Positions 1-64,000 of a stretch of DNA of 64,000 nt are shown here, piece after piece (positions within the stretch are counted from its first letter, which is position 1; the number at the start of each line of letters is the position of its first letter). The stretch is taken from the sequence record NZ_CP118990.1, one strand, 5' to 3'. The translations under genes were made by a program, and so were the position numbers. This stretch comes from a plasmid. Under the pieces are notes generated by a model that had not been told where the DNA came from, did not search any database, and saw nothing but the letters and a program-made list of their open reading frames with translations.

Positions 1-459
1 GCCCAGAACGAAAAAATCCAGCAACCCCTTTATCAGGTAGGGATTCCCCAATCCATCGAACACTGCAAAAGGGGCTTGGTAAGCGGGCATCTCCCGCAAG
101 CGTCGTTTGGTCGGTCCTCCCTTGAGCTTGATCTTCACATAGCGTCCTTTGCCGTTGGGGGCAAACATCGCCGGAGATAGTTTCTCGGGAGTATGCCGAT
201 CTGCTCTGACGTAGCTGCCGACAGTCAAGCCAACGGCCATCGTGACACCGAATCTCATTGCCGAGGCATGGAAGACACCAAGTTGGTCGTTATAGAGAAG
301 GTAGTTGCTCATTTCCTGCAAGAGTTCTTCCCTGCTGGCAAGTGGGGAGCGCTGGCTCAGAGCCTCAAAAACCAAAGCATCAAGAGTTGGGGGGTAGTCA
401 GTTAATACCACCGGGGTCTTTAACGACATGACCAGGCGAAAGGGTTCAAATTCGAACAT
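1..459 (-). CDS. Partial cas-operon gene running off the window edge; candidate type IV Cas7/Csf2-like (or Cas5/Csf3-like) subunit
   Basis: Minus-strand ORF open to position 1. Its ATG (457-459) overlaps the dinG stop codon (459-461) as TGATG, i.e. translational coupling. GGAGG lies about 11 nt upstream. N-terminus MFEFEPFRLVMSLKTPVVLTD. Family assignment is inference from operon context only. Confidence 0.35.
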   Translation of the reverse strand, partial: MFEFEPFRLVMSLKTPVVLTDYPPTLDALVFEALSQRSPLASREELLQEMSNYLLYNDQLGVFHASAMRFGVTMAVGLTVGSYVRADRHTPEKLSPAMFAPNGKGRYVKIKLKGGPTKRRLREMPAYQAPFAVFDGLGNPYLIKGLLDFFVLG

Positions 460-2408
460 CAGAAGTAAACCTCCAATGGAGTTGCAGGTGATTGCTCGCC
501 GTCAGTTAACAGCCCTTTGGCCTGCCGGTACTGTTGCAGAAACCGAACGGGAATGATGTTTCGCAGGATGGCGTGTTTGGACGACAAATCGTGAGACAGT
601 GGGAAACGGGGATCGAGAATATCGACTTCAATGCAATCGTCAGGTGAACGGATCCCGCGGCCAATGGCTTGTCGCATCAACCGAATAACGGCGTTTTGAG
701 TACGCATATACTCCTGCTTGTAGAGCTGTTTACTCAGGTCAGTCTTCTTGGTCTTCTTGTAGAAACTTACCAACGCTTCGACTTCGGAAGTGCGTGGTTG
801 GCCGTAGGCAATTCGAGTGATCATCAGGCGATCGAATCCAACTGAGCCAGCGTCATCGGTGATATTGAGCCCGGTATGGCCCGCAGCGGTGATCATTACT
901 CCCCGGCCATGATGTCTGCATACCTTCTTGAACTCTTCAATCAATGATTTGAGTGGGGTGCCACGCTGGTGGACCAGCACCTGCCGATGCTCAATTTGAG
1001 CCAAAACTGCGGCCAATTTACGGCTCTCTTCATGTGAAGCTGTCAGCACAACCACCCGTCCGCATCGGTTGGTGATCTGATGTGCGACTGCTTGCAACCA
1101 TTTTTCAGAAAGGGCAGGGGCATTCCCCTCAGAGGACGGTCTTGAGTAGATAGCCGGGAACGAGGGGCCCGCCAGAGTCAGGGTCATGCTCCCATATTTT
1201 TTCGGGGAGAAAAGGGCAATGGCGCCGAGCATGGTGTCATCAATACCAAGTTCCATTCGCAACGAAGTGGTACCATTCACTGGCTCAGGCGTGATACTCA
1301 GTGTGCCGGAGGTGAGGAGAACAGACTCAAAAGCTGAGGTCGCGTATTTCCCGAAGAACCGAACAAACCACGGGGAGAGTGAGACGATGGCCGGTTCCCG
1401 GCGTATCAGTGAAACGCCGATCCCCATGGACGAGGTTTGCATCATCAGGAGCTGCTGCTGCAAAGATGTTGAGACATCCTTATCCAGGTTATTCAACCGG
1501 CAAATCTTCTCGATCTTTCCAATGGTGGCCCGCGCCAGTTCCGCCAGCTCGGTATCCCAGGCATATTGCTGCATCCCCAGCCGCTCTTGGATTGTCTTAA
1601 TTGAATTAGCAAGAGGGGCTAATTGCCGAGCTGATAGTTGCTCGCCCAACTGGGAGGCGACACGAACAAGATTCAGGCGCCGCTGAGTCCATTCTTGCAA
1701 CCGATTCACCAGGGCATCAGCTTCATCAACAATCAGCACTGTCGGCCGTGACTTATCGGCCAAAAGCGCATTATTTCGCAGCATGTCTACTGCGATCATG
1801 GCATGAGTTGTGACCACGATGTCGCATTTAGATTCAGCCTGTTGCTGTTCGTCAAATGCCTCATTTTCACACTCAGCCGTCAGGCAAATTTGAGAGGCCA
1901 ACAAGTCGCAGGGGAGTCCGCCAAACTCATCCTCAAATTCTGCAATCGTCCCTGACCAGTCACGCAAAGTAGCCACTTCGCGCTCCTCTAGGGCTGACAG
2001 AGAGCGGTTGGTGAGGGCAATATTGATCCGCTTTGGCGATACGAAATTGACCCGTCCGAGAAGACGGCCGATAGACAACGGTCTATGTCCATAATGACGG
2101 GCGACTTTGGTCAGCAGCACACTGTCTTTTTCGAGAAGTTGTTGCATCAGTGCGTGGCTGTGTGTTGCGACGATAACCCGAGGGCGACGTGGGTCGCAGA
2201 GTGCAAACTGCATGGCTGGCAAGAGATAGCCCAGCGACTTTCCGAGGCCGGTGTCAGCGTGAAGAAGCGATATTTTCCCGGTGTCAGCCAGCACTTGCTC
2301 AATCATTAGCGCATATTGGGTCTGCTCATCCCGAGCGATGAGGCCGCCAGCGGCCATCAGCTCTCCGAACTTGGCTGTGTGGATCCCGTCCTCTGGCAAG
2401 GGGCTCAT
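459..2408 (-). CDS. csf4: CRISPR-associated DinG/Csf4 helicase (SF2, Rad3/XPD-like) of a type IV-A system
   Basis: 649 aa. Walker A-like LHADTGLGKS, DEAD-like VLIVDEAD, helicase motifs V/VI near C-terminus (ITAAGHTG..., GRGIRSPDD). Overlaps cas6 by 4 bp. CRISPR array nearby. Confidence 0.85.
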   Translation of the reverse strand: MSPLPEDGIHTAKFGELMAAGGLIARDEQTQYALMIEQVLADTGKISLLHADTGLGKSLGYLLPAMQFALCDPRRPRVIVATHSHALMQQLLEKDSVLLTKVARHYGHRPLSIGRLLGRVNFVSPKRINIALTNRSLSALEEREVATLRDWSGTIAEFEDEFGGLPCDLLASQICLTAECENEAFDEQQQAESKCDIVVTTHAMIAVDMLRNNALLADKSRPTVLIVDEADALVNRLQEWTQRRLNLVRVASQLGEQLSARQLAPLANSIKTIQERLGMQQYAWDTELAELARATIGKIEKICRLNNLDKDVSTSLQQQLLMMQTSSMGIGVSLIRREPAIVSLSPWFVRFFGKYATSAFESVLLTSGTLSITPEPVNGTTSLRMELGIDDTMLGAIALFSPKKYGSMTLTLAGPSFPAIYSRPSSEGNAPALSEKWLQAVAHQITNRCGRVVVLTASHEESRKLAAVLAQIEHRQVLVHQRGTPLKSLIEEFKKVCRHHGRGVMITAAGHTGLNITDDAGSVGFDRLMITRIAYGQPRTSEVEALVSFYKKTKKTDLSKQLYKQEYMRTQNAVIRLMRQAIGRGIRSPDDCIEVDILDPRFPLSHDLSSKHAILRNIIPVRFLQQYRQAKGLLTDGEQSPATPLEVYF

Positions 2409-2977
2409 AACACCTCCAGGTTCGACAACTGGCCGTAGCCAAATACCCGCTTACGGCCAATGCCATAAACAACAGCCTGCTCGGCCAGCGCAACATCCTT
2501 GATCTCAGCAACGACACTGACCGGGTTGCACTGGAGGGTGAAGCTCTGTTTTTTCTTGAGGTAGCGCTCCAGGTAGGGGCTGTTGGCTGAGTGGCTCTGG
2601 AGCGAGAGTCCTGCCCCTTCGCACTGCCTGGCTAGAACATCAGGCAAGATGGCCATCGGCAGATTCATCGACCGTTTTTTGGTGGTGCCTGGGATCGGAT
2701 GCTTGATTGGGAAGCAGAAGTTGAGGTTGAACATGACTGCATCTGCCACGTTCAGTTCAAGTTGTACGGCTTGTTCGCCAGCTAGGCCAAGTTGCGTTGC
2801 CGATCGCAAGTAGATAACGGTTGTGTTGGGCTCATGAGGGTGAGCAATCCGCCGCCAGCTATAGGGGACTTTACAGCGCAATGTCTCCTGTACCAAATAA
2901 TCAAGACGCTGGTGGACCAGATACGGAAGAGACGGGTCAGTTTCACGCAGTTTGAGGGTGTTTTCATAGTAAATCAT
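2405..2977 (-). CDS. cas6: Cas6-family crRNA endoribonuclease (Csf5/Cas6e-like)
   Basis: 190 aa. C-terminal glycine-rich loop GIGRKRVFGYG matches the Cas6 GhGxxxxxGhG signature. 4-bp overlaps with both neighbours (operon). Confidence 0.7.
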   Translation of the reverse strand: MIYYENTLKLRETDPSLPYLVHQRLDYLVQETLRCKVPYSWRRIAHPHEPNTTVIYLRSATQLGLAGEQAVQLELNVADAVMFNLNFCFPIKHPIPGTTKKRSMNLPMAILPDVLARQCEGAGLSLQSHSANSPYLERYLKKKQSFTLQCNPVSVVAEIKDVALAEQAVVYGIGRKRVFGYGQLSNLEVL

Positions 2978-3810
2978 TGGAGCTTGTCCGCGATGTGAAT
3001 CAGCTTGAGGCGCTGGTGGGGGTCCGCCGGTAAAGTGCGAAATATCGTGCCGAACGATGGTTTTTTGCTGATCTGTTCACTGGCCTGCTGGGGGGTAATG
3101 CGTCCGTTCGAGAGGCCAACGACTAACTTATTGAAGGCGTTGCGTTCCTGACTTGTTAGTGTGTTGAGCCCCCCTGATAGCCGCATGGCCGCATCCAGAT
3201 TAACCGTGCATTCGACTCGGGTAACTGAATCCATACCGGCGTCACTACAGCAGTAGAGCGCCTGCGGTGACAGAGATATGGTCAACCCTCGCATAAGCGC
3301 CGCGGTTTTACGTCCGAAAGATTCGATGTATAGCAGAGGGAATTTTGCATTCTCTGCGATCCATGGCAGGTGACCACCAACGGTAATCTTCACCACATCG
3401 ACGTGCTCTAAAAATGATGCAGGGAACTTGTCATACACCCCTGGTGGGGCTAGGAGCGTTGAACGCTGAGGCTTACCTGGGACATCTGCAATTTCGTGCA
3501 CCCAACCGACACCACTCATCATTCCAAAGCGCTGGCCCACCTTCTTGTCGCTTTTCCCGGCAGTTCGCTCATTACCCATGATGTTGGGGTCGGTCACAAA
3601 CATGGCCTGGCAAGGAGCACAGTGGTTGAACGGCGTTTTATAGCTATCCAGACCTTGATAACCCACACGGTCAAACGAGCTTGCAGGGCGCTTGCAGCAA
3701 GAACATGCCGCACCAGTCTTTACAGCTTCTCCCAAGGCTGGAGCCAAAATATGGGTGAGGTTGGCATAAAGAAGATCAATTGGATGTTGCACGTCACCTC
3801 CGAGAAACAT
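2974..3810 (-). CDS. csf1: Type IV effector-complex subunit, candidate Csf1 (Cas8-like large subunit with zinc finger)
   Basis: 278 aa. N-terminal CxCC...CxxC (CSCCKRP...HCAPCQ) as expected for the Csf1 zinc finger. First gene of the minus-strand operon. Identity is inference; could alternatively be Cas5/Csf3. Confidence 0.45.
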   Translation of the reverse strand: MFLGGDVQHPIDLLYANLTHILAPALGEAVKTGAACSCCKRPASSFDRVGYQGLDSYKTPFNHCAPCQAMFVTDPNIMGNERTAGKSDKKVGQRFGMMSGVGWVHEIADVPGKPQRSTLLAPPGVYDKFPASFLEHVDVVKITVGGHLPWIAENAKFPLLYIESFGRKTAALMRGLTISLSPQALYCCSDAGMDSVTRVECTVNLDAAMRLSGGLNTLTSQERNAFNKLVVGLSNGRITPQQASEQISKKPSFGTIFRTLPADPHQRLKLIHIADKLQ

Positions 3811-3930
3811 TCTGAAACAGTTTCACATAAGATAATAGATTTCTTTTTTTTGTAAAGAGGCAGGTCCTTGATAATCGACCGTTTTTAGTGGCCTGGTAGA
3901 AACGGGTGCTGTATAAGCTAAAACCTCGGT

Positions 3931-4055
3931 ATGCCGCCCTTTGGCGGGGGTTAGCGGTTTGAGCCAGCGCAAAAACAAGCCAGAGCAGAGCCATGCTGGA
4001 GTGCCTCCCAGTGGCGGGGGTTAACAGATGAATGGCAACCTCTGGGGTTGAACGG
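3931..4055 (+). repeat. Degenerate CRISPR-repeat-like motifs (orphan mini-array relic) in the intergenic/promoter region upstream of csf1
   Basis: ccgccctttggcgggggttagcgg (3931-3957), cctcccagtggcgggggttaacag (4001-4027) and a weaker ctctggggttgaacgg (4038-4055). Compare the array consensus ccccgcaggcgggggttaacgg at 6955-7650. Same polarity as the main array. Confidence 0.5.
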
Positions 4056-4097
4056 AGGTAAAGCTCCGGGGGCCATAGCCCCTATGTTGGGAGCGCC

Positions 4098-4817
4098 ATG
4101 TTCAGTGACATTTTACCAACGGAACAAAGTTCTGGTGTTATTTCAGGGGGAAGTATGAAGGGTAATATAATTTCATGGAAAGATGAAAAAGGCTTCGGCT
4201 TTATAAAAAATGATGAGAATGGCGAACATATATTTTTTCATATATCGAGCGTTATAAAAGGGACGAGGCAGCCTATTGTTGGTGATGCAGTTACATTTGA
4301 TGTAGGGGTTGATTCCAGCAACCGAAAAAAAGCAAAAGATATTTTTATTGAAGGGGTGTCATTTACCAATATCCCAAGGCGAGTATTTACGGAAAAGGTT
4401 AAGCGCGACCGTTTCGATTATTATTGTTACGTCGCGATAGTGTTATCAGTGGCAATAACACTCGCTGTGTATATTAAAATGGGGCAGCCTCGACTGGCAT
4501 TATTTCCCGCCGCCGTTGCTATAATGCTGTTTTTGTATATCTCCGTCCGTACTAAAAAACCTGCAAATGACATATTCTCATGCGGGAAATGCTCATCAGT
4601 GGTTAGACATGACGCAAGAACCATTCGGGCATGGAATAAGGGTGCGTGTAAATTATATTGCAGAACCTGCAATCAGAACTGGCATCGTGAAAAGCCACAA
4701 AGGGATAGCACTAAAAAATATAATCGCCCTCAGAAGTCTGGATGTCTAGGGGTATTATTATTTATAACATTCGTGCCGGTATTTTTAATTTCAAGCATCA
4801 TCACCTTACTGGTGTAG
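4098..4817 (+). CDS. Cold-shock-domain (CspA-like) protein fused to a C-terminal membrane / Cys-rich zinc-ribbon region
   Basis: N-terminus KGNIISWKDEKGFGFIK...HIFFHISSV carries the CSD RNP1/RNP2-like motifs. Two hydrophobic helices (YYCYVAIVLSVAITLAVYI, ALFPAAVAIMLFLYI). CGKC...CRTC motif. Locally AT-rich. Confidence 0.6.
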   Translation: MFSDILPTEQSSGVISGGSMKGNIISWKDEKGFGFIKNDENGEHIFFHISSVIKGTRQPIVGDAVTFDVGVDSSNRKKAKDIFIEGVSFTNIPRRVFTEKVKRDRFDYYCYVAIVLSVAITLAVYIKMGQPRLALFPAAVAIMLFLYISVRTKKPANDIFSCGKCSSVVRHDARTIRAWNKGACKLYCRTCNQNWHREKPQRDSTKKYNRPQKSGCLGVLLFITFVPVFLISSIITLLV

Positions 4818-4969
4818 AAAGAAATGTTGAAGCCTTGTTGCCTGGACTATTAACTGAATGAGCCTCATCATAATCATGGGTGAGGCTTTTTTAATGGCCC
4901 GATAAAGGGCGAAAAGTGTCGCTCTCAAATTGCCACGCACTGACCGCGTTTCCCAAGTCGATGACACTG

Positions 4970-5105
4970 AATAGTGTACAAACTTTATTATGCAAGTGAC
5001 TGATCTGTAGTGTCCGTTGTGTACAAACTTTACTGTCCGAGTCACCGCTACGCCGTGTTTGCTGCGTACAAACTTCATTGTCACTGTACTGCTTGCGCAG
5101 CCTAA
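4970..5105 (+). repeat. Three direct iteron-like repeats with exact 45-bp phasing (core GTACAAACTT)
   Basis: Cores at 4976, 5021 and 5066. Units: tagtGTACAAACTTtatt, ttgtGTACAAACTTtact, ctgcGTACAAACTTcatt. Confidence 0.6.
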
Positions 5106-5288
5106 CGGCGCCTGCGGCCACAGTACAGACAACCCCGCATTGCGTACTTCTCCATGCCCTCCTTCACACACAGAGGCTCAAGCGTGTCTCTGTGTGTCTC
5201 TACTTATTAAAATGATTCTTTGAAAAAGTAGTGTTTATAAAATAGGATAGTTGGCAGGAAAGTCCTTCATTTTTCACGGAGAGAACGC

Positions 5289-5819
5289 ATGAGAGAGGTG
5301 CACTTCATTAGCCAGGTCGAGGCCGAAAAACTGGCGCCGGTTGCCGGTGCGGCGATGATCTCGATCACCGACCCGGACAAACCGGAGGCGGCCCTGGGAG
5401 ATTGGCAACTCTTGTATCGGGACAGCTTTTACGATGGTGGCTACAGTGAGGACACCATCCGTACCATGAAAGGGTCTTTTCGGATGAGCTACGCATCCTA
5501 CATTGACTCCCATCAGGCGAAGAACCTATCCAACTACATCGATGAGCTGGTGCAGAGCGGCATCAGCCAGATCTTTGTTCACTGCTACTACGGGGAATCC
5601 CGAAGTGGCGCGATTGCTTTGTATCTGTGCAACAAACATGGATTCACCTCGAACAAGCCCATCACCAAGCCTAACAGGACGGTCTACGATCTCCTCTGCT
5701 CCCCTTTGAAATATGAAGCACTGATACAGAGTTACGAAACACAAGATGCTGCGCCTACCGAGAGTATCTACACCAAGATATGGGATTTATTGCTCGTGGC
5801 TATCGGTGTTAGGAGGTAA
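5289..5819 (+). CDS. Cys-based protein phosphatase-like protein (CX5R P-loop)
   Basis: 176 aa. VHCYYGESRSGA matches the HCxxGxxR(S/T) signature of the PTP/DUSP superfamily. Confidence 0.45.
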   Translation: MREVHFISQVEAEKLAPVAGAAMISITDPDKPEAALGDWQLLYRDSFYDGGYSEDTIRTMKGSFRMSYASYIDSHQAKNLSNYIDELVQSGISQIFVHCYYGESRSGAIALYLCNKHGFTSNKPITKPNRTVYDLLCSPLKYEALIQSYETQDAAPTESIYTKIWDLLLVAIGVRR

Positions 5820-5821
5820 CT

Positions 5822-6826
5822 TTGCACCAACGGAACAACCGCGACACCACTGAACTTTCACACGCGAAAGTCATTGTCTTGCCAGAACAAACCTCAGGTG
5901 GAGGCCTCCCGCAAGTCACCGGGGGGCTCAGAAGCGCACAAGATAATCCGGCAGTTGCATACCTGATCAGCCTTGGCTCCAGGCGCAGTCGGCAAACCAT
6001 GGGCTCATTTCTCAGCATTGTTGCTCGGATGATCGGGTACCAAAACCTGCGTGATTGCGCGTGGGAGTCGATGCGGCGGCATCATGTCCAAGCTGTGATC
6101 CAAATGCTCAGTGACTCTGACCGAGCGCCAGCTACGATCAATACCTACCTGGCAGCGCTGAAAGGAGTTGCCCTGGAAGCGTGGACAATGAAGCTGATTG
6201 ATACCGACAGTTACCAGCATATCAAGCAGGTGCGTTCGGTGAGAGGCTCTCGTTTACCCAACGGGCGGGCCCTCGAAAAGCACGAGGTCAGAGCCCTTTA
6301 TTTCACATGTGAAAACGATCGGAGCTCCAAAGGGCTGCGTGACGCAGCCATCCTTGCTGTTTTAGTCGGGTGCGGACTTCGGCGCTCAGAGGTTGTCGCC
6401 CTCGATATGGAATGTGTCATCACCAGGGATCAGGCACTTCGTGTGCTCGGTAAGGGCAATAAAGAACGCATCGCCTATGTGCCTGACGGGGCATGGCAGC
6501 GGCTTATGCGGTGGGTGGAGGAGGTTCGTGGTGATCAGCCGGGATCGCTGTTTCAGCGGATCAGGCGGTTTGATGATGTCACCGCCGACAGAATGACTGA
6601 CCAGGCTATCTATCACATTCTTGAAACGAGAAGGATTGAGGCGGGGCTGGAAAAATTCGCTCCTCATGATCTCCGCAGAACCTTTGCATCGGCCATGCTG
6701 GATAATGGCGAGGACATCATCACGGTCAAGGATGCGATGGGCCATGCCAGTGTCACGACCACGCAGAAGTATGATCGTCGGGGAGATGAGCGATTGAAAC
6801 AGGCCAGTCGGCGACTCGATTTTTGA
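5822..6826 (+). CDS. Tyrosine site-specific recombinase (phage integrase family, XerC/XerD-like)
   Basis: C-terminal catalytic motifs: VGCGLRRSEVVALD, GKGNKERIAYVP, HDLRRTFAS, GHASVTTTQKY. The true start may be an internal Met (e.g. MGSFLSIV). Confidence 0.8.
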   Translation: MHQRNNRDTTELSHAKVIVLPEQTSGGGLPQVTGGLRSAQDNPAVAYLISLGSRRSRQTMGSFLSIVARMIGYQNLRDCAWESMRRHHVQAVIQMLSDSDRAPATINTYLAALKGVALEAWTMKLIDTDSYQHIKQVRSVRGSRLPNGRALEKHEVRALYFTCENDRSSKGLRDAAILAVLVGCGLRRSEVVALDMECVITRDQALRVLGKGNKERIAYVPDGAWQRLMRWVEEVRGDQPGSLFQRIRRFDDVTADRMTDQAIYHILETRRIEAGLEKFAPHDLRRTFASAMLDNGEDIITVKDAMGHASVTTTQKYDRRGDERLKQASRRLDF

Positions 6827-6829
6827 GTC

Positions 6830-6954
6830 GGAAGACCAATGTTAATCAGTTGCGCACTCAGAATTTAAGAGGTAAATTTCAGCCACCAATCCTCAAGTGT
6901 GCGAACATCGCTGAACGTGACCTAATCTTGATGGTAATTGTTGACTTGGTAAGT
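6830..6954 (+). promoter_or_regulatory. Putative CRISPR leader
   Basis: About 125-bp AT-richer segment directly 5' of the first repeat. Polarity inferred from the repeat orientation (stem then TTAACGG 3' handle) and from the degenerate terminal repeat at the other end. Confidence 0.4.
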
Positions 6955-7650
6955 ATCGCCCCCCCGCAGGTGGGGGTTAACGGGCGTGTAAAGCGTCCAA
7001 CGTGACTTACAGAAAATCGCCCCCCCGCAGGTGGGGGTTAACGGAGTGGATGCATTTGCTGACTTCCACCGATGAATCGTCCCCCGTGCCTGGGGGTTAA
7101 CGGTACTCGGCCTGGCACAACATGGACCTCACCCGATTTCTCCCCCGCAGCTGGGGGTTAACGCCGCGAGGGGAGCTGTTGCTATAGCGGGAATGAATCC
7201 CCCACCGCAGGCGGGGGTTAACGGCGTCAGCACATCACACAGCTATTGAGCACCAGATCGATCCCCCGCAGGCGGGGGTTAACGGTTTTCGATGATGTCG
7301 GTGGCGTTTGCCATCATATCGCCCCCCGCAGGCGGGGGTTAACGGACGCTGATAACGCATATCGACGACGGATTTGAATCACCCCCCCGCAGGCGGGGGT
7401 TAACGGCCCGCGGGATAGAGAAGTGGTGCCATCAGCGCATCTCTCCCCCGAGCCTGGGGGTTAACGGTGCCCTTTTTGTGCACAAACAAAAAAATCAAAA
7501 TCCATCCCCCTGTTACGGGGGTTAACGAAGCGGGACGTCGTGGTGCTGTGCTGCGGCTGCATCTCCCCCCAGCAGGCGGGGGTTAACGTTAGCTTCACAC
7601 CAGGCCTTGATAGCATCGCCGATCTATCCCTCGCGACTGGGGGTTATCGG
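6955..7650 (+). CRISPR. CRISPR array: 12 repeats of 29 bp (consensus ATCGCCCCCCGCAGGCGGGGGTTAACGG) and 11 spacers of 31-33 bp
   Basis: Period 61 bp. Repeat starts near 6955, 7016, 7076, 7137, 7198, 7259, 7320, 7381, 7442, 7503, 7564, 7622. Palindromic stem CCCCCGC/GCGGGGG. Many repeats carry substitutions that keep stem pairing. Terminal repeat is degenerate (GGGGGTTATCGG). Confidence 0.9.
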
Positions 7651-7657
7651 GAGGAAG

Positions 7658-7834
7658 CATGGCACAACAGAACGTTTTCCTTCTTCGATTGAGGGTTATG
7701 CGCGAAATGGCCGCCGACACCGACTCGGTGATCTCTGCCGTCACGGCCGAGCTGCCAGTCGGTTTCCCTGAGCACATTAGCAAGGCCATTTTTTCTGGGT
7801 TGTCGGCTCAAGCAGCCAAGCTTCTGAGAGGGTG
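7658..7834 (+). CDS. Small ORF (58 aa) whose start lies inside the terminal CRISPR repeat
   Basis: ATG at 7658 is preceded by GGGAGG formed from the last repeat. Below the 60-aa cutoff of the ORF track. Stop is 4 bp before the next ORF. Speculative. Confidence 0.3.
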
Positions 7835-7838
7835 AGAA

Positions 7839-8336
7839 ATGGCTGAAATGAGCAATTTTGGGGAAAGCTTCAAGCTTTATTCCGACGGGCAACGAGATCC
7901 TGTCAAGCGCACAGGCCTGAACGTCCAGTACACAGAGACTCGGGCCAACTACCCGACAATCAGCATCGAGATCGCTCCCATCCGGGCGGCAGGAGCAAAA
8001 GCAGACTGGGAGCAGAAGATCACAGTACAACTGACCAGGGCAGAGCTGACCGCGTTCTGCGGTGTGATGTTTGGGCTCAGGAAGGATGCCACAGGGTCAT
8101 ACCATGGTGACGCCAACAACAAGAGCTTCGCGACATACTGCAACGGCAAGTCCGGCGTCGCCATCCTTCTCATGGCACGAGGGAACCAGTACCAGCACCT
8201 CATTACACCCGATGACCGAATGGAGCTAGCTGTATTCGCGATAAGGAGGTTGGCTGAGGCATGGAAGGTCACCCCTTCTGATGCGATTGCGATGCTCCGT
8301 CAAGGGGCGTGGATGAGCAAGAATCAGGTAAATTAG
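7839..8336 (+). CDS. Hypothetical protein (165 aa)
   Basis: RBS-like GAGGGTGAG upstream. Followed by an intrinsic terminator. Confidence 0.45.
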   Translation: MAEMSNFGESFKLYSDGQRDPVKRTGLNVQYTETRANYPTISIEIAPIRAAGAKADWEQKITVQLTRAELTAFCGVMFGLRKDATGSYHGDANNKSFATYCNGKSGVAILLMARGNQYQHLITPDDRMELAVFAIRRLAEAWKVTPSDAIAMLRQGAWMSKNQVN

Positions 8337-8352
8337 AATGGGTTAGATAATG

Positions 8353-8379
8353 AAAATCCCGCTTGAGCGGGCTTTTCGA
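8353..8379 (+). terminator. Rho-independent terminator
   Basis: aaaatCCCGCTTGAGCGGGcttttcg: GC hairpin followed by T-run. Confidence 0.55.
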
Positions 8380-8589
8380 AATTTGGGGTGGCCCTGCATG
8401 ACAGGGCCAGTACGAACCTAGTGTCATCACCAGTAAGGTAGCTGGGAGAGGACGGAGCCTAGAAGTAGAGATCCCGCTAGGTCCTCTTATTTTCAATTGG
8501 CTACTCTTGTCTGCTCTTGATTTGCACTTGTTTAATACTGATTCCGCCGCGGTTACTCTCCTCCTGCACCTGACCAAACGGAGAGAAAT

Positions 8590-9136
8590 TATGCGCTATC
8601 ACTCACCTCTGCACGACCCGCTGACTCAAGATGAACTCAATGCACTTAGAGCCTCACTCTCTGCAAAAGAGTTCCAGCATGACTTATTCCGAGCATTCCT
8701 GTTCGTATGCGAGACAGGGTTGAGTTGGGAGGATGTTTACCTCCTAAAGTGGACGCAAATCGATAGGGAAAACCACCTGCTGGTTCACGACTATGAACGA
8801 ATCAATGGACATCAAACCCAACGCCTTTCGCAGTTCGCATTGAATGTTTTGCCCGAGCAGAGCAGCAGCAAGGTCTTTCCTGATCTACATTTCGAGCTCA
8901 TTCAAGACCGATATGGGGAATGGTGCTCGTCTGACCTATGGGTCTGGGGGAAGAGATCAAATATCAAGCGCGGGTTTTGTCTTGAGGCTGCTGGGGCCAC
9001 CTTCGTTACCAAAATGACAGCTCAACACGTTGATGAGCATGAGCTCGCAAAAATGCTGAACATTACCGAGCTCGACTTACGTTGGATTTACCCAATACGT
9101 TCATTTAACCCGATTGACCTAATGTTCCTCTCCTAA
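8590..9136 (+). CDS. Hypothetical protein with weak, degenerate tyrosine-recombinase-like catalytic-domain features
   Basis: ORF track gives 8507-9136. Likely start MRYHSPL at 8590 (GGAGAGAAATT upstream). TGLSWEDVYLLKWTQID resembles integrase box I, but canonical HxxR/Y are not evident. Confidence 0.3.
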
Positions 9137-9173
9137 ACGTTGTCCTGAGCGAACAAGGAAACCTGATCGCATC

Positions 9174-10286
9174 ATGCCGCTAAAGTGCTTGCACCACCAC
9201 ACCACCATCTTCGCCTTTGATTTCGATGCAGCAGGTTGGGAGAAACTGAAAGCCAGCAACCGAGCAGATGCCGGCCTCATAATGACATGCTGCCAGGCCC
9301 GAGCGGTCCCGAAGGTATCCAAGCTCGGCACCCGGTTCTTTGCACATCACAAGAGTGGCGAATGTACCAGCACACCGGAGACAGCGGAGCACCTATGGGC
9401 CAAGACCATCGTCTGTCAGGCTGCCCGAGCGGCAGGGTGGACAGCCGATACGGAGGTAAGGGGCCAAACTCCGGCCGGTGAAGACTGGGTGGCCGATGTG
9501 CTATCCACCAAAGGCAGCGCTAAGGTCGCCATCGAGATCCAGTGGTCACGCCAAGGCACCGAAGAGACCCAGCGCCGTCAGCGTCGCTATGCCGACTCTG
9601 GAGTGCGAGCATTATGGCTACTGCGTCACCCTGACCTGCTGGTGGAGCGGGGCACGCCATCGTTCTTGTTGGATGTCCGAGCGAGTGAGTCAGCAGCCTT
9701 CGTGCGACTCCCATCAAGCCAATTCGATCCGCGCTGGGTCACCAACCGCAACAAGAGCGAAGCGGAATATTGGCAGCAAACCATCGCGCTGGAGACGTTC
9801 GTCCGTGGAGCCCTGACCGGCTCATTAAAGTTCGCCCCGGCGATTGACCAGCCCATACCGGTGACCATCAGTGCCACAAAGATCCGGTGCTGGCGCTGTA
9901 AGCGTGAGACCTGGACGGTACAAGGGCTTACCCTGGAGGTCAGTACGCGGTTCGCGGGTCACCCAGACCTGCACACGAGCCTTGAAGAGCTCGATAGCGG
10001 GGAGGAGACTGCACCGTGGCTGGCTAACTTGTTCCCGGCCGCACTGTTGAAGCAACACGGGATAGGCGTGATCAAGCCGCGCTTTAGCCGCACAGCAGGA
10101 TGCAGCTATCTATCGAACGGCTGTACACACTGCGACGCCCTCCAGGGTCGCCACTTTGACCACGACGATTACCAGGAAGCGACCGACGTCTGCCAGTATG
10201 AAGTCACCCTGAGTAGTGAGTTGCTAGAGCAACTGGCTACCGTGGGCAACGATATTGCCTATCGCTGGTGGTTTGCAGAGAGGTAA
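9174..10286 (+). CDS. Hypothetical protein with PD-(D/E)xK-like core and C-terminal Cys-rich zinc ribbon
   Basis: 370 aa. EDWVADVL...VAIEIQW, then CWRCKRETW...CSYLSNGCTHCD. Confidence 0.35.
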   Translation: MPLKCLHHHTTIFAFDFDAAGWEKLKASNRADAGLIMTCCQARAVPKVSKLGTRFFAHHKSGECTSTPETAEHLWAKTIVCQAARAAGWTADTEVRGQTPAGEDWVADVLSTKGSAKVAIEIQWSRQGTEETQRRQRRYADSGVRALWLLRHPDLLVERGTPSFLLDVRASESAAFVRLPSSQFDPRWVTNRNKSEAEYWQQTIALETFVRGALTGSLKFAPAIDQPIPVTISATKIRCWRCKRETWTVQGLTLEVSTRFAGHPDLHTSLEELDSGEETAPWLANLFPAALLKQHGIGVIKPRFSRTAGCSYLSNGCTHCDALQGRHFDHDDYQEATDVCQYEVTLSSELLEQLATVGNDIAYRWWFAER

Positions 10287-10306
10287 ACGTGGCCGGTTTC
10301 TTCATA

Positions 10307-10592
10307 AATTAGACCATCATGCAGCGAGGGGTAGAAAGCCCCACACCAACCCCCGAGGCCTACCTTTTACCCCGGCGCCGCTCCACTGAGCGCGTCTCTT
10401 CTTTCTCTCTCTTTTTCTCTCTTTCTCAATCTAATCTCCCGCGAGCGCGGGCCTAGCACAGGGGCTGAGCTCGTTCGGGGGTAAGGCTCACCGGGTCCAA
10501 CATTGTCACGATAAAACATCGGGCTCACCCTCCCCCGACGCCGCGCAGCGGCGGCGATCATCTCTTATACCCCTCGTTGCATGATGGTCTAA
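10307..10592. repeat. MITE-like element: 24-bp terminal inverted repeats flanking 238 bp that include a CT-rich low-complexity tract
   Basis: ATTAGACCATCATGCAGCGAGGGG (10307-10330) versus CCCCTCGTTGCATGATGGTCTAAT (10569-10592), one mismatch. CT tract at about 10391-10440. Confidence 0.6.
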
Positions 10593-10648
10593 TATTGCCT
10601 ATTCTCTAACCAATATTCTATCGGTACAAACCCCAGGTAAGGACCTCC

Positions 10649-11530
10649 ATGCAGACTAACTTCATCTCCGAACAGTACACAGCCATCACCCGTGACCTCG
10701 ATCGCCTCGCAACTCTCATCCGGCGCCTGCCCCATCGCGACGCCCGTGTCGCGGCCATCACACCCACGGCCAAAGGCTCCGAAAGCGAGCCTACAACCAA
10801 CATTGTTGTCCTGGAACAAACCGGGAGCGATGCCCTGGCGCTCGCCGCCGACTGCTACCGGGATCTCCACATCATCCCCCAGCTCTCCCAGAAGTCGGCC
10901 CGCCGAACCGTCGGCGTATTGTGGCTCTCCCCTTCCCAGAGCGGCGCGGCCGCCACTGACGAGCTCCGGCAGCTGGTGGACCGCATCAACACCGCCAAGG
11001 CCGGTATCGAGACGTTCATCGTCTCCAACTACGGCACCCGCCAGGAGCGTTTTGAGGCACTCCGGGCCGAATGCCCCGGCGTGATGACCCTGCACCTGTA
11101 CCGGCAGATCCGGTGCTATGCCGAGGGGGACGTGGATTCTATCCGGTTCACCTGGCAGCAGAAGGACTCGCTCAAACGGCCCGACAAAGATGAGCTGATG
11201 CGCCGGATCCGGGTTGAACTGGAGAAAGCAGGGCCAGATTTTCGGCCGCAGCTGGAGGAGCTGCTCGACAAGATTTCCGGCACCCCCGAGGCAGCGCTGC
11301 GCGAGCGCCGGGAGGTAAAGGTGCAGCCGGTGGCAAACATCATGGCCGCGGGGGCACTGAGAACGGTGACGGCACCGATGCCTCTGATCCTGCTCCAGGA
11401 TGCTGATGCCAAGATCAAGATGCTCAAGTCGTTTGACCCGAAGGCAGGGCGCAAAACGCGGAACGACCGGGTGGAATCCCGTGTTATCGGGACATTTTGC
11501 GGGGTCGCCATCGAGGCATTTCCGTTGTGA
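10649..11530 (+). CDS. tus: Tus-like DNA replication terminus-site-binding protein homologue
   Basis: 293 aa. C-terminal half aligns by eye with E. coli Tus: IRFTWQQK...ELEKAG vs LRFGWANK...QLEKSL, and REVKVQPVANI...APMPLILL vs RPVKVQPIARV...CPTPLIAL. High-GC gene. Confidence 0.55.
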   Translation: MQTNFISEQYTAITRDLDRLATLIRRLPHRDARVAAITPTAKGSESEPTTNIVVLEQTGSDALALAADCYRDLHIIPQLSQKSARRTVGVLWLSPSQSGAAATDELRQLVDRINTAKAGIETFIVSNYGTRQERFEALRAECPGVMTLHLYRQIRCYAEGDVDSIRFTWQQKDSLKRPDKDELMRRIRVELEKAGPDFRPQLEELLDKISGTPEAALRERREVKVQPVANIMAAGALRTVTAPMPLILLQDADAKIKMLKSFDPKAGRKTRNDRVESRVIGTFCGVAIEAFPL

Positions 11531-11668
11531 TGACATGACGGGATAAGCAAGGTGGGCCGTTGAAAACGGCCATATCCGGGGTTTGGGGAGCAATGGAACC
11601 AAAAACCAACGTAAGCTCTGAATCCCACCGTAAAGGGGCTTTCCGATCTCCAGCTCACCCGCCAGGCA

Positions 11669-12067
11669 TTACTCTCTGATCAGTGCCTCGATGATCGGGC
11701 AGATCGTTCCGCCGTCTCCCGCATCACATTGCTGCACCAGTTCGCCTAACAGTTGCTGCATGACGACCAAGTCGGCCATCTTCTGCTCGATCAACGCGAG
11801 CTTGCGTGCAGCCCGTGCTCGCGTTTCGGCACAGGCGCACGACTCATCCAGCGTCAGCAGTCCACCGACTTCCGAGAGCGTGAAACCCAGCGCCTGAGCC
11901 CGCTTGATGAAACGCAGTCGCTTCACCATGTCCACCGGATAGCGCCGATGGCCACCCAAGGGTTTGGCTGGTTCATCCAGCAGCCCGCGTCGCTGGTAGT
12001 AGCGGATCGTCTCGACGTTCACCCCGGCGGCGTCTGCCAGCTTGCCAATGGTCAGCTCTGTGGCCAT
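11669..12067 (-). CDS. merR: MerR-family metal-responsive transcriptional regulator, divergent from merT
   Basis: [30 protein letters not shown]-terminal Cys cluster (DESCACAE, QQCDAGDGGTICP). Confidence 0.75.
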   Translation of the reverse strand: MATELTIGKLADAAGVNVETIRYYQRRGLLDEPAKPLGGHRRYPVDMVKRLRFIKRAQALGFTLSEVGGLLTLDESCACAETRARAARKLALIEQKMADLVVMQQLLGELVQQCDAGDGGTICPIIEALIRE

Positions 12068-12070
12068 CAC

Positions 12071-12135
12071 TTTCTCCTTGATTCCGTACTTTGGTACGGA
12101 GTTTAGAATAGCACCTAGGCAATCAGGCTCAGGAG
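12071..12135. promoter_or_regulatory. mer operator/promoter dyad
   Basis: TCCGTACtttgGTACGGA between divergent merR and merT. Confidence 0.6.
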
Positions 12136-12492
12136 ATGGGAATGGGGATGCAACTCACCGGGAAAGGCTCGCTGGTCGCGAGTTCGCTGACCGCCATCGG
12201 TGCGTCGGTGTGCTGTGTCGGGCCACTGGTGCTGTTGGCACTCGGTGTCGGCGGTACGTGGGTGGGCGCTCTGACCATGATGGAGCCACTACGCCCCCTC
12301 TTCATCGGGTTGACTCTACTGTTCCTGGGATTGGCATTCCGCAAGCTCTACCTGGTGCCACAGGTTTGTACGCCAGGTACACCCTGCGCCGATCCGCGCA
12401 CGCTCGTGCGACAGCGACTCGTGTTCTGGATCGTCAGCGTGCTGCTGCTCGGCCTATTGGCCGTGCCGTGGCTCGCCCCGCTGTTCTACTGA
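12136..12492 (+). CDS. merT: Mercuric ion transport protein MerT
   Basis: TM1 Cys pair (SVCCVGPLVLL) and cytoplasmic-loop Cys pair (CTPGTPC). Paralogous to the copy at 20088-20438. Confidence 0.85.
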   Translation: MGMGMQLTGKGSLVASSLTAIGASVCCVGPLVLLALGVGGTWVGALTMMEPLRPLFIGLTLLFLGLAFRKLYLVPQVCTPGTPCADPRTLVRQRLVFWIVSVLLLGLLAVPWLAPLFY

Positions 12493-12504
12493 AGGAGATT
12501 AACC

Positions 12505-12780
12505 ATGCGCAAACTGCTGATCGCCGTGCTTTTCGCCTTGCCCTTCGTGGCGCTGGCGGCTCCCCCGAAAACCGTCACGCTCGACGTGCAGAACATGACG
12601 TGCGGACTCTGTCCGATCACGGTCAAGAAGTCGCTGGAGAAGGTGTCCGGCGTGAGTGACGTCCAGGTCAATTTCGACCAGAAGACGGCGACCGTCACCT
12701 ACGATCCCGATAAGGCCCAGCCCGAGGCACTGACTGAGGCGACCGCGAACGCGGGATACCCCTCCACAGTGCAGAAGTGA
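12505..12780 (+). CDS. merP: Periplasmic mercury-binding protein MerP
   Basis: Signal peptide plus HMA motif MTCGLCP. Confidence 0.9.
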   Translation: MRKLLIAVLFALPFVALAAPPKTVTLDVQNMTCGLCPITVKKSLEKVSGVSDVQVNFDQKTATVTYDPDKAQPEALTEATANAGYPSTVQK

Positions 12781-12787
12781 GGTCACG

Positions 12788-13000
12788 ATGAGCGCCATTG
12801 TCCTTGAGTCCGTGCTGACTTGCCCGCGCTGCGGCTTCGCCAAGCCGGAAACCATGCCCACGGACGCCTGCCAGTTCTATTACGAGTGCAGCAACTGCAA
12901 GGCGCTGCTGCGCCCCAACCCAGGGGATTGCTGCGTTTTCTGTTCGTTCGGCTCGGTGAAGTGCCCGCCGATCCAGCAGCAGCTTGGGTGTTGCTCATAG
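12788..13000 (+). CDS. Small Cys-rich GDCCVxC-motif protein (mer-locus associated)
   Basis: 70 aa with about 10 Cys, including GDCCVFC. Confidence 0.5.
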   Translation: MSAIVLESVLTCPRCGFAKPETMPTDACQFYYECSNCKALLRPNPGDCCVFCSFGSVKCPPIQQQLGCCS

Positions 13001-13006
13001 CGTTTA

Positions 13007-13044
13007 GGGGGATCACAGGTCGTCGTCTGGATTACGCAGTGGCC
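13007..13044 (+). repeat. Candidate Tn3-family terminal inverted repeat
   Basis: GGGGGATCACAGGTCGTCGTCTGGATTACGCAGTGGCC. Starts with G-run and overlaps the tnpA 3' end, as is typical. No matching inverted partner found in the window. Confidence 0.4.
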
Positions 13045-16006
13045 GCAGCTCGCCGCGCGCAACTTCTTCCGGTACCGCAAAGGAATACCGCCCGAGCATG
13101 TTGATGTGCTCGTAGATCAGCGGCGATAGCCGGGCCAAATCCTCTTCCAGCACTGGATAGCCGTGCTGCTTGAGCCGTTCCACGGCCGCCGTCATGTAGA
13201 GGGTGTTCCACAGCACGATGATGTTCACCACCAGGCCCAGAGCACCGAGCTGGTCTTCCTGGCCTTCGCGGTAGCGCTGGCGGAGCTCGCCGCGTTTGCC
13301 GTGGAACACGGCGCGGGCCAGGCTGTGCCCGCCTTCGCCTCGGTTCAACTGGGTCAGGGTGGCGCGGCGCTTGGACTCGTCGTCGATATAGGTCAACGTG
13401 TGCAGAGTCTTTTCGATCCGCCCGAATTCGGCCAGCGCCTGGGCCAGCCGGGTGGGTCTATCTCCCGTTTGCAGCGTGCGCATGATGCCAGTCGCCGGCA
13501 CCCGGCCGAGTTTGAGCGAGCCGGCCAGGCGCAGCAGGTCGTCCCAGTGCTCGGCGATCAGGTCGAGTTTGACCGACTGGCGGGCCAGCCCGTTGAGCTT
13601 GCCGTAGTCCGCGTCCGGGCGCGTGCGCCAGAAGCGGGTACCGCCGACATCGGCCAGCCGCGGACTGAAGTGGTAGCCAAGTAGGCGGAAGAGCCCGAAC
13701 ACCACATCGCTGTAGGCCCCGGTGTCGGTCATGATTTGCGTCGGCTGCAACTCGGTCTGCTGTTCCAGCACGACCGCCAGCAACACCAGGCTGTCGCGCA
13801 GCGTGCCGGGCACGGTGATGGCGTTGAGGCCGGAGAATTGGTCGGAAATCAGGTTGTACCAGGTGACACCCCGGCCGGTGCCGAAATACTTCGGATTGGG
13901 GCCGGCATGCACGGTGCGCACCGGTATGACGAAGCGCATGCCATCGGCGGAGGCGACCTCGCCGCCACCCCAGACTTGGGCCAGTTCCAGTTGGCTTTGC
14001 GCTCCGACCAGGATGGCGTTAGCCGCTGACAGGGTGTCGTCGCGGATATAATTCTGGCTGACCCAGGACAGCCGGTCACGGCGCAGCGCCGGGTTGTCGG
14101 TGCGGATCAAGGGCTCCAGGCCGGTGTTGCAGGCCCCGCCCAACAGCACCGCGCAGAGGCTGGTGACCAGGTTGTCGGCGCGTGCATTGCGTTCGGAGAC
14201 ATGGGTGAAGGCCTCGGAAAAGCCAGTGCGGGCGGCGATTTCCAAGAGGATTTCCGGCAGATCGACACGCGGCATCAGGTCAGACACGGCCGCCCGCAGT
14301 TGCAGCAACGAGCAGGGCTCGTCCAGCTTGTCCAGCGCCCCGAGCGACAGTTCGGTCTTGCCCTCGGTGTTCTCGCTCAGTTGAATCGCCGGGTTGTCGG
14401 GCAGGCGCGCGGCTACTGCCAGCCAGGTTGCATCCAGCTCGACGGACAAGGCGTCCAGGGTGGTTTTGGCGTCGATGGTCACGCCCAGTGACCGGCAGAT
14501 GATCGGTCGCGCCGCCAGCCATTCGGCACCGTCGAGCAGGCCAAGGCGCGGGTCGGCATAGCGCCAACTGGGCGAGACGAAGACATCGCGGCGGCGCAGG
14601 GCCGTGCGCAGCGCATCGAGCGTGCAGAACACATAGGCACCCATGTCGAGGGAGCCATCTTCGCGGGTGATGTGCTTCTGCCAAGCCTTGGCCACGATCT
14701 CCTGCGGCGCGTCATCCTCTGGCTTCCGGCGCGGCAGGTTCAGTTGCAGCCACTCCAGACTAGCCGCCACGCCCTTGCCGGCCGGGCTGAAGCCGAAGCG
14801 GATGTGCTTGAGCAGGTCGGGCAGGAAGCGGCGCACGCTGCGGTAGCGCGCTTCCAATGCAAGAAAATAGACGTCATCTACCGGGCGGATCAGCGCGTTG
14901 ACCTCTTCCAGGGCCTTTTCCAGGGTGGTCCTCGGCAGGTCGTTGAACAGCCGGGCGCGCACGTTGTCATCGCTGATCGAGCTGTCCAGCACGACCTTGC
15001 ACGCGGCGGCGAGCGTCGCGGCCGACCGATCCAGGTCTTTCAGGCTGCGCATGCGGGCTTTCTTGTCGGCCTTCTCCGCGTTGCTGAACAGGTCGCGCAG
15101 CAAGGCCTCCAGGACTTCCAGTGCGTCGTCGTGCGCAGTCGCCTCCAGGCAGAGTGCGAAGGCCACCAGTGTCGCCATCCGCCGCGACGCCGGCAGCCGA
15201 TTAATCGCGGTGACCTTGGCCGTGTTGGCGAAGCGGGCCAGGGCGGCGATACGGCTGGGAGGGATGTGCGCCGCCGCCGGCAAGGTGATGCCGATGCCGC
15301 GCACGTCATCGAGCCGGCGCAGTGCCCGAATCAACGCGGGGCCACTGACCATGACCGGGCCGGAGCGCAATTGATCCAGCCGGGAGCTGCGGTTGCCTTC
15401 GGCCACCGTCAGCAAGTCTTGCAGTTGCAATCGCTGTTCCTCAGTCACGCTGCGGCCCAGCGTAAACCAGAGGCGTTCTTCGACCCGACTGCGCAACTGG
15501 GCGATAAAGCGCTCTAGTTGAGACACACCAGGCAGGAGGACTTTCTGTGTGAACAGCCACGAGGTGGCTCGCTCAAACAGCACTCCCGGCCGGTCGGTGC
15601 CCGTCCAGCAGAGGGCATACAGCCAGCGGCTCAAGCGAAAGCCGATGCCCGGATCGGTGAAATGACGATAGCCAAAGCGGTTCTGAATATCGGTGGCATG
15701 TATCCAGCGGCGATGATCGCTATAGCGCTGGAGGCAGTCGGGGTCTGGAATCGCCAGTTGTCGGCAAAGCACCTGCAGGACTTCCACCGGCACGGCGGCG
15801 GGCTTGTCCGGCAGAACGCCAACGAAGCGGACGGTGGTCAGCAGAACGGCATAACCCAGACGGTTATGGTTACCCCGCAGCACCTGGATGGCTTCACGGT
15901 CTTCATCGCTCAGGTGGAAGTAACGTTCCAGCTCTTCACGGCTGGGCGAATCAACATAGCGGCCAAAACCGTCGCGTTGCTCTTGAGTCAGAAAACCGAC
16001 CGGCAT
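13013..16006 (-). CDS. tnpA: Tn3-family transposase TnpA
   Basis: 997 aa. Tn3-type DDE transposase. C-terminus similar to the TnpA tail fused in the 40927-41547 remnant. Confidence 0.95.
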   Translation of the reverse strand: MPVGFLTQEQRDGFGRYVDSPSREELERYFHLSDEDREAIQVLRGNHNRLGYAVLLTTVRFVGVLPDKPAAVPVEVLQVLCRQLAIPDPDCLQRYSDHRRWIHATDIQNRFGYRHFTDPGIGFRLSRWLYALCWTGTDRPGVLFERATSWLFTQKVLLPGVSQLERFIAQLRSRVEERLWFTLGRSVTEEQRLQLQDLLTVAEGNRSSRLDQLRSGPVMVSGPALIRALRRLDDVRGIGITLPAAAHIPPSRIAALARFANTAKVTAINRLPASRRMATLVAFALCLEATAHDDALEVLEALLRDLFSNAEKADKKARMRSLKDLDRSAATLAAACKVVLDSSISDDNVRARLFNDLPRTTLEKALEEVNALIRPVDDVYFLALEARYRSVRRFLPDLLKHIRFGFSPAGKGVAASLEWLQLNLPRRKPEDDAPQEIVAKAWQKHITREDGSLDMGAYVFCTLDALRTALRRRDVFVSPSWRYADPRLGLLDGAEWLAARPIICRSLGVTIDAKTTLDALSVELDATWLAVAARLPDNPAIQLSENTEGKTELSLGALDKLDEPCSLLQLRAAVSDLMPRVDLPEILLEIAARTGFSEAFTHVSERNARADNLVTSLCAVLLGGACNTGLEPLIRTDNPALRRDRLSWVSQNYIRDDTLSAANAILVGAQSQLELAQVWGGGEVASADGMRFVIPVRTVHAGPNPKYFGTGRGVTWYNLISDQFSGLNAITVPGTLRDSLVLLAVVLEQQTELQPTQIMTDTGAYSDVVFGLFRLLGYHFSPRLADVGGTRFWRTRPDADYGKLNGLARQSVKLDLIAEHWDDLLRLAGSLKLGRVPATGIMRTLQTGDRPTRLAQALAEFGRIEKTLHTLTYIDDESKRRATLTQLNRGEGGHSLARAVFHGKRGELRQRYREGQEDQLGALGLVVNIIVLWNTLYMTAAVERLKQHGYPVLEEDLARLSPLIYEHINMLGRYSFAVPEEVARGELRPLRNPDDDL

Positions 16007-16009
16007 TGA

Positions 16010-16420
16010 TCACAGCACCTCGACGCAGAACACGGCGGGCGTGACGATCCGCGTGCGTTCGATGTGCCCGCGTTGCAGCAGGCCGGCGCGGCGATCACCG
16101 GTTATCAGGTAGTCCGCATCGCCCGCCAAGGCCATGGCCAGCAAAAACGAGTCATCCGGATCATCGGCTTCGACCTCGATGGTCAGGCGCTCCAGTACCA
16201 CAGCCCGTTGCAGGTTATTGATCATGGCGCCCACCTTGGCGGGCTGTAGGATGGCCTGAAGCTTGGGATAGCGGCTGGCTCGACGAATTTCATCGAGTTG
16301 CATCCGCGAGGTCACCACCTCGAAACGCGCCGCCCGCCAGGCACGGTAGATCGCATCGGGCGCGCCATGTGGCGAGATCAGGGCGCTGAACAGGATGTTG
16401 GTATCCAACACGACCCGCAT
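16010..16420 (-). CDS. vapC: PIN-domain toxin (VapC-like)
   Basis: MRVVLDTNILFSA... with conserved acidic residues; 136 aa. Confidence 0.75.
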   Translation of the reverse strand: MRVVLDTNILFSALISPHGAPDAIYRAWRAARFEVVTSRMQLDEIRRASRYPKLQAILQPAKVGAMINNLQRAVVLERLTIEVEADDPDDSFLLAMALAGDADYLITGDRRAGLLQRGHIERTRIVTPAVFCVEVL

Positions 16421-16659
16421 CAGCGCTTACGTGCCCAGTCGAGCGCTTCGTCAACCGCGTTGGTCAATTCTGCCTCACTCAGATGGGCGTTAGCGGCCTT
16501 GGCCTGCTCAGCGCTCAGCTCCAGGATGTGTGCCCGTACCGCTTCTTCGATGAAGCGCGACAGGTCGCCCTTACGGCCGCCGCCCTGGCTGGCCAGAAAC
16601 ATCCGAAGCGACTGGTCGGTGTCGGCCGAGACGGCGACATTCCAGCGAATGGTATTCAT
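16420..16659 (-). CDS. Cognate antitoxin of the PIN toxin
   Basis: 79 aa. Stop/start overlap with toxin (ATGA). Position between res and toxin is typical of Tn3-family TA passengers. Confidence 0.55.
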   Translation of the reverse strand: MNTIRWNVAVSADTDQSLRMFLASQGGGRKGDLSRFIEEAVRAHILELSAEQAKAANAHLSEAELTNAVDEALDWARKR

Positions 16660-16756
16660 AGCGTTCTCCGCTAATAGGTGTTTGTGTGTTTATACGCCAA
16701 TCACAAAGGGCGATGCAATGGTTCGACAAAACGAACGTATATGTGACAGGTACGAC
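16660..16756. promoter_or_regulatory. res site / divergent promoter region between TA-tnpA and tnpR
   Basis: Intergenic between divergently transcribed recombination genes. Inferred by analogy to Tn3-family organisation. Confidence 0.4.
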
Positions 16757-17371
16757 ATGCTGATAGGCTACATGCGGGTATCGAAGGCGGACGGCTCCCA
16801 GGCTACCGATTTGCAGCGCGACGCGCTGATTGCCGCCGGGGTCGATCCAGTACATCTTTACGAGGACCAGGCATCCGGCATGCGCGAGGATCGGCCCGGC
16901 TTGACGAGCTGCCTGAAGGCGTTGCGAACTGGCGACACACTGGTCGTGTGGAAACTGGATCGGCTCGGACGCGACCTGCGACATCTCATCAACACCGTGC
17001 ACGACCTGACTGGGCGCGGCATCGGCTTGAAGGTATTAACCGGGCACGGCGCGGCCATCGACACCACGACCGCCGCCGGCAAGCTGGTCTTTGGCATCTT
17101 CGCCGCCCTGGCCGAGTTCGAGCGCGAGTTGATCGCGGAGCGCACGATTGCCGGCCTAGCCTCGGCCCGCGCGCGCGGGCGGAAAGGCGGCCGGCCGTTC
17201 AAGATGACCGCCGCCAAGCTGCGGCTGGCGATGGCGGCAATGGGTCAGCCAGAGACCAAGGTCGGCGACCTGTGCCAGGAACTTGGCGTCACGCGGCAGA
17301 CCCTGTATCGGCATGTTTCACCCAAGGGTGAGCTACGTCCAGATGGCGAGAAGCTACTCAGCCGAATTTGA
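16757..17371 (+). CDS. tnpR: Serine recombinase resolvase TnpR
   Basis: MLIGYMRVSKADGSQ...; C-terminal HTH. ORF track extends upstream to 16298 but the conserved start is at 16757. Confidence 0.9.
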   Translation: MLIGYMRVSKADGSQATDLQRDALIAAGVDPVHLYEDQASGMREDRPGLTSCLKALRTGDTLVVWKLDRLGRDLRHLINTVHDLTGRGIGLKVLTGHGAAIDTTTAAGKLVFGIFAALAEFERELIAERTIAGLASARARGRKGGRPFKMTAAKLRLAMAAMGQPETKVGDLCQELGVTRQTLYRHVSPKGELRPDGEKLLSRI

Positions 17372-17423
17372 TGCCGGCATGAGGCAACGTAGCGACAGCG
17401 TGGTTTGTCTCAATGGGAAGCGC

Positions 17424-17660
17424 TCATGATCGACCTCTGAAGGCCCGCAGCAGCCGCGTCACAGACAGGACAAACAAGCCGGTCAGCGTGAGGGCTGCAA
17501 TACCCCAGTGCTCGCCGATGAACGCGCCGGCCGTCGTGCCGGCCAGCACAATGGCGAGAATCGGCAAATGACAGGGACAGGTGAGCACCGCCAGCGCACC
17601 CCACAGGTAGCCGGTGAACGGCTTGTGTGTCTCGGTCGGCAAGCGCTCGGGGCTGTTCAT
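17424..17660 (-). CDS. merE: Mercury resistance protein MerE
   Basis: 78 aa. LTCPCHLP motif. Confidence 0.85.
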
Positions 17661-18022
17661 GGCAGACTCTCCGCTTGCTGGGCCGGCGCGGTCGGCATCG
17701 CGGCCAACTGCACTTCCAGATCGGCCAACGCTTCGCGTCGGCGTTCGACGAACTGACTCAGCACGGCAAGCTGTGCGGCTGTTTCATCGCAGTCCGCCGC
17801 ATCCAGCGCCCGGCACAACCGCGCCAATGCGTCCAGGCCGATGCCCGCCTCAAAAGCGGCCCGCACAAAGCACAGCCGCTGCAAGGCGGCGTCATCGAAC
17901 AAGCCGTAGCCGCCCGTGGTGCAGGCGACTGGCCGCAGCAATCCGCGCAGCAGGTAGTCGCGCACGATATGCACGCTCACCCCGGCCTCAAGGGCCAGTC
18001 GGGACACTGTGTAGGCGTTCAT
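17657..18022 (-). CDS. merD: MerD co-regulator
   Basis: MerR-like HTH N-terminus [23 protein letters not shown]. Position after merA. Confidence 0.85.
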
Positions 18023-18039
18023 CGAACACCTCCTTTTCC

Positions 18040-19788
<1,749 letters not shown>

Positions 19789-19796
19789 TCAGTGCC

Positions 19797-20072
19797 TCAC
19801 TTCTTGACGCTGGACGGATAGCCTGCGTCTTCGGTGGCCTTGGTCAGCTTCTGCACGCTGGTCTTGGCATCATCGAAGGTGACAACCGCTTCGCGTGTCT
19901 CGAAGGTCACGTTAACTTTGCTGACGCCTTCGACCTTGGAAATCGCCTTCTTGACGGTGATCGGACAAGCGGAGCAGGTCATGCCCGGTACGGACAGCGT
20001 GACGGTCTGGGTGGCGGCCCACACGGGGGCAACAACGGCAGCGATGGCGAGAGAGGCAAACAGTTTTTTCAT
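19797..20072 (-). CDS. merP: MerP
   Basis: Signal peptide plus GMTCSACP. Confidence 0.9.
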   Translation of the reverse strand: MKKLFASLAIAAVVAPVWAATQTVTLSVPGMTCSACPITVKKAISKVEGVSKVNVTFETREAVVTFDDAKTSVQKLTKATEDAGYPSSVKK

Positions 20073-20087
20073 GATGAACTCCTGTGA

Positions 20088-20438
20088 TTAATAGAAAAAT
20101 GGCATGACGTAGGGAAATCCGAGCGCGACCAGAACCAGCGCGGCCACGACCCAGAAAATGAGCTTGTAAGTAGCGCGCACTTGGGGAATCGCACACACAT
20201 CCCCTGGTTTGCAGGCTTGCGCCGGTCGGTAGATGCGCCGCCAGGCGAAAAACAGCGCCACCAACGCCGCGCCGATGAAGATCGGGCGATAAGGTTCCAA
20301 CACCGTCAAGTTGCCGATCCAAGCGCCGCTGAACCCCAGGGCGATCAGAACCAGCGGCCCCAGGCAGCAAGCCGAGGCGAGGATGGCGGCTAGCCCGCCA
20401 GTGAAGAGCGCCCCGCGCCCGTTTTGAGGTTCAGACAT
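20088..20438 (-). CDS. merT: MerT
   Basis: 116 aa. [11 protein letters not shown] and CKPGDVC. Confidence 0.9.
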
Positions 20439-20440
20439 AC

Positions 20441-20509
20441 GCTTGTCCTTTCAAATCTGGATTGGATAGCTTAAGCTTACTTCCGTACCAATGTACGGAG
20501 TCAAGCGAT
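20441..20509. promoter_or_regulatory. mer operator/promoter
   Basis: cttccgtaccaatgtacggag dyad between merT and merR. Confidence 0.7.
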
Positions 20510-20944
20510 ATGGAAAAAAATTTGGAGAATCTGACTATTGGCGTTTTCGCCAAGGCGGCCGGGGTCAACGTGGAAACAATCCGGTTCTATCAGCGCAAGG
20601 GCTTGTTGCCGGAGCCGGACAAGCCCTATGGCAGCATCCGCCGCTATGGCGAGGCGGATGTGACGCGGGTGCGCTTCGTGAAATCAGCCCAGCGGCTCGG
20701 ATTCAGCCTCGACGAGATCGCAGAGCTGCTGAGGCTGGATGACGGCACCCACTGCGAGGAAGCCAGCAGCCTGGCCGAGCACAAGCTTCAGGACGTGCGC
20801 GAAAAAATGACCGACCTGGCGCGCATGGAAACCGTGCTATCCGAACTTGTGTTCGCCTGCCATGCGCGGCAAGGGAACGTTTCTTGCCCGCTGATTGCTT
20901 CGCTGCAAGGGGAGAAAGAGCCGCGTGGTGCCGACGCGGTGTAG
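20510..20944 (+). CDS. merR: Mercury-responsive regulator MerR
   Basis: [33 protein letters not shown]. Cys82, 117 and 126 equivalents present. ORF track start 20462 is upstream of the conserved start. Confidence 0.9.
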
Positions 20945-20960
20945 CCGAGGGTAGTTACGC

Positions 20961-20998
20961 CTTAGCGTGCTTTATTTTCCGTTTTCTGAGACGACCCC
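20961..20998 (-). repeat. Tn21/Tn501-type 38-bp terminal inverted repeat (mer end)
   Basis: Minus strand reads GGGGTCGTCTCAGAAAACGGAAAATAAAGCACGCTAAG. Confidence 0.8.
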
Positions 20999-21123
20999 TA
21001 TTTGTCCACCCTGTGGATGAATAGCTTTTTTTTTGGGAGGACACTGTGATGCTAGCTTTTGTTTTCACCTAAATCCTGTTTGCTGCATAAAAAATTTCAA
21101 GAGCTAAACAGGAGTAAATAAAA

Positions 21124-22599
21124 ATGAGTTTAATTATTAAAGCGAGAAACATACGCTTGGATTATGCTGGGCGTGATGTTTTGGATATTGATGAATTGGA
21201 AATTCACTCTTATGACCGTATTGGTCTTGTGGGTGATAACGGAGCAGGAAAGAGTAGTTTACTCAAAGTACTTAATGGCGAAATTGTTTTAGCCGAAGCG
21301 ACATTACAGCGTTTTGGTGATTTTGCACATATCAGCCAACTGGGCGGAATCGAAATAGAAACGGTCGAAGACCGGGCAATGTTATCTCGCCTTGGTGTTT
21401 CCAATGTACAAAACGACACAATGAGTGGCGGAGAGGAAACTCGTGCAAAAATTGCTGCCGCATTTTCCCAACAAGTACATGGCATTCTAGCGGATGAACC
21501 AACCAGCCACCTTGATCTCAATGGAATAGATCTACTTATTGGTCAACTTAAAGCATTTGATGGAGCATTACTTGTTATCAGTCATGACCGATATTTTCTT
21601 GATATGGTTGTAGACAAGATATGGGAGTTAAAAGACGGTAAAATTACGGAATATTGGGGTGGTTACTCGGATTACTTGCGTCAAAAAGAAGAAGAGCGAC
21701 AACACCAAGCCGTAGAATATGAGCTGATGATGAAGGAACGGGAGCGATTAGAATCTGCTGTGCAAGAAAAACGCCAGCAAGCTAATCGATTAGACAATAA
21801 GAAAAAAGGAGAAAAATCCAAAAACTCTACCGAAAGTGCTGGACGACTTGGGCATGCAAAAATGACTGGCACCAAGCAAAGAAAACTGTATCAGGCAGCT
21901 AAGAGTATGGAAAAGCGTTTGGCTGCATTAGAAGATATTCAAGCACCAGAGCATTTGCGTTCTATTCGTTTTCGTCAAAGTTCAGCCCTAGAACTGCACA
22001 ATAAGTTCCCGATTACGGCAGATGGTCTGAGCTTAAAATTTGGTAGCCGTACTATCTTTGATGACGCTAACTTTATAATACCGCTTGGCGCTAAAGTCGC
22101 TATAACTGGATCGAATGGAACAGGGAAAACGTCCTTGTTAAAAATGATATCAGAACGTGCTGATGGATTAACCATATCTCCAAAAGCTGAAATTGGCTAC
22201 TTTACACAAACAGGATATAAATTTAACACGCATAAATCTGTGCTCTCCTTTATGCAGGAAGAGTGCGAGTACACAGTTGCGGAAATTCGTGCAGTATTGG
22301 CTTCAATGGGGATCGGAGCGAATGATATTCAAAAAAACTTATCCGACTTATCGGGAGGTGAAATCATCAAACTGCTTTTATCCAAAATGCTTTTAGGAAA
22401 ATATAATATTTTGCTTATGGATGAACCAGGAAACTATCTTGACCTAAAAAGTATTGCCGCATTAGAAACAATGATGAAGTCCTATGCAGGAACTATTATC
22501 TTCGTATCTCATGACAAGCAATTGGTCGATAATATTGCTGACATTATCTACGAGATCAAAGACCACAAAATCATCAAGACTTTTGAGAGAGATTGTTAA
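21124..22599 (+). CDS. msr(E): ABC-F ribosomal protection protein Msr(E) (macrolide resistance)
   Basis: 491 aa. Two ABC-F nucleotide-binding domains ([20 protein letters not shown]) separated by a charged linker. AT-rich gene. Confidence 0.9.
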
Positions 22600-22654
22600 T
22601 GATAGCCAATCTAATCCGAACATTAATTATTGAACTCTTTAAAGGAAATTAAAA

Positions 22655-23539
22655 ATGACAATTCAAGATATTCAATCACTTGCTGAAGCACACGGCTTGT
22701 TGCTTACGGACAAAATGAATTTCAATGAAATGGGCATTGATTTTAAGGTCGTTTTTGCTCTTGATACAAAGGGGCAACAATGGTTGCTGCGTATTCCTCG
22801 TCGTGATGGCATGAGGGAACAAATCAAGAAAGAAAAACGCATTTTAGAATTGGTAAAAAAACATCTTTCTGTAGAGGTTCCTGATTGGAGAATTTCATCT
22901 ACAGAATTAGTGGCTTATCCCATACTTAAAGATAATCCTGTTTTAAATTTGGATGCTGAAACCTATGAAATAATTTGGAATATGGACAAAGATAGCCCGA
23001 AATACATAACATCTTTGGCAAAAACCTTATTTGAAATCCATAGTATTCCTGAAAAAGAAGTTCGGGAAAATGATTTGAAAATTATGAAACCTTCAGATTT
23101 AAGACCTGAAATAGCAAACAATTTGCAGTTAGTAAAATCTGAAATTGGTATAAGTGAGCAATTGGAAACCCGCTACAGAAAATGGTTGGATAATGATATT
23201 CTATGGGCAGATTTCACCCAATTTATACATGGCGATTTATATGCTGGGCATGTACTAGCTTCAAAGGATGGAGCTGTTTCAGGCGTTATTGATTGGTCAA
23301 CAGCCCATATAGATGACCCAGCGATTGATTTTGCTGGGCATGTAACTTTGTTTGGAGAAGAAAGCCTCAAAACTCTAATCATCGAGTATGAAAAACTAGG
23401 GGGTAAAGTTTGGAATAAACTATATGAACAGACTTTAGAAAGAGCAGCGGCCTCTCCTTTGATGTATGGTTTATTTGCCTTAGAAACTCAAAATGAAAGC
23501 CTTATCGTTGGAGCAAAAGCTCAGTTGGGAGTTATATAA
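22655..23539 (+). CDS. mph(E): Macrolide 2'-phosphotransferase Mph(E)
   Basis: 294 aa. APH-fold motifs HGDLYAGHVL, VIDWSTAHIDDP. Classic msr(E)-mph(E) pair. Confidence 0.9.
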   Translation: MTIQDIQSLAEAHGLLLTDKMNFNEMGIDFKVVFALDTKGQQWLLRIPRRDGMREQIKKEKRILELVKKHLSVEVPDWRISSTELVAYPILKDNPVLNLDAETYEIIWNMDKDSPKYITSLAKTLFEIHSIPEKEVRENDLKIMKPSDLRPEIANNLQLVKSEIGISEQLETRYRKWLDNDILWADFTQFIHGDLYAGHVLASKDGAVSGVIDWSTAHIDDPAIDFAGHVTLFGEESLKTLIIEYEKLGGKVWNKLYEQTLERAAASPLMYGLFALETQNESLIVGAKAQLGVI

Positions 23540-23728
23540 TTTAAAAATATGATTGCTGAGAACTGCCTTGTTTTGAAACTTGGTTGGCTTTAATTAGTTT
23601 TTAGTATTCTTTATAGAAAATGCCTCGATCAAGGGGCATTTCTAACAATCATTTAACATAAAATTTCTTATGTGAAGTAACCTGAATGCAGCGGTGCCCC
23701 ATTGGGGGCGCGTTGAGATAAGCCTCTT

Positions 23729-24340
23729 TTAGATAACTTTAGCAACTCGATAGACAGTTGCAACTCCACAATTCACTGCTTTGGCAATTTCTTCCTTAGT
23801 CATATTGCCAACTACTAGCAATTCTTTTATTCGTTTATGTTTAGCCTCATTTGCCTTCTTGCCTGTTGGTTTGTAACCCGAACGTGCCAGGCCCTGCTTA
23901 ATACGTTCTATACGTTTCTCATTGTCTAGGCGGGCCATTGTTGCCAGAAGATCAATCAACATATTGTTGATGAGTTCCAAGATTGAATGAGTAATGCTGT
24001 CACTGGTTTGAATCATTTGGTAGGTAGTAGGAAGATCTGCTACGACTAAACGAAGTCCCTTCTCCTGGATCCTGCGCTTCAGCTCTTGAAAATCTCGTTG
24101 GGTTAGGCGTGATAAGCGGTCAATACTTTCAACTAACAATGTGTCACCTTGATTTGCTTCTGACAGTAGCTTATTCAATTCAGGTCGGTCTAACTTCGTA
24201 CCACTATAGTTTTCCACGTACACAATGGTTTCACCCAAATTCAAGTTTTGGTTTAGATCCTGAAGAATCTGCAAAGCCCTTTCTGCATCTTGATCTTTAG
24301 TTGAAGCTCGTAGATAAATACGTGTATTCATTTCTATCAT
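23729..24340 (-). CDS. Serine recombinase (resolvase/invertase family)
   Basis: N-terminus IYLRASTKDQ (catalytic Ser context). C-terminal HTH. Confidence 0.65.
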   Translation of the reverse strand: MIEMNTRIYLRASTKDQDAERALQILQDLNQNLNLGETIVYVENYSGTKLDRPELNKLLSEANQGDTLLVESIDRLSRLTQRDFQELKRRIQEKGLRLVVADLPTTYQMIQTSDSITHSILELINNMLIDLLATMARLDNEKRIERIKQGLARSGYKPTGKKANEAKHKRIKELLVVGNMTKEEIAKAVNCGVATVYRVAKVI

Positions 24341-24548
24341 TTAATCTTAATTCTATTAGATTAATGATAATACTATCATTTAATTATTGCATTAAGTCTA
24401 ATGATAGATATTGTATGCGATTTGGCTCGCTATCATTCAGGTATAGTCTTTTGATAAAAAAAGCATGACTAAAAGCCATGCCTTGGGAATTCGTATAACG
24501 CCCATTATGTTAATTTTAGTTTTCCTTAATACGACAAAAATATCTACT

Positions 24549-25172
24549 TCATTTCACGAGAATTTCTTTTGCTAAAAGTTCTTCTTTCGTTACACCGAAA
24601 TATCTTATTTCTAATTTAGGCCTGCCTAACATCTTTAAAAGATTGTTTTCATCATTTATATTTTTTATAGCTTTGCTTACACAATCAATTACGTCATTAG
24701 TTTTAGAAATAGCTTCTTTTTCAGATACTTGATCGCTTACTTTTCGAGATATTAAGTCATCAAAATATATCCTATATTCTTCACAAACTAGATAAAAATA
24801 AGGGTCTAATCTATCTAAATCATATTCAGATTCAAAGGGTTTACGATCTAATAAATCTTTTTCAGGATAAATAATCAATTGTCCTGCATCGAACCAAAAC
24901 TCCACAGAAAAATTATCAAACTCAATTCCATTTAAATCATTACTAAAATTTTGAAAATACTGTAATAAAAGATTTTCTATATCCTCTAAAAACTCTTTAT
25001 TCTTAATATCAAATATTAAAGATTCATTAGAAATAGCTTTGATACAATCTTCTTGAATATCTAACCCCTTTAAAGTCATTTTTACTCCATTTAAATTTTT
25101 AGGTTTTGGTGCATTAAGAATTTTGATTAACTTAACATAATGGGTATTAAGTGTAGTGTGTTTGTCTATCAA
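24549..25172 (-). CDS. Hypothetical protein (AT-rich, 207 aa)
   Basis: ORF only. Low-GC composition like the msr(E)-mph(E) module. Confidence 0.4.
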   Translation of the reverse strand: MIDKHTTLNTHYVKLIKILNAPKPKNLNGVKMTLKGLDIQEDCIKAISNESLIFDIKNKEFLEDIENLLLQYFQNFSNDLNGIEFDNFSVEFWFDAGQLIIYPEKDLLDRKPFESEYDLDRLDPYFYLVCEEYRIYFDDLISRKVSDQVSEKEAISKTNDVIDCVSKAIKNINDENNLLKMLGRPKLEIRYFGVTKEELLAKEILVK

Positions 25173-25422
25173 TAAGAGATTTATCTAATTTAATTCAAGC
25201 CCCCGGCGCAGGTGGTAACCTGACAAGCCACAAAAACGCCCGCAAACCCTTGTCAGGGGATGTAAGCCGGAACCCCAGAAATTTCCGTCACCCTAGTTGG
25301 GTGGGCTCAACACTCGTGTCACCAGCTACCTTCTGGAGAATCGAGCTCGGCCATCCCTCCCTGGACGGGCATCGCTCGACGATGTTCAACGGCTCCCTCA
25401 CGGGGCCGTCGTTTTGTGGGGG

Positions 25423-26675
25423 CTATTCCATCCACAAGTCGTCGAGGTTCTTGAAGTTCCAGAGCGTCGGGTCTTCGGGGCCAGTGATACTGTCCTTGCA
25501 ACTCGTGGCCGCCAGGTCGATGGTCTGCATCGGGATCGGCTCTCTCGAGCGTAGCGAGAAGAACACGCGAACCTTGGGAGTCAGCAGTGATTCCATTCCC
25601 GGCTCAACGACAACGGCCAGACGCTGAGAGGACAGGCGAACCAAGGAGCCGACGGGGTAGATGCCCACGGCCTTGACGAAGGCGTGGAAGATGCGTTTGT
25701 CGAAATGGCCCTCCCACTTGGCCATCTGCCGCATCGCCGCGGACGGGTCCCACGGCTTTTTGTAGGCTCGCTCCGACGTCACGGCATCATAGACGTCGCA
25801 GATTGCGCCCATGCGGGCCAGGAGTGAAATGGCGTCACCGGCCAAGCGATCCGGGTAGCCGGTTCCGTCGATCTTCTCGTGATGGTGCAGGGCAATGTCC
25901 ACCACCCCGGGCTCGGCCCCGCCTGCGCGCAGCATCTTTGCGCCCTCCACAGGGTGGCGCTTCATGATGGCGAACTCGGCATCGGTGAGCTTGCCTGGTT
26001 TGTTAAGCACTTCCAGCGGCATCGCGGCCTTGCCTAGGTCGTGCATCAGTCCGCCGATGCCAGCCAGGCGCGTTTGCTCCTCGTCTAGATCGAGATGCCG
26101 GGCCAGCGATAGCATCAGGGCGCAGACGGCAACCGAGTGCAGGTAGGTGTAATCGTCGTGCGTTTTGATGCGTGCGACGCTGATGAGGGCATGAGGTTGG
26201 CGCAGCACCGAGGCAGCGATTTCTCCGACCAGCGGCAACGTCGTGCTTGGGTCGACGGCCTTGCCAAGCCGGGCTTCCTGGAACATGTCCATGACTTGGG
26301 ACTTGGCCGCAAGACAGAGTTTCCGTGCATAACACATTTCGCTCTCCATTGAGGTTGCGCCGTCACTTTTCTTGCTTAGTGGACTAGACGGCAGAGATTG
26401 CTCCTCCGACAATTCTCTGGGCTCTGGGCTCTGGGCTCTGGGCTCTGGGCTCTGGGCTCTGGGCTCTCTGGGCTCTCTGGGCTCTCTGGGTCGACTTGGC
26501 TTTTGGCCAAGTCGACCCAGACCTCCCCGACGCCACATTCTCGAATGGCAGAGAGATCCTGAGGCTCGGTCAGCAGGAAGCTGCCGCGCCAGAATGGGTG
26601 TCGAAACCAAGAGCCGGCGAGCTTGTGGATGTACATGCCGAGACGAAGCTCGGATACGGGAATGCGTTTTACCAA
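25423..26675 (-). pseudogene. DUF3391/HD-GYP c-di-GMP phosphodiesterase gene split between two reading frames at a heptanucleotide tandem repeat
   Basis: N-terminal DUF3391-like MVKRIPVSELRLGMYIHKL (ORF 26376-26675) and HD-GYP body (HDLGK, HHHEKIDGTGYP; ORF 25423-26610) are in different frames. Both frames traverse the repeat at 26415-26490. Confidence 0.6.
26415..26490. repeat. Tandem repeat: (GGGCTCT)x5 followed by (GGGCTCTCT)x3
   Basis: Seen directly. Encodes PEPRAQS/PREPRE-type repeats on the minus strand. Confidence 0.8.
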
Positions 26676-26764
26676 CTTATTTTCCTTTCTGAGTTGGGTG
26701 GTTAGGCGTGCGCCGAGGCTGGCACCCAGCGGTAGAGCGGAGGTAAGGTCACGCCAAGATTCTT

Positions 26765-26798
26765 GGATCAGCCGGAACCGCCGAAATTTCCGTCAGCC
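26765..26798 (+). repeat. Internal partial copy of the transposon IR (inner 28 bp)
   Basis: ggatcaGCCGGAACCGCCGAAATTTCCGTCAGCC. Same orientation as the left IR. Outer GGGG end is absent. Confidence 0.5.
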
Positions 26799-27185
26799 GA
26801 TCAACATGGCTTTGTCTCGCGCTCGGTCGATGCGTTCCTGCATCGCCTGCATGACTTCTTCGTGGGTGTACGACTTGGCGTTGGGGTCGTCGGCCTCTCG
26901 GAGAGCTTCCTCGACCTCGCGGGTCATCCGCGCATATTCTTCCGGCCACAGCGCTTGCTCCATGCGCAGCGACGCCTGCCCAAGCAGGTGCAGCAGGCCG
27001 AACAGCCGCATGTCATTGGTGGCGACGACGTGCTCTCGAATCCGCTCCTGGATCACCTCGCAGGCCCGATGCGCCTCTGGCGTCGCCGTGCCCTCGTAGC
27101 CGGCTGGGAGTTCTGCTTCTTCAGCGATTCGCGCCCAAGCGATAGCCAGCGCCTCGATGGTGGACAGGTTCATTTGCTCATCCAC
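26793..27185 (-). CDS. Hypothetical protein (130 aa)
   Basis: ORF in passenger region. Overlapping plus-strand ORFs judged less likely. Confidence 0.4.
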   Translation of the reverse strand: MDEQMNLSTIEALAIAWARIAEEAELPAGYEGTATPEAHRACEVIQERIREHVVATNDMRLFGLLHLLGQASLRMEQALWPEEYARMTREVEEALREADDPNAKSYTHEEVMQAMQERIDRARDKAMLIG

Positions 27186-27496
27186 TTGCGCAGCAGACGC
27201 TTTTTCAGGGAGGCGCGCTCTTGCGGATTGCGTCCCTTGTGGTTGGCAATGCGATCCGCCGTGGCGGCCTGGCGCTTGATGGGCCAGTAGGAGCGGCCAT
27301 CCTTACCCATCGACCAGACGTTGCTGACCTGGTTTTCCAGTAGAGGCAGATGGGCGCATAGAGCTTCCGGCGACGCGCTGGCCAGCGCGGTGCGCTCGTG
27401 GGTTCGCCAGCGCTGATGCCAGAGTTTCTTGTCCTCGCGCTCGCTACGGCAGGTCGTGTGCCCAACGATGGGCGTTTTGCGGCGGCTGCGGCTCAT
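27170..27496 (-). CDS. Hypothetical basic protein (108 aa)
   Basis: ORF; 16-bp overlap with upstream ORF. Confidence 0.4.
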   Translation of the reverse strand: MSRSRRKTPIVGHTTCRSEREDKKLWHQRWRTHERTALASASPEALCAHLPLLENQVSNVWSMGKDGRSYWPIKRQAATADRIANHKGRNPQERASLKKRLLRKWMSK

Positions 27497-27519
27497 GATG
27501 TGGTTGTCTCCAAGAACAT

Positions 27520-27957
27520 TCAGGACAGGCTTTCTGGGTAGAGCGCCGTCAACCGGGACAGGGTTTCTTGCACTTGTTCCAGCGAGGTCATCAGATGATC
27601 AACCTGATCCTGAAGATCCACGGCGAGATCAAATAGCTCAGCCACTCGGCTGCGTGATCCCTCGTTGAACGCGGCCATTGCCAGTTGATGCAGCTTCAAC
27701 AGGTCGGTGCGCAGTTGCGGAGGTGCGCCGTCTGCGCTGTCATTCAAATCGCCGCGCAGCACGTCCACGGCATCGACTGCACGCAGCAGTGCCGTGGTAT
27801 CGAAATTCTCGGGAGTCAGTTCGTCCCATTCGTCGTCGGTGATGCGGGCTGCCATCAGGAGAGCTCCGATTAAGCGGTTGCGAGCGTTAGATGCCCGATC
27901 GGCTCGGCTGCTGGCCGTACCTTGATTTCGATGTCGTAGCCGAGGCGATTCAGACAA
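27520..27957 (-). CDS. Hypothetical protein (145 aa)
   Basis: ORF only. Confidence 0.35.
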   Translation of the reverse strand: MSESPRLRHRNQGTASSRADRASNARNRLIGALLMAARITDDEWDELTPENFDTTALLRAVDAVDVLRGDLNDSADGAPPQLRTDLLKLHQLAMAAFNEGSRSRVAELFDLAVDLQDQVDHLMTSLEQVQETLSRLTALYPESLS

Positions 27958-28205
27958 TCCATCAGCTTGCGTTCGGATAGATTGGTGAAGTCGCCGCGCA
28001 TCATGCCCGACACCTTCGGTTGCGGGATGCCCATGCGTTTGGCCGCCGCTTGTTGAGTCAGCCCAAGGGCGCGCATGGCCCTCCTGATCTCGACCACCAG
28101 GCCGGTCTTGATCTTGAGCTTTTCAGCGTCAGGCAGTCCAAGGTCGGCAAAGACGTTGCCCGAGCTGCGCTGAACCTCGACGCCTTCAATGATTCGTTTT
28201 TGCAT
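27870..28205 (-). CDS. higA: HigA-like antitoxin (XRE-family HTH)
   Basis: HTH LTQQAAAKRMGIPQPKVSGMMRG. Follows the toxin gene (HigBA order). Confidence 0.7.
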   Translation of the reverse strand: MQKRIIEGVEVQRSSGNVFADLGLPDAEKLKIKTGLVVEIRRAMRALGLTQQAAAKRMGIPQPKVSGMMRGDFTNLSERKLMDCLNRLGYDIEIKVRPAAEPIGHLTLATA

Positions 28206-28206
28206 T

Positions 28207-28563
28207 TCATAGCTCCTGTGCCAATACCTCGGCCACCTTCAGCCGAGCGCGGATGATGTCCATGTCGGCCTTTGGCGTGGCGATTCCGCTCTTGCTCTTC
28301 TTCTGGAAGCAGTGCAGGACGAACACCGCTTCCGCAAACTTGACCGTGTATACCGCTCGATAGGTGCCGCCGGCATCGTCTTCGACGACCTTCAGCACGC
28401 CGGCACCACCGAACCCCTTGAGCTCCTTTGCTGCGTCATCCTGATCGCCTATCTGCGCCAACGAGAGCGCGTAACCGAAACGGCGACGCACGTCGGACGG
28501 CAACGCCATCAAATCCTTGTGGCTGCTCGCGATCCATTCGAGCGGTTTTTCTTTGTTTGTCAT
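28207..28563 (-). CDS. higB: HigB/RelE-ParE-family toxin
   Basis: 118 aa. Toxin-first gene order with 1-nt spacing. Adjacent to res/tnpR as in other Tn3-family TA passengers. Confidence 0.7.
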   Translation of the reverse strand: MTNKEKPLEWIASSHKDLMALPSDVRRRFGYALSLAQIGDQDDAAKELKGFGGAGVLKVVEDDAGGTYRAVYTVKFAEAVFVLHCFQKKSKSGIATPKADMDIIRARLKVAEVLAQEL

Positions 28564-28754
28564 GACGGAATTTTATACCTGTTCAGGTAATGATGTAAAC
28601 GCGGCAACCTCAAGGAGGTGTCGTAAAACATTTGTTTTGCGACAGGCTGTCAGCCGCCGCTGTGCTACCTGTGCAACACCCCCTCAAAAATGTACGGAAA
28701 ACTCTATCGCTATTCACTATTATGCGGAAACCTGTTTTTGATGGTTATCCGCCT

Positions 28755-29357
28755 ATGTTGGTTGGCTACATGCGCGTGTCGTCGGACTCCGACCGCCAGA
28801 GCACGGACTTGCAGCGCGACGCGCTGCTCGCCGCCGGCGTCGATCCGCGTCACCTGTTTGAGGATCGTGCCTCTGGCGCGAAGGATGACCGTGCCGGCTT
28901 GGCGCGGGCGCTTGAGTTCGTTCGAGCCGGCGATGTGCTGGTGGTGTGGAAACTCGACCGGCTCGGTCGCTCGCTGTCGCACCTGCTCGCCATTGTGACT
29001 TCGCTCAAGGACAAGCGGGTGGCGTTCCGCTCGCTGACAGAGAACCTGGACACTACGACGCCCTCGGGCGAATTCCTGTTCCAGGTGTTCGGTGCGCTCG
29101 CGCAGTACGAGCGCGCCTTGATTCAGGAGCGCGTCGTCGCGGGCTTGGCCGCCGCACGCAAACGCGGCCGGATCGGCGGCCGGCCGCAGGCGATCACTGG
29201 TGAGAAGCTGGACGCCATCGTCGCCGCGCTCGATGGCGGCATGTCTAAGGCGGCGGTGTGCCGCAACTTCAATGTCAAGCGCACTACGTTGATCGAAACA
29301 TTGACGCGAGCAGGTTGGCGTGGTGCGGGAAGGACGGTCGATGAGCAACAAGAATAA
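28755..29357 (+). CDS. tnpR: Serine recombinase resolvase TnpR
   Basis: MLVGYMRVSSDSDRQ... ORF track start 28632 is upstream of the conserved start. Confidence 0.9.
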   Translation: MLVGYMRVSSDSDRQSTDLQRDALLAAGVDPRHLFEDRASGAKDDRAGLARALEFVRAGDVLVVWKLDRLGRSLSHLLAIVTSLKDKRVAFRSLTENLDTTTPSGEFLFQVFGALAQYERALIQERVVAGLAAARKRGRIGGRPQAITGEKLDAIVAALDGGMSKAAVCRNFNVKRTTLIETLTRAGWRGAGRTVDEQQE

Positions 29358-32300
29358 GCTACTCACCGTCTTTTCTGACGCAGAGCAGGAAGCCTTGTAC
29401 GGCCTACCGGACTTCGACGATGCTCAGCGGCTGGAATACCTGGCGTTGACCGAATCTGAACTGGCGTTCGCCAGCAGCCGGCCTAGCCTGCAGGCCCAAG
29501 TCTATTGCGTCTTGCAGATCGGCTACTTCAAGGCCAAGCATGCTTTCTTCCGCTTCGATTGGCATGAGGTCGAGGACGATTGCGCCTTCGTGCTGAGTCG
29601 CTATTTCCACGGCGAAGCGTTCGAACGCAAGGCGATCACCAAGCATGAGCACTACAGCCAGAGGGGTCAGATCGCCGAACTGTTCGGCTACCGGTCGTGG
29701 GCGGCTAGCTTCCTGCCGCAACTGGCACAGCAGGCTGAACAGATCGTGCGGCGCGACGTAATGCCAGGATTCGTGGCCGCCGAACTGATCGTTTGGCTCA
29801 GCGAGCACAAAATCATCCGGCCCGGCCACACCACCTTACAAGAGCTGGTCAGTGAAGCCCTGTCCACCGAACGCAGGCGCTTGGGCGGCTTGCTGGCAGA
29901 AGTGTTGGACGAATCGGCCAAAGCTGCGCTGGGCCAGCTCCTGGTGCGTGACGACACCCTGTCTCAACTGGCAGCGCTCAAGCAGGACGCTAAAGATTTT
30001 GGCTGGCGTCAGATGGCAGGGGAGCGCGAGAAGCGCGCCACGCTGAAGTCCTTGCACGGGATCGCCAAGGCGCTGCTGCCCAAGCTCGGCATCTCGCAGC
30101 AGAACCTGCTGTACTACGCGAGCCTGGCGAACTTCTATACCGTCCATGACCTGCGCCACCTGAAGGCGGAGCAGACCCGGCTCTACCTGCTGTGCTATGC
30201 CTGGGTACGTTACCGGCAGCTCACCGACAACCTGGTCGACGCGATGGCCTTCCACATGAAAAAACTTGAGGACGAGAGCCGCACGGGTGCGAAACAGTCC
30301 TTTGTCGCCGAACAGCTGCGACGCCATCAGGAAACGCCGCAGGTTGGCCGCCTGCTGTCGCTGTACGTGGACGACAGCGTGGCCGATCCGACGCCGTTCG
30401 GCGAGGTGCGCCAACGCGCCTACAAAATCATGTCCAGGGAATTGCTGCAAAACACGGCGCAGCGCATGAGCGTCAAGCCACTGAACAAACTGGCGCTGCA
30501 CTGGCAGGCGGTGGACGGCCTGGCCGAACGCATTCGACGCCATCTACGGCCGCTGTACGTCGCGCTCGACTTCGCCGGCACGGCCCCCGATAACCCATGG
30601 CTCGCGGCGCTGACTTGGGCCAAGAGCGTGTTCGCCAAGCAGCAGCGCCTATCACAACGGCCACTCGACGAATGTCCGGCGGCAACGCTGCCGAAACGCT
30701 TGCGTCCGTACCTGCTGATGTTCGATGCCGAAGGCACGCCGACAGGCCTGCATGCCGATCGTTACGAATTCTGGCTTTACCGTCAGGTCAGGAAACGCTT
30801 CCAGGCGGGCGAGCTCTACATTGACGATAGCTTGCAGCACCGGCATTTGTCCGACGAGTTGGTTTCGATGGACGAGAAAGCCGCCGTGCTCGCGCAGATG
30901 GACATCCCCTTCCTGCGGCAGCCGGTCAGTGCCCAGCTCGATGCACTGGCGACCGAGTTGCGTGCGCAATGGGTGGCGTTCAATCGCGAGCTGAAACAGG
31001 GCAAGCTGACGCACCTGGAATACGACAAGGACACGCAGAGACTGACCTGGCGCAAGCCCAAGGGGGAGAACCAGAAGGCGCGCGAGCAAGCTCTCTACGA
31101 GCAACTGCCATACTGCGATGTCGCCGACGTGTTTCGCTTCGTCAACGGCCAGTGCCAGTTCCTGTCGGCGCTGACACCATTGCAGCCACGCTATGCGAAG
31201 AAGGTAGCCGACGCCGACAGTCTGATGGCGGTGATCATTGCCCAAGCCATGAACCACGGCAACCAGGTTATGGCACGTACCAGCGACATCCCGTACCACG
31301 TCCTGGAGAGTACCTACCAGCAGTACCTGCGCCAGGCGACGCTACATGTGGCCAACGATTGCATCAGCAACGCCATCGCCGCACTGCCGATCTTCCCGCA
31401 TTACTCGTTCGACCTCGATTCGTTGTACGGTGCCGTTGATGGGCAGAAATTCGGCGTCGAGCGACCAACTGTGAAGGCGCGCTACTCGCGCAAATATTTC
31501 GGCCGCGGCAAGGGCGTCGTCGCCTACACGCTGCTGTGCAATCACGTGCCGTTGAACGGCTACCTGATAGGCGCACACGAGTACGAGGCTCACCACGTGT
31601 TCGACATCTGGTACCGCAACACGTCGGACATCGTGCCGAGCGCGATCACCGGCGACATGCACAGCATCAACAAGGCCAACTTCGCCATCCTGCACTGGTT
31701 CGGACTTCGTTTCGAGCCGCGCTTCACCGACCTCGACGACCAGTTGCAGGAGCTGTATTGCGCCGATGATCTGGCATTGTACGAGAAATGCCTGATCCGG
31801 CCGGCTGGCCAGATCGACCGGCAACTCATCGTCGGTGAGAAGGCGAACATCGACCGAATCGTCGCCACACTGGGCCTGAAGGAAATGACGCAGGGCACGC
31901 TGATCCGCAAGCTGTGCACCTATACGGCGCCGAACCCGACGCGGCGCGCAATCTTCGAGTTCGACAAGCTCATCCGCAGTATCTACACACTGCGCTACCT
32001 GCGCGACCCGCAACTGGAGCGTAATGTTCACCGCTCGCAGAACCGCATTGAGTCCTATCACCAGCTACGCTCGACCATCGCCCAAGTCGGTGGGAAGAAG
32101 GAATTGACCGGCCGCACCGACATCGAAATCGAGATCAGCAACCAGTGCGCCAGGCTGATCGGCAACGCGATCATCTTCTACAACTCGGCGATCCTGTCCC
32201 TGCTGCTGACGAAGTACGAGGCAGCTGGCAATGCCAAGGCGCTGGCGTTGATCACGCAGATGTCGCCAGCGGCCTGGCGGCACATCCTGCTGAACGGGCA

Positions 32301-32370
32301 TTACACCTTCCAGACTGACGGCAAGTTCATCGACCTGGATGCGCTCGTGGCGGGACTGGAGCTGGGCTGA
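29320..32370 (+). CDS. tnpA: Tn3-family transposase TnpA
   Basis: 1016 aa. Co-directional with tnpR. Alternative start MSNKNK at 29341. Confidence 0.9.
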   Translation: MVREGRSMSNKNKLLTVFSDAEQEALYGLPDFDDAQRLEYLALTESELAFASSRPSLQAQVYCVLQIGYFKAKHAFFRFDWHEVEDDCAFVLSRYFHGEAFERKAITKHEHYSQRGQIAELFGYRSWAASFLPQLAQQAEQIVRRDVMPGFVAAELIVWLSEHKIIRPGHTTLQELVSEALSTERRRLGGLLAEVLDESAKAALGQLLVRDDTLSQLAALKQDAKDFGWRQMAGEREKRATLKSLHGIAKALLPKLGISQQNLLYYASLANFYTVHDLRHLKAEQTRLYLLCYAWVRYRQLTDNLVDAMAFHMKKLEDESRTGAKQSFVAEQLRRHQETPQVGRLLSLYVDDSVADPTPFGEVRQRAYKIMSRELLQNTAQRMSVKPLNKLALHWQAVDGLAERIRRHLRPLYVALDFAGTAPDNPWLAALTWAKSVFAKQQRLSQRPLDECPAATLPKRLRPYLLMFDAEGTPTGLHADRYEFWLYRQVRKRFQAGELYIDDSLQHRHLSDELVSMDEKAAVLAQMDIPFLRQPVSAQLDALATELRAQWVAFNRELKQGKLTHLEYDKDTQRLTWRKPKGENQKAREQALYEQLPYCDVADVFRFVNGQCQFLSALTPLQPRYAKKVADADSLMAVIIAQAMNHGNQVMARTSDIPYHVLESTYQQYLRQATLHVANDCISNAIAALPIFPHYSFDLDSLYGAVDGQKFGVERPTVKARYSRKYFGRGKGVVAYTLLCNHVPLNGYLIGAHEYEAHHVFDIWYRNTSDIVPSAITGDMHSINKANFAILHWFGLRFEPRFTDLDDQLQELYCADDLALYEKCLIRPAGQIDRQLIVGEKANIDRIVATLGLKEMTQGTLIRKLCTYTAPNPTRRAIFEFDKLIRSIYTLRYLRDPQLERNVHRSQNRIESYHQLRSTIAQVGGKKELTGRTDIEIEISNQCARLIGNAIIFYNSAILSLLLTKYEAAGNAKALALITQMSPAAWRHILLNGHYTFQTDGKFIDLDALVAGLELG

Positions 32371-32401
32371 CGGAAATTTCTGGGATTCCGGCGTACAACC
32401 C

Positions 32402-33400
32402 CTATTTTGAAATTTTGGCGTACTTGCTTACCGTACTGGCGGAAATATTGAGATCGTCGGCGATGGTGCTATGCGGGTATCCGGCAGCCTTCATGCTCTG
32501 AATGGCTTCCCACAACTCCCAGTTAGTCCGGCTTGTTCCCATGGGCCTCCCGCCCCCCTTGGAAACCTTGCCCCCCTTGGCCCCTCTGGTTGCCTGAATG
32601 GCGCGGAACTCGGACGGGGTGAAATGTCGCCATACCCAACGGGCGATGCTCTTGGCCGTGGCCTTCGTCTCGGACACGGGCAACGGACCGCCCTGCTCCA
32701 GCCCAAACGCATTGGCACTGTCACAGGCAGCTCTGACAGCCTCAGCCCATGCGTCGTACCCATTGGGTCGCCAATACTCTCTGACGGCGCTGTAAGCCCA
32801 CTCCCGCACGTTGTCGAACAGGGTGACGTTACGCCCTAGCCCGCTCGCCTCCTTGCGGCTGCGGCGACTGTAGGCGGCGAGATCTTTATCCGGGCAGAAC
32901 TCGGCCAGATAGTCGAGAGAATAGGGCTCAATGGGGTGCCAGACCGTCCACCAATCGCTGTGTGTGGGGTTCTTGGTGATGAGGCCTGTGAACCGCATGT
33001 CAGCCCCTAACCGATGCGCCATAACGTGTTCTATGGCGGCCAGATAGCGCAATGGCTTTCGCCTTGCTGCGCTGGTGCGGGCCACAGGGGTAGCCAGCAT
33101 GTAACCGATGTGGGCACGGCCTCGATGACAGACCCCGTTCTCGTCCAGCCCTTCATCCAGGTTGATGGCGATCCAGTGTGGAGCTGGCAGTCCAGCGGAC
33201 TCCCATGCGGCGTATCCATCTGGTCGGTCGATATCGAATACCAGGCAGGCGACGTGCGGCGGCGGGTTGTGCTGGATGTGGCGATAGGCCAGCGCGGTAG
33301 CCTTCGGGCGGATCAACAGGCCCTGTGACGGGTCATCAGTACAGTAGGGGCGATGAGGCAGACGTTCGACAAACGAGGCGCGAGAGGCTGTTTTCGTCAA
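32402..33400 (-). CDS. Putative plasmid replication initiator-like protein with C-terminal HTH
   Basis: 332 aa. C-terminal HTH GYPHSTIADDLNISASTVSKYAK. Family call is tentative. Confidence 0.4.
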   Translation of the reverse strand: MTKTASRASFVERLPHRPYCTDDPSQGLLIRPKATALAYRHIQHNPPPHVACLVFDIDRPDGYAAWESAGLPAPHWIAINLDEGLDENGVCHRGRAHIGYMLATPVARTSAARRKPLRYLAAIEHVMAHRLGADMRFTGLITKNPTHSDWWTVWHPIEPYSLDYLAEFCPDKDLAAYSRRSRKEASGLGRNVTLFDNVREWAYSAVREYWRPNGYDAWAEAVRAACDSANAFGLEQGGPLPVSETKATAKSIARWVWRHFTPSEFRAIQATRGAKGGKVSKGGGRPMGTSRTNWELWEAIQSMKAAGYPHSTIADDLNISASTVSKYAKISK

Positions 33401-33582
33401 TGATGCCCGCGCTTATTGGCGGGGCAGGGTTGTTTAGCGTGATCCATGTGTTATTATTTTCCTGTTCTTAGTGAACGACCCCGAACTCTCTTACCGACTC
33501 CGCCAAGATGAAGATAAGAGATTCGGGGTTTGTCTTTTCTGGCCAGTACGTTACCGCAGGCGGTCACACCTTACAACGTCCG

Positions 33583-33870
33583 CTAATCAAGACGTGACAT
33601 GGCATCCAGATATACCTCTTCCCGTTCGCGCCTCCCCACTGCGACCACGAATACCACCACCCGATCATCCTGTACCTGGTAAACCAACCGATACCCCGCG
33701 CCACGCAATTTGATCTTGTAGCAATCAGACATCCCATTCAGCCTGTTTGCCTCAATCCTGGGGCGCTCGATCACCTCTGAAAGTTTCTTTTTGAACTGCT
33801 GGCGAACGGTATCGCCCAACTTTTTCCACTCTTTCCACGCTCGCGGATCAAACTCGAGTTCAAAGGTCAT
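33583..33870 (-). CDS. relE: RelE/StbE-family toxin
   Basis: 95 aa. DCYKIKLRGAGYRLVYQVQDDRVVVFVVAVGRR. Confidence 0.8.
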   Translation of the reverse strand: MTFELEFDPRAWKEWKKLGDTVRQQFKKKLSEVIERPRIEANRLNGMSDCYKIKLRGAGYRLVYQVQDDRVVVFVVAVGRREREEVYLDAMSRLD

Positions 33871-34126
33871 CCAGCGATACCTTGATGCCTTTCTGCGGGC
33901 TGGCCAAGCGCTCTCGCACGATGGCTAACAGTGCCTCTTCGTCCTCCGTCACCACGGTAGTGCGAAACGGGCTCCGCCCCTGAGAGGCCACATACTCCAG
34001 GGTTTGCCGGATAATATCCGAGGGGGTCACCCCCAATTTGTCCAGCACCGCAAATGAACGTGCCTTCAGTTCATCATCAATGCGCAGGTTAATCGTGCCC
34101 ATAACCGCCTCACTTTGTAATTTCAA
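33860..34126 (-). CDS. relB: RelB/DinJ-family antitoxin
   Basis: Probable start MGTINLRIDDELK at 34102. Overlaps toxin start. Confidence 0.7.
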   Translation of the reverse strand: MKLQSEAVMGTINLRIDDELKARSFAVLDKLGVTPSDIIRQTLEYVASQGRSPFRTTVVTEDEEALLAIVRERLASPQKGIKVSLDDL

Positions 34127-34280
34127 ACGCCATTACATTGTAATACTGGCAATACCGTTGCACAACCAGAACTAGGGAGTGCAGGCCGGACGAACTCATG
34201 GAGTCTGGAACTTATTTTGATTGCTCATTGCATGTGCTTTTCTGTATTTTTACAAAACCACAAATAATGAGAATTCAACC

Positions 34281-34910
34281 ATGATCATCGGACTGCTCAA
34301 CCAGAAGGGCGGCGTTGGCAAGACCACCCTCAGCGTGAACCTGGCGGCTAGCTTGGCCCGCCGCGGCTTTCGGGTTCTTCTGATCGATGCCGATCCACAA
34401 GGCTCCGCCCTGGACTGGGCCGCAGCTCGTGATGGCGAGCCCCTGTTCTCGGTCGTCGGCCTCCCCAGAGCCACCGTGCATAAGGAGATCGGACAACTCG
34501 GCCAGGGCTATGACCACATTGTCATCGACGGACCACCACGGGTAACCGACCTCGCTCGCTCCGCGATCATGGCCGCTGATGTGGTGCTGATCCCGGTACA
34601 ACCCAGCCCCTACGACATCTGGGCAGCAGACGAGGTGGTGAAGCTGATTGAAGAGGCTCGCATCTACAAGGAAGGACTGAAAGCCGCTTTTGTGGTTAAT
34701 CGTAAAATCGCAAATACAGCCATAGGGCGGGATGTTGGTGCAGCTCTGGCCGCCTACCCCATACCTGTCCTAACCGCCAGTATCACCCAGCGCGTAGTGT
34801 TCGCAGAGGCCGCAGCCCAAGGCCGCGCTGTTCATGAAACTGATGAGACCGGTCCAGCCGCCGCAGAGATCGATGCCGTCATGGCAGAATTGATGGAGAT
34901 TGCACGATGA
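34281..34910 (+). CDS. parA: ParA/IncC-family partition ATPase
   Basis: Deviant Walker A LNQKGGVGKTT. ORF track start 34221 is upstream of the conserved start. Confidence 0.85.
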   Translation: MIIGLLNQKGGVGKTTLSVNLAASLARRGFRVLLIDADPQGSALDWAAARDGEPLFSVVGLPRATVHKEIGQLGQGYDHIVIDGPPRVTDLARSAIMAADVVLIPVQPSPYDIWAADEVVKLIEEARIYKEGLKAAFVVNRKIANTAIGRDVGAALAAYPIPVLTASITQRVVFAEAAAQGRAVHETDETGPAAAEIDAVMAELMEIAR

Positions 34911-35140
34911 GCAAGAAGGTCACCATCGGCGCCAAGCCGACCAGCAAGAGTGCGCAGGCCTCCGCCGATGAGTGGGTAGAGAACCGCAGCACCGGCAATG
35001 CACCTGAGCCGATGAAGCGGCTCACCATCGACATCCCCGAAAGCCTGCACCGCGCAATCAAGATGCAATGTGCATCGCGCGGAGCCAAGATCGCGGACGA
35101 GGTGCGCGAACTGCTTTTGAAGAAATACGGAAATCTGTAA
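34907..35140 (+). CDS. Small partition protein (ParG/ribbon-helix-helix-like centromere-binding protein)
   Basis: 77 aa. ATGA overlap with parA. Basic, with C-terminal helical region. Confidence 0.45.
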   Translation: MSKKVTIGAKPTSKSAQASADEWVENRSTGNAPEPMKRLTIDIPESLHRAIKMQCASRGAKIADEVRELLLKKYGNL

Positions 35141-35186
35141 TTGCGATTTTGATAGGCAGCAAAAAGGGGCGGCGGATTTACCGTAA

Positions 35187-36578
35187 CGCCCCTTCATGTA
35201 CAGGACCTTAAGCGGCGAGTCCATTTAAAACGCCTTCCAAGGTCCTGTTCTGTATCGACTTTCTCTGCTTGGTTCGGCAGGCGTTCTTGGCCAAATAATC
35301 GGCAGCCCATTCCAATCTTTCCCTTATTTCTGTCAGCGCCCTATGGGCCACTGCTTCCAATAGCGGTAGCCACCACGTCGCACTGTTCTTCGACGCTTTC
35401 AGCATCGATAGCGCCCCACTCATCACACTCTGCGCGACCCGTCTCTTCATCACCAGCGACAGCAGGCTCGTCCACACCAACCCCTCGGCAATCGCTTTCT
35501 CGCCCGTCACAAACCCCTTGAGCCGGTTGTGCGATTTCCACTCTTTAAATAACAACTCCACCTGCCAACGGCAGCGATACAGGCTCATCACCTGCTCTGC
35601 TGACCATGCTGCTCGCGGTAGGTTCGTCATCCACAGACAGAACCGCTTTTCCTCAGCAAACCAGCGCCGGATCAACCGGTACTCGACCTGGCCGGACTTC
35701 ACCACCATATCCAGTACCTCGGCCCGACAGCGTCGCCGTCCGGCCTCTCTCAGAGATAGTCCCGCCAGCTTGGGTACTTCCCGTCCATCACCGCGCCAGG
35801 CTTGGATTATCTTGGGGTTCAGGCTTTTCGTGCCGCGCACCAGATAAAATCCGCCAGCGTCGTTCACCTGCTCAAACCAAGCCCTGTCAATGTAACCTGC
35901 GTCAGCCAGCAGCAGGCAGTTGGTCAGCGTGTGGGCTTCAGGCAGAAATTGCCGTTCCCCTGCGGTATCGGCAGACACACTCATGCACAACGGGCTCTGC
36001 TCCGACAGTGACATGGTCATATGGCACTCGATAGCTGCCGGACTGATGGTCTTGAACCGGCCGGGAAAATCAGCAGCAAGGCGCCGATGCACCGCAAAGG
36101 AGGTGCCATCGTGCAGTAACACCTGCTTGAACGCGCCGAGGGAGGCTGCTTTGAGTTGATGGTCGATACGCAAGGCGATGGCCCGCTCGACCAGGGCTTT
36201 CATAAACAGGGCAAAGCTCTCTTTGCGCAGCTGATTGTGAAACGGTTTGTAAGAAACCTGATGGGTGTTTACCAGTTGCAAGGCATTGAAATGGCGGTGT
36301 AAACCGGCAATGTCATTGACCTGGTCGCCTCCCATGGCCCGCAGCAGTGCAGGTACGAGCATGGCTGGGGTAATGGCACGCTGACGCAGACAAAACTTGC
36401 AGAGCCGAGCAATGCGCTCGAGTGCGGCGGGAGCCAAGAGTTGCTCCAGATAGTAATTAGCGTTGATAATAGTCATAGGCTTCGCGCGTGTTGATTTTGT
36501 TTGGCGATAAAATCAGATCACAAACGAAGCCTTTTTTATATCTATTTCAATTGGTTGCCGCTAAAGATCCTGTACATG
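35187..36578 (-). mobile_element. IS4-family insertion sequence, copy 1
   Basis: Terminal IRs around CTGTACATGA: ccgcttaaggtcctgtacatgaagg (revcomp at 35187-35215) and ccgctaaagatcctgtacatgag (36549-36578). Confidence 0.7.
35208..36476 (-). CDS. IS4-family DDE transposase
   Basis: 422 aa; about 60 percent identical to the transposase at 37322-38596. Confidence 0.85.
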   Translation of the reverse strand: MTIINANYYLEQLLAPAALERIARLCKFCLRQRAITPAMLVPALLRAMGGDQVNDIAGLHRHFNALQLVNTHQVSYKPFHNQLRKESFALFMKALVERAIALRIDHQLKAASLGAFKQVLLHDGTSFAVHRRLAADFPGRFKTISPAAIECHMTMSLSEQSPLCMSVSADTAGERQFLPEAHTLTNCLLLADAGYIDRAWFEQVNDAGGFYLVRGTKSLNPKIIQAWRGDGREVPKLAGLSLREAGRRRCRAEVLDMVVKSGQVEYRLIRRWFAEEKRFCLWMTNLPRAAWSAEQVMSLYRCRWQVELLFKEWKSHNRLKGFVTGEKAIAEGLVWTSLLSLVMKRRVAQSVMSGALSMLKASKNSATWWLPLLEAVAHRALTEIRERLEWAADYLAKNACRTKQRKSIQNRTLEGVLNGLAA

Positions 36579-36793
36579 AGTGAGGGTTATGGTGGCTATA
36601 TGCTGGATATTGCTATTCAGATGACAGCCATATGGGGAAGATTACAGGCGCCTGAAATAACAGCAGAGTATGGAGTGACTACCACGGCTGGAGGTTGGCA
36701 CGGGCTGATCCCCTCTCCCTTTGGGAGAGGGTTAGGGTGAGGGGAGCTGGCTGACCGGGTGTAGCAACCAGGCGGCATTACACCGCTGAATCT

Positions 36794-37195
36794 TCAGTTA
36801 TTGAAATTCCACGCGATCGGCAGTTCGACGTCGAAGATAAGTGCATCCCCGTCGAGGCGAAAGGCCAGGCTGGTCTGGTGCTGGTCGTATTCGTTGATAA
36901 TCAGGCAGCTCTCGGCGAAGTTGGACTCGTAGTTGATATGGGCCACTCCTTCACGGCCGTCAGCGAGTTCGATGCTGAGCACCCGCAGCGGGTTCTCCTG
37001 ACTGAGGTTGACCCGGGTGTCCCCCACGTCCACCAGCCGTTCCAGCAGAGGGAAGAAATCTTGTCTGTGGGTCGTTATGGCCTGGGTGATGGCCTGCTCC
37101 AGCTCAGCCTGGGTGGCGAAGGGGCCGCCGAGTGGGTAGCGGGTCTGGATCCTTTCCTGAGTCATTGCGTTTCCTCCTGAACTGAGATGTGGCAA
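36794..37195 (-). CDS. Hypothetical protein (133 aa) trapped between the two IS4-family copies
   Basis: ORF. Probable start MTQERIQ. Confidence 0.4.
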   Translation of the reverse strand: MPHLSSGGNAMTQERIQTRYPLGGPFATQAELEQAITQAITTHRQDFFPLLERLVDVGDTRVNLSQENPLRVLSIELADGREGVAHINYESNFAESCLIINEYDQHQTSLAFRLDGDALIFDVELPIAWNFNN

Positions 37196-37220
37196 CAGTT
37201 TGGCCGCTGCAGTGACCTGT

Positions 37221-38617
37221 CATGTACAGGATCTTTAGCTACAACCAATTGAAATAGATAGAAAAAAGGCTTCGTTTGTGATCTGATTTAATCGCAAAAA
37301 AAAACCGACACGCCCGAAGCCATGACTATTATCAATGCAACCCAGTACCTCAAGCAACTTCTTAGCTCTTCTGAACTCAACCGGATCGGTAAATTTACCG
37401 GTTTTTGTCAGCGACTCCGGGATATCCAGCCTGCGAGACTACTCCCGGCTCTGCTCTCAGGGCTTGGTTGCGACAAGGTGGATGGTATTGCTGGTTTGCA
37501 TCGCCATTTCAATGCGTTGCAGCTCCATGATACTGACCAAATAGCGTATAAACCCTTTCACAACCAGTTACGCAAGCAGGGTTTTCCCTTGTTCATGCGC
37601 GCACTGGTTGAACGAGCCATCGCCTTACGCCTCAAGGAGTGTCTACCGGACGCCCACGGACTGGCAGGCTTTGAGCAGGTACTGCTGCAGGACGGGTCGT
37701 CATTCGCGTTACATCCGCAATTGGCAGAACATTTCCCGGGCCGATTCAATAAGCACAGCCCCGCTGCGGTAGAGTGTCATATGACCATGTCCTTGCTGGA
37801 CCAGTCGCCGATATCGATGAGTATCACGGCGGATACCGAATCGGAGCGCAAGCATCTTCCGGCCGAAAATTCGTTAAATAACAAACTGTTATTGGCGGAT
37901 GCCGGTTACATCAGCCGCGAGTACTTTGCTGATGTGACCAAAGCCAAAGGAAGCTATCTGGTCAGAGGGAGTCAAAATCTCAATCCCAAAGTACAGGCAG
38001 CTTACCGACAGGACGGCAGGGAAATGCCCAAGTTACTCGGAAAAAAGCTCAAGGATATCGATCGGAGAAGCTGCAGAGCCGAGGTTCTGGATCTGGATGT
38101 GAGTTCGGGAAAGTATAAATATCGACTCATAAGACGTTGGTTTGCAGAGGAAAAACGGTTCTGTATATGGATGACCAATCTTCCGCGTGAGCGATGGCCA
38201 GCCGAGAAGGTGATGGCATTGTATCGTTGCCGTTGGCAGATCGAACTGTTGTTCAAAGAGCTGAAATCACATAACCGGTTGAAGGCGTTCGCGACACGAC
38301 AAAAAGCGATAGCGGAAGGCTTGATCTGGGCTAGTTTGCTGGCCTTGCTGGTCAAACGTCGGCTGGCGCTGACGCTGATTGGCAGCGCGGAGTTATCGAT
38401 GCTGAAGATTGCCAAAAACAGCGCGCTTTGGTTAATGCCGATATTGGCGAGCATCATCCATGGTGCGTGGCAGGAAATAACAGAGAAGTTGGAGTGGGCA
38501 ATGGTGTATTTATCCAAAAACGGCAAAAAGAGTAGGCAGAGAAAATCCAAGCAAAACAACACGTTAGACGGTATTATTAATTCGCTTGCCGCTTAAGGTT
38601 CTGTACATGAACGCCCC
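37221..38617 (+). mobile_element. IS4-family insertion sequence, copy 2 (inverted relative to copy 1)
   Basis: catgtacaggatctttagc (37221-37239) and cttaaggttctgtacatg (about 38596-38617). Transposase-proximal ends of both copies share about 60 bp (aaccaattgaaatagata...cttcgtttgtgatctgat). Confidence 0.7.
37322..38596 (+). CDS. IS4-family DDE transposase
   Basis: 424 aa. Confidence 0.85.
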   Translation: MTIINATQYLKQLLSSSELNRIGKFTGFCQRLRDIQPARLLPALLSGLGCDKVDGIAGLHRHFNALQLHDTDQIAYKPFHNQLRKQGFPLFMRALVERAIALRLKECLPDAHGLAGFEQVLLQDGSSFALHPQLAEHFPGRFNKHSPAAVECHMTMSLLDQSPISMSITADTESERKHLPAENSLNNKLLLADAGYISREYFADVTKAKGSYLVRGSQNLNPKVQAAYRQDGREMPKLLGKKLKDIDRRSCRAEVLDLDVSSGKYKYRLIRRWFAEEKRFCIWMTNLPRERWPAEKVMALYRCRWQIELLFKELKSHNRLKAFATRQKAIAEGLIWASLLALLVKRRLALTLIGSAELSMLKIAKNSALWLMPILASIIHGAWQEITEKLEWAMVYLSKNGKKSRQRKSKQNNTLDGIINSLAA

Positions 38618-38679
38618 TTATGCGCAATTTTTTGGGGGCGACAATTCAATAATAAAGATAATTCCCTTCATCCATATGT

Positions 38680-39300
38680 TTAATATTCATCATCTGTATC
38701 GCTGTAAAACCAACCCTCGTTTTCACTACGGAAACAACTTTCAGAATAATCACTCGCCTCATCAAAAATTTCCTTTCTCACCTCCTCCCTGGCCTTAAAT
38801 TCATCAGAGCTTAATTCATTCTCACTCCAACTATATTCCTTGGCGAGGCGTTCAATTTCTAGCAAGGCATTTACCTGAATGAATACTGAAATGACTTCTG
38901 GCAATCTTGTTTTTTCTTGATGAGTTAAACGACGAAGCCTAGGTCTAACGATACTTTTATCATACAAAATTATTTCATTTCTCTCGAAATGAAATAATTC
39001 TACATACTTATCTTTTTGATCTGAACGAGTTGTTCTATCGAAGGCAACAATACTACCAAACCCATATCCTTCATCGATAAAACCAAACCACAAAATTTTT
39101 ATATAAAATCTATAATCCATATCACTAAGTGAGTGATTATGGGAGCGCTTCAGCAATTGCTCCTTAATACATTCAGTAGTCAATTCCAAATCATCAGGAT
39201 CATCTTTATCCATAGATAACTTAAGCTTAGCTGCCATACCATAATTACTGAGTTCCTTTTTCATAAAACCTCCATGACTACAACGGATGCAACATATCAC
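38680..39300 (-). CDS. Hypothetical acidic protein (AT-rich island)
   Basis: ORF. Probable start MKKELSNYG. About 32 percent GC. Confidence 0.4.
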   Translation of the reverse strand: MICCIRCSHGGFMKKELSNYGMAAKLKLSMDKDDPDDLELTTECIKEQLLKRSHNHSLSDMDYRFYIKILWFGFIDEGYGFGSIVAFDRTTRSDQKDKYVELFHFERNEIILYDKSIVRPRLRRLTHQEKTRLPEVISVFIQVNALLEIERLAKEYSWSENELSSDEFKAREEVRKEIFDEASDYSESCFRSENEGWFYSDTDDEY

Positions 39301-39544
39301 AAGCAGAACATCAAGAGAAAAATGAACTCATGCCATATGTGACAAGATATGAAAAATGCGTTCTAAAACGATAGTTTGAGTTACGCTATTTGTGTTCAAG
39401 AGCCTATGGCGACCACCAGGCGGCGCCGATCATTACCAGTTGCACTAGAGTGGAACAGAGTGATGGTTTACATGGGGTATGCTCAGACACAAGGAATAGT
39501 GCAGAGCAGCATTAGATATAAGGTTCCACTAAAACATAGATCAA

Positions 39545-39802
39545 TTAATTTTGGTTATCACAATTATATGTTGTGATTAATGACTCACCATTTACCACCA
39601 CGGTCACTCCACCCTTGTCGATGATTTTTTTAAGATGGCGTAATGAATCCTGTAACTCAGACAAAAGCTTAACTGCATCCTTTTGCCGAAGAACATATTT
39701 GTCATTGCTTTCTAATTTTCCGTAGTCTAGGGCCAGATCAACCATGCGCTTACTGATTCCACGTTGTGTCATTCGCTGCTTGAAGTGATGCGTACATTCC
39801 AT
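39545..39802 (-). CDS. Small DUF4258-like protein (putative toxin of a TA pair)
   Basis: 85 aa. HHFKQRMTQRGIS resembles the H..RM.ERGI motif of DUF4258. Confidence 0.35.
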   Translation of the reverse strand: MECTHHFKQRMTQRGISKRMVDLALDYGKLESNDKYVLRQKDAVKLLSELQDSLRHLKKIIDKGGVTVVVNGESLITTYNCDNQN

Positions 39803-39858
39803 GTTCTAACCCTCCAGTAATACACTCTCACCATTTTTGACCAACCCTCTAGTTACTG

Positions 39859-40443
39859 TTATTTCGTAACTGGAAGTTGCTCTCGAATTGCCAATGCACT
39901 CTCCCGTTCGGCCACTAAGGCTTCGCGTTTAGCCAACACCGCTTCGCGATCCATCACTACAGCCTCACGTTTTTTCAACGCTTCCATACGGTGATAGTCA
40001 GCACTCATTGCCTCAATCTCCTTAGTTAGTTTCTTGATGTCCCCCTTCTGCCTGTTCAGATACTTTTTAACTTCCCTCCAATCAATGCCTTCCCGAACGC
40101 AAAACGCCTCCTGTTCTCGTTCCTCATCCGCTTCCCTTTCCAGAAGCTTATTCATTAAGTCACGAGCGTACTGCGCTGCGTTGCGGCTGGCCTCGCGTCT
40201 GACCTCTTGAAACTCATTCCAATCCATACCTCGTTCAGCACACCACGCCTTATCAAGAGCTTCTCGCTCTGCCTCCAATTCACGCCATTTAGCTTCACGC
40301 TCGGCCAATTCGGCTGCCTTGCGAGCACGATAGTCGGCGGAGCGCTCTGCGGAGGTTTTGGCGATCCCTGTACTGGGGCGGCCGCGCTTTTTCATCTCTT
40401 CCATTCCATGCTCTCTTTTGTACTGCGTGTCATCTTGATTCAA
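39859..40443 (-). CDS. Charged coiled-coil protein with two DW-motif repeats
   Basis: ERGMDWNEFQEVRREA and REGIDWREVKKYL. Confidence 0.35.
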   Translation of the reverse strand: MNQDDTQYKREHGMEEMKKRGRPSTGIAKTSAERSADYRARKAAELAEREAKWRELEAEREALDKAWCAERGMDWNEFQEVRREASRNAAQYARDLMNKLLEREADEEREQEAFCVREGIDWREVKKYLNRQKGDIKKLTKEIEAMSADYHRMEALKKREAVVMDREAVLAKREALVAERESALAIREQLPVTK

Positions 40444-40892
40444 AGAATAATCGCTCCGTCACTATAATGCAATTGGTGACGACACAAAAAAGTAGATAAT
40501 TTTTAACCGCAAAAGATCCCGTTTGAGGAGTAAACGAGGTGCGCCTAACGCCTTTTATGTTCAATAGCCGATTTCGCATACCAAAACGGCAACTCCAGTC
40601 AAAACCAGCCTCCTGTATCGCGTTTTGGTTCATTGCAACACCCAAGGCAGTGCATTTGCTGCCTGAAAGTTTGCAACGCTTCTGAGGCGGTTTTAGGGCC
40701 GGATCCTGCAGGGTGTTTCTGGATCTGGCCACACTCCCGAACGGGGACGACTAGCGCAGTCTGTCGCGCCCCCTTCGGGAGTCGCCAAGCGCAGCGCGGC
40801 AGGCAGTTAGACCCGCATCCAGCGCAGCAGCAGGGCCAGCGCCGCAATCCATGCCGCCACATCCCACGAAGGCCCGGCTAAGACGCTGTAAA

Positions 40893-40931
40893 GGGGGAGC
40901 CCGCAGAATTCGGAAAAAATCGTACGCTAAG
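40893..40931 (+). repeat. Tn5393-type terminal IR
   Basis: GGGGGAGCCCGCAGAATTCGGAAAAAATCGTACGCTAAG. Inverted partner at 47058-47096. Confidence 0.7.
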
Positions 40932-41547
40932 GTTTTCCGGGCATCCGTAGGGGCCGAAACTTCCCGTCTTCCAGTCTGCGGCTCTGCCGCCAGACGTAAT
41001 CGCCGGTTAGGTTGATGTGCTCCCAGCCCAGCGGCGACAGGAATTGCAGCAGCTCGCCGTCCACCGGCTTGCCGGCCTCGACCAACCCCTGGGTGGCGCG
41101 CTCCAGGTACACCGTGTTCCACAGCACGATAGCCGCCGTCACCAGGTTGAGGCCGCTGGCCCGGTAGCGCTGCTGCTCACGGATCAGCGCACGCTCGAAC
41201 TCGGCGAAGGCCCCCATCACCGACAGCATCAGGTTGGCCATCGGCGAGTCCTCGCCGGTGAATACCAGCCCCTCCTTCAAGAACTCGATGCGTACGCCGC
41301 GCTGGGTCAGCTTCTGTACAAGGCGGCGCAGGTCGTCGAGGTTGCGGGCCAGACGATCCATGCTGTGCACCACCACGGTGTCGCCCTCGCGGACGAAGCT
41401 CAGTAGCGCTTCGAGCTGGGGGCGCTGGGTGTCCTTTCCCGAGGCTTTGTCGGTGAACACCTTGCTCACCTGGGTCTGTTCCAGCTGGCGTTCCGGGTTC
41501 TGGTCGAAGCTGCTGACCCGGACGTAGCCGATGCGGTGCCCCTGCAC
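40927..41547 (-). pseudogene. In-frame fusion remnant: resolvase N-terminal half joined to Tn3-family transposase C-terminal tail
   Basis: [16 protein letters not shown]... (serine recombinase) continues into ...[16 protein letters not shown]...[14 protein letters not shown]..., which aligns with the TnpA C-terminus (compare IVLWNTLYMTAAVERL...SPLIYEHINMLGRY at 13013-16006). Confidence 0.7.
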
Positions 41548-41883
41548 GATGTCTCCTTGGTTGAAGGCGGCTTAAGTGCTCCTTCTGTTCCGTTGTGCCT
41601 CAAACCCCGTTTCTGTCAGGCTGAAATCTATGACCTTCGCGGGCATGTGTCAAAAAATGCGAAAGATGACTCTATTCTGACGAAGCGGCGCGGCCTTGCC
41701 TGACATCCAGTTAGGGTATAGCCTAGATTGACATGCGCGATGCAACCCTTAACTTGCTTGCACCTATCGTTTCCATGCTAAATAGCTGTTCCGAATAGTA
41801 GATCACCGGAGGAAGGGAACTCAGTCCAGTTTGTGCGATCTGATTAGTCGCTAAACAAAACAAGCCACACCCAAAGGACTGAG

Positions 41884-42918
41884 TTGATGCCTATCCTACC
41901 ACCTCTGCCACGACCACAACGGCGCCGCATTCACAAAATCATCCATGCCACCCGTGATAAAGGACATGCTCGTCGCTTGATGGCCATCTTGCTGTTACAT
42001 GAAGGACGCACGATCACCGATGTTCATCACCTTACCGGCGCTGCGCGCTCGACCATCGGTCGTTGGCTTCGGTGGTATCGAGATGAAGGCATAGATGCGC
42101 TAGAAGCCTTACCGGCTGGCCGTGCCCCAGTCTTACCTATCGCCAAGATTGTCACCTTACTGGTGCTGCTCATGCAGTTTTCTCCGCAAGATTTTGGTTA
42201 TCAGCGCAGCCGTTGGTGTACTGAACTATTGGCTATAAAAATCAATCGGTTAACAGGGCTCAATGTGGCAGCCTCCACGCTCCGCCGATGGTTACCTCGT
42301 ATGGGCATTGTCTGGCGCAGGCCCGTGCCGACCTTGCGGATAAAAGACCCAGCCTATCAGGAAAAAATGGCGAATATCGACGCCGCGCTGGCCCGCTGTG
42401 ATGCCGATAATCCGGTGTTTTATGAGGATGAAGTCGATATAGACCTCAATCCCAAATTAGGAGCCGACTGGATGTTCAGAGCGCAGCAAAAGCGGGTTGT
42501 CACACCGGGGCAGAATGCCAAGCATTATCTGGCAGGCGTTCTCCACGCAGGCAACGGAAGGGTACTTTACGTCAGCGGGATCAAGAAAAACTCATCGCTG
42601 TTTATTGCCATGCTGGAAAAGCTGCGCCACCACTACCGACGAGCCAAAACCATCACGTTGATCCTCGATAACTACATCATTCACAAAAGCAAACAGACCG
42701 AGCGATGGTTGAAGAAGAATCCCAAGTTCTGCCTGGTGTTCCAGCCAGTTTACAGCCCTTGGGTTAATCACATAGAACGGCTATGGCACAAGTTACATGA
42801 AACCATCACGCGCAATCATCAATGCAGAGGGATGGCAAACCTGCTGGCCCGAGTGAAACACTTCATGGATACCGTGTCTCCTTTCCCGGGGAATGGCTAT
42901 GGCACAGCGAAGGTGTAG
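41884..42918 (+). CDS. IS630-family transposase
   Basis: 344 aa. IS630/Tc1-like DDE. Element ends not delimited. Confidence 0.85.
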   Translation: MMPILPPLPRPQRRRIHKIIHATRDKGHARRLMAILLLHEGRTITDVHHLTGAARSTIGRWLRWYRDEGIDALEALPAGRAPVLPIAKIVTLLVLLMQFSPQDFGYQRSRWCTELLAIKINRLTGLNVAASTLRRWLPRMGIVWRRPVPTLRIKDPAYQEKMANIDAALARCDADNPVFYEDEVDIDLNPKLGADWMFRAQQKRVVTPGQNAKHYLAGVLHAGNGRVLYVSGIKKNSSLFIAMLEKLRHHYRRAKTITLILDNYIIHKSKQTERWLKKNPKFCLVFQPVYSPWVNHIERLWHKLHETITRNHQCRGMANLLARVKHFMDTVSPFPGNGYGTAKV

Positions 42919-43016
42919 CACTATTGGGATCAGTTATTTAGCTTTATCGTAACGCTCAAGAAATTGGGCTTAATGCCGAAAACAATAAAATAAAACAGCC
43001 AACCCTTGAGGTTCTT

Positions 43017-43236
43017 ATGCGCCAGAATTTACCAGTGACGGGTCGAAACTTAGAACTCCCAAAAGATGCCAATATTCTTGCGACTACCTCCCCTCAAAGC
43101 CATATCACGTACGTTAATCCTGACTTCATTAAAATCAGTGGTTTCACTGAGGAAGAACTATTAGGCCAGCCTCACAACATCGTAAGACACCCAGATATGC
43201 CGCCTGCTGCATTTGAGCATATGTGGAGTCGCGAAT
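43017..43236 (+). pseudogene. Aer-like PAS methyl-accepting chemotaxis protein gene, 5' fragment (interrupted by IS30-family element)
   Basis: PAS NPDFIKISGFTEEELLGQPHNIVRHPDMPPAAFEHMW. Reading frame then runs into the IS. Confidence 0.6.
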
Positions 43237-44317
43237 TCAACTCCGAAGTGCAACACCCGCCAAATCAAGCAACCTGTCGTAGTTCATCAAACACGATCTG
43301 CGGTTGCCTGAAATCCAAACATTTGCGCGGTCTAAGGTTGAGTCGCCGCTCGAAGGCCGACAACTCATCCGGGCTGAGCTGGCTCAGGTCGCTGCCCTTG
43401 GGCACATACTGCCGCAACAAGCCATTGCTGTTCTCGTTCAGACCTCGCTCCCACGCGCTGTATGGATGCGCGAAGTAAAACTGGGCATTTAGCACCTTGG
43501 CTACTCGCTCATGTTCCACAAATTCACTGCCATTGTCCGCGGTGATTGTATGAACATGTGCCTTGTAGGGCTCTAGCATGCAGATGATGGCATCGGCCAC
43601 TGCAGCTGCCGTCTTGGCAGGCACATACTGCACTAGGTAGAGTCGGCTCTTACGCTCGGCCAGTGTCACGATGGCACCACTACCTTGTTTGCCCGAAACG
43701 GTATCCACCTCCCAGTCACCCAATCGGCTACGAGAGTCGACTATCGCTGGGCGCTCATCGATCGATACCGGGTTGGGGATCACGCAGCGCTTGGCATTCT
43801 GTCCCTTACGGTAACGTTTGTGGCCTTGCCGCAAGTGACGGAACAGCTTGCCACCGTTGGCCTTATCCTGCGCCACATAGCGGTAGATCCACTCATGACT
43901 GACAGGGCAACCAATGCGCCTGCAGACCGAGCTTATCTGCTCCGGACTCCAGTCTGCGGCCAACGCCATGGTCACGAAAATAAGGGTATCTTCCGGGACA
44001 CGATATTTGCTGCTGGAACATCGTCGCAGGGTGGCCGATTGATGAGCCTCTGCTGGTTGATAACCTTGCGCACACCGGTTGCGACGGAGTTCGCGACTAA
44101 TGGTGGATGGATGCACACCCACCTTGCGGGCAATCATTGCTTGGCTCAAGCCATGGTCATGAAGGCAGGCGATCTGGTATCGTTGTCCTTCGGTCAACTG
44201 ATGGTATCTCATGGTGTTCCGCTTTGTTTCTTTGGCGAGAAGAAGCGTACCAGAACCGGCAGTTGGCCTCTTCTCTCCTATGCACCATGGGTGTTGCAGT
44301 TATTATCTGAATTCGCG
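43237..44317 (-). mobile_element. IS30-family insertion sequence
   Basis: Boundaries inferred from where the MCP frame breaks (43236) and resumes (about 44318). Length about 1.08 kb. Confidence 0.6.
43265..44212 (-). CDS. IS30-family transposase
   Basis: 315 aa. N-terminal HTH. DDE region DWEVDTV...DNGSEF. Confidence 0.85.
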   Translation of the reverse strand: MRYHQLTEGQRYQIACLHDHGLSQAMIARKVGVHPSTISRELRRNRCAQGYQPAEAHQSATLRRCSSSKYRVPEDTLIFVTMALAADWSPEQISSVCRRIGCPVSHEWIYRYVAQDKANGGKLFRHLRQGHKRYRKGQNAKRCVIPNPVSIDERPAIVDSRSRLGDWEVDTVSGKQGSGAIVTLAERKSRLYLVQYVPAKTAAAVADAIICMLEPYKAHVHTITADNGSEFVEHERVAKVLNAQFYFAHPYSAWERGLNENSNGLLRQYVPKGSDLSQLSPDELSAFERRLNLRPRKCLDFRQPQIVFDELRQVA

Positions 44318-45381
44318 GTACATTAAAATCTGGCCGCTCATGGATGGGGCTAGTAAAAAATCGCTGTAAAAATGGCGACCACTATTGGGTAAGTGCTTAT
44401 GTAACGCCAATAGCTAAGAATGGTTCGATTGTTGAATACCAGTCTGTAAGGACCAAGCCTGAACCTGAGCAGGTTTTGGCTGCGGAAAAATTATATGCTC
44501 AATTGAGAAGCGGGAAGGCCGCGAGGCCGAAATTGGCTGCTAGCTTTTCCGTGAAAATACTCTTGCTCATATGGGGTAGTATTATATCAAGCGCAATGGC
44601 TGCCGGCATGCTTACTGATACATCAATAAGCAGCTTATTGTTAGCCACTTTAATGTCAGGAAGCTTAAGCTCTGTTAGTGTTTTGGCTATTCTCTCTCCT
44701 CTTGGAAGACTGGTTGAAAGAGCCAGGAATATTTCCAATAACCCATTAAGTCAATCCCTCTACACTGGGCGCACCGATGAGTTTGGCCAAATAGAGTTTG
44801 CTTTACGAATGATGCAAGCTGAAACAGGCGCCATAGTAGGTCGCATAGGTGATGCATCAAATCGGCTTAGCGAACACACCCGAGGCCTACTAAAGGATAT
44901 TGAGTCAAGCAATGTACTTACAGTTGAGCAGCAGGCAGAGACAGATCAAATAGCAACGGCAGTAAACCAAATGGTGGCAAGCATTCAAGAGGTTGCGAGC
45001 AATGCACAGCATGCTGCAGATGCGGCCGGAAGAGCAGACACTGAGACGGCATCTGGCCAGCGTCTGGTAGCCCACACAAGCCAGTCAATCACTGCCCTTG
45101 AAGGTGAAATTAGGCAAGCCGCTCAGGTTATTCATGAGCTTGAAGGTCAAAGTAACGAGATATCAAAAGTTCTTGACGTTATACGAGGGATCGCCGAGCA
45201 AACGAATTTGTTGGCACTCAACGCAGCAATTGAGGCCGCGCGTGCTGGTGAGCAGGGGCGTGGTTTTGCTGTTGTCGCCGATGAGGTTCGCAGTCTTGCT
45301 GCTCGCACACAGCAATCGACAACGGATATTCAAAGCATGATCAGCGCTCTACAAGAGCGAGCGCAATCCGCTGTTACAGTC
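44318..45381 (+). pseudogene. Aer-like MCP gene, middle fragment (PAS end, TM, HAMP, signalling domain)
   Basis: [23 protein letters not shown] matches the Aer PAS region. MCP signalling motif [31 protein letters not shown]. Interrupted at about 45381. Confidence 0.65.
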
Positions 45382-46591
45382 AGGGCGGGATCGCACTTTG
45401 TTAATGAAATTTGAACAGGCAGATCGTCTGTGATCTAATCGCGTCTCCATGCAGGAGGCACGCGCTATGACGTTGATTGAACACCTTACCCTTGTCGAAG
45501 AAACTCGCTCTGAGATCAATCGTAAACATAACCTGGTTGATGTCATGTTCCTTGTCATCAGTGCCATCATGAGTGGTGCCGAGGGCTGGAATGACATCGA
45601 AACCTATGGCGATTCAAAGATCGATTGGCTGCGTCAGCATCGCCCCTTTGCCAACGGCATCCCGCGGCGTCACACGGTTGCCCGCATTCTGCGCTGCATT
45701 GTCATCGATACCTTGCTTGAAGCGTTGCTGTGCTGGGTCAATGAACAGCGCACTCATCAGGGCAAACCCATCATTGCCTTTGATGGCAAGGTGTTACGCG
45801 GCTCCTTTCGGGGAAATGCCAAGGATGCGCTTCAGTTGGTCACGGCTTACGATACCGAAAATGGGCTGGTGTTAAGCCAGAAAGCAACCCCTAACAAGAA
45901 GGGGGAAATCGAAACCGTCAAAGATATGCTGGACATTCTTGAGCTAAAAGGAGCCGTTGTCACACTCGATGCGTTGCATTGTCAGCGTGAGACACTGGAG
46001 AAAATCAGCGAGAAGAAGGCTCATGTAGTGGTACAGGTCAAGAATAATCAACCGAAGCTGTATCAAGCGGTTCAATCGCAATTCCAGTCACTGTTTGACG
46101 CCCAGAAAGAGAAGATTGTCGTCGAGCACAAAGAGAGTGGACATGGCCGCCAGGAAGAGCGTTATGTGTTTCAATTAAAAGCCAAATTACCGCCAGAGTT
46201 GACGGAGAAATGGCCGACAATCCGCAGCATCATTGCCGTTGAGCGTCACCGCAGCGCCAACGGAAAAGGAACGGTAGATACCTCTTACTATGTCAGCTCG
46301 TTATCCCCCAAGCACAAGCTGCTAGGGCACTATATACGGCAGCACTGGCGGATAGAGAACAGCCAGCATTACATTCTTGATGTGGTGTTCAACGAGGATG
46401 CTTCCAGGATAGCGATGGAGGATGCGGTCGAGAATATGGCGCTATTCCGGCGGTTCGTATTGAATATCGTAAAACAGAGCAATTGTGGTGCTCGAAGTCA
46501 GAGAAACAAGCTAAAAAGAGCCGGCTGGAATGACGACTATCGGGCTCAGTTATTCTTTGGTTAAAATATCAACAAAGTGTGCTCCCGCCCT
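45382..46591 (+). mobile_element. ISAs1-family insertion sequence
   Basis: IRs AGGGCGGGATCGCAC...GTGCTCCCGCCCT. Flanked by direct duplication gctgttacagtc (45370-45381 and 46592-46603). Confidence 0.65.
45467..46564 (+). CDS. ISAs1-family (H-repeat-associated) transposase
   Basis: MTLIEHLTLVEETRSEINRKH... about 365 aa. Confidence 0.85.
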   Translation: MTLIEHLTLVEETRSEINRKHNLVDVMFLVISAIMSGAEGWNDIETYGDSKIDWLRQHRPFANGIPRRHTVARILRCIVIDTLLEALLCWVNEQRTHQGKPIIAFDGKVLRGSFRGNAKDALQLVTAYDTENGLVLSQKATPNKKGEIETVKDMLDILELKGAVVTLDALHCQRETLEKISEKKAHVVVQVKNNQPKLYQAVQSQFQSLFDAQKEKIVVEHKESGHGRQEERYVFQLKAKLPPELTEKWPTIRSIIAVERHRSANGKGTVDTSYYVSSLSPKHKLLGHYIRQHWRIENSQHYILDVVFNEDASRIAMEDAVENMALFRRFVLNIVKQSNCGARSQRNKLKRAGWNDDYRAQLFFG

Positions 46592-46906
46592 GCTGTTACA
46601 GTCATGGAGCAAAGTAGTCGGCAAGCGCACACGAGTGTAGCTCACGCAGAGGAAGCAGCTACAGCTCTTGATGGAATTGGCCAACGCGTTAACGAAATTA
46701 CCGACATGAACGCGCAAATAGCGACTGCGGTCGAGCAGCAGGGAGCAGTAAGTGAAGACATAAACCGCAGTATTATCAATATACGCGATGCTGCTGATAC
46801 CAATGTACAGACCGGGCAGAATAATTTGCAAAGTGCGAAATCTGTCGCTCAGTTAACTAGCGCTCTGAGCGAACTGGCAAAACAGTTTTGGGAAAAACGA
46901 GGATAA
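46592..46906 (+). pseudogene. Aer-like MCP gene, 3' fragment
   Basis: Continues ...AVTVMEQSSRQAHTSVAHAEEA... to the MCP C-terminus. Confidence 0.65.
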
Positions 46907-47057
46907 CGCTTTTCAGTATCTCGACAGGGATAACTTACTTTACCATCGGTTATCCCTTTTAGCCGCACAAATTTTAGCCATGGCTTTTCAGGAAGTCAGG
47001 GCTATCAGAATGGCCTTAGAAAGCCTAGTCAAAGAGCTGTCACGAGAACACCGTTAG

Positions 47058-47096
47058 CTTAGCGTACGATTTTTTCCGAATTCTGCGGTTCCCCCC
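47058..47096 (-). repeat. Tn5393-type terminal IR (inverted partner of 40893-40931)
   Basis: cttagcgtacgattttttccgaattctgcggttcccccc. Confidence 0.7.
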
Positions 47097-47443
47097 ACTA
47101 GAATGACCTAGGCCCTTAGGGCCTTACGGCGGCAACTCGGTTAGCAGACTCATCAGCTGCTCACTCGGGTCATGCGCTGATTCACGGCTTCACGGCCACC
47201 AGCTCCACCAGCAAATGCCTCAACTTCGCAGCCATGCCCTCCCATTGCTGAGCTGTATGACCGCCGCTCTGGGCAGTGCCAGCCGGTGAGCATATGAGAG
47301 GTACCACCACGGCTGATAGCTGGAAAATCTCAAACAACGCAAAATTATGATAATTACGATAATTCACAATAACAGTAATTTACCGTAATTATGGTTGTGC
47401 TATCATTCAGGAAAAATCGACGTCCTTATTTTGGAGAAATACC

Positions 47444-48460
47444 ATGGCAAGAAAGCTGGTGGAATACGCCGATGTCGCGAAGGCAGCGCAAGCGCTGAAA
47501 GATGCAGGCAAGAAACCCACTATCGTAGGTGTCCGTGAGTTCCTCGATTCAAAAGGCAGCTACACCACCATATCCACCTACCTCAAACGCTGGGCAGAGG
47601 AAAACACCCTGGAGCAATCCCCTCCCGAGGTTGAGCTGCCCCAGGCCATCATCGATGACGGCAACGTCTTCCTGAAAAGGCTCTACCTGGCTGCTCAGAC
47701 CGCGGCCACCGAGCGCCTCCAGCACGAAAGAGAGCTCATGAACAGGAAAGAGCTGGAGTTGAAGGATGAGCTTGAGCAAGCCATTGAGATGGCAAATAAC
47801 GACGCCGAACGAGCAGACCTGCTCGAAGAACAGCTTGAGAACCTCAACCGCCAGTATGCCGAGACTAACGCTACTCTCACCCAGTCCGATAAAGCTCTGT
47901 CTCTCAAGACAGCTGAGTTGGAACACGCTCTGGCTGACTGCGCAAAACTCCAAGGTCGAGTGGCAGAACTGGAGACCAAGCTGGGTGAAAAATCAGAGTC
48001 CCTCATCCGTTACCAGAACCAGCTGGAACAGGCCGAGAGTGAAAAGCGCTCCTTGAGCCAAAAATTGGCAGATACAGAGGGTGAGTTGGATTCCCAGAAA
48101 GGCAAAAATATTGAGCAGGCCGAGAAGCTTCGGGCAGCTCACGAACAAAATGCAAGCCTCAAGGAGCAGTTAGCAACATCTCATTCCCAGCTTGCTGATC
48201 TCCAGCGCGAACTTGCCGCCGCCAAAGCCCAAGGGAACGCCTCTGAAAGTGAGCGGAGCAAGTTGGAGGTGAAACTCTCAGATGCTCAGAAGGAAATCCG
48301 TACCCTGGATCAAAAATCTGGCGTCATGACAGGCCAGTTGAAGGAACGTGACAACCATTCCAAGCAGCTTGAAGCAACAATTTCCAGGCTTGAAGAGAAG
48401 CTTGCTGAGGCAAACAAGCCCCTTCACCGTGAGGAGGGCGAGCAAAAAAAGGGTGATTGA
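47444..48460 (+). CDS. kfrA: KfrA-like plasmid DNA-binding protein with long coiled coil
   Basis: KfrA_N-like N-terminus (MARKLVEYADVAKAAQALKDAGKKPTIVGVREFL). Extensive heptad-rich E/Q/K/L-rich tail. Confidence 0.7.
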   Translation: MARKLVEYADVAKAAQALKDAGKKPTIVGVREFLDSKGSYTTISTYLKRWAEENTLEQSPPEVELPQAIIDDGNVFLKRLYLAAQTAATERLQHERELMNRKELELKDELEQAIEMANNDAERADLLEEQLENLNRQYAETNATLTQSDKALSLKTAELEHALADCAKLQGRVAELETKLGEKSESLIRYQNQLEQAESEKRSLSQKLADTEGELDSQKGKNIEQAEKLRAAHEQNASLKEQLATSHSQLADLQRELAAAKAQGNASESERSKLEVKLSDAQKEIRTLDQKSGVMTGQLKERDNHSKQLEATISRLEEKLAEANKPLHREEGEQKKGD

Positions 48461-48753
48461 TGAAGCGAAAGCCAAAATATTCGGAATCATGGCGGGAAAG
48501 AGCCGCCAACCTCCAAATCAAGATCGAAGCGGCCATCTTGCTGGCTGCCGCTTATCCGGGCGATGAGTCCTGGCTTTATCGGACGCATAACTGGGTGTGT
48601 GAGGTTGCTGAGGGCCATGCTCCGGAGTGGTGGAGTGATCTGGACTGCGAGGCTGTACTACCCCGAGAGGAAAAACGGGTTCATCTCTTTACGGAGACAC
48701 AAATGATGCGTGGCCGCAGCCACAAACTCGTGGCATTGAGCGTAACGCCATGA
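48457..48753 (+). CDS. Hypothetical protein (98 aa)
   Basis: ORF; ATGA overlaps with both neighbours. Confidence 0.35.
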   Translation: MMKRKPKYSESWRERAANLQIKIEAAILLAAAYPGDESWLYRTHNWVCEVAEGHAPEWWSDLDCEAVLPREEKRVHLFTETQMMRGRSHKLVALSVTP

Positions 48754-50255
48754 AGCCGTTGCCTCCAGATACACCTGAACAAGCCTTGATCACCCAATAC
48801 AAGGGCAGCCTCCTTGTCGTCAGAGCTTATGCCGGAACAGGAAAAACAACGACTCTCGTCAAATATGCTCACAATAACCTGAATTCCCGCATCCTCTACA
48901 TCGCCTACAACCGAGGGATCCGTGATGAGGCACGGGAAAAGTTTCCAGCCAACGTGGATTGTAAAACGTCCCACCAGTTAGCCTACGCCACCATTGGCCG
49001 CAGCTATCAGCACAAGCTCACCGGTAACCTACGGCTGACAGACATCGCTCAGGCAGTGGACACCAAGAACTGGACGATCGCAAAAGACATTTTAGATACC
49101 CTGAACGCATTCATGTCCAGCGCTGACTTCCGCATCCTCTACACCCACTTCGCTAGGGCCGATACCGGCAAGGTTCTTACGACGAAGCAGACCCAATATA
49201 TTTCCCAGGTTGTCGAGGGGGCCGAGTTCGTCTGGAGCAAAATGACCACCCCAGAAGATCCATTCCCTACTGTGCATGACTGCTACCTCAAGCAATACCA
49301 GCTGGGAATGCCAAATTTGTCTCGCCGGTACACTACCATCCTGTTTGACGAGGCTCAGGATTCTAATCCTGTGACCAGCAGCATCGTGCTTCAACAACAC
49401 TGTAAAGTCATTTTAGTGGGTGACCGCCACCAGCAGATCTATCGGTTTAGAGGAGCCAATAACGCCTTGGACAGCAAAGATCTTGCCGGGGCAGACCAGC
49501 TCTACCTGACACATAGTTGGCGCTTTGGCCGCAACGTAGCCATCGTCGCAAATGCTCTACTGGAGTTAAAAGGGGAGACACTACCGGTTGTCGGTAGAGG
49601 AGCGAGTGATCAAGTCGTTATGTTCCTCCCACAGGACGTCGGTCACCGGACCGTTATCCATCGCACTGTGATGGGAGTGATAGAGACGGCCCTTGCCGCC
49701 ACGGCCAAGGGAAAGAAGGTCTACTGGGTTGGAGGGATCGACGCATACCAGATCAACGAGCTCCAGGACATTTATTGGTACGCCATGGCAGCTCCAGACA
49801 GGGTTAGGAACAAAAAACTCTTGGACGATTTCCAAGATTACGGCGAATACCAGGAGGTGGCTAAAGCCACCAAAGACCCTGAGATGTCACGGGCCATCAA
49901 AATCATCGGCTCCTACGACAGTCTTCCCGATCTTCTTACCCTCCTCCGCCTTAACACGGTGAAGGAGGAGTTCGGTGCTGATATTACCGTTTCAACTGCT
50001 CACCGATGCAAAGGGCTGGAGTGGGACAATGTGCAACTGTACGACGACTTCCCTGATGTGTTGGACCCTGAGCTCGACATTACAACTCGGGATGATGAGA
50101 TCAACCTACTCTACGTCGCCTCAACCCGTGCAATGCGGGTACTGGCTCTGAACAGTGCTGTTGAAATGGTCATTCGCTACATCACACATAAACGGCTGGT
50201 TGAAAAGCAAATGAAGCTTGCCGCAGAAGCCACCGAGGACGGCGCAACTCAGTAG
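48750..50255 (+). CDS. UvrD/Rep/PcrA-family (SF1) DNA helicase-like protein
   Basis: 501 aa. Walker A AYAGTGKTT. DExx ILFDEAQD. SF1 helicase motifs further C-terminal (HSWRFG, VSTAHRCKGLEWDNVQL, YVASTRA). Confidence 0.75.
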   Translation: MKPLPPDTPEQALITQYKGSLLVVRAYAGTGKTTTLVKYAHNNLNSRILYIAYNRGIRDEAREKFPANVDCKTSHQLAYATIGRSYQHKLTGNLRLTDIAQAVDTKNWTIAKDILDTLNAFMSSADFRILYTHFARADTGKVLTTKQTQYISQVVEGAEFVWSKMTTPEDPFPTVHDCYLKQYQLGMPNLSRRYTTILFDEAQDSNPVTSSIVLQQHCKVILVGDRHQQIYRFRGANNALDSKDLAGADQLYLTHSWRFGRNVAIVANALLELKGETLPVVGRGASDQVVMFLPQDVGHRTVIHRTVMGVIETALAATAKGKKVYWVGGIDAYQINELQDIYWYAMAAPDRVRNKKLLDDFQDYGEYQEVAKATKDPEMSRAIKIIGSYDSLPDLLTLLRLNTVKEEFGADITVSTAHRCKGLEWDNVQLYDDFPDVLDPELDITTRDDEINLLYVASTRAMRVLALNSAVEMVIRYITHKRLVEKQMKLAAEATEDGATQ

Positions 50256-50261
50256 CCAGAA

Positions 50262-50281
50262 AATTTCACATGTGAAATTTT
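50262..50281. promoter_or_regulatory. 20-bp perfect palindrome AAATTTCACATGTGAAATTT (copy 1)
   Basis: Identical copy at 56916-56935. Upstream of traF. Confidence 0.5.
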
Positions 50282-50358
50282 TTTAAAACGCTCAATGCGC
50301 CCTTAATGGGCGCCAACACCTCTCTAGTTTCACACCTCGCCGCCCTACCATATAAAGC

Positions 50359-51396
50359 ATGGGAAAATACGCGCGTGAGATTATGAAACAATCACCTTTA
50401 AGCATCCTGCTTGTCACTGCACTTACTCTGGGTACCTCACTCCCGGCTTGGTCATTGGAGAGCCAATCCAGATTTTATGATCGCAAGGAAGAGGGCTGGT
50501 TTTGGTACAAGGAAGATCCCCCAGAGCCAGAGAAAAAACCCAAAAAGCCTGAGCCTAAACCAGTGGCCTCCGCCAAACCTGTACAGGCCCCCCCACCAGC
50601 CCCAGCCGCAATCCCAGGGCCAGAAATGTTCTCGGCCAAATGGTTCCGTGAAAACCTGCCCAAGTACAAAGATCTGGCATGGGATAACCCGACCATTGAA
50701 AACGTCCGGACCTTTTTGTACCTCCAACGCTTTGCTATTGACCGATCTGAACAATTTTCGGATACCACTGAGCTGGCTGTTGTGGGGGATCCCTTCCTGG
50801 ACGAAATCTCACGACGCCCCGCGGCCACATTCGCATCACAGCAAGTTGACCGAGATGCGGGCAATGCAAAGAACCAGCTTCTCAAAAGCGTCGCGAACCG
50901 GGTAGGCATCTTTTTCTTCTACAAGTCCGACGACGAATACAGCGACCTCCAGGCCCCGCTAGTCAAGATGCTTGAGCAGGGTGAGGGGTTCTCTATCGTG
51001 CCGGTCTCAATGGACGGTAGACCCCTCCCAAGTGGGCTGTTCCCGGCCTACAAAACCGATAAGGGCCATGCCAAGCGACTTGGCGTGATCACGTTCCCAG
51101 CTATCTATCTTGCCTCACCTGATGGGCAGTTCGCTCCTATCGGGCAAGGCCCCATGTCGCTCCCTGAGCTCAACCACCGAATACTGGTTGCCGCTAAGCG
51201 TAACGGTTGGGTATCCGACGACGAGTTCAACCAGACACGCCCGGTGCTTAACCTGGAGAACAATATTGCGGAGCGACTGGCCTCCCAGGAGCTCGGTTCC
51301 GATCTTCAAGAGCTTTCGCAGAGCAGTAGTGACAAAGACAACTTCATTCCACCCGATCAGTTGATGCAGTACATCCGGGGCAAATTACAGGAGTAA
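50359..51396 (+). CDS. traF: TraF-like conjugal pilus assembly protein (thioredoxin-like fold, F-type T4SS)
   Basis: Signal peptide. Pro-rich linker. C-terminal thioredoxin-like domain without CxxC. Followed by traH and traG. Confidence 0.6.
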   Translation: MGKYAREIMKQSPLSILLVTALTLGTSLPAWSLESQSRFYDRKEEGWFWYKEDPPEPEKKPKKPEPKPVASAKPVQAPPPAPAAIPGPEMFSAKWFRENLPKYKDLAWDNPTIENVRTFLYLQRFAIDRSEQFSDTTELAVVGDPFLDEISRRPAATFASQQVDRDAGNAKNQLLKSVANRVGIFFFYKSDDEYSDLQAPLVKMLEQGEGFSIVPVSMDGRPLPSGLFPAYKTDKGHAKRLGVITFPAIYLASPDGQFAPIGQGPMSLPELNHRILVAAKRNGWVSDDEFNQTRPVLNLENNIAERLASQELGSDLQELSQSSSDKDNFIPPDQLMQYIRGKLQE

Positions 51397-51399
51397 TAA

Positions 51400-52842
51400 A
51401 TGAACATAATGCAACACACAAGGAGGAGTACCCTCGCGCTTTGCATCGCGGTTGGCACCTTGATGATGACGGCTGATACTGCTGAGGCGCATGGGCTCCA
51501 GAGCGAGATGGATAAGCTCTTCGGCCAAATGAGCAACACCACGCCACCAGGCGTCTATGAAAGCCAGCGCCGCGGTGTACTGGCTGGTGGGCGCGTTACT
51601 GGCAAGGCGAAGATTTTTGATGAGAACATTGTCGCCTTTGCTCCGCCATCCTGGAAAGCCGGTTGTGGTGGTGTGGATCTCTTTGGGGGCTCACTGTCTT
51701 TCATTAATGCTGATCAAATCGTCCAGTTGCTGCGCTCAGTCGCGGCTAACGCCAAGGGGTACGCATTTCAGCTGGCCTTGGATAACGTTTTTCCAGATGG
51801 CGCCAAATGGATTGAGAACTTCCAGAAGAAAGTGCAGGCGCTGAATGAACACTTGGGCAACTCGTGTCAACTTGCCCAAGGCATTGTGAACGACGCCACC
51901 AGCAGTTTCGACATGCAACACAAAACCGATGCCTCCCTCAAAGCGACCACAACAGGCCTGTTCGAAGACTTCTTCGCCTCAAATACGCAAAGTACGGGCA
52001 AAAGTCCGATGGAAGAGCTCAAGGCCAACAAGCCGACCGAGTACAAAAAGCTGATCGGGAATATTGTCTGGAAGCAACTCAAGAGCAATAACACCAGTTC
52101 ATGGTTCTCCTACGGGGATAACACCTTACTTGAATCCATTATGTCTCTGACCGGTACAGTAATCATTGGGGACCTTATCAATGATCCCAACGCGACTGGA
52201 AATGGTGCAAAAACATCACCGCTGACCACCCTTCCTGGGAACAAAATTTCGCTGTCAGACCTGATCTCCGGTGGCTCAGTGAAAATTTATTCCTGTGGTA
52301 GCGACACCACAGACTGTTTAACTGCCGGTACCGCAGGTGGCGGCAATAAGACGATCGTGCTGAAAGGAATGCGCAACCAGATCACTGACATTCTGCTCGG
52401 CACAAGCTCCACACCGGGGGTCATTTATAAGTACGCAACAAACTCCGGCACTCTGACAGATCCAGAGAAAGCCTTCGTTTCAAACCTACCTGGTGGGATG
52501 GGGGCGATTGTCCGCAACCTGTCTGTGCTGTCTCAAGATGGTGCGAATCTCTTTGCAACCGAATCGTCAGGATCCATTGCTCTGGCAATGATGTACGGCT
52601 TCACCGAAGAGTTCTTCCGTGCAGCCAGGATCTCTTTGGCAAATAGCCAGTCCCCTTACAAAAAGGAAGCTCTCGATCTCCTCGACCAGTCGCAGCAACA
52701 GATACGAAGTGAATACAGCGTACTTGCTTCCCAATATGGCGACCTTTCAGACCAGATCTCGAAGTACAACAACCTTCTAGACAACATTCGCAAGCAGAAA
52801 TACATGCTGGCTACCGTGTCCAACCCTCCGACAACGAACTAA
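51400..52842 (+). CDS. traH: TraH (F-type T4SS pilus assembly protein)
   Basis: 480 aa, signal peptide. Conserved TraH block GCGGVDLFGGSLSFINADQIVQLLRSVAANAKGYAFQLAL. Confidence 0.8.
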   Translation: MNIMQHTRRSTLALCIAVGTLMMTADTAEAHGLQSEMDKLFGQMSNTTPPGVYESQRRGVLAGGRVTGKAKIFDENIVAFAPPSWKAGCGGVDLFGGSLSFINADQIVQLLRSVAANAKGYAFQLALDNVFPDGAKWIENFQKKVQALNEHLGNSCQLAQGIVNDATSSFDMQHKTDASLKATTTGLFEDFFASNTQSTGKSPMEELKANKPTEYKKLIGNIVWKQLKSNNTSSWFSYGDNTLLESIMSLTGTVIIGDLINDPNATGNGAKTSPLTTLPGNKISLSDLISGGSVKIYSCGSDTTDCLTAGTAGGGNKTIVLKGMRNQITDILLGTSSTPGVIYKYATNSGTLTDPEKAFVSNLPGGMGAIVRNLSVLSQDGANLFATESSGSIALAMMYGFTEEFFRAARISLANSQSPYKKEALDLLDQSQQQIRSEYSVLASQYGDLSDQISKYNNLLDNIRKQKYMLATVSNPPTTN

Positions 52843-52854
52843 GGAGCCAGTGAG

Positions 52855-55800
52855 ATGGGTACGTTCACAATCTACTCTATCGGTGACTCGGCATTTCTTG
52901 AGCAAATCCTGATTGCAGTGTCCATGATTACCGGCACTGGCGATTTCGAAAAGATGGTCTCCATTGGCCTACTGCTCGGTGTCTTGATGATCATGATCCA
53001 GTCGGTCTTTCAAGGAGCTAAGCAGATAAATATCCAGCAGATATTGGTCGGCTGGCTTATTTATGCCTGCTTTTTTGGCCCGAACACAACAGTAACAATA
53101 GAGGACGCCTATACAGGGCAAGTTCGCGTCGTGGCGAATGTTCCTCTCGGTGTGGGCTTCACTGGAGGGGTTATTTCCAACGTCGGTTATACCATCACCA
53201 ATCTCTTTGAGACTGGATATGGGGTGATCGTCCCTAACGTAACAGAAAGTCACTTTTCCGAGACGCTAAAGCTCCTCAATGACGTTCGTCGGCGGGCTTA
53301 CGATTCTGGGGTATTCACGGCGTTAAATGCCTCCAACGGTGGTGGCTATGTCGATGTACGCCGTTCCTGGAACAACTACATCCGCGAATGCACCCTGACC
53401 AAAGTTGATTTGAACCTTATGTCACTGGACGAACTGATGAATCGTTCAACTGACGCAGCACTGAGGTTCAACTCCCAGCTTTATGGCACACGCCTCTATC
53501 TATCCACCTCAAATCCCGATGGGGCGGATTACACCTGCACCGAGGGATGGGTAGCCATCAGCAATGCCACAGCCAACCTGAATAGCCCCTTGGTAGTAGA
53601 AGCACTGAACAACTTACTTGGTCTAGATCCCGCATCCGGGGATAACTCCTTCACCAAAATTTCAGACTCACTCCAGGCTCTGGGAGCAACAACAACCTCC
53701 GCCTTTGATTACATCAAAGCCGCAGTGCTAGAGCCGCTCTACTATGAAGCGGCCTCAGGTCGTTACCAGGACCTACAGGACTTTAGCTCCGCTCTGATGA
53801 TCAATCAGGCAGTTCAACAGCGGAACACTCAATGGGCGGCAGAGCAAACCATGTTCATGACCGTTGTTCGCCCAATGCTGACCTTCTTTGAGGGATTCAT
53901 CTACGCCATCACACCGATCATCGCCTTTATCATCGTCATGGGTAGTTTCGGGGTACAGTTGGCCGGGAAGTATGTTCAGACCATACTTTGGATTCAGCTG
54001 TGGATGCCTGTGCTCTCCATTATTAACCTATTCGTGCACACTGCCGCGACAAACCAGATGGCGAGCCTAAGTGCTAATGGACTCAATTCCATGTATGCGC
54101 TGTCATCGAGCGGTGATGTGCTGCAACACTGGATCGCCACAGGCGGAATGCTTGCAGCGTCAACACCTATTATCTCGCTATTCATCGTTTCTGGTAGCAC
54201 CTATGCGTTCACAAGCTTGGCATCGAAGATCGGCGGTGGTGACCATGTTGACGAGAAGCTGAATACGCCAGATGTCCTCAAGCAAGGACCCTTGATGCAA
54301 GCTCAACCGGGGTTCAATCAAAATCAATTCAGTGGAACCCTTGCCAGTGGGGCCGAAGGCATGATCAGCACCTTGTCCCTAGGTTCGAATATGGCTTCCG
54401 GGGTCAGCTCCTCTCAGGCAAATCAGAAACAAGCATCAGAGGCTTTCCAGAGCAACCTTACCCGCGGCTTCTCAGATGGGACGAGTCAGGCTCAAACCTA
54501 CTCCCGGCTCTCTAATGTCGGACGCACCATCTCATCCCTGGGGACCGAACAGAGTTCACTTGTTGACCAGCAAGCGAAGAACTTCATGGAAAAATTCGGG
54601 GTGGACCAGTCCCATTCCGATGCGGTTAAAGGAGCTGTTGCAATGCAGGCGTCGGGATCCATTGACGCAGGTAAATTCGCACAGATGCTGATGCCGTTTG
54701 TCGGAAAGGCAGCAGGAGCAGCGGCCGGGAAAGGGGGCGACAGCCCTGTCGATGTGAAAGCGGGTGTAACTGGAAGCAGCACCTCCTCAGCGGATGACTC
54801 AACGACGTGGACATCTGGTGACGTTACTCAATTCGCAAAAGGCATCAACTACTCACAAACAGACAGCCAGGCACTTACAAACCAACTGGCGCAAGGTTTC
54901 AGTCGCTCAGGTGGAGAGAGCTTCTCCCATACCTGGGGCGATTCTCTGTCACAGAATTTATCGAAGTCAGCCTCGGAAGTGGTATCAGCCTCAAACTCCT
55001 TCAACACAATGAGCCAGCTTCAAAACCAAGTGGGCTCGATGACCAACACCGACTTCAAGACGCTTGGGGGCGCAGTCGCTCAGTCACCAGCAGCAATGGG
55101 CCAGCTCAATGAATATTTCCGTAATGCTGCACCTACCGCAGTCAAAGATGAAGCTGGTTCGCTAGAGCAGCGTTACCGGTCCTATGGCATGTCGCCTGAG
55201 GTAGCTCAGTCCGCAGCGAGAATGACGGCCATGACCAACCCCTCAAACTACGAGCCGGGTAAAGAGCTCGGCGGATTCCAGTCTGCACTACAGGCTATCA
55301 ACACAGCTTCTGGGCGGGCTTCTGGTTATAGTGGTGATGCTTACGCAAACAGTGGTCTCAGCACCCCGAACGTTTCTGGCCTACCAAGCCAGGTGCAGGG
55401 GGCCGTAGGCGCAGGGCCGAACATTGGGCCTGACTTCCGTGGAAACACAGCTGCCACAGCAGGGATGAACCCAGAATCTGAGGTTGGCCAACTTCCAAAC
55501 AACAGTCCTATTGTTCAGCAAGAACATCAGTCTCGTGCTGGCTCACTCGACAGCAAAGCGCAAGACACTGAGCGAAGACTATCAGCTCCAGAGGTTCAAA
55601 ACGCTCGGGACAACCTGTTAAACGCACTCCCCCCTATGTCCTGGACGGCATCAGGCTGGGGATCAATGGATAACGGTAGTGATTGGATGAGCCGCGCAGG
55701 AAAATCACTGATCGCAGGAGGCGAGGCTGGCGGGGCTGCATTTACTCAAGTAACAGACCAGATGCGAACCATGACGCCAGAACAACGAGACGAGTTCATC

Positions 55801-56409
55801 GCGACCACACAGCGAGGCGATGATGCTCTGCAAGAACAGTATGGCTGGCAAGGTGAAGCCCTTGTTGGAGCGGCCAAACTGGGTCGAGGCATAATGGGAG
55901 CAACGGCCACCGGTTATGATGCAGCAAAGGAATGGATGACAGGTAATTCAGACCTTTCAGAAGCTGCTAAAGGGATGAATCTCGAACAACGCGGAGCCTT
56001 CTATGCCTCTGCTCTTACTGCGGCGACAGAAGCTGGAGTCGATACTACCCAACAATTTATGCAGCAGTACGGGAATGAGTATAAGGAAACTATGCAATCC
56101 ATCGCACAAAGTCATTATGGTCTGAGCCAAAATCAGGCCGCAGTATTTGGGCAATCATTCAGCACCGATAAGGGGCAGATGGATCAAGCAGTCAATAATC
56201 TGAAAATGGAATATGCCGAACGAAATCCGGATGGCTCACCCATGATAGAAAATGGGGTGCCGGTTCTGTCACAGCAGAATGAAGAGTTTACAAACCAGAT
56301 GGTAAACGTCTTGCAGAATGCTTCCAATGCAGGGGATCGCGCTGGCAGTTACCTAACACCGATTAGAGGATATAACATCACAGAACGAGGCTTAGATTCG
56401 AAGCATTAA
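52855..56409 (+). CDS. traG: TraG (F-type T4SS mating-pair stabilisation protein)
   Basis: 1184 aa. N-terminal polytopic membrane domain, then a long Gly/Ser/Ala-rich periplasmic domain. Confidence 0.85.
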   Translation: MGTFTIYSIGDSAFLEQILIAVSMITGTGDFEKMVSIGLLLGVLMIMIQSVFQGAKQINIQQILVGWLIYACFFGPNTTVTIEDAYTGQVRVVANVPLGVGFTGGVISNVGYTITNLFETGYGVIVPNVTESHFSETLKLLNDVRRRAYDSGVFTALNASNGGGYVDVRRSWNNYIRECTLTKVDLNLMSLDELMNRSTDAALRFNSQLYGTRLYLSTSNPDGADYTCTEGWVAISNATANLNSPLVVEALNNLLGLDPASGDNSFTKISDSLQALGATTTSAFDYIKAAVLEPLYYEAASGRYQDLQDFSSALMINQAVQQRNTQWAAEQTMFMTVVRPMLTFFEGFIYAITPIIAFIIVMGSFGVQLAGKYVQTILWIQLWMPVLSIINLFVHTAATNQMASLSANGLNSMYALSSSGDVLQHWIATGGMLAASTPIISLFIVSGSTYAFTSLASKIGGGDHVDEKLNTPDVLKQGPLMQAQPGFNQNQFSGTLASGAEGMISTLSLGSNMASGVSSSQANQKQASEAFQSNLTRGFSDGTSQAQTYSRLSNVGRTISSLGTEQSSLVDQQAKNFMEKFGVDQSHSDAVKGAVAMQASGSIDAGKFAQMLMPFVGKAAGAAAGKGGDSPVDVKAGVTGSSTSSADDSTTWTSGDVTQFAKGINYSQTDSQALTNQLAQGFSRSGGESFSHTWGDSLSQNLSKSASEVVSASNSFNTMSQLQNQVGSMTNTDFKTLGGAVAQSPAAMGQLNEYFRNAAPTAVKDEAGSLEQRYRSYGMSPEVAQSAARMTAMTNPSNYEPGKELGGFQSALQAINTASGRASGYSGDAYANSGLSTPNVSGLPSQVQGAVGAGPNIGPDFRGNTAATAGMNPESEVGQLPNNSPIVQQEHQSRAGSLDSKAQDTERRLSAPEVQNARDNLLNALPPMSWTASGWGSMDNGSDWMSRAGKSLIAGGEAGGAAFTQVTDQMRTMTPEQRDEFIATTQRGDDALQEQYGWQGEALVGAAKLGRGIMGATATGYDAAKEWMTGNSDLSEAAKGMNLEQRGAFYASALTAATEAGVDTTQQFMQQYGNEYKETMQSIAQSHYGLSQNQAAVFGQSFSTDKGQMDQAVNNLKMEYAERNPDGSPMIENGVPVLSQQNEEFTNQMVNVLQNASNAGDRAGSYLTPIRGYNITERGLDSKH

Positions 56410-56412
56410 ATT

Positions 56413-56441
56413 AAAAGGGGCCATCGGCCCCTTTTTTTTAC
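56413..56441. terminator. Bidirectional rho-independent terminator between convergent traG and 56461-56895 gene
   Basis: aaaaGGGGCCatcGGCCCCtttttttt. Confidence 0.7.
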
Positions 56442-56460
56442 CCTCTAAGCGTCACGCAGT

Positions 56461-56895
56461 TCATTCACCCCAACGAGCTTTTTCAACTAGGTCAATAGAA
56501 AGAGGACCATTGACGCCATCAATCGTTTTCGACTTGGAGCCACGAAGATCCACGCCCTCTCTTCTCGCCTTTATGAGGGCACGAACAATGGCAACCAAAA
56601 TCAACATGCCCAAGGCAAGTTGCCATTGGAAATAAGCCACTCCACCCAGTAGAACAAGTGAAGCCCATAAGCTTTTATTCACCAACACAAAGAAGTTGGC
56701 ACTCCAGACCATGAGCGGGCCTAGCACGAAAACCAACCCCCAAGGTGTATCTGACATCATCGGGATACCCAGCAGCACAGACGCTAGGAGCAAAATGTTA
56801 ACCACATTCCTCATCACGCTCTCCCTCTTGCTTCCATCTATCTCGATTTTACCACAGTCGCATAAAATGCAACCATGATACAGGCAGGTCCTCAA
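56461..56895 (-). CDS. Small integral membrane protein
   Basis: Probable start MRNVVNILLL at 56815. Three to four hydrophobic helices. Confidence 0.4.
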   Translation of the reverse strand: MRTCLYHGCILCDCGKIEIDGSKRESVMRNVVNILLLASVLLGIPMMSDTPWGLVFVLGPLMVWSANFFVLVNKSLWASLVLLGGVAYFQWQLALGMLILVAIVRALIKARREGVDLRGSKSKTIDGVNGPLSIDLVEKARWGE

Positions 56896-56915
56896 CCACT
56901 GCCGCCAAAAATTTC

Positions 56916-56935
56916 ACATGTGAAATTTTTTTGAG
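56916..56935. promoter_or_regulatory. 20-bp perfect palindrome AAATTTCACATGTGAAATTT (copy 2)
   Basis: Identical to 50262-50281. Upstream of the minus-strand membrane-protein gene. Confidence 0.5.
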
Positions 56936-57516
56936 AAACGAGGCATTACCAATACTGACAACTCATTACATTCTTGAACACGTCAATAGGATCCGATATG
57001 CTACTTCACAGGCCATTGCTAACGCTTTGGCTCCCCTCTGACAATAGCAGAGCCCCGATCCATAACGCATCCCCTTTCCAGTTCATCCGTCTTTGGATGA
57101 CCGTATTCATTTTTTACCCCATCAGCAAGTAACTTTGCCTCCCCCAAGATAACTTTGTCTTGGTAAAACATTATATCTTCCCCATCAAGCAAGAAACTCT
57201 GTTTCGCTGTAACAAACTTCGCTGTTTTCGCTCACGCGAGATCGCACTTTGTCCCCATAAAACATTAATGAAGAGTGAAAAAATCACACTCTCATAGCCT
57301 CAATGTTCTCAAATCCAATAACTAAGAAAAGCATCAGCAATACTTGGTTATTTGTCTATTTCAAATAGTTCACAATGTTGACAGTATCAATATTTGGACT
57401 TATAAATGTTGACGAAAAAATTGTCAGTTTATGTTTTCAGATTAGCTCAGAATCACGCAGCAGAAAAACTCAGTTTAGGCTTATAAAAAGATGCCATTAG
57501 GCGCATTGGGGTAACA

Positions 57517-57795
57517 ATGGATAAATCAAGTATGAGCAGCAAGAGCTGCTCAGAGGTACCTCACGACCTCGAAAAAAAACGCGAGTGGATCAAGTACCAA
57601 CTCAAGATAAAAGGGCTCTCCCTGGCAGAGATTGGACGTAAGCACAACATCTCTCGCCAAGTTGTTTCGACTGCCCTGTACCGCCCCAGCCCCCGATGGG
57701 AGCATGAAATCGCCTCTGCGCTAGACATGCTACCGTTCGAGTTATGGCCGGAGCGATATGACAATCTGGGTATCCCACTCAGGGAGGCGAGCTGA
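57517..57795 (+). CDS. Ner/Nlp-family small DNA-binding regulator
   Basis: EWIKYQLKIKGLSLAEIGRKHNISRQVVSTALYRPSPRWEHEIASALDMLPFELWPERY matches Ner-like HTH proteins. Confidence 0.6.
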   Translation: MDKSSMSSKSCSEVPHDLEKKREWIKYQLKIKGLSLAEIGRKHNISRQVVSTALYRPSPRWEHEIASALDMLPFELWPERYDNLGIPLREAS

Positions 57796-58337
57796 TGCAA
57801 CGGAAAGCGGCCTGCGCGATTTTTATGATCGCATCTGCAATATGGTCTTCATCCACACACGCCATCAACCTGGCTGGCACCTCTTTCGACAGAGCGGCCA
57901 AACGGTACAAGCTGGATCCTCTACTGGTCTACTCGATCGCGCTGGCTGAATCAGCATCTGGCCGTGGGGACGGAAAGGTGGGGCCGTGGCAGTGGACCCT
58001 AAGAGGCCCTCATGGTCCATTTTATGGGCAAAACCAGCAGGATACCCGAGCGAAATTTTTAGAATATCGCCGTCTTTACGGAAAAAAATTCGACGTTGGG
58101 ATCATGCAGATCAATTTGCACTGGAACGGCCATCGGGTGACGTCCTACGAGGACCTCCTTGACCAGGAGCAGAACATCACGACTGGTGCAGAGGTGCTGT
58201 CAGAGGCTATCGAATCCTCCCCCGGAGATCTCGAACTGGGCATTGGCCGGTACCACAATTGGGACGACGAGCTAAGAGCCAGAAACTACGGTTCTCGCAT
58301 ACTGGCTATTTGGCGCAATCTCAGAGACCTGGAGTGA
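57795..58337 (+). CDS. Lytic transglycosylase (SLT-domain, conjugation-associated)
   Basis: Signal peptide. LVYSIALAESASG (catalytic Glu-Ser motif). GIMQIN. Confidence 0.7.
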   Translation: MQRKAACAIFMIASAIWSSSTHAINLAGTSFDRAAKRYKLDPLLVYSIALAESASGRGDGKVGPWQWTLRGPHGPFYGQNQQDTRAKFLEYRRLYGKKFDVGIMQINLHWNGHRVTSYEDLLDQEQNITTGAEVLSEAIESSPGDLELGIGRYHNWDDELRARNYGSRILAIWRNLRDLE

Positions 58338-58340
58338 CAC

Positions 58341-58943
58341 ATGGATCTGGACATTATTAGCACTCTGGATATGCGGTCCCTGACTATGGAAGATGAGACC
58401 GCCGACCCCAACGTCTACGAGTTTGATTACACACTCTGGAATCTGCTCAGTACGCTCTCGCAGTCGCATCCTGATATGGCAGCGAGCCAGTTCTCACTCA
58501 GCATAAGGACGATCGGTAAACTCGCATCGGCCACACCTGCGCAACTCAAGGAACTAGCGTCAGGCGTTTGCTTGTCATTCAAGCTCAAGACCTCGGAATG
58601 CAGCATCATCAAAATTCTCGGAGAGAGATACGACCCGGCCATTGCCATCAGGCGCTCACTGGACGAGTTCGATGCGGCGTATTGGCTCTTGGTAAATCGG
58701 ATGGCATTACGGGATCTTGAGATCGCAAGAGAGATTTTTGGTATTTCGTATGAGCTGGCAAGTGCTGTTGCAAAGGCAACCGATAGCCAACTTAGGCAGA
58801 TGGCTGCGACCACGGTAACACGAATAGGTCTGCGTTGTTCCGCATCCGTTATCGAAGAAATTCTTGAAGAAGGTCGGGAGGACATAACGCATCCCCTGCT
58901 GAAAAAAATTCAACAATCTCTGGGTCAAGGAGGATTTAGATGA
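58341..58943 (+). CDS. Hypothetical regulator, possible FlhD/SetD/AcaD-like partner of the downstream FlhC-like protein
   Basis: 200 aa. Translationally coupled (ATGA) to the FlhC-like gene. Assignment by position only. Confidence 0.3.
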   Translation: MDLDIISTLDMRSLTMEDETADPNVYEFDYTLWNLLSTLSQSHPDMAASQFSLSIRTIGKLASATPAQLKELASGVCLSFKLKTSECSIIKILGERYDPAIAIRRSLDEFDAAYWLLVNRMALRDLEIAREIFGISYELASAVAKATDSQLRQMAATTVTRIGLRCSASVIEEILEEGREDITHPLLKKIQQSLGQGGFR

Positions 58944-59506
58944 TCACTGGTGGTTCAGGCCTAGGGCAGTTAATTACAGCTCGACATATGGTGCTCGCTG
59001 GTTACATCAACTACGTCATCACATTAGAGACTGGGCTGACATACAAACAAATCCGCAAGCTACGGCAAGAACTGAAAGGAGAGGGTTTCACCGTAAACCA
59101 ATCCAAATCGCGGGCAGTGAGAGGTGGGGCCACTCTGATACACAGCCATTCATCTAAAATCCAGGCGTCACTCCTGATGCAGTTGTACTCAAATATTGGT
59201 GGCTCCAGTGTTGTGCGATCCATTAATGTGGCGGCCTTGGGCAAGGCATTTCGGATGTATCATGCCATCCGCAAGGAAATCCCTGGGCTAAATGGCACTC
59301 GATGGGAAGCATTCGATATTAGCGATGCGTGGTGCCTGGCAAAAGAGCTACGAACTGGGGATGCAATGATGGAATTGTGCAAGCATTGCAATTGCACCTA
59401 CTTCACGTCTTTCAACCAGAGAACATGTGTAGAGTGCCCCTACTGTAAGGAGCAATCGCCGCTGAAAGACAGCTTAGATAACGAAACTGATAAGGAGTGC
59501 GCATAA
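58940..59506 (+). CDS. FlhC/SetC/AcaC-like transcriptional activator subunit
   Basis: 188 aa. C-terminal Cys4 zinc site CKHCNCTYFTSFNQRTCVECPYC, as in FlhC (CNCCGG...CSLC). Confidence 0.5.
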   Translation: MITGGSGLGQLITARHMVLAGYINYVITLETGLTYKQIRKLRQELKGEGFTVNQSKSRAVRGGATLIHSHSSKIQASLLMQLYSNIGGSSVVRSINVAALGKAFRMYHAIRKEIPGLNGTRWEAFDISDAWCLAKELRTGDAMMELCKHCNCTYFTSFNQRTCVECPYCKEQSPLKDSLDNETDKECA

Positions 59507-59560
59507 ATCTACAGGCATGTCGGCCATCAAATAAATAAGCGCCATCAGCGCTTATTTATT

Positions 59561-60025
59561 TTAGCTCTTCACTGGCACTCTATATCGCTCTAGCTCCACG
59601 GCGCCAAGCCCTTTGAAAACATCTGGGCGACGGCCCTGTCCACTCCAAGGTACACCATCTTTAATATATTTGGCATTGTCAGACTCAGATTTACCAACAA
59701 TAATTTCATTCAAATACTGAATATCAACACCGCGAGCGTTCATATCAATTATTATTTTTTCGGCCTCTGCTCTTCGTATTTTATCAAGCTCATCTCGATT
59801 TTTTTGATCAGATTCCAGCTCTGAATAAACCGCTTCCAAACGATCAATAATCTCCCTAAACTCATGCAGAGGAATTCCTCTCATTAATATTAGGACGCGA
59901 TGTTTTCTTTTAAGCTCAGAAATAACAAGCTCACGTCTCTCCGATGCTGAAAGATTAATAAGTTCATTTTTATGCCCTTCCTTGCTCAAGCCTTTTTTTT
60001 CATCTTCTACATTACTTTTATTCAT
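59561..60025 (-). CDS. H-NS-family nucleoid-associated protein (plasmid-borne)
   Basis: C-terminal PWSGQGRRP matches the H-NS DNA-binding motif TW(T/S)GQGR.P. Coiled-coil N-terminus. Confidence 0.55.
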   Translation of the reverse strand: MNKSNVEDEKKGLSKEGHKNELINLSASERRELVISELKRKHRVLILMRGIPLHEFREIIDRLEAVYSELESDQKNRDELDKIRRAEAEKIIIDMNARGVDIQYLNEIIVGKSESDNAKYIKDGVPWSGQGRRPDVFKGLGAVELERYRVPVKS

Positions 60026-60321
60026 ACTGAACCTAATAATGAATCTTTCAGTGACTGCCTCTTTGAATTAATTCCATCATTCTCAAGCGTCACAGGTGGA
60101 TGTACAGGTGGTAAAGCTGACGTAGACAACTCGGGAGTCGTCATTCTGACAGAAATTTGAAGAGAATACAGACCCAAGAGAGCAAGAGCGCGTAGCCTAT
60201 CGCTACGCGCTTTATGGTGCATCTTAGAAAGCTCTGCATGAAGCTCCGGAAAAGCCTGATCCGAAATGTTCAGGTTTGAGATTTTTCCATCCCACTTATC
60301 TCCTGGCATAGTGACCTCCAT
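60022..60321 (-). CDS. Hypothetical protein; possible ParR/StbB-like partner downstream of parM
   Basis: 99 aa. Position only. Confidence 0.3.
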   Translation of the reverse strand: MEVTMPGDKWDGKISNLNISDQAFPELHAELSKMHHKARSDRLRALALLGLYSLQISVRMTTPELSTSALPPVHPPVTLENDGINSKRQSLKDSLLGSV

Positions 60322-60339
60322 CAGTTACAGAACAAAATA

Positions 60340-60526
60340 TTAGCCGCAGAACCAGAATCCTTTGGCATTCGCAATAAGAGGGTCACCGGTCATAACAATC
60401 CGGCTTTTCGGGAAAAGCTCTTTTGCTGCGGCCTTATAAGCCTCGGCTCCGCCGCCAGCAAGCAAAACCACATCAGCGTCCATGCCGTCCTCCCGCATCG
60501 AAGTTCGCATTTGGATTAACGCTGGA
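60340..60526 (-). pseudogene. parM: parM/stbA 3' fragment (separated from 5' part by IS3-family insertion)
   Basis: C-terminus DVVLLAGGGAEAYKAAAKELFPKSRIVMTGDPLIANAKGFWFCG. The GGGA motif is typical of actin-like ATPases. Confidence 0.5.
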
Positions 60527-60559
60527 TTTGACCCCATAGATCCAGACACTTTTTCCCGC

Positions 60560-61438
60560 TTAGGGTTGTGATACCCGACTGCGCAGAAATTCCCGTGGTG
60601 AACGGTATCCCAAGGCGCTGTGCGGGTGGTGCTCGTTATAATGCTCAAACGCAATAGCCAAATTGCCTACCGCTGTTCGGCTATCCGGTTTTGGCATCAT
60701 CTCGATATAGTCTCGCTTCATCGTCTTCACGAAGCTCTCCGCTATACCGTTACTCTGTGGGCTTCTCACTGCTGTCGTTCTGGGCTCCAACCCGATTTCT
60801 CGTGCAAACGCGCGGGTCTCATGGGCGCGATACGCCGAGCCATTATCAGTCAGCCACTCCACCGGTGATGCCGGCAACGAATCCCCAAAGCGACGTTCGA
60901 CAGACCTCAGCATGACATCTTGCACAGTGTCACTATCGTAACCCCCAGTACTGGCCGCCCAGTCCAACGCCTCCCTATCGCAGCAGTCCATGGCGAACGT
61001 GACTCGTAGTTTTTCACCGTTATCGCAGCGAAACTCGAAGCCATCTGAGCACCACCGTCGATTGCTCTCCTTGACGGCAACACACCCCTTATGTGCCTGC
61101 TGGGCCAATGGTGCAGCTGGTTTTCTTTCCAGCAGCAAGCCATGCTCGCGCATGACGCGATATACCCGCTTAGCGTTTACCACAGGTTGTTCTGTTGCCT
61201 CAGACTGACGCCGTAACAGCGCCCAGACCCGGCGATAGCCATAGGAGGGAAGCTCTGCCATCGCCTCCATGATACGGCCAAGTAAGGCTGCATCATCACG
61301 CTGGCGATGATGACGACCATCTTGCCAACCCGGTTTTCGATGAACACGAACGGATAGCTGCGCACGCGATACATTAAGAGCCTGGCTCACAGCACTTAAT
61401 CGTCGTCCCCCGGCAACAAGGGCGCATGCGCAATCCAT
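60560..61438 (-). CDS. IS3-family transposase OrfB (DDE integrase core)
   Basis: 292 aa. [10 protein letters not shown] (DDE E region). Confidence 0.85.
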
Positions 61439-61791
61439 TTTTTTGCTCGACCATACTCCACGGCTTCTTTGAGGATCTCGTTCTCCATGGTCTTCTTCCC
61501 GAGCAGACGCTGAAGCTCTCGGATCTGCTTGATGGCAGCAGCCAACTCGGAAGCAGGAACAACATCCTCACCGGCGGTGATCGCCGTGAGAGACCCTTCT
61601 TGGAATTGCTTACGCCATTTGAAAAGCTGGTTTGCGTTGACGTCGTGCAAGCGAGCAACATGAGAGACGGTCATCCCGGGCTCAAAGGTCTGCTGCACGA
61701 TGGCGATCTTTTCTTGTGGAGTCCGGCGTCGACGGCGCTCGGCCCCTGTTAACACTTCGACCATCTTCTCGTTGTGACTAGTACTGAACAT
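61396..61791 (-). CDS. IS3-family transposase OrfA (HTH)
   Basis: 131 aa. Overlaps orfB in -1 frame. Confidence 0.8.
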
Positions 61792-61839
61792 AGCTCCAAG
61801 ACTACCTCTTAAGTTAAGAGGGGCGAAGTGTCTGGATCT

Positions 61840-62661
61840 TCAAGGGGCCAATCTAAACGCATTCTGAGCGACATTGAAAGACTCTCTATCCAAATACTCT
61901 TTGAGCCCCACCTTCTGACCAAACAAGAGGATTTCATTCTTTCCGGAACGGATGGCTTTCTCGATTTTGTCTATTCCTGGAGAGCCTCCATGCTCTTCTT
62001 GAATCAACAGGTTTATCGTTTTCAGTAAGACTGACATTGCTTTCAAGCTAGTTCCAGAAGAGTGATAACGAACCTCCCCCTCTTCCAAAGCCACCCAATC
62101 AACAGAGAAGAAGCCAGGATCGATGACAACGGTCTTCCCTTCCCTGAGGACCTCCAGTAGCCCCTCATCCTTGGTCGAGCTCACAATGTCCATATAAGCC
62201 CCGGCAGGTTGTGGCACCACAACAACCGACTTCACTGTCACTGATCGTTTCAGGGTGATCTGGTGCTCCCCCTCTAAGCGCTTTTTCAACGCTTCCCGAA
62301 GCTCAGGATTCATGAACTGGCTCACAGGCAAACCCGTAACAAGCACATCAATTTCCTTTTGCTCAGACAGCAACAGGGCTGCATAGAACAGCGCTTTATA
62401 TGGCTTGGTCGCGGGGTAATCATCATGTAGTTCCCGGTTCCAGCCTTGAAGGCGATCGGGCTCAACCCCTGCCACCCATTTTTCGTCATCAATAACAACC
62501 TGAATGCAGTTCCCTTCACCCCCTGTCAACTGCTGAGGCATCAGCGCCAGAGGACCTGCACCAACTGGCAGTACAGTAGTAGTGACATGCCCCCCCTTAA
62601 ACCCCATAGCGATCTTTAAGTTCGAGTAACCAATATCCAGACCCAAAATAAATTGTTTCAT
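61840..62661 (-). pseudogene. parM: parM/stbA 5' part (actin-like ATPase), truncated by IS3-family insertion
   Basis: N-terminus ILGLDIGYSNLKIAMG (phosphate-1 motif of actin-fold ATPases). Frame ends 8 bp inside the IS end. Confidence 0.6.
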
Positions 62662-62899
62662 AAAACGCTCCGCTTTCGTGTTTAGGTAGCTTTTCAGTGG
62701 TGTTCCGAGGATTGAGAAGCAGAATACAACCTACCAAGAGGCATCCATGCCTCTGGAACTGCCCAAAATGGGCATTTAGGTTGCTTTTCAGTGATTTTTT
62801 TCCCAACCCCATACCCCTGAGCATTCGCACCAACCCAGCCAGCACCGAGTTGTCCAATTCCCAAGGCATCTCCTGGCTTCAACGCGCCCTGATAGTTCG

Positions 62900-63120
62900 A
62901 CAAAAAATGAAAAACTTACACCATCCTTCTATCTATCTGGAAAAACACACAAAAAAATTCAAAGCCATCATCTAAAAATGGAAAAATACAGGCAGTTTTC
63001 CAGATAGATAGATGGCTCTTTGACAATTTCCATATCTGCGTTAGCCTGTTGCAAAGGGTAGGTTTGTATTGGAAAATTACGAGCAGTTTTCCAGATAGAT
63101 AGTTATCTGGAAAGGAATTG
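62900..63120. promoter_or_regulatory. parC-like centromere/promoter region with iterons TTTTCCAGATAGATAG
   Basis: Direct copies at 62993-63010 and 63086-63103. Inverted copies at 62918-62935 and 63104-63115. Confidence 0.55.
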
Positions 63121-63142
63121 GCCGGGGATTGGGAGGTTTTGT

Positions 63143-63688
63143 TTGGCGAGTCTACCTACAACTAGATGGTTGGAACTACTAGAGCCATCTCTAGTCGATG
63201 AGCGTTCTGAGATCACATCGGATGTTCTATCGGTAGAGAGGGAGCGATTTGTAACAGAGGTACGAAGTCAAATTGAACGAGCTCTCGCTGTGCTCGCCGT
63301 CGAGGCACAGCAGGAAGCCGATATGTACTGGGCCTCACACAACCTAGCGCGGGAGGATGCGAGTGAAGATGAGCAAGGGCGAATCGGCACCCGTGTGCGA
63401 ATCGTCGGGAAGGTTTCACTAAGCGCAGAGTGGTATCGAAACAGATTTGTCAGCGCAGCTCCGAATGAGAAGAAGCTCGTTTTTTCGACGTACATCAAGA
63501 AGGGTAAAAACCTCAAGTACAGTATGACAAACTTCAAAAACGAGCCGCAGTGGGCGCGAGAACTCATTGAGCAGGTAGAGTCCCGCTATGTGATGTTCAG
63601 GAAGCGGGCAGCTGCCATTTCGAAAGTCCGTCGAGCGTTATGCGAGTACGAGAAATTACTTAACAGGACACATAGCGACGAGGTATGA
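63143..63688 (+). CDS. Hypothetical protein (181 aa)
   Basis: ORF only. Confidence 0.35.
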   Translation: MASLPTTRWLELLEPSLVDERSEITSDVLSVERERFVTEVRSQIERALAVLAVEAQQEADMYWASHNLAREDASEDEQGRIGTRVRIVGKVSLSAEWYRNRFVSAAPNEKKLVFSTYIKKGKNLKYSMTNFKNEPQWARELIEQVESRYVMFRKRAAAISKVRRALCEYEKLLNRTHSDEV

Positions 63689-63693
63689 CACAA

Positions 63694-64000
63694 TGACCGC
63701 ATCTGTATCGGCAACTGAACTGGCGAAACTGGGTAAATGCGCTTCCCTGATAAAATCTGTCAGCAAGGACTCAGTTGCGGTTAATCGCGACTCATGCAGG
63801 CAAAGAACTTTACGTCCCGTGAAGCAAAGCCCAAGATTGTCGTTACACAACGAAAACACCCTGAGGGGTGAGCAGGCACATTTACGATATGAATCTGCGG
63901 CACAACGACTCATGAATCATGCCGCGCAGGCAAAGCACCAGTTCTATCGCGTGGTATTTTTGGCCACCGTAGCAATGGGGTTGCTGACGTTACTTGCTGC
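63694..64000 (+). CDS. Hypothetical protein, partial (runs off window end)
   Basis: Open frame MTASVSATELAKLGK... with no stop before the window end. Confidence 0.25.

Follow-up and report, generated by a model that had tools for sequence, protein, structure and literature searches.

The window analysed here is a stretch of 64,000 nt from the plasmid record NZ_CP118990.1, whose CRISPR-Cas region covers positions 1-7650. Four cas ORFs on the minus strand, all of them intact up to the window edge, were assigned to type IV or IV-A3 families by profile HMMs (4/4). The first gene, csf1 (3810-2974), encodes a Cas8-like protein with a zinc finger (CSCC...CAPC), which would comprise 278 amino acids from the ATG start. 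The GTG at 3792 (272 amino acids) is preferred by gene callers and by the structural alignment, and this shorter form is the gene call in contigs L005 to L009. Csf1 matched the PADLOC profile Csf1_2_IVA3 (2.2e-65) and, with residues 8-276, chain G (Csf1) of PDB entry 8RC2 (4.7e-57). The product of cas6 (2977-2405, 190 amino acids) is Cas6e-like and carries the C-terminal loop GIGRKRVFGYG. It was recognized by the PADLOC profile Cas6_0_IVA3 (1.5e-23) and, using BLASTP, by the Cas6 of Klebsiella IV-A3 (29% identity, E 2e-19), with which the GxGxxxxxGxG loop aligns; the Pfam match to CRISPR_assoc (3.8e-4) was below the cutoff. The helicase encoded by dinG (csf4, 2408-459, 649 amino acids) contains Walker A (DTGLGKS) and DEAD motifs as well as the Pfam domains DEAD and Helicase_C_2, and matched both the PADLOC profile Csf4_0_IVA (E 3.9e-154) and, over its full length, chain M (DinG) of PDB entry 8S35 (1.4e-97). 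Its stop codon overlaps the start of csf3 (TGATG at 461-457). Only the first 153 of 232 codons of csf3 (cas5, 459-1) lie within the window. The partial ORF matched the PADLOC typeIV_Cas5 profile Csf3gr5 (3.3e-47), and its product is identical to the N-terminus of a 232-aa protein of L005, which in turn matched Csf3 of 8RC2 (6.3e-60). The type IV-A signatures named in an earlier, sequence-only note (DinG, Cas6 with its loop, zinc-finger Csf1) are therefore backed by PADLOC, PDB and BLASTP matches, and the Csf-family profiles proposed there as a check recovered both the csf1 and the partial ORF.

The operon continues past the window edge, as the same note had read from the TGATG overlap. In contigs that share 99.98% identity with the window, dinG is followed by csf3 (232 amino acids) and csf2/cas7 (343 amino acids), which settles the question of the Cas5 and Cas7 partners. 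No array follows csf2 in these contigs. Csf1, DinG, Csf2, and Csf3 match the solved complex of Klebsiella pneumoniae IV-A3 (8RC2/8S35) over their full length (E 1e-57 to 1e-100), and Klebsiella IV-A3 as well as six Aeromonas lineages likewise have the order csf1-cas6-dinG-csf3-csf2. Since csf3 and csf2 were located just past the edge, this arrangement is, by comparison with these relatives, the normal, canonical IV-A3 order. The locus had been described as split and non-canonical; the array is truly separated from the operon, but the gene order is not unusual. A sigma-70-like promoter candidate for the operon was predicted by a consensus scan on the minus strand at 3829-3856 (TTTACA-16-TATCTT, 9 of 12 consensus matches). 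The T-rich region of this candidate is conserved in L015, and an alignment with L016/L017 is possible. Adaptation genes were detected neither previously nor among the ORFs scanned here.

The CRISPR array (6955-7650, plus strand) consists of 12 repeats of 29 nt (period 60-61 nt) with the consensus ATCGCCCCCCCGCAGGTGGGGGTTAACGG; the 11 spacers between them measure 30-32 nt. A distance of 3.1 kb separates it from the start of csf1, and it is oriented for transcription away from the operon, in agreement with the first description. The leader (6827-6954, plus strand) begins right behind the stop codon of a recombinase gene and contains the motif AACATCGCTGAAyrTG approximately 35-55 nt upstream of repeat 1. 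The motif is shared with the leaders of both arrays of the A. media plasmid pAeme3, the match to L016/L017 being looser. The array-less relatives L010, pAsa4, and pRA1 are similar precisely up to the stop codon of the recombinase gene (6826) and no further. Within the array, 10 of 12 repeats are mutually different and the last one is degenerate; the two leader-proximal repeats are identical, which would be compatible with spacer acquisition at the leader end but only suggests it. All repeats are predicted to fold into a hairpin and align with the Klebsiella IV-A3 repeats, and the stem as well as the 7-nt tag, a crRNA feature reported previously (PMC11519345), survive the repeat variation. The spacer order across related arrays is rearranged without clean polarity, and even near-identical plasmids carry differing arrays or spacer content.

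The contents of the interval between operon and array were found as first described: a gene encoding a cold-shock domain (CSD)-membrane protein, a CX5R phosphatase-like gene, and a tyrosine recombinase gene. The phosphatase-like gene (5289-5819, plus strand) encodes the motif HCYYGESRS and has a weak match to Pfam DSPc (2e-4, below the cutoff), whereas the recombinase (5822-6826, plus strand) was clearly assigned to Phage_integrase (3.4e-32). For positions 5198-6826, the identity is 92-99% with many Aeromonas plasmids and 81% with IncA/IncC plasmids without CRISPR. In the CRISPR-free plasmid pAsa4, the backbone genes are arranged as 241-182-276-213-ptp-xer-hipBA; in L013, genes 276 and 182 flank the cas operon, and the array is located behind xer. 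The phosphatase-like and recombinase genes are thus old backbone of the pAsa4/IncA type, into which the operon and the array were inserted at two separate sites. A contiguous unit interrupted by a recently inserted interval, named in the note as an outcome that would weaken its reading, is not what the comparison indicates: the interval genes predate the CRISPR components, and lineages with 89-100% DinG identity all retain the divided arrangement. Both parts can also occur singly. The near-identical plasmid L010 possesses the cas genes and lacks the array after the recombinase gene, and others (L001, beside copies of IS66) have the array without cas genes. Inheritance of the operon is therefore not strictly tied to that of the array. 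The window also encodes TraF, TraH, TraG, KfrA, and Ter, and related plasmids are typed MOBH/MPF_F, in line with the proposed location of a type IV-A, here IV-A3-like, system on a conjugative plasmid.

A repeat scan of the interval detected three copies of the 14-mer GTACAAACTTYAYT, 45 nt apart (4976-5079, plus strand), which had been described as phased iterons. The copies and their spacing exist, but a link to CRISPR was rejected because every related plasmid carries the motif: one to five copies precede the phosphatase-like gene in L001, L013, L015, and also in CRISPR-free pAsa4. The 14-mer is accordingly classified as a regulatory motif of the backbone outside the CRISPR system. The interval genes comprise no CRISPR-specific machinery.

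The position of the array in a backbone intergenic region would also be compatible with an origin in place, that is, off-target integration of spacers at a repeat-like backbone sequence with no historical tie to the cas operon. In this region, CRISPR-free relatives have operator hairpins that resemble GGGGGTTAA and belong to the hipBA promoter, and orphan copies of the array without cas genes exist. However, the leader motif is common to the Aeromonas IV-A3 arrays, which speaks for a joint transfer of leader and array, and the repeats match both those of sister systems and the repeat-like units found beside csf1. The leader alignment suggests that the array falls within the leader/repeat clade of the Aeromonas IV-A3 systems, and we consider an origin in place highly improbable.

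The units beside csf1 form a vestigial mini-array (3929-4027, plus strand), which is located between csf1 and the CSD gene and had been overlooked in the earlier note. It consists of two repeat-like units (3929-3957 and 3999-4027) flanking a 41-nt spacer-like segment (3958-3998). Both units are degenerate members of the array repeat family and are predicted to fold as hairpins, the register of unit 1 being off by 3 nt compared to true repeats. The conserved leader motif is absent at the mini-array. L015 holds four to five repeat units at the equivalent site, and the last spacer there matches the spacer-like segment in 22 of its first 26 nt. Full arrays are kept at this site, taken to be the ancestral one, in L016/L017 and L023, and the mini-array is best explained, by position and repeat family, as a decayed remnant of such an array. 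The adjacent CSD gene (4098-4817, plus strand) encodes a cold-shock domain (Pfam CSD, 2.5e-10), transmembrane segments, and a Cys4 ribbon. Its true start is probably at 4155 (220 amino acids), since the alignment with the L015 homologue (56% identity) begins at M20. With a GC content of 42-43% compared to 52-55% in the cas genes, and with homologues elsewhere being unlinked chromosomal genes in unrelated contexts, it is regarded as low-GC cargo and not as a cas gene.

The arrangement of the mini-array and the CSD gene could alternatively represent a Cas-controlled module. A fixed crRNA-like RNA might direct the Csf complex, in the manner of CreTA/CreR, to shut down either a harmful gene or the cas promoter, or a 5' leader processed by Cas6 might make production of the membrane protein dependent on the cas genes being present. 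Two hairpin-competent units do bracket the spacer-like segment beside the cas promoter, upstream of the CSD gene and on the same strand. L015 is arranged alike, with the similarity in the spacer maintained although the CSD proteins have diverged to 56% identity, and L013 lacks the repeat-like units together with the CSD gene. The missing acquisition motif would mean that the content is fixed. The CSD protein has sub-threshold matches to models of retron cold-shock effectors (NCBIfam retron Se72 effector, 26 bits with a cutoff of 82 bits; PADLOC CSD_V, E 7e-8), and a regulatory role would fit the repression exerted by type IV complexes (general knowledge; 10.1101/2023.03.03.530964). On the other hand, searches of the 64-kb window and of L015 for a partial target of the spacer-like segment next to an AAG-type motif gave nothing, the best seed matches being at chance level, and the segment had no match in the plasmid collection. 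The arrangement occurs in two lineages only, so the co-occurrence may reflect mere common descent, and the non-coding flanks are about as conserved as the spacer. The CSD-membrane homologues elsewhere have no link to CRISPR, and the shifted register of unit 1 does not fit a true repeat. Control by Cas proteins therefore appears unlikely, and the mini-array is treated here as a remnant.

Spacer 6 (7286-7316) matches the pilin gene traA of Aeromonas plasmids including pAeme3 in 29 of 31 nt, and the protospacer is preceded by 5'-AAG; the AAG PAM is based here on one window spacer and two protospacer variants. Spacers of sibling arrays match small Aeromonas plasmids, and no phage matches were obtained for the spacers. 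An AAG PAM, plasmid targeting, and acquisition in trans are published features of IV-A3 (10.1101/2023.06.23.546257; PMC7038947). These targets also bear on whether the locus is a decaying relic that lost its function after array and operon separated, with the heterogeneous repeats and the mini-array as stages of erosion. The 10 mutually different repeats, the degenerate last repeat, the clearly eroded mini-array, and the losses in L010 and L001 would be expected in this case. Nevertheless, each of the five cas ORFs has its full length and can be aligned throughout with the solved complex, an identical DinG is encoded on 65 public contigs, and the stem and 7-nt tag are kept despite repeat variation. 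Identical leader-proximal repeats together with differing spacer content indicate recent turnover, and the spacers match extant Aeromonas plasmids. A relic is thus unlikely.

We therefore read positions 1-7650, with a probability of roughly 85%, as most of a functional-looking IV-A3-like system that has its sole full array at a separate backbone site and a decayed mini-array beside the cas promoter. The system resides on a conjugative multidrug-resistance plasmid of Aeromonas whose backbone (MOBH relaxase, F-type transfer genes) is related to pAsa4/IncA. The mechanism would, by homology, resemble that of Klebsiella. After transcription of the array from the plus strand, Cas6 would cleave at the 3' base of every repeat hairpin to leave a 7-nt TTAACGG 5' tag, and each crRNA would assemble with Csf1, Csf3, about six Csf2, and Cas6. 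The complex would bind double-stranded DNA beside 5'-AAG and recruit DinG, so that genes of competing plasmids such as traA might be silenced instead of cut. Spacers may be supplied in trans by Cas1-Cas2 of a host type I-E-like system. Because the identity to the characterized Klebsiella proteins is low (DinG 33-35%, Cas6 29-32%), functional equivalence is an extrapolation.

Among known elements, CreTA and other CRISPR repeat-like regulatory RNAs of types I and V resemble the mini-array in having a repeat-like/spacer-like/repeat-like unit by a cas operon, in being unable to acquire spacers, and in the neighboring gene of unknown, possibly harmful function. They differ in that no partially complementary target was found here and that the neighbor encodes a 220-aa protein instead of a small RNA or peptide toxin. 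A survey of such elements reported none for type IV (10.1101/2023.03.03.530964). The IV-A3 systems of K. pneumoniae (IncHI1B/IncFIB plasmids such as p1530; 8RC2, 8S35-8S37) share with the window the five genes in identical order, the Cas8-like zinc-finger Csf1, the Cas6e-like Cas6, I-E-like hairpin repeats (29 nt, ending in TTAxCGG) with spacers of about 32 nt, 5'-AAG by the protospacer, a target in another plasmid's conjugation gene, the lack of adaptation genes, and a location on a large conjugative resistance plasmid. In contrast, the proteins are only 29-51% identical, and host genus and backbone differ (Aeromonas, pAsa4/IncA-related). The Klebsiella array follows csf2 in the same orientation after a leader of about 65 bp, whereas the window has a divergent array 3.1 kb upstream of csf1, past two backbone genes, no array behind csf2, a decayed mini-array by the cas promoter, and unusually heterogeneous repeats. 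Closer relatives are IV-A3-like systems of Aeromonas (A. media pAeme3; A. veronii and A. caviae contigs L013, L015, L016, L023, and L025), whose genes are labeled only as helicase or hypothetical proteins in public records and for which a literature search found no published description. They share the operon (40-97% protein identity), the repeat family, and the leader motif, and L013 and L015 also share the split layout and the backbone. The array is located directly upstream of csf1 and divergent in L016/L017 and L023, and downstream of csf2 and co-oriented in L025; pAeme3 has one array downstream of csf2 but inverted and a second 5 kb away, and L024 has none within 8 kb. Compared with these systems, the locus represents a divergent member of an already known subtype, in which the architectural variation is modest.

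The cas genes occupy positions 1-3810 of the window, where four translationally coupled open reading frames lie on the minus strand. The first (csf1/cas8, 3810..2974) matched the PADLOC profile Csf1_2_IVA3 (2.2e-65) and, over its full length, Csf1 of the solved Klebsiella pneumoniae type IV-A3 complex (PDB 8RC2, 4.7e-57). Its translation shows a zinc finger (CSCC...CAPC); a Cas8-like Csf1 with a zinc finger is the feature by which IV-A3 is told from IV-A2 (PMC7038947). The second gene, cas6 (2977..2405), was recognized by Cas6_0_IVA3 (1.5e-23) and by weaker Cas6e models. Its product shares 29% identity with the Klebsiella IV-A3 Cas6 (E 2e-19), including an aligned glycine-rich loop (GIGRKRVFGYG), and a PDB sequence search gave no match at E<=0.01. 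The third gene, dinG/csf4 (2408..459), matched Csf4_0_IVA (3.9e-154) and, at full length, the DinG helicase of the IV-A3 structure 8S35 (1.4e-97). The last frame (459..1) encodes only the N-terminus of Csf3/Cas5 (PADLOC Csf3gr5, 3.3e-47). NCBIfam and Pfam returned solely sub-threshold or generic matches for these frames (TIGR03117, DEAD/Helicase_C_2, CRISPR_assoc), which explains why the public records call the genes merely 'helicase C-terminal domain-containing' or 'hypothetical'.

Public records place the exact DinG protein of the window on 65 contigs of up to 209 kb, labelled as Aeromonas or 'Gammaproteobacteria'. Two of the extended contigs (L005 and L006) match the window at 99.98% identity over 8.4 and 11.6 kb, respectively. 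All six extended loci carry two more genes after dinG, of 232 and 343 codons, whose products are Csf3 (8RC2, 6.3e-60) and Csf2 (8RC2, 1.4e-100), respectively; the operon therefore reads csf1-cas6-dinG-csf3-csf2. The same order was found in the two Klebsiella IV-A3 loci, in plasmid pAeme3 of A. media and in five further Aeromonas lineages. The earlier note had taken the TGATG overlap at 461-457 as a sign that the operon runs past the window edge, and csf3 indeed begins there; the Cas7 and Cas5 partners that it had left undecided are the Csf2 and Csf3 encoded after dinG in the 99.98% identical contigs. Its description of the gene order as non-canonical was measured against type IV-A1 and does not hold, as the Klebsiella and Aeromonas loci show this order to be the canonical one of IV-A3. 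The reported lack of adaptation genes was borne out within the 30 open reading frames scanned across the window, none of which encodes Cas1, Cas2 or Cas3. The Cas proteins share 29-51% identity with their Klebsiella IV-A3 counterparts. The system shows every feature used to classify type IV-A3, of which it is a divergent member.

The CRISPR array (6955-7650, plus strand) comprises 12 repeats of 29 nt and 11 spacers of 30-32 nt. The repeat ATCGCCCCCCCGCAGGTGGGGGTTAACGG can be aligned with the Klebsiella IV-A3 repeat GTATTCCCCCCGTGTGCGGGGGTTATCGG. Each copy is predicted by folding to form a G:C hairpin of 5-6 bp followed by a 7-nt tail. Since the crRNA in the IV-A3 structure carries a 7-nt 5' tag (PMC11519345), the tail has the length of that tag, and putative processing would act on a hairpin repeat of the I-E-like kind. 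The repeats are unusually heterogeneous, with 10 distinct sequences among the 12 copies and the loops GCAG, GTGC, GAGC and TGTTA; stem and TTAACGG tail are preserved. Four observations support a plus-strand polarity of the array: the homology of the repeats to those of Klebsiella; a leader motif (AACATCGCTGAAyrTG) located about 35-55 nt ahead of repeat 1, which is common to both pAeme3 leaders and looser in two A. veronii loci (L016 and L017); the identity of the leader-proximal repeats as against the diverged distal ones, the final repeat being degenerate; and an AAG located 5' of the protospacer on the spacer-identical strand. No terminator-like site was found between the stop codon of the tyrosine recombinase gene (xer, 5822-6826) and repeat 1, so that read-through from xer and the preceding phosphatase-like gene (ptp, 5289-5819) could add to the transcription of the array. 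An Rfam scan of 1-12000 gave zero matches.

Spacer 6 (7286-7316) agrees at 29 of 31 nt with the traA/pilin gene found on six Aeromonas plasmids. AAG directly precedes the protospacer in both flanks read (n = 2), an assignment that refers to this one window spacer. The best match is traA of pAeme3 (record 134653-134985). This plasmid has a sister IV-A3 system of its own, which suggests a conflict between two IV-A3 plasmids within one genus. Among the spacers of a sibling orphan array, two have matches in small Aeromonas plasmids (100% and 97% identity). No window spacer matched the phage collection, and self-targeting within the 64-kb window was rejected, as no spacer matched elsewhere in it. 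Plasmid targets, a targeted conjugation gene and an AAG PAM are published properties of IV-A3 (10.1101/2023.06.23.546257; PMC7038947), and the pilin-gene spacer supports the plasmid-versus-plasmid role proposed for this subtype. By homology, Cas6 would process the plus-strand array transcript, and Csf1, Csf3, about six Csf2 subunits and Cas6 would assemble on each crRNA. The complex would bind AAG-flanked DNA and then recruit DinG, which would silence genes of rival plasmids; spacers would be supplied by a host I-E-type Cas1-Cas2 via the conserved leader.

The array lies 3.1 kb upstream of csf1 and not, as is usual for IV-A3, behind csf2 with a short leader. No second, canonical array was found in the six extended contigs, none of which contains repeats downstream of csf2; the separation of array and operon described in the earlier note is real. 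A contiguous array after csf2 is the typical layout and not a basis of classification, and the placement varies among the Aeromonas relatives. The region 5198-6826, which comprises ptp and xer, shares 92-99% identity with many Aeromonas plasmids and about 81% with IncA/IncC plasmids without CRISPR. In the CRISPR-free relative pAsa4, the backbone order is 241-182-276-213-ptp-xer-hipBA (numbers giving protein lengths). Compared with pAsa4, the A. veronii locus L013 (DinG 90%) contains the cas operon between the genes for the 276-aa and 182-aa proteins and an array of eight repeats after xer. L015 (DinG 89%) shares this layout; its array, of about 21 repeats, sits in the interval from xer to hipBA. 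These layouts show that operon and array reside in two separate intergenic sites and that the genes between them predate the CRISPR parts. A contiguous locus split by a recent insertion, a scenario raised in the earlier note, can therefore be dismissed: ptp and xer, and in L013 also the genes for the 213-aa and 276-aa proteins, belong to the pAsa4 backbone. In the window lineage, a low-GC cold-shock/membrane gene (CSD gene, 4098-4817) replaces the latter two genes.

Hairpins of the hipBA operator located 3' of xer in CRISPR-free relatives (L027, 5826-5840) resemble the 3' half of the repeat (GGGGGTTAA), and in L015 the array trailer merges gradually into the hipBA operator region (2830-3130). 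A de novo origin of the array at such hairpins is disfavoured by the homology of its leader to those of other IV-A3 arrays.

The operon and array modules are not strictly co-inherited. The extended contig L010 (SRR7796540) is cas-positive and 98.4% identical to the window over 1-6826 (cas genes, CSD gene, ptp and xer); directly past the xer stop codon, it carries unrelated genes instead of leader and array (L010 1-1113). Conversely, orphan arrays without IV-A cas genes occur on the A. caviae plasmid pWP8-S18-CRE-01_1 (L001, 13758-14756) and its siblings NZ_AP019196.1 and NZ_AP022282.1. These arrays contain 17 repeats of the same family as the window repeats, lie behind the same recombinase gene, and are found on plasmids in which IS66 copies flank the spot expected for the operon. 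The orphan arrays have seven trailer-side spacers and one leader-side spacer in common with the window.

The position of the array is generally fluid in the Aeromonas clade. In L016 and L017 (DinG 56%) and in the A. caviae locus L023 (61%), a full array lies immediately upstream of csf1 in divergent orientation, with leader and cas promoter in one intergenic region. Plasmid pAeme3 (L002, DinG 62%) carries an inverted array after csf2 and another one 5 kb upstream (2101-2404 and 12865-13325, both on the strand opposite to the cas genes). In L025, a small array follows csf2 in the same orientation, and L024 has none within 8 kb. Neither species-representative genomes nor JGI metagenomes yielded further relatives when searched with DinG peptides and the mini-array junction pattern. 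The main array of L015 contains leader-distal near-copies of window spacers 1 and 6, and the spacer order is shuffled in the arrays of L001 and of the extended contig L007, a pattern that points to recombination among arrays or to the same protospacers having been sampled repeatedly. In L016 (13879-20075) and L017 (5586-11794), the IV-A3 operon with its csf1-proximal array is immediately followed by a cluster of three genes encoding a TerB_N/TerB_C protein, a BrxC/BrxD-like ATPase and a DEAD helicase; operon and cluster possibly form a defence island.

The 14-mer GTACAAACTTTATT occurs in three copies at 4976-5079. Of the 'phased iterons' reported for this interval, the repeats are present, whereas the 45-nt spacing is not helically phased. 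One to five copies in either orientation precede the phosphatase-like/recombinase gene pair in all pAsa4-like plasmids, including CRISPR-free ones (e.g., L013 5002-5258 and L027 3944). Since this backbone motif also occurs in CRISPR-free plasmids, its assignment to the CRISPR locus or to a replication origin was rejected; the 14-mer probably is the operator of a plasmid regulator. The CX5R motif ascribed to the phosphatase-like gene was found (HCYYGESRS), together with only a weak DSPc match. The rest of the window encodes Ter, Tn3-family transposases, MerA, APH, ABC-F, KfrA and TraF/TraH/TraG. This content fits a conjugative resistance plasmid, and the transfer and maintenance genes bear out the assignment as conjugative. 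Past the array region lie genes for a CoiA-like nuclease-domain protein (9174-10286, 370 aa) and a Ter/Tus-like replication terminus-binding protein (10649-11530), both backbone genes conserved in Aeromonas relatives. The resistance/transposon region (13013-46564) contains two Tn3-family transposases, a resolvase, a MerA-like reductase, an APH phosphotransferase, an ABC-F protein, a Replicase-family protein and several IS transposases, one IS adjoining a gene with an MCP-signalling domain (44344-45414).

In the searched literature, no paper substantively linked type IV-A to Aeromonas plasmids. The present locus widens the reach of IV-A3, studied so far on IncHI1B/IncFIB plasmids of Klebsiella and other Enterobacteriaceae, to Aeromonas. 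The host plasmids are conjugative resistance plasmids related to pAsa4/IncA that travel among environmental, fish and clinical bacteria. Within the Aeromonas clade, the array behaves as a loosely attached module: it sits beside csf1, follows csf2, lies kilobases off behind genes of the backbone, or occurs on plasmids without cas genes. Such loose attachment fits guide RNAs and spacer acquisition that act in trans. The array placement in the window is non-standard, yet variable throughout the clade, and the locus is a useful but unsurprising extension of IV-A3. It leaves the definition of the subtype unchanged; the only element that could alter this is the pairing of a degenerate mini-array with the CSD gene.

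The mini-array, which the earlier note had missed, occupies the csf1-proximal site between the csf1 start and the CSD gene. It consists of two repeat-like units in main-array orientation (plus strand), GTATGCCGCCCTTTGGCGGGGGTTAGCGG at 3929-3957 and GAGTGCCTCCCAGTGGCGGGGGTTAACAG at 3999-4027, which are 70 nt apart and separated by a spacer-like segment of 41 nt. Hairpins are still predicted for both units, and the leader motif is absent. L015 contains four to five better-kept units at this site, and the last spacer among them is homologous to that of the window (22/26 over the first 26 nt); L013 has no units there. The tail of the L015 main-array repeat (GTTGTCGG, 2900-4450) differs from that of the L015 mini-array units (GTTAACGG). 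The simplest reading of the mini-array is that of a remnant of an ancestral csf1-proximal array, whose functional leader and array would have moved, or settled as a copy, behind xer.

The CSD gene (window 4098-4817; L015 7510-8172) encodes a cold-shock/membrane/Cys4 protein at a GC content of 42-43%, with M20 (4155) as the likely start. Its product is 56% identical between the two lineages, compared with 85-97% for the Cas proteins, which suggests fast evolution or allele replacement. This divergence would also suit a regulatory role, in which the mini-array serves as a fixed guide or Cas6 substrate tying expression of the CSD protein or the cas operon to the presence of the Csf complex, as in an addiction or autoregulation module of the CreTA/CreR type. 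Such a role would agree with the position of a fixed spacer-like segment between two repeat-like units next to the cas genes, with the homologous arrangement in L015, and with the units and the CSD gene being either both present or both absent. However, the spacer-like segment has no above-chance AAG-type seed match in the 64-kb window or in L015 (ungapped and seed-plus-PAM scans) and no match in the plasmid collection, and the chance-level matches were rejected as regulatory targets. Moreover, CSD-membrane homologues elsewhere are unlinked genes in unrelated chromosomal contexts, so that a general CRISPR linkage of this family was rejected. The second spacer of the L015 mini-array (B), absent from the window mini-array, has an AAG-flanked partial match within the tyrosine recombinase gene (window 6731/L015 4651) that is near chance (17-18/32 nt, 8/10 seed positions). 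We consider a regulatory role improbable and keep it because of the high CSD divergence, the joint presence of units and CSD gene, and a target search confined to the window, L015 and the plasmid collection; the remnant of an ancestral array remains our preferred reading. If a regulatory role applied, the module would be the first of the CreTA/CreR type described for type IV. The mini-array differs from CreTA in that no PAM-adjacent partial complementarity to a toxin or cas promoter was found in the 64-kb window and L015, and resembles it in its repeat-like units placed around a fixed spacer-like segment and followed by the CSD-membrane gene.

Follow-up and report, generated by a model that had tools for sequence, protein, structure and literature searches.

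Short sequences resembling a CRISPR repeat beside a cas operon could be regulatory elements or the debris of an array. This question is raised by a 64,000-nt stretch of plasmid DNA (NZ_CP118990.1; hereafter the window), where such sequences lie upstream of a type IV-A3 cas operon. The analysis assigns a probability of about 70% to the reading that these relics are a vestigial CRISPR array formerly adjacent to csf1.

The cas operon and its upstream region

The cas operon is classified as type IV-A3 and lies on the minus strand. In particular, csf1 (2974–3810; Cas8-like; PADLOC Csf1_2_IVA3, E = 2e-65) is the first gene, followed by cas6 (2977–2405; Cas6e-like; PADLOC Cas6_0_IVA3, 1.5e-23) and the dinG helicase gene (2408–459; PADLOC Csf4_0_IVA, 3.9e-154), and the next cas gene extends past the window's left end; in homologous loci, the genes after dinG encode products of 232-233 and 340-343 aa. 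The invariant cysteines of Csf1 are at positions 36, 38, 39, 64 and 67. The listed csf1 open reading frame begins with the ATG at 3810 and encodes 278 aa, and its homologues are 265-272 aa long. The GTG at 3792 has a GGAGG ahead of it, and in a related locus, L001, the earlier ATG does not keep the frame (both read by eye); the GTG is probably the true start.

The relics lie in the gap between open reading frames at 3811–4097, which the original prediction had described as 290 bp upstream of a 'Zn-finger cas gene'; the gap measures 287 nt, and the gene is csf1. Its small open reading frames are unremarkable. Directly downstream of the relics is a gene on the plus strand for a membrane protein with a cold-shock domain (CSD; 4155–4817; Pfam CSD, E = 2.5e-10), whose true start is probably at 4155. 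A search of Rfam with 3700–7800 returned nothing relevant, and 3700–4200 has no blastn match in PLSDB.

A search for a sigma70 promoter overlapping the motifs had been proposed. The only sigma70-like site in 3700–4200 is on the minus strand (−35 at 3856–3851 and −10 at 3834–3829), where it is directed toward csf1 and lies 73 nt from the nearest relic, psiR1; the scan found no promoter-like site overlapping the motifs and none on the plus strand of this region. Reading by eye, a TATAAG at 3912–3917 (plus strand), also present in the related locus L005, is a possible −10 element for a transcript of the relics.

Two degenerate repeats upstream of csf1

Three strings had been singled out as matches to the repeat core, and all three are confirmed on the plus strand: GGCGGGGGTTAGCGG at 3943–3957, GTGGCGGGGGTTAACAG at 4011–4027 and CTGGGGTTGAACGG at 4042–4055. 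As predicted, they share the polarity of the distant 12-repeat array at 6955–7650. Further, the octamer GGGGGTTA occurs 14 times on the plus strand of the window, 12 times in the array and twice at the relics, and once on the minus strand, at 60946.

A PWM built from the window's own 12 repeats was scanned over both strands, and its matches were extended to 29 nt. It scores the degenerate repeats psiR1 (3929–3957, plus strand; GTATGCCGCCCTTTGGCGGGGGTTAGCGG) and psiR2 (3999–4027, plus strand; GAGTGCCTCCCAGTGGCGGGGGTTAACAG) at 16.7 and 13.5, placing both in the top three non-array sites of the window; after them, the best non-array match outside the transposon reaches 7.2. In locally shuffled sequence, there are 0.29 matches of at least 13.5 and 0.10 matches of at least 16.5 per 127 kb searched. 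Since shuffling yields 0.1-0.3 such matches per window, a single match is only marginal at window scale, and a covariance model (CM R1) of the whole clade was therefore trained on 61 distinct repeats and given the 5-bp stem as structure. Across the whole window, psiR1 scores 19.3 bits (E = 0.001) and psiR2 scores 11.9 bits (E = 0.23), which ranks them directly after the 12 array repeats as the top two non-array matches. Within the 350-nt intergenic stretch, their E-values are 5.5e-6 and 1.2e-3. A PWM match at 16468–16496 (16.5), inside the mer/Tn3 transposon, vanishes under the clade model and was rejected as chance.

Of the two to three repeat-core matches that had been proposed, psiR1 and psiR2 are therefore upheld by the covariance model and the third is not. 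A possible third decayed unit at 4028–4055 (plus strand; ATGAATGGCAACCTCTGGGGTTGAACGG) is not established: its motif at 4042–4055 scores 0.9 bits (E = 4.1 even in the 350-nt stretch), which is not significant alone, and the one feature in its favor is that GGGGTT.AACGG is unique in the window. This unit adjoins psiR2 with no spacer between them and has no C-run for a stem; counted by eye, the third motif ends 29 nt beyond the end of psiR2. A hairpin at 4062–4097 (plus strand) is a possible fourth relic, because in a global alignment CCATAGCCCCTAT--GTTGGGAGCG of the window pairs with CCTTTCCCCCT-TCGGTTGGGGG of L005, which is the fourth repeat (R4) of a short array there. Its fold has a free energy of −18.5 kcal/mol (z = −1.9), and the repeat covariance model does not detect it in the intergenic stretch.

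The relics are irregularly spaced, which is compatible with decay by insertions and deletions. The distance from the start of psiR1 to the start of psiR2 is 70 nt, compared to an array period of ~61 nt, and the pseudo-spacer between them (3958–3998, plus strand) is 41 nt long, compared to ~32 nt for the array's spacers. The canonical repeat hairpin is a 5-bp C/G stem immediately 5′ of the TTAACGG end, and it is found in register only in psiR2, where one pair is G-U and the folding energy is −8 kcal/mol versus −13.2 for a true repeat. The same register leaves psiR1 with one non-standard stem pair; its best fold, a CCGCC/GGCGG hairpin, is displaced by 3 nt. The psiR1 repeat starts with GTATG and ends with TTAGCGG, so that its 5′-handle sequence contains a G. 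The repeats nearest to it are of the GTAT... type, with 5-6 mismatches (the csf1-adjacent repeats of L006 and those of Klebsiella), and the window's own distal repeats, of the ATCG... type, are further away.

Arrays upstream of csf1 in related loci

Related loci were found by their Csf1, oriented with csf1 on the plus strand and scanned for repeats; the Csf1 homologues come from Aeromonas or from unassigned contigs. Four Csf1 lineages of this Aeromonas clade (L006-8, L012, L020-23 and L024-25) have a full array that adjoins csf1 on its upstream side and runs divergently. The first repeats of these arrays lie 162-183 nt from the csf1 start codon, and the repeats at the csf1 end are identical and young-looking. 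Moreover, many short-read contigs of relatives break exactly at the first repeat upstream of csf1.

The closest counterpart of the relics is found in L005, whose Csf1 is 87% identical. It has a four-unit mini-array in the same place and orientation, followed by the same CSD gene (68% nucleotide identity to the window's). Three of its units are detected by the covariance model (R3 at 34.3 bits, R2 at 21.2 and R4 at 12.7) and R1 (7792–7820) only by the PWM (11.8), and the units are 62-63 nt apart. The region between csf1 and psiR1 (3811–3928), which would be the former leader and divergent promoter region, shares 84% identity with L005 as far as 3923, which leaves five bases to psiR1. In the global alignment, psiR1 pairs with R1, psiR2 with R3 and the 4062–4097 hairpin with R4, and read by eye, the 5′ part of the pseudo-spacer matches the L005 spacer S3 at ~23 of 27 positions (local score 33) and its 3′ part resembles the end of S2. 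The relic units therefore have no one-to-one alignment to those of L005; they are a recombined patchwork full of insertions and deletions rather than a conserved element.

L005 also has a second, large array beyond its recombinase. The repeats of this array (2475–3772) end in TTGTCGG and those of its csf1-adjacent mini-array (7605–7820) in TTAACGG, and L005 may thus combine a cas operon with a large array that does not match it.

Conservation of the relics among close relatives is patchy, being present in L005 and absent from L001-L004. The latter have the closest cas operons (88% nucleotide identity), and their homology stops at 3860; within 3811–3928, the 88% identity to L001 and L003 likewise extends only up to that position. 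The repeat scan found no repeat relics upstream of csf1 in L001-L004 and no repeats there in L016, L018 and L026-28. In L013-15, whose Csf1 is 59% identical, a mini-array of two units, 113 nt upstream of csf1, is the sole array of the contig; it is possibly independent of the window's relics. Among the relatives compared, only L005 has a clearly homologous mini-array. A contig with a 99%-identical Csf1 covers 38 nt upstream. A profile scan of genome contigs with the Csf1 alignment added only three distant enterobacterial or Photorhabdus loci (39-41% identity), and two metagenome scans and one viral scan found no match.

Because arrays lie directly upstream of csf1 in the clade and L005 has its mini-array there, the relics sit at the ancestral start of the array. 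This agrees with the claim that the array once abutted the cas genes, and we infer that it did so in this lineage. The original prediction was to be given up if the motifs aligned no better than shuffled sequence and no homologous locus had repeats at this position; the motifs in fact score above shuffled sequence, and repeats are present there in homologous loci.

A separate, recombinase-linked array

The distal array (6955–7650, plus strand) has 12 repeats of 29 nt with a period of ~61 nt and a 128-nt leader of its own (6827–6954). It belongs to a module at 5289–8336, composed of a 176-aa gene (5289–5819), a tyrosine recombinase gene (5822–6826; both on the plus strand; Pfam Phage_integrase, E = 3e-32), the leader, the array and a 165-aa gene. 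The plus strand is taken as the transcribed sense of the array from the orientation of the Klebsiella IV-A3 repeat GTATTCCCCCCGTGTGCGGGGGTTATCGG, which follows its cas genes in the same orientation. In the recombinase-linked and A. media arrays, a motif, AACATCGCTGAA, precedes the first repeat by ~40 nt; it recurs in other Aeromonas array leaders and is lacking from the leader of the csf1-adjacent mini-array (all read by eye).

This module recurs in other loci (L029, 5468–8818; L001, 2000–4858; L005, 3928–5474). The stretch that spans the 176-aa gene, the recombinase, the leader and the first repeats (5198–7044) is 92% identical to L001 and 81% to L005, and the 165-aa gene beyond the array is shared as well. 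For example, the A. caviae conjugative plasmid pGSH8M-1-1 (L029, NZ_AP019196.1) has a 99.7% identical recombinase, directly followed by an orphan 17-repeat array that contains eight of the window's 11 spacers in the same order; a search of this plasmid found no Csf1 match.

The array's own leader, the shared module, the orphan copy on pGSH8M-1-1 and the differing repeat subtype fit two arrays better than one split array, and a single array split by an insertion was rejected. The distal array is independent of the csf1-adjacent one and is probably not its displaced form. The claim that the array was displaced by the recombinase-containing insert is thus not supported in that form, given the leader, the module, the orphan copy with 8/11 of the spacers and the other repeat type.

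Several further observations concern this module. Many Aeromonas plasmids, pAsa4 (NC_009349.1) among them, carry a recombinase with at least 92% identity, and the recombinase is consistently at the leader end of an array with no Cas1 or Cas2 nearby. The 12 distal repeats comprise 11 different sequences, a degree of variation that is unusual for a CRISPR array; the differences are spread freely over the loop and the 5′ third and spare the CCCCC/GGGGG stem and the TTAACG(G) 3′ end. Other Aeromonas arrays of the clade have the same pattern of repeat heterogeneity. A direct repeat containing ACCAACGGAACA (4105–4127 and 5816–5838) brackets the CSD and 176-aa genes, with its copies of ACCAACGGAACA (4115 and 5826) in the CSD 5′ UTR and at the start of the recombinase gene. 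It was considered as a recombinase site flanking a cassette and rejected: L005 has one copy (the first), 18 other loci have none, and 7 of 100 shuffles give at least two matches. The direct repeat may be chance.

Target searches

If the pseudo-spacers guided an effector complex, a target could lie near the cas promoter. A seed scan of 400 nt on either side of the csf1 start gave P = 0.46 for the pseudo-spacer and P = 0.07 for the sequence after psiR2. A search of the whole window with the 41-nt pseudo-spacer returned no target, and an any-register scan of the pseudo-spacers returned nothing anchored at the spacer's 5′ end; a match of 10/11 between 4032 and 3767 is offset from that end and was rejected. 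Local alignments of the pseudo-spacers to all related loci score 26-30, where shuffled queries reach 33, and these were put down to chance. The best protospacer hit in PLSDB has E = 2.

The same search gave a different result in L013-15. Seed positions 1-5 and 7-11 of its mini-array spacer, TTTATCAGATGC, find a match in TTTATAAGATGG (seed target TTTATAAGATG), ~48 nt upstream of the annotated csf1 start; it is the sole such site in 15.9 kb and falls in the putative −10 region of the locus's own csf1 promoter. The flank of the target is CAAC, not the NAAG motif that the Klebsiella IV-A3 system requires. Judged by this match, the mini-array looks like a CreR-type autoregulator in a type IV system. 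In L013, the mini-array is at 6888–6981 (minus strand) and the target at 7047–7058 (plus strand), and both are identical in L014 and L015.

A probable vestigial array and its alternatives

Under the favored reading, an array would formerly have begun directly upstream of csf1 and divergent from it, which is the usual layout of the Aeromonas type IV-A3 clade, and would since have shrunk to two pseudo-repeats around a 41-nt pseudo-spacer, plus one or two barely recognizable units. This reading is supported by psiR1 and psiR2 being the top non-array matches to the clade model, 70 nt apart on the array's strand, by the full arrays of four Csf1 lineages at this position, by the separateness of the distal array and by L005 as an intermediate state with four units at the same site, an 84% identical leader and the same CSD gene. 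Decay is indicated by the 70-nt spacing, the broken stem of psiR1, the near-unrecognizable third and fourth units and the lack of one-to-one alignment to L005. The separate recombinase-linked array 3 kb away would be the working one, supplying crRNAs with the same GGGGGTTAACGG 3′ end, and the stump would now be functionally dispensable, as suggested by L001-L004, which share the cas operon (88%) and have no relics. At most, the stump might be transcribed from the old leader within the 5′ UTR of the CSD gene, and psiR2 could still be a weak Cas6 substrate. Several observations count against the vestigial reading. Among the relatives compared, a clearly homologous mini-array is limited to L005; psiR2 can still form the in-register hairpin; and the stump is followed, in the window as well as in L005, by a CSD gene of the same orientation, an arrangement that might point to the stump having been kept as a 5′ UTR or a site of processing. 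Moreover, the seed match between the two-unit mini-array of L013-15 and its csf1 promoter makes it plausible that mini-arrays at the csf1 position are functional.

One alternative is a CreR (cas-regulating RNA) mini-array, in which a processed psiR1-spacer-psiR2 RNA would guide a repressing IV-A3 complex to the cas promoter or another one and so autoregulate the operon. The architecture resembles that of known mini-arrays, with two repeat-like sequences around a spacer in an intergenic region upstream of a cas8-like gene (cf. 10.1101/2023.03.03.530964); type IV-A is described as repressing its targets rather than cleaving them; and the L013-15 seed match has P ~0.01 by shuffling. Against it, the window's pseudo-spacers do not match the csf1 promoter or 5′ region beyond chance in any register, the three spacers of L005 likewise have no seed match (P ~0.99-1.0), the hairpin of psiR1, the would-be source of the 5′ handle, is broken or shifted and the handle itself contains a G, the relics are missing from L001-L004, the L013 match has the wrong flank, and type IV loci have no excess of repeat-like sequences (10.1101/2023.03.03.530964). 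On this evidence, the mechanism is unlikely for the window. The broader proposal that the stump is the type IV-A3 counterpart of CreR, tuning the cas operon or the CSD gene through a cr-like RNA or through Cas6 on the hairpins, with L013-15 as its clearer member, is quite unlikely, and a regulatory role of any kind is improbable. The claim that solo repeats are kept as autoregulating Cas6 or effector sites finds no positive support in this locus: the csf1 promoter has no seed match to the pseudo-spacers, no promoter-like site overlaps the relics, psiR1 has lost its canonical hairpin register, and L001-L004 do without relics.

It is also quite unlikely that the stump is a still-working one-spacer array, kept as immune memory, whose crRNA would act against a competing plasmid or phage. 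The in-register hairpin of psiR2, the correct orientation and position relative to the old leader, and the near-perfect repeats of the L005 equivalent (R3, 34.3 bits) fit such a role; the 41-nt spacer (versus ~32 nt), the broken psiR1 stem, the lack of a protospacer in PLSDB or in related loci, and a leader that, by eye, lacks the motif of active Aeromonas arrays do not. Still less likely is a Cas6-binding or processing element in the CSD 5′ UTR that would couple CSD expression to Cas6 levels or titrate Cas6. Its appeal is that the CSD gene is co-oriented with the mini-array in both loci, ~50 nt from the last unit to the CSD start in L005 and ~100-130 nt in the window, with no separate promoter-like site between the relics and the CSD gene; however, this evidence is purely positional and comes from two loci, the two CSD genes are only 68% identical, and L013-15 have a mini-array without a CSD gene. 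Finally, chance resemblance, or an unrelated GC-rich hairpin element, has a very small probability. Shuffled windows do produce PWM matches this strong, as the site at 16468 illustrates, but here two matches lie 70 nt apart on the array's strand, in the one intergenic region where relatives start their arrays and which is homologous to a bona fide mini-array in L005; the covariance model searches and the arrays of related loci effectively refute this reading.

Comparison with known systems

Returning to the vestigial reading, elements of this kind are already known: type III mini-arrays and a remnant of a Francisella V-A array have been read as array remnants (Shmakov et al., 10.1101/2023.03.03.530964). 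As with other vestigial repeats, decay is progressive, the relics sit where related loci have a full array, and the 5′ half has changed more than the 3′ half, a bias also seen in the variable repeats of intact arrays. In contrast to other vestigial arrays, the window's remnant is at the leader end, by the cas promoter, rather than at the trailer end, and its place has been taken by a second, independent array of the same replicon.

Many type I loci have mini-arrays upstream of cas8 whose spacers are partly complementary to the cas8 promoter; in the same survey, type IV loci were not enriched in repeat-like sequences (Shmakov et al., 10.1101/2023.03.03.530964). By its definition, a mini-array consists of a 20-60-nt spacer between two repeat-like sequences, located in an intergenic region of a cas locus (10.1101/2023.03.03.530964), and psiR1, the 41-nt pseudo-spacer and psiR2, upstream of csf1, have this architecture. 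As in the regulatory mini-arrays of Shmakov et al. (2023), a spacer has a repeat-like sequence on either side, the downstream one being more degraded, but the scans of the window returned no match with the defining PAM and seed complementarity to the cas promoter. As repeat-like hairpins that stand apart from an array, the relics also recall the Racrs (RNA anti-CRISPRs), which are described as being carried in viral genomes and suppressing CRISPR-Cas immunity (PMC10651486); unlike Racrs as described there, the window's repeats adjoin their own cas operon and derive from its former array.

The Klebsiella and Enterobacteriaceae IV-A3 systems (Pinilla-Redondo et al. 2020; Benz et al. 2023 preprint) have the same gene order of csf1, cas6, dinG and csf2/3 and, as here, a 29-nt repeat with a CCCCC/GGGGG stem and a GGGGGTTAxCGG 3′ end. 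They differ in where the array lies: after the last cas gene and co-oriented in Klebsiella (L010 and L019), and upstream of csf1 and divergent, or elsewhere on the plasmid, in the Aeromonas clade.

The value of the relics is mainly for annotation and evolutionary history. They indicate that Aeromonas type IV-A3, unlike Klebsiella, normally keeps its array upstream of csf1 and divergent from it, that a csf1-adjacent array can decay when a second, recombinase-linked array is on the same plasmid, and where the ancestral leader lay. They also caution that a repeat-like motif near a cas promoter need not be a regulator. Were the regulatory reading true, it would be the first cr-like regulatory RNA reported for type IV and would extend RNA-guided cas autoregulation to a type that is naturally repression-based; L013-15 would be the better test locus.

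Other features of the window

Three features elsewhere in the window were recorded. A Tn3-family mercury-resistance transposon at 11567–20995 has copies with ~96% identity on thousands of plasmids from Pseudomonas, Aeromonas and enterobacteria. The heptamer CTCTGGG is repeated perfectly in tandem 7.6 times at 26415–26467, within the open reading frame at 25423–26610 on the minus strand. Further, the 25-nt near-palindrome AAAATTTCACATGTGAAATTTTTTT occurs in two identical copies 6.6 kb apart (50260–50284 and 56908–56932), and the pair may be a shared operator or terminator.

Follow-up and report, generated by a model that had tools for sequence, protein, structure and literature searches.

The tyrosine recombinase gene that is read towards a CRISPR array on plasmid NZ_CP118990.1 occupies the second position in a conserved operon that belongs to the backbone of pAsa4-, IncA- and IncC-type plasmids. 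The analysis was performed on a 64,000-nt (64-kb) stretch of this plasmid, referred to here as the window. [quoted passage not shown] A 32-bp inverted repeat upstream of the operon is the predicted core site of the recombinase.

The recombinase and its operon

Analysis of the gene at positions 5822 to 6826 (plus strand) revealed a TTG start codon and a deduced product of 334 amino acids. The protein matched the Pfam family Phage_integrase (3.4e-32) and, weakly, the SAM-like N-domain; XerD was its best solved relative (2.8e-22). Alignment with XerD placed the catalytic set at R187 (within GLRRSE), the lysine of GKGNKER, H282, R285 (within HDLRR), H308, and Y317, and the product has both the fold and the R-K-H-R-H/W-Y set of the tyrosine recombinase superfamily. 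The original prediction of a XerD-like integrase, made from the GKGNKER and HDLRR motifs and a conserved tyrosine, was borne out, as these motifs align with the catalytic residues of XerD. The scores against the NCBIfam equivalog models were 148 bits for XerC (cut-off, 335 bits) and 136 bits for XerD (cut-off, 330 bits), and the protein was also far under the XerS equivalog cut-off. As judged from these scores, the recombinase is Xer-like without being an orthologue of XerC or XerD.

An identity as an integron integrase was rejected because the IntI-specific profiles scored below their cut-offs (TIGR02249, 71 bits, with a cut-off of 265 bits; PRK15417, 37 bits, with a cut-off of 435 bits). The profile matches of the recombinase comprised the SAM-like and catalytic domains only, and no arm-binding N-domain was detected. 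Residues 1 to 52 match nothing and form the most variable part of the protein. A lambda-type integrase of an integrative element was rejected because no arm-binding domain was detected and no att-site pair was found within the 64-kb window. The recombinase gene is under purifying selection, with dN/dS values of 0.04 to 0.15 against six homologues, including the comparison between two array-bearing lineages.

The recombinase open reading frame (ORF) is separated by 2 nt from that of a 176-aa protein (positions 5289 to 5819, plus strand), the first gene of the operon. The 176-aa protein contains a Cys-X5-Arg phosphatase loop (HCYYGESRS) and gave a weak match to Pfam DSPc (2e-4); its homologues are named "dual specificity phosphatase" in some sources. 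In the related contig L010, the 176-aa gene is broken and the recombinase gene is intact. An obligate phosphatase-recombinase pair was rejected because distant homologues of the 176-aa protein sit on other mobile elements without a recombinase in the vicinity and because the 176-aa gene is missing from the locus of most chromosomal recombinase homologues. A sigma-70-like promoter of the operon was predicted, by consensus match only, at positions 5220 to 5248 (plus strand; TTGAAA-17-TAGGAT).

A conserved 32-bp inverted repeat upstream of the operon

Inspection of the region upstream of the operon revealed a 32-bp element at positions 5200 to 5231 (plus strand), CTACTTATTAAAA TGATTC TTTGAAAAAGTAG, which consists of 13-bp inverted arms around a 6-bp centre. 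The pattern CTACTTATTAAAA-N6-TTTGAAAAAGTAG occurs once in the 64-kb window, with 0 copies expected, and neither a second 32-bp element nor either half-site was found elsewhere within the window; the plasmid continues beyond the window and may carry another site there. The element starts directly after a hairpin, where homology to array-less plasmids begins, and its right arm contains the -35 hexamer of the operon promoter. In 74 of the 75 loci with the recombinase gene, a single copy was present upstream and in the same orientation; none of the seven loci without the gene had it. The exception was a Vibrio plasmid (L080), the recombinase homologue of which is 59% identical. Across 67 distinct contexts, the mean pairwise identity was 0.34 in the left flank, 0.99 in the left arm, 0.50 in the centre, 0.95 in the right arm, and 0.49 in the right flank; the search pattern allowed at most 2 to 3 arm mismatches, so the arm identities are partly circular, and the presence or absence of the element across loci is not. 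The 6-nt centre occurs in 19 variants.

Inverted arms of 13 bp with a variable 6-bp centre, located beside a recombinase gene, represent the layout of a tyrosine-recombinase core site. We infer that a dimer of the recombinase binds the 32-bp element and recombines it as its core site. The overlap with the promoter suggests that the recombinase may in addition repress its own operon, and the element could instead be an operator only. The Vibrio homologue without a detectable element speaks against this reading. The four site-arm sequences were found in no paper of the literature searched, in which no report on the function of this recombinase or on its site sequence was found either; the papers on A/C plasmids and pAsa4 in that literature do not discuss the recombinase.

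With one site per replicon, plasmid dimer resolution would be the likeliest role of the recombinase and the 32-bp element. This role is suggested by the element's geometry and by its phylogenetic footprint. A gene for a Tus-like terminus-binding protein (positions 10649 to 11530, plus strand; Pfam Ter, 8.6e-41) marks the plasmid terminus region. Both in the window and in the IncC plasmid pIMP-PH114, such a gene follows the recombinase gene at a distance of 1.7 to 4 kb, which fits dimer resolution near the replication terminus. The chromosomal copies in Proteus and Xenorhabdus, where XerCD is already present and a second dimer-resolution system has no obvious use, speak against this role.

Repeats and palindromes around the recombinase gene

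A repeat search revealed three iterons, GTACAAACTTYAYTG, phased at 45 nt and starting at positions 4976, 5021, and 5066 (span, 4976 to 5082; plus strand). These three matches compare with 0.01 expected, and the motif occurs nowhere else in the 64 kb. The pAsa4-type plasmids and several Xenorhabdus chromosomes each have one copy of the motif, some 57 nt before the 32-bp element. Degenerate versions occur at other loci, the window lineage has three copies, and IncA and IncC plasmids carry a different palindrome where the iteron motif would stand. The iterons probably belong to the recombinase module as an accessory or regulatory site. The hairpin that abuts the 32-bp element (positions 5166 to 5197, plus strand; -20.2 kcal/mol, z = -5.2) is lineage specific and was present only in cas-bearing relatives. 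The original prediction had named iterons and hairpin as possible attachment or arm-type sites of the recombinase. Both structures are real, and the iteron motif is indeed tied to the recombinase, so this part of the proposal stands to some extent; the hairpin is lineage specific, no arm-binding N-domain was detected in the protein, and the 32-bp inverted repeat is the better candidate for a core site.

A search for att-like direct repeats around positions 4098 to 6826 yielded only one candidate outside the CRISPR repeats, a 23-nt pair at positions 4105 and 5816. This pair (83% identity, with a 13-nt exact core) was rejected because it lies within two ORF starts and at no boundary and is near chance expectation. 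In array-less relatives, a 25-nt palindrome, CTTAATCATGTG-G-CACATGATTAAG, directly follows the recombinase gene; it is absent from the whole 64-kb window. As an essential recombinase site, this palindrome was rejected, since it is missing here despite purifying selection on the gene and occurs in one copy per locus. A relic of it in the leader was likewise rejected, as the similarity was no better than that of shuffled sequences (p = 0.12 to 0.43). An Rfam scan of positions 3600 to 8000 gave no match.

Distribution and backbone context of the operon

The DNA of the operon (positions 5198 to 6826) was found with 81 to 99% identity in 77 plasmid records. In all but 3 of these 77 closest records, the recombinase stop codon is the exact end of the match; the remaining 3 run into the array. 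Homologues of the recombinase protein are encoded by 1,811 of the 72,556 plasmids in PLSDB (about 2.5%), almost all of them without CRISPR, and the carriers include the IncC plasmid pIMP-PH114, an IncFIB plasmid of Escherichia coli, and an IncFIB megaplasmid of Salmonella Infantis. A genome scan revealed 58 recombinase loci, mostly in Xenorhabdus and Proteus chromosomes. In P. mirabilis, the recombinase gene stands alone between the asparaginase and AMP nucleosidase genes.

In pAsa4, pRA1, CP124842, and an IncA Klebsiella plasmid, the 176-aa and recombinase genes are followed by hipBA. Comparison with pAsa4 and pRA1, which are free of CRISPR-Cas, revealed synteny with the window: genes of 120, 241, and 180 aa to the left of the operon and orf165 to its right, with 68 to 91% amino acid identity. 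The gene orf165 (positions 7839 to 8336, plus strand), which in array-less relatives is the backbone gene after hipBA, has 68 to 71% amino acid identity to its 164-aa counterparts in pAsa4 and pRA1 and is also homologous at the DNA level. Positions 47.3 to 64 kb of the window are 99 to 99.7% identical to conjugative plasmids of the pAsa4 family, and no DNA relatives of positions 1 to 5197 were found in PLSDB.

[quoted passage not shown]

The left end of the window carries a cas operon on the minus strand. Its first gene is csf1, which encodes the cas8-like large subunit (positions 2974 to 3810; PADLOC Csf1_2_IVA3, 2.2e-65). It is followed by a Cas6e-like cas6 of the IV-A3 type (positions 2405 to 2977; PADLOC Cas6_0_IVA3, 1.5e-23), the helicase gene dinG/csf4 (positions 459 to 2408; PADLOC Csf4_0_IVA, 3.9e-154; Pfam DEAD and Helicase_C_2), and the N-terminal part of cas5/csf3 (positions 1 to 459; PADLOC typeIV_Cas5, 3.4e-47), the frame of which is open to the window edge that cuts it. 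In the assembly collection, 87 blocks index a DinG identical to that of the window; six contigs (L008 to L013) were inspected. Beyond dinG, L008 encodes a full Cas5 (232 aa) and then Cas7 (343 aa; Csf2_1_IVA3, 2.1e-103). The locus thus has the type IV-A3 set of Csf1, Cas6, DinG, Cas5, Cas7, and an array without Cas1 or Cas2, as assessed for Cas7 and most of Cas5, which lie outside the window, on L008, whose DinG is identical. Neither in the window nor in the related contigs was a cas1 or cas2 gene seen beside the cas operon.

The canonical position of the array is directly downstream of cas7. In L008 to L013 no array was present there, and only two degenerate repeats and a terminator were found 3' of cas7. 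Two further degenerate CRISPR repeats (positions 3930 to 3958 and 4000 to 4028, plus strand; repeat family D3), with a spacer of roughly 41 nt between them, are located upstream of csf1 in divergent orientation and are conserved in all six related contigs. A self-target of this spacer was sought in positions 1 to 12000 of the window, and no match of at least 14/16 was found. Next to this pair, positions 4098 to 4817 (plus strand) encode a 239-aa cold-shock-domain (CSD) protein with transmembrane segments and Cys-rich motifs (Pfam CSD, 2.5e-10; PADLOC CSD_V, 7e-8) and a weak match to the retron Se72 effector. The CSD gene is always linked to the window-type cas operon (present in L008 to L013) and is followed by a predicted intrinsic terminator at positions 4859 to 4892 (plus strand; hairpin and U-run, -16.7 kcal/mol, z = -3.0). 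The cas operon and the CSD gene together occupy the slot of two pAsa4 genes (276 and 213 aa).

On the other side of the recombinase gene, the leader (positions 6827 to 6954, plus strand) fills the 128-nt gap between the end of the stop codon at 6826 and the first repeat at 6955. The original prediction had the gene ending 4 bp before the leader. The gene does read towards the array, and the figure of 4 bp depends solely on the leader start that is chosen; in array-bearing relatives, the conserved leader sequence starts directly after the stop codon. The repeat-proximal part of the leader resembles the IV-A3 leader of pAeme3, and the two have the 12-mer AACATCGCTGAA in common. The array, located by a repeat search at positions 6955 to 7650 (plus strand), consists of 12 repeats of 29 nt and 11 spacers of 30 to 32 nt. 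It bears the marks of a functional array, namely polar spacer turnover and a PAM-flanked spacer match: L001 and L011 have new spacers next to the leader, the distal spacers are common to relatives, and spacer 6 matches traA of pAeme3-type plasmids in 29 of 31 nt next to a 5'-AAG flank. Leader and array occupy the recombinase-hipB intergenic spacer. In L010, hipB and its operators are retained downstream of the array, which indicates that the array was placed in this spacer; in the window, a further deletion has fused the array trailer with the tail of hipA and with orf165.

Origin of the adjacency between recombinase gene and array

Comparison of the window with its relatives revealed all four combinations of flanks around the operon. 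Both cas genes and array are present in the window and in L008 to L011, the array only in pWP8-S18-CRE-01_1 and pGSH8M-1-1 (L001/L002), the cas genes only in L013, and neither in pAsa4 and pRA1. AP022282 carries the same array spacers, and neither it nor pWP8-S18-CRE-01_1 nor pGSH8M-1-1 was among the Aeromonas dinG matches. The single-nucleotide polymorphisms (SNPs) of the operon form a block-wise mosaic between lineages, which indicates that homologous recombination in the conserved operon is enough to explain the shuffling. L010 and the window have identical DinG and a 94% identical leader, and their recombinase genes differ with a dS of 0.28, so the recombinase was not co-inherited with the array.

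These data are consistent with a history in which a type IV-A3 system became split around the operon in an Aeromonas lineage. On the left, the cas operon and the CSD gene would have replaced two genes; on the right, leader and array would have been placed between the recombinase gene and hipB, with hipBA deleted later. Homologous recombination in the operon may then reassort the flanks between co-circulating plasmids and give rise to orphan arrays and array-less cas operons. As no terminator-like site was found between the recombinase gene and the array, transcription from the operon may read through and contribute to pre-crRNA.

The original prediction proposed that array and recombinase could form a mobilisable cassette or that an integrative element, here the CSD, 176-aa, and recombinase genes, had inserted between the cas genes and the array. 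The degenerate repeats at 3930 to 4028 and the array repeats are indeed direct repeats that flank positions 4029 to 6954, and cas genes and array are contiguous in other IV-A3 loci. With the leader on the inner side of the supposed insert, however, these direct repeats do not mark an insertion into an array. The canonical IV-A3 array follows cas7 and does not precede csf1, so an empty site that joins csf1 to the leader would not be expected, and the six related contigs contained none. In the CRISPR-Cas-free plasmids pAsa4 and pRA1, the operon is part of the syntenic backbone, and among relatives it is the segment that is best conserved, which contradicts an inserted element. A single candidate site in 64 kb leaves no pair to excise and hence nothing excisable in the window. 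The cassette is further contradicted by the small number of closest DNA records that continue into the array and by the divergence of the recombinase gene in L010, which proceeded independently of the cas genes and the leader. Both readings are considered very improbable.

A functional coupling of operon and array without mobility appears unlikely. The array would be transcribed by read-through from the operon promoter, and the crRNA supply would follow the regulation of the operon. Array and operon have the same orientation, and no terminator-like site was found between the recombinase stop codon and the first repeat. The folding energy of the recombinase 3' end and the leader is unremarkable (z = -0.9), the leader contains no 9/12 promoter match, and the post-gene palindrome of the array-less relatives is absent here. 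Against this coupling, the repeat-proximal leader resembles that of pAeme3, which stands alone, hexamers with a weak resemblance to promoters are discernible in the leader, and insertion into an intergenic spacer is the simpler account of the position. Such coupling is compatible with the backbone-operon explanation and does not exclude it.

It is rather improbable that the recombinase itself captured the cargo by integrating circular DNA at the 32-bp site or beside its gene, in the manner of an integron platform with both flanks as hot spots. Across lineages, the left arm borders on unrelated DNA at its outer edge, where the identity drops from that of the arm to that of the left flank, and differing cargo also lies immediately 3' of the recombinase stop codon. 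In L013 an insert of about 950 bp directly follows the post-gene palindrome, and the central hexamer TGATGC is common to cas-bearing and cas-less plasmids. However, none of the cargo blocks is bounded by a second site or half-site, and in pAsa4-type and Xenorhabdus loci the module extends past the arm, as the iteron lies left of the core. The array, moreover, lies on the 3' side at about 1.7 kb from the 32-bp site, and homologous recombination, as seen in the mosaic SNPs, suffices for the shuffling. A bolder and similarly doubtful proposal is that recombinase and 32-bp site form an undescribed docking system, through which replicons whose central hexamers match would fuse and swap the cargo at their flanks. 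This proposal would span IncA, IncC, and pAsa4 plasmids, the Salmonella Infantis IncFIB megaplasmid, and the Proteus and Xenorhabdus chromosomes.

Comparison with known systems

In Tn4430, the TnpI recombination site IRS is located directly upstream of the recombinase gene and is accompanied by accessory direct repeats. The window module resembles this system, XerS/difSL, XerH/difH, Cre/loxP of P1, and ResD/rfsF of F in that the gene of a two-domain Xer-type recombinase lies beside a site with inverted arms and a short centre, with one site per replicon. The sequence and the 13-6-13 geometry of the predicted site, in contrast, match none of these five systems, and in the window a phosphatase-like gene precedes the recombinase gene. 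Large plasmids usually carry a recombinase adjacent to its site, and xerS/difSL is a single such module (PMC5357621). Unlike the single-recombinase Xer and plasmid resolution modules, homologues of the window type also occur as single genes in the chromosomes of Proteus and Xenorhabdus.

The CRISPR-Cas components resemble those of the IV-A3 systems of Klebsiella IncHI1B/IncFIB plasmids (e.g., p1530), with which they have in common the csf1-cas6-dinG-cas5-cas7 set without cas1/cas2, the I-E-like 29-nt repeats ending in GGGGGTTAWCGG, and the 5'-AAG protospacer flank. A spacer against the conjugation gene of a rival plasmid agrees with the published biology of IV-A3 systems (PMC7038947; 10.1101/2023.06.23.546257). 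The arrangement differs. The Klebsiella IV-A3 plasmid and Aeromonas pAeme3 have the gene order csf1-cas6-dinG-cas5-cas7 with the array after cas7, whereas the window lineage has no array there; its only full array lies upstream of csf1 at a distance of about 3.1 kb, past the CSD gene and the recombinase operon. In addition, pairs of degenerate repeats flank the window-type cas operon, and its DinG shares only about 35% identity with the Klebsiella proteins. No paper on type IV-A or IV-A3 CRISPR systems of Aeromonas was found in the literature searched.

The locus is reminiscent of an integron platform (IntI, attI, and cassettes), as a tyrosine recombinase gene stands beside an array of short repeats with variable units. 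The repeats of the window, however, are Cas6-processed CRISPR repeats and not attC sites. Moreover, intI is transcribed away from its array, whereas the recombinase gene of the window reads towards the array, and the predicted recombination site and the array lie on opposite sides of the gene.

Implications

On the backbone-operon explanation, ordinary plasmid mosaicism accounts for the adjacency of recombinase gene and array, and the unsupported idea of an array mobilised by a neighbouring recombinase is removed. The 32-bp site is concrete and testable; if it has a stability function through dimer resolution, it would be relevant to plasmid persistence and curing. The split layout of this IV-A3 system, with degenerate repeat pairs at both ends of the cas operon, bears on the sharing of arrays and effectors between co-resident plasmids.

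Recombinase/site units and adjoining genes

Inspection of recombinase loci in genomes (L020 to L077, e.g., L057 at 5798-6888 and L025 at 5834-6975) revealed that the tyrosine recombinase gene and its predicted 32-bp core site are conserved together in the chromosomes of species representatives, 11 of Proteus and approximately 30 of Xenorhabdus. The central hexamer of the site tends to be typical of the genus; all Proteus loci have TGATCC. In the complete chromosome of Xenorhabdus sp. TCT-1, the recombinase locus lies at approximately 49.7% of the record length; provided that the record starts at the origin, this locus could be near the terminus.

Analysis of the genes next to the recombinase gene revealed a 176-aa protein (window 5289-5819) with the phosphatase loop HCxxGxxRS. 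The inspected pAsa4, IncA, IncC, and Vibrio plasmids have its gene 5' of the recombinase gene, and in the related contig L010 this gene is disrupted. It was not found adjoining most chromosomal recombinase homologues, and more distant homologues of the 176-aa protein occur on other conjugative elements without a nearby recombinase. A second gene (window 4098-4817), which lies between the recombinase module and the cas operon in each of the six related contigs (L008 to L013), encodes a product with a cold-shock domain, predicted transmembrane segments, and Cys-rich motifs. This protein weakly matches the CSD_V model of PADLOC and the effector of retron Se72. It may be a defence effector.

Just past the Tus-like gene, window 11669-16006 contains a mercury-resistance-like cluster and a gene for a 997-aa transposase. 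The mer-like genes (merR, merT, and merP) were named by reading ORF translations rather than by searching for protein families. The annotation of pAsa4 has a TnAs3 transposase, of the Tn3 family, at the comparable position.

Orphan arrays and an array-less cas operon

In the sister plasmids pWP8-S18-CRE-01_1 and pGSH8M-1-1 from A. caviae (L001/L002, 10630-11760), as well as in NZ_AP022282, the same leader as in the window is located 3' of the recombinase gene, together with an array that is longer (17 repeats in L001). All three plasmids were absent from the matches of a tblastn search with DinG. Their arrays are orphan type IV-A3 arrays, which nevertheless hold unique spacers at the leader end. 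The related contig L013 (1-1113, reverse strand) carries the cas operon, the cold-shock-domain gene, and the recombinase module as in the window, without the array. There, a 25-nt palindrome is retained 3' of the recombinase gene and is followed by an insert of approximately 950 bp with two small genes.

The intergenic region that received the array is the same one that holds the operator palindromes of hipB (L003 9730-9850; L004 9820-9930; in L010, on the reverse strand, approximately 860 to 960 nt after the recombinase stop codon). These palindromes, TAACCCC-N4-5-GGGGTTA, are present four per promoter and resemble the CRISPR repeat core, CCCCC-N6-GGGGGTTAAC. This likeness may be a coincidence or may have provided microhomology for array insertion.

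Repeats and spacers

The cas operon is bracketed by degenerate CRISPR repeat pairs, with repeats spaced approximately 70 nt start to start. One pair (window 3930-4028) is located upstream of csf1 and divergent from it; a search for a self-target of its spacer in window 1-12000 (14/16 or better) revealed none. The second pair directly follows the cas7 stop codon, precedes a hairpin terminator, and is also found in the distant pAeme3 system. Outside the window, such pairs are at L008 9745-9843 and L006 15689-15782. All these pairs could be regulatory mini-arrays.

Repeats of the array in the window (6955-7650) differ in their hairpin loop (GCAGGT, GTGCCT, GCAGCT, GAGCCT, TGTTAC, and others), while they keep the C5/G5 stem and the tail GGGGGTTAACG; the last repeat ends with TTATCGG. 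Spacer 6 (window 7286-7316, in region 7257-7316) agrees at 29 of 31 nt with traA, the pilin gene of Aeromonas plasmids of the pAeme3 type (L015 273-306), and the match has a 5'-AAG flank. The targeted plasmids bear their own type IV-A3 system (62% identical). The spacer 6 match looks like plasmid-against-plasmid targeting.

Follow-up and report, generated by a model that had tools for sequence, protein, structure and literature searches.

Repeats of type I-E CRISPR arrays are normally near-identical except for the terminal one. The window analysed here, a 64,000-nucleotide (64-kb) stretch of an Aeromonas plasmid (NZ_CP118990.1), carries an array whose 12 repeats comprise 11 distinct full sequences, R1 and R2 being the only identical pair, and 9 distinct 16-nt hairpin cores, which raises the question of what this array does and how its repeats came to differ. 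The feature is probably the guide array of a divergent type IV-A3-like system on a pAsa4-like Aeromonas conjugative plasmid, with an operon of the order csf1-cas6-dinG-cas5-cas7 and no cas1/2 or nuclease found nearby, and its repeat heterogeneity is probably explained by old cassettes that persist and diverge where the machinery tolerates it, as set out below.

Anatomy of the array and its cas operon

A sequence-only reading of the window had proposed a CRISPR array of 12 repeats at 6955–7650. The array is real: its repeats were located one by one (Table 1) as regular direct repeats with a period of 59–61 nt, separated by unique spacers of constant length (31–32 nt), and spacer content differs among related loci, with gains at the leader end. 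All five hairpin variants that had been quoted are present. The count of 11 spacers likewise stands, with lengths of 32 nt in 10 of the 11 and 31 nt in S02; the third spacer given as an example had wrongly included the ATT of the next repeat. The final repeat base, whether G, T, C or A, acts as if it belonged to the next spacer, so that the functional units are of 33 nt. Tandem Repeats Finder reported nothing on the array, as expected for CRISPR because the spacers are unique, and no Rfam family was matched in the array. The 3′ end of R12 overlaps the ribosome-binding site of a 58-aa open reading frame (ORF).

Table 1. Positions of the leader, the array elements and the cas genes in the window
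Feature	Coordinates	Strand	Remarks
Leader	6827..6954	+	From the tyrosine recombinase stop codon to the first repeat; has motif AACATCGCTGAA
CRISPR array	6955..7650	+	12 repeats of 28–29 nt, 11 spacers
R1 ATCGCCCCCCCGCAGGTGGGGGTTAACGG	6955..6983	+	Leader-proximal, current type; flanks every novel spacer at the leader end of sibling arrays
S01	6984..7015	+	Spacer without database match
R2	7016..7044	+	Same sequence as R1
S02	7045..7075	+	31-nt spacer without database match
R3 ATCGTCCCCCGTGCCTGGGGGTTAACGG	7076..7103	+	28 nt, loop variant; leader-proximal type in sibling L008
S03	7104..7135	+	Spacer; same-register 10-nt run in common with the sequence after the terminal repeat
R4 ATTTCTCCCCCGCAGCTGGGGGTTAACGC	7136..7164	+	
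S04	7165..7196	+	Spacer; copy in L001–L003 has 1 mismatch
R5 ATCCCCCACCGCAGGCGGGGGTTAACGG	7197..7224	+	A breaks the 5′ arm; upstream C residues rescue the hairpin
S05	7225..7256	+	Spacer without database match
R6 ATCGATCCCCCGCAGGCGGGGGTTAACGG	7257..7285	+	
S06	7286..7317	+	Spacer against traA (pilin) of large Aeromonas plasmids
R7 ATCGCCCCCCGCAGGCGGGGGTTAACGG	7318..7345	+	28 nt
S07	7346..7377	+	Spacer; missing in L001–L003 and L029; follows S10 in L008
R8 ATCACCCCCCCGCAGGCGGGGGTTAACGG	7378..7406	+	
S08	7407..7438	+	Spacer
R9 ATCTCTCCCCCGAGCCTGGGGGTTAACGG	7439..7467	+	
S09	7468..7499	+	Spacer
R10 ATCCATCCCCCTGTTACGGGGGTTAACGA	7500..7528	+	Closing pair lost, giving a 5-bp stem and a 6-nt loop
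S10	7529..7560	+	Spacer
R11 ATCTCCCCCCAGCAGGCGGGGGTTAACGT	7561..7589	+	Additional A widens the loop
S11	7590..7621	+	Spacer
R12 ATCTATCCCTCGCGACTGGGGGTTATCGG	7622..7650	+	Terminal, most degenerate; tag TTATCGG
csf1	2974..3810	-	Cas8-like large subunit, 278 aa; PADLOC Csf1_2_IVA3, E = 2.2e-65
cas6 (Csf5)	2405..2977	-	Cas6e-like, 190 aa; PADLOC Cas6_0_IVA3, E = 1.5e-23; weak Pfam CRISPR_assoc match
dinG (csf4)	459..2408	-	Helicase, 649 aa; PADLOC Csf4_0_IVA, E = 3.9e-154; NCBIfam cas_csf4
cas5 (csf3)	1..459	-	N-terminal 153 codons; ORF from MFEFEPFRLV, cut by the left edge of the window

The leader motif AACATCGCTGAA is also present in both array leaders of plasmid pAeme3, and the leader is 97–100% conserved in siblings L001 and L008. 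An IHF consensus was not found in the leader at ≤1 mismatch, nor was a sigma-70 consensus promoter on its + strand.

The assignment of the array to type IV-A, also made from the sequence alone, is upheld by the neighbouring genes: PADLOC type IV-A3 models match Csf1, Cas6 and DinG within the window, and Cas5 and Cas7 in identical sibling contigs. The NCBIfam cas_csf4 match to DinG (3.3e-30) lies under that model's cut-off. Cas6e models score weaker than Cas6_0_IVA3 on the cas6 product, which is presumably an endoribonuclease recognising the repeat hairpin. In L006, Cas5 is complete (232 aa; Csf3gr5, 2.2e-72) and is followed by a 343-aa protein that is Cas7 (Csf2_1_IVA3, 2.1e-103); from such contigs, which encode an identical DinG, we infer that cas7 (csf2) and the C-terminus of Cas5 lie beyond the window. 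The csf1, cas6 and dinG ORFs are intact. No cas1/cas2 or effector nuclease was found among the ORFs at 1–10.3 kb or in the 10-kb flanks of sibling contigs. The array is separated from csf1 by 3.1 kb with three non-cas genes, encoding a cold-shock-domain membrane protein, a 176-aa protein and a tyrosine recombinase, a layout conserved in all sibling contigs; direct adjacency of array and operon, which is typical of type IV-A3 rather than strictly defining, is thus not seen here. The plasmid backbone is pAsa4-like and conjugative, of the MOBH type with F-type transfer, from Aeromonas. Three related plasmids have the array and wholly lack cas genes, so array maintenance does not strictly depend on the operon in cis.

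The locus therefore combines DinG, Csf1, a Cas6e-like Csf5 and Cas5/Cas7 (Cas7 from the contigs with identical DinG) with an I-E-like repeat, a plasmid location and plasmid-biased spacers, all of which are type IV-A3 characters. Literature searches found no description of an Aeromonas type IV-A system, and public records label the proteins of this lineage only as 'hypothetical' or 'helicase C-terminal domain-containing protein'. The system appears to be an undescribed, divergent member of type IV-A3 CRISPR.

Spacer targets and sibling arrays

Type IV-A systems are known to target other conjugative plasmids, as the sequence-only reading had noted, and this holds for at least one spacer of the array. 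S06 matches the pilin gene traA in six large Aeromonas plasmids, pAeme3 (CP038446) and pMCR5_045096 (CP028567) among them, with 31/33 identity when the preceding G is counted. The protospacer flank, GGAA/G, corresponds to an AAG PAM in two plasmid variants, and this single good protospacer suggests AAG as the PAM for the array. Searching all spacers against plasmids, phages and the replicon itself was otherwise unproductive: S06, with its 2 mismatches, is the only one of the 11 with a database match, no window spacer matched the phage database at E ≤ 1, and IMG/VR seed scans with S01, S02, S03 and S05 gave no matches. There is no self-targeting in the 64-kb window (longest exact spacer match 12 nt, near-matches of at most 13/14 nt), and the spacers of pAeme3 have nothing in the window beyond a 15-nt chance match. 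Among sibling spacers, A02 and A03 have matches on small Aeromonas plasmids, with no AAG flank. All spacer matches are thus to Aeromonas plasmids and none to phages.

The comparison covered 13 sibling arrays (14 related arrays compared), of which those of L006, L007 and L036 are identical to the array in the window. At their leader ends, siblings have gained the spacers N04, A01 and N06, all flanked by repeats of the uniform GCAGGT type, and internal spacer deletions are seen among the 14 arrays. The arrays are polar, with uniform repeats at the leader end and the most degenerate repeat at the terminus. These patterns show that new spacers are inserted next to the leader and that the first repeat is duplicated in the process. 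The final repeat base follows the downstream spacer although the rest of the repeat differs (S04 C, S10 A, S11 T); as read from the arrays, this last tag base would come from the protospacer PAM (AAG), as in type I-E adaptation.

Each shared spacer keeps the same downstream repeat, except S01 (C-run length) and S06 (a loop variant in L008), and the upstream repeat varies among siblings for S02, S06, S07, S08 and S09. The repeat variants are old, heritable cassette markers common to sibling arrays. Recombination has shuffled spacer order in L008, where S07 follows S10; spacer rearrangements in IV-A3 arrays have been reported already (PMC7038947). The 3′ block GGGGGTTAACG is the sole stretch still identical among diverged repeats, so deletions and unequal crossovers would resolve there and each spacer would stay linked to its own downstream hairpin. 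A scan of genome contigs for two consecutive conserved 3′ blocks returned only one chance Streptomyces match, and in metagenomes the same scan recovered, besides many tandem repeats of no relation to the array, one true sibling (L029) and one related family of I-E-like arrays (L020, L025).

Conservation and divergence of the repeats

Sequencing or assembly error was considered as the source of the variants and is ruled out, since at least 10 independent assemblies carry these same variants. Changes are distributed very unevenly within the repeat: 43 of 144 cells in the 5′ flank and loop are non-consensus versus 4 of 192 in the C5/G5 arms and the UUAACG tag (Fisher p about 8e-14, the cells not being independent). 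All 12 repeats gave the hairpin when each was folded (MFE −7.1 to −13.2 kcal/mol), in keeping with the earlier statement that it is retained, and the 3′ arm is paired in all 12 versus a mean of 7.4 in simulations that placed the same number of substitutions at random (P about 0.001). Within the stem, tolerated change is limited to G-C becoming G-U at the loop-closing pair and to a single U-G, in R12. R5 and R11 are off the aligned register, and extra upstream C residues restore their hairpins. What the variants show is that the C5/G5 arms and the 7-nt tag are conserved in sequence, next to a loop and a 5′ flank that vary freely.

Judged by homology with the Klebsiella IV-A3 and type I-E systems, transcription of the array would run from left to right, and Cas6 would bind every C5-loop-G5 hairpin and cleave immediately 3′ of the G5 arm. 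Such a cut would give a crRNA in which a 32-nt guide is preceded by a 7-nt tag from the upstream repeat (UUAACGN) and followed by the downstream repeat's hairpin; IV-A3 crRNAs have a 7-nt tag and are capped by Cas6 at their 3′ end (PMC11519345). The crRNA complex, together with DinG, would then silence or destabilise matching DNA of rival plasmids, again by homology. A last tag base derived from the PAM points to a putative host Cas1-Cas2 acting in trans, and experiments in Klebsiella have shown that Cas1/2e incorporates the PAM G into IV-A3 arrays. In Aeromonas, type I-E modules that include cas1/cas2 are present but rare: both type I-E Cas1 and Cas2 are listed in only 1 of 41 A. veronii genomes, with a partial I-E set in 1 more (PMC6715197). 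As the system apparently lacks its own adaptation module, turnover would be episodic and old cassettes would persist, and their repeats would consequently diverge where the machinery tolerates it, namely in the loop and its closing pair, in the 3 nt that precede the stem and in C-run length, while purifying selection would hold the tag and both 5-nt arms constant. Some variants probably began as leader-proximal repeats in separate plasmid lineages and were joined later by recombination.

That the hairpin is kept in every variant could be read as direct evidence of selection on RNA structure through compensatory, covarying substitutions, and the changes had indeed been described as compensatory. 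Within the array family this description fails: none of the 6 stem pairs is changed on both sides over 15 distinct repeat variants, and the covariation score (0.094) equals the shuffled mean (0.097). One apparently compensatory difference does exist between families (CCCCCG/CGGGGG in the window versus CTCCCG/CGGGAG in pAeme3), and we nonetheless find covariation scarcely credible as the explanation. With no double change at any pair, the evidence is one of stem conservation rather than covariation, and conservation of the G and C runs could partly reflect something besides RNA structure. Another view is that the array is a decaying relic without functional guides, its hairpins a by-product of low substitution in G/C homopolymer runs. 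Repeat divergence of this extent is unusual for an active array, array-bearing plasmids without any cas genes exist and 10 of the 11 spacers are unmatched. Yet the tag TTAACG, which is not a homopolymer, is invariant in 11 of the 12 repeats beside a loop nearly saturated with changes, and the G run is always exactly 5 while the C run ranges from 5 to 8. As the cas ORFs are intact, the operon is complete in contigs with identical DinG and close relatives show leader-end acquisitions, a relic is quite unlikely.

The heterogeneity might instead be mainly mosaic, lineages having fixed their own leader-proximal variants and recombination of co-resident arrays having joined their cassettes, with little mutation in situ. 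In L008 the leader-proximal repeat is of the GTGCCT type and is duplicated around S02, which in the window is preceded by a GCAGGT-type repeat; the order of L008 is impossible by deletions alone; and loops differ at 3–4 of 4 positions while shared spacers are identical or 1 nt apart between arrays. However, no array was found that has most of the trailer-end variants (TGTTAC, GAGCCT, GCGACT, CCACC) as its uniform leader-proximal type, and pAeme3, the nearest separate lineage, has a repeat that is clearly distinct. The mosaic account overlaps the reading that we prefer and would still need selection on stem and tag; we consider it possible, if somewhat improbable as the main cause. It is also conceivable that repeat diversity is itself selected, reducing repeat-repeat recombination and shielding spacers from deletion where replacement is rare: about 11 nt of uninterrupted identity is left between most repeats, and crossovers appear confined to that 11-nt block, giving the constant linkage to the downstream repeat. 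Deletions and rearrangements are nevertheless frequent among the 14 arrays, the nearly uniform arrays of pAeme3 and Klebsiella manage without such diversity, and nothing separates a benefit from mere tolerance, which leaves this idea very doubtful.

On the preferred reading, a guide array with tolerated divergence, the natural variants serve as a mutational scan. The scan predicts a requirement for both 5-nt arms, for the cut site and for the 6 fixed tag bases, with the loop, closing pair and 5′ flank free, and it may help in designing IV-A3 guide arrays that are minimal or resist recombination. Cassette linkage would also offer a simple marker for tracing array recombination across environmental and clinical Aeromonas plasmids. 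A broader and rather unlikely generalisation is that, in systems lacking cas1/2, repeat divergence makes stable cassettes of a spacer and its own hairpin that share only the 11-nt 3′ block as a recombination site, so that Aeromonas plasmids would build and reshuffle arrays largely by exchanging cassettes between co-resident plasmids, including those with orphan arrays. If true, cassette exchange would be an adaptation route parallel to Cas1-Cas2 integration.

Relation to type IV-A3 and type I-E systems

The system extends plasmid-versus-plasmid type IV-A3 CRISPR from Klebsiella IncHI1B/IncFIB plasmids to pAsa4-like Aeromonas resistance plasmids. The Klebsiella pneumoniae systems on IncHI1B/IncFIB plasmids have been described in several papers (Newire 2020, PMC7434947; Pinilla-Redondo 2020, PMC7038947; Benz 2023, bioRxiv 10.1101/2023.06.23.546257; Cepaite 2024, PMC11519345). 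The two share the gene order csf1-cas6-dinG-cas5-cas7, a Cas6e-like Cas6, no cas1/2 seen beside the operon and location on a large MOBH/MPF_F conjugative plasmid that targets conjugative-plasmid genes. Both have a 29-nt repeat with a C-rich/G-rich 6-bp stem, a 4-nt loop with variable positions and a 7-nt tag TTAxCGG, as well as spacers of 32 nt + 1 with a PAM-derived G and an AAG PAM. The Klebsiella repeat GTATTCCCCCCGTGTGCGGGGGTTATCGG has the same architecture, with 20 of 29 positions identical to the window repeat, and its tag TTATCGG is that of R12. They differ in host and in backbone, Aeromonas and pAsa4-like here, and the window DinG is about 33% identical to that of Klebsiella. The window array lies upstream of csf1 and divergent from it, whereas that of Klebsiella is directly downstream of cas7, and the IHF consensus of Klebsiella IV-A3 and I-E leaders is missing from the window leader. 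Furthermore, Klebsiella has 3 distinct repeats among 10, with the variation confined to two loop positions, against 11 among 12 in the window.

The closest PLSDB relative is pAeme3 of Aeromonas media (CP038446.1), whose type IV-A3-like system is unannotated in that record and whose Csf1, Cas6 and DinG are 64%, 53% and 62% identical to those of the window. It shares the tag TTAACGG with a variable last base, as well as the leader motif, and differs in its repeat (GTCTCTCCCGTGCGCGGGAGGGTTAACGG), which has a longer stem, and in having two arrays with almost uniform repeats. Between the window repeat and those of pAeme3 and Klebsiella, stem lengths differ and loops are not alignable. pAeme3 is itself targeted by S06 through traA.

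Compared with type I-E of E. coli and Klebsiella, the window locus shows no Cas3 or Cas1-Cas2, has a type IV effector with DinG and carries a tag of 7 rather than 8 nt. The two nevertheless have in common a stem-loop followed by a short handle, spacers of 32–33 nt whose first base comes from an AAG PAM, and leader-end acquisition that duplicates the first repeat.

Repeat anatomy and constraint on the hairpin

The CRISPR array proposed in the sequence-only reading is real, and all 12 repeats (R1-R12) and 11 spacers (S01-S11, both numbered from the leader) were recovered, with the conserved start ATC (ATT in R4) and end GGGGGTTAxCGN as anchors for the repeat bounds. The repeats are 28-29 nt long with a period of 59-61 nt; ten spacers are 32 nt and one is 31 nt. 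There are 11 distinct repeat sequences, R1/R2 being the sole identical pair, and nine distinct 16-nt hairpin cores, which include all five cores quoted earlier; the third of the example spacers quoted with them extends 3 nt into the following repeat. TRF reported nothing over the array and Rfam no family there, as expected of a CRISPR array. S03 (7104-7135) and the 32 nt after the terminal repeat R12 (7651-7682) share an identical 10-nt run, TGGCACAACA, at exactly equal offset from the repeat, with 16/32 positions matching overall (shuffle estimate P ~2e-4). A 58-aa ORF begins within this post-R12 stretch, its ribosome-binding site (GGAGGA) being supplied by R12.

The repeat matches the Klebsiella IV-A3 repeat GTATTCCCCCCGTGTGCGGGGGTTATCGG in an ungapped alignment (20/29 positions identical by our own count): 5 nt lead into a C-rich arm, followed by a 4-nt loop, the G-rich arm and a 7-nt TTAxCGG. 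By homology, each crRNA would carry UUAACGN, a 32-nt guide and the next repeat's hairpin. With the 12 repeats aligned from their right ends, most non-consensus cells fall in the 5' flank (20/72) and the loop plus closing pair (23/72), versus 3/60 in the 5' arm, 0/60 in the 3' arm and 1/72 in the six fixed tag bases (43/144 against 4/192; Fisher p ~8e-14, the cells not being independent). When equal numbers of substitutions per repeat are placed at random, the 3' arm is fully paired in a mean of 7.4/12 repeats, compared with 12/12 observed (P ~0.001), and the observed mean MFE of -11.3 kcal/mol lies below 98.6% of simulations. The claimed constraint on the hairpin is thus upheld, but the claim that the changes are compensatory fails: among the 15 distinct variants of the array family, 96.7% of cells are paired, yet 0/6 pairs are changed on both sides and the covariation score equals the shuffled mean. 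Only two kinds of stem change are tolerated: G-U in place of G-C at the loop-closing pair, and a single U-G in R12. R5 has an A within the 5' arm and R11 an A inserted beside the loop, and both hairpins are rescued because extra upstream C residues can take over pairing; in R10 the closing pair is gone, leaving a 5-bp stem and a 6-nt loop. The C run ranges in length from 5 to 8 while the G run is exactly 5 in every case, consistent with cleavage at one fixed position behind the G arm.

No consensus promoter was found on the + strand of the leader, which also lacks the IHF consensus of its Klebsiella IV-A3 counterpart. A leader motif, AACATCGCTGAA, lies ~35-50 nt upstream of the first repeat. 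It is also conserved at both arrays of the Aeromonas media plasmid pAeme3 (CP038446.1, L032; reverse strand), despite ~40% divergence of the cas proteins.

A split type IV-A3-like locus

To the left of the array, the minus strand encodes csf1, cas6, dinG and a cas5 ORF cut by the window edge, and PADLOC matches bear out the earlier type IV-A assignment. In contigs encoding an identical DinG, the complete cas5 (232 aa; Csf3gr5, 2.2e-72) is followed by cas7 (343 aa; Csf2_1_IVA3, 2.1e-103), which gives the order csf1-cas6-dinG-cas5-cas7. RefSeq entries for these proteins, which come from Aeromonas caviae, A. veronii and Aeromonas sp., call them no more than 'helicase C-terminal domain-containing protein' or 'hypothetical protein', and literature searches found no description of an Aeromonas type IV-A system.

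Features of the window around the array and elsewhere
Feature	Position	Strand	Basis or remark
cas5 ORF	starts at 459, leaves window edge	-	identity from contigs with identical DinG
dinG	459-2408	-	Csf4_0_IVA, 3.9e-154
cas6 (Cas6e-like)	2405-2977	-	Cas6_0_IVA3, 1.5e-23
csf1	2974-3810	-	PADLOC Csf1_2_IVA3, 2.2e-65
66-aa ORF	~3812-4012	-	directly upstream of csf1
Cold-shock-domain membrane protein	4098-4817		between csf1 and array
176-aa protein	5289-5819		between csf1 and array; backbone gene of pAsa4-like plasmid family
Tyrosine recombinase	5822-6826		between csf1 and array; backbone gene of pAsa4-like plasmid family
Leader motif	6903-6920		
CRISPR array	6955-7650	+	
58-aa ORF	7659-7835		
GC-rich block	11669-20000		60-65% GC
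merR-like ORF	11669-12070	-	by eye only
merT-like ORF	12136-12492	+	by eye only
997-aa ORF, resembles Tn3-family transposase	13013-16006	-	by eye only
PK-repBA (pseudoknot of repBA regulatory region)	33412-33531	-	Rfam, 52.1 bits, above gathering score

The backbone is of the pAsa4-like MOBH/MPF_F Aeromonas plasmid type. The array is separated from the operon, in divergent orientation, and this split layout is kept in all sibling contigs. The 66-aa ORF (L007:8322-8522) is called in most of them, without family assignment. A contig from SRR7796540 (L011, 600-1130) encodes an identical DinG and the same recombinase gene and has no array behind the latter, other small ORFs occupying that stretch; the cas operon can therefore also occur without this array at this site. 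Three Aeromonas plasmids, L001-L003 (AP022242, AP019196, AP022282), carry this array in a 17-repeat version, again located just behind the recombinase gene (L002:8940-9938); a DinG homologue is absent from each whole plasmid, and csf1/cas6 homologues are absent from the flanks retrieved. Uniform leader-end repeats, apparently recent, form their largest block in these orphan arrays. Elsewhere, the GC-rich block appears to be a mercury-resistance transposon, identified by eye, inserted ~4 kb right of the array, and the PK-repBA match suggests an IncFII-type replication control region.

Array turnover, targets and origin of the heterogeneity

We compared 14 array versions, the window's own included, from three PLSDB Aeromonas plasmids (L001-L003), one NCBI assembly (L006), one metagenome contig (L029) and several Logan and ENA contigs. 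A given spacer and its repeat variant recur together in independent assemblies; the variants are real and heritable. Acquisition is polarised to the leader end, where the novel spacers N04, A01 and N06 each lie between uniform GCAGGT-type repeats; in L001-L003, nine near-identical repeats on the leader side precede the diverged trailer-side cassettes that the window also has. The final base of the repeat (G, T, C or A) tracks the downstream spacer even where the remaining repeat differs, which is the signature of a PAM-derived first base in I-E-type adaptation, as demonstrated experimentally where Cas1/2e acts in trans on Klebsiella IV-A3 arrays. Shared spacers keep their own downstream repeat variant, except for S01, where the C run differs in length, and S06, whose downstream repeat in L008 has a variant loop, while the upstream repeat differs between arrays for S02, S06, S07, S08 and S09. 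Most simply, deletions and unequal crossovers would be resolved within the 3' block GGGGGTTAACG, the only long identical stretch remaining among the diverged repeats. The spacer order in L008 (S02 S03 S06 N01 N02 S09 S10 S07 N03) is not obtainable by deletions alone, so recombination is needed; its leader-proximal repeat is of the window's R3 type, so the 'current' repeat differs among lineages. Spacer rearrangements among IV-A3 arrays were noted earlier (PMC7038947).

All 11 spacers, with the PAM-derived base, were searched N-run joined in 'distant' mode (E <= 1). In PLSDB only S06 matches outside sibling arrays, at 31/33 positions in traA (pilin) of six large Aeromonas plasmids, including pMCR5_045096 and pAeme3, itself a carrier of a related IV-A3 system; the targets are annotated 'TraA family conjugative transfer protein' or 'pili assembly chaperone'. 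The protospacer flank GGAA|G corresponds to an AAG PAM, and it is the G of this PAM that the array has stored. The plasmid targeting anticipated from sequence is substantiated by S06. The accompanying phage search (50,697 records, E <= 1) gave no match for any spacer, seed scans of IMG/VR with S01, S02, S03 and S05 gave none, and no spacer targets the 64-kb window itself. No pAeme3 spacer matches the window. The sibling-only spacers A02 (CP083946, 32/32) and A03 (pAerIX, 28/29) match small Aeromonas plasmids, both without an AAG flank.

The reading with the best support is that of a guide array, active or recently so, in a plasmid-borne type IV-A3-like interference system. It is unlikely that the array is a decaying relic, since the cas ORFs are intact, close relatives show leader-end acquisitions and the non-homopolymeric tag is almost unchanged. 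In the guide-array reading, adaptation would depend on host Cas1-Cas2, and turnover is accordingly proposed to be slow and episodic, which the repeat heterogeneity would reflect; type I-E modules exist in Aeromonas and are rare (type I-E Cas1 and Cas2 both listed for only 1 of 41 surveyed A. veronii genomes; PMC6715197). Two metagenome contigs (L020 and L025, Ga0105355_..., too short to show cas genes) have arrays with a uniform I-E-like repeat, GTGTTCCCCGTGTATATGGGGGTTAACGG, and AT-rich spacers, and share the 3' block and tag GGGGGTTAACGG with the window repeat; host systems of this sort could be the ones that supply such arrays with Cas1-Cas2. The Cas6 hairpin arms, the cut site and the Cas5-bound tag would be under purifying selection, and recombination among arrays from separate lineages would enlarge the repeat mixture. 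In-situ mutation and mosaic assembly are both candidate sources of the heterogeneity; that heterogeneity is itself selected, shielding spacers from recombination, is possible, though none of the observations specifically supports it. Identity, hairpin retention and plasmid targeting survive from the sequence-only interpretation; compensatory evolution does not.

Comparison with known systems

The operon order is the same as in Klebsiella type IV-A3, but the proteins are only distantly related, the Klebsiella DinG being ~33% identical to that of the window. The Klebsiella array directly follows cas7, whereas the window array lies 3.1 kb upstream of csf1, and a Klebsiella IV-A3 array has 3 variants among 10 repeats, at two loop positions (also Newire 2020, PMC7434947), compared with 11 distinct sequences among 12 here. 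The closest relative in PLSDB is pAeme3 (DinG 62% identical), whose two arrays, unlike the window's, have nearly uniform repeats. Its IV-A3-like operon is unannotated, and its arrays (2027-2424 and 12869-13330) and cas genes occupy opposite strands; one array is convergent right after cas7, the other 10 kb upstream. The repeat heterogeneity of the window is unusually high for the subtype and the same in kind. The window contains a new, unannotated type IV-A3 system in a new host and plasmid background, unusual in its split locus and unusually diverged repeats.
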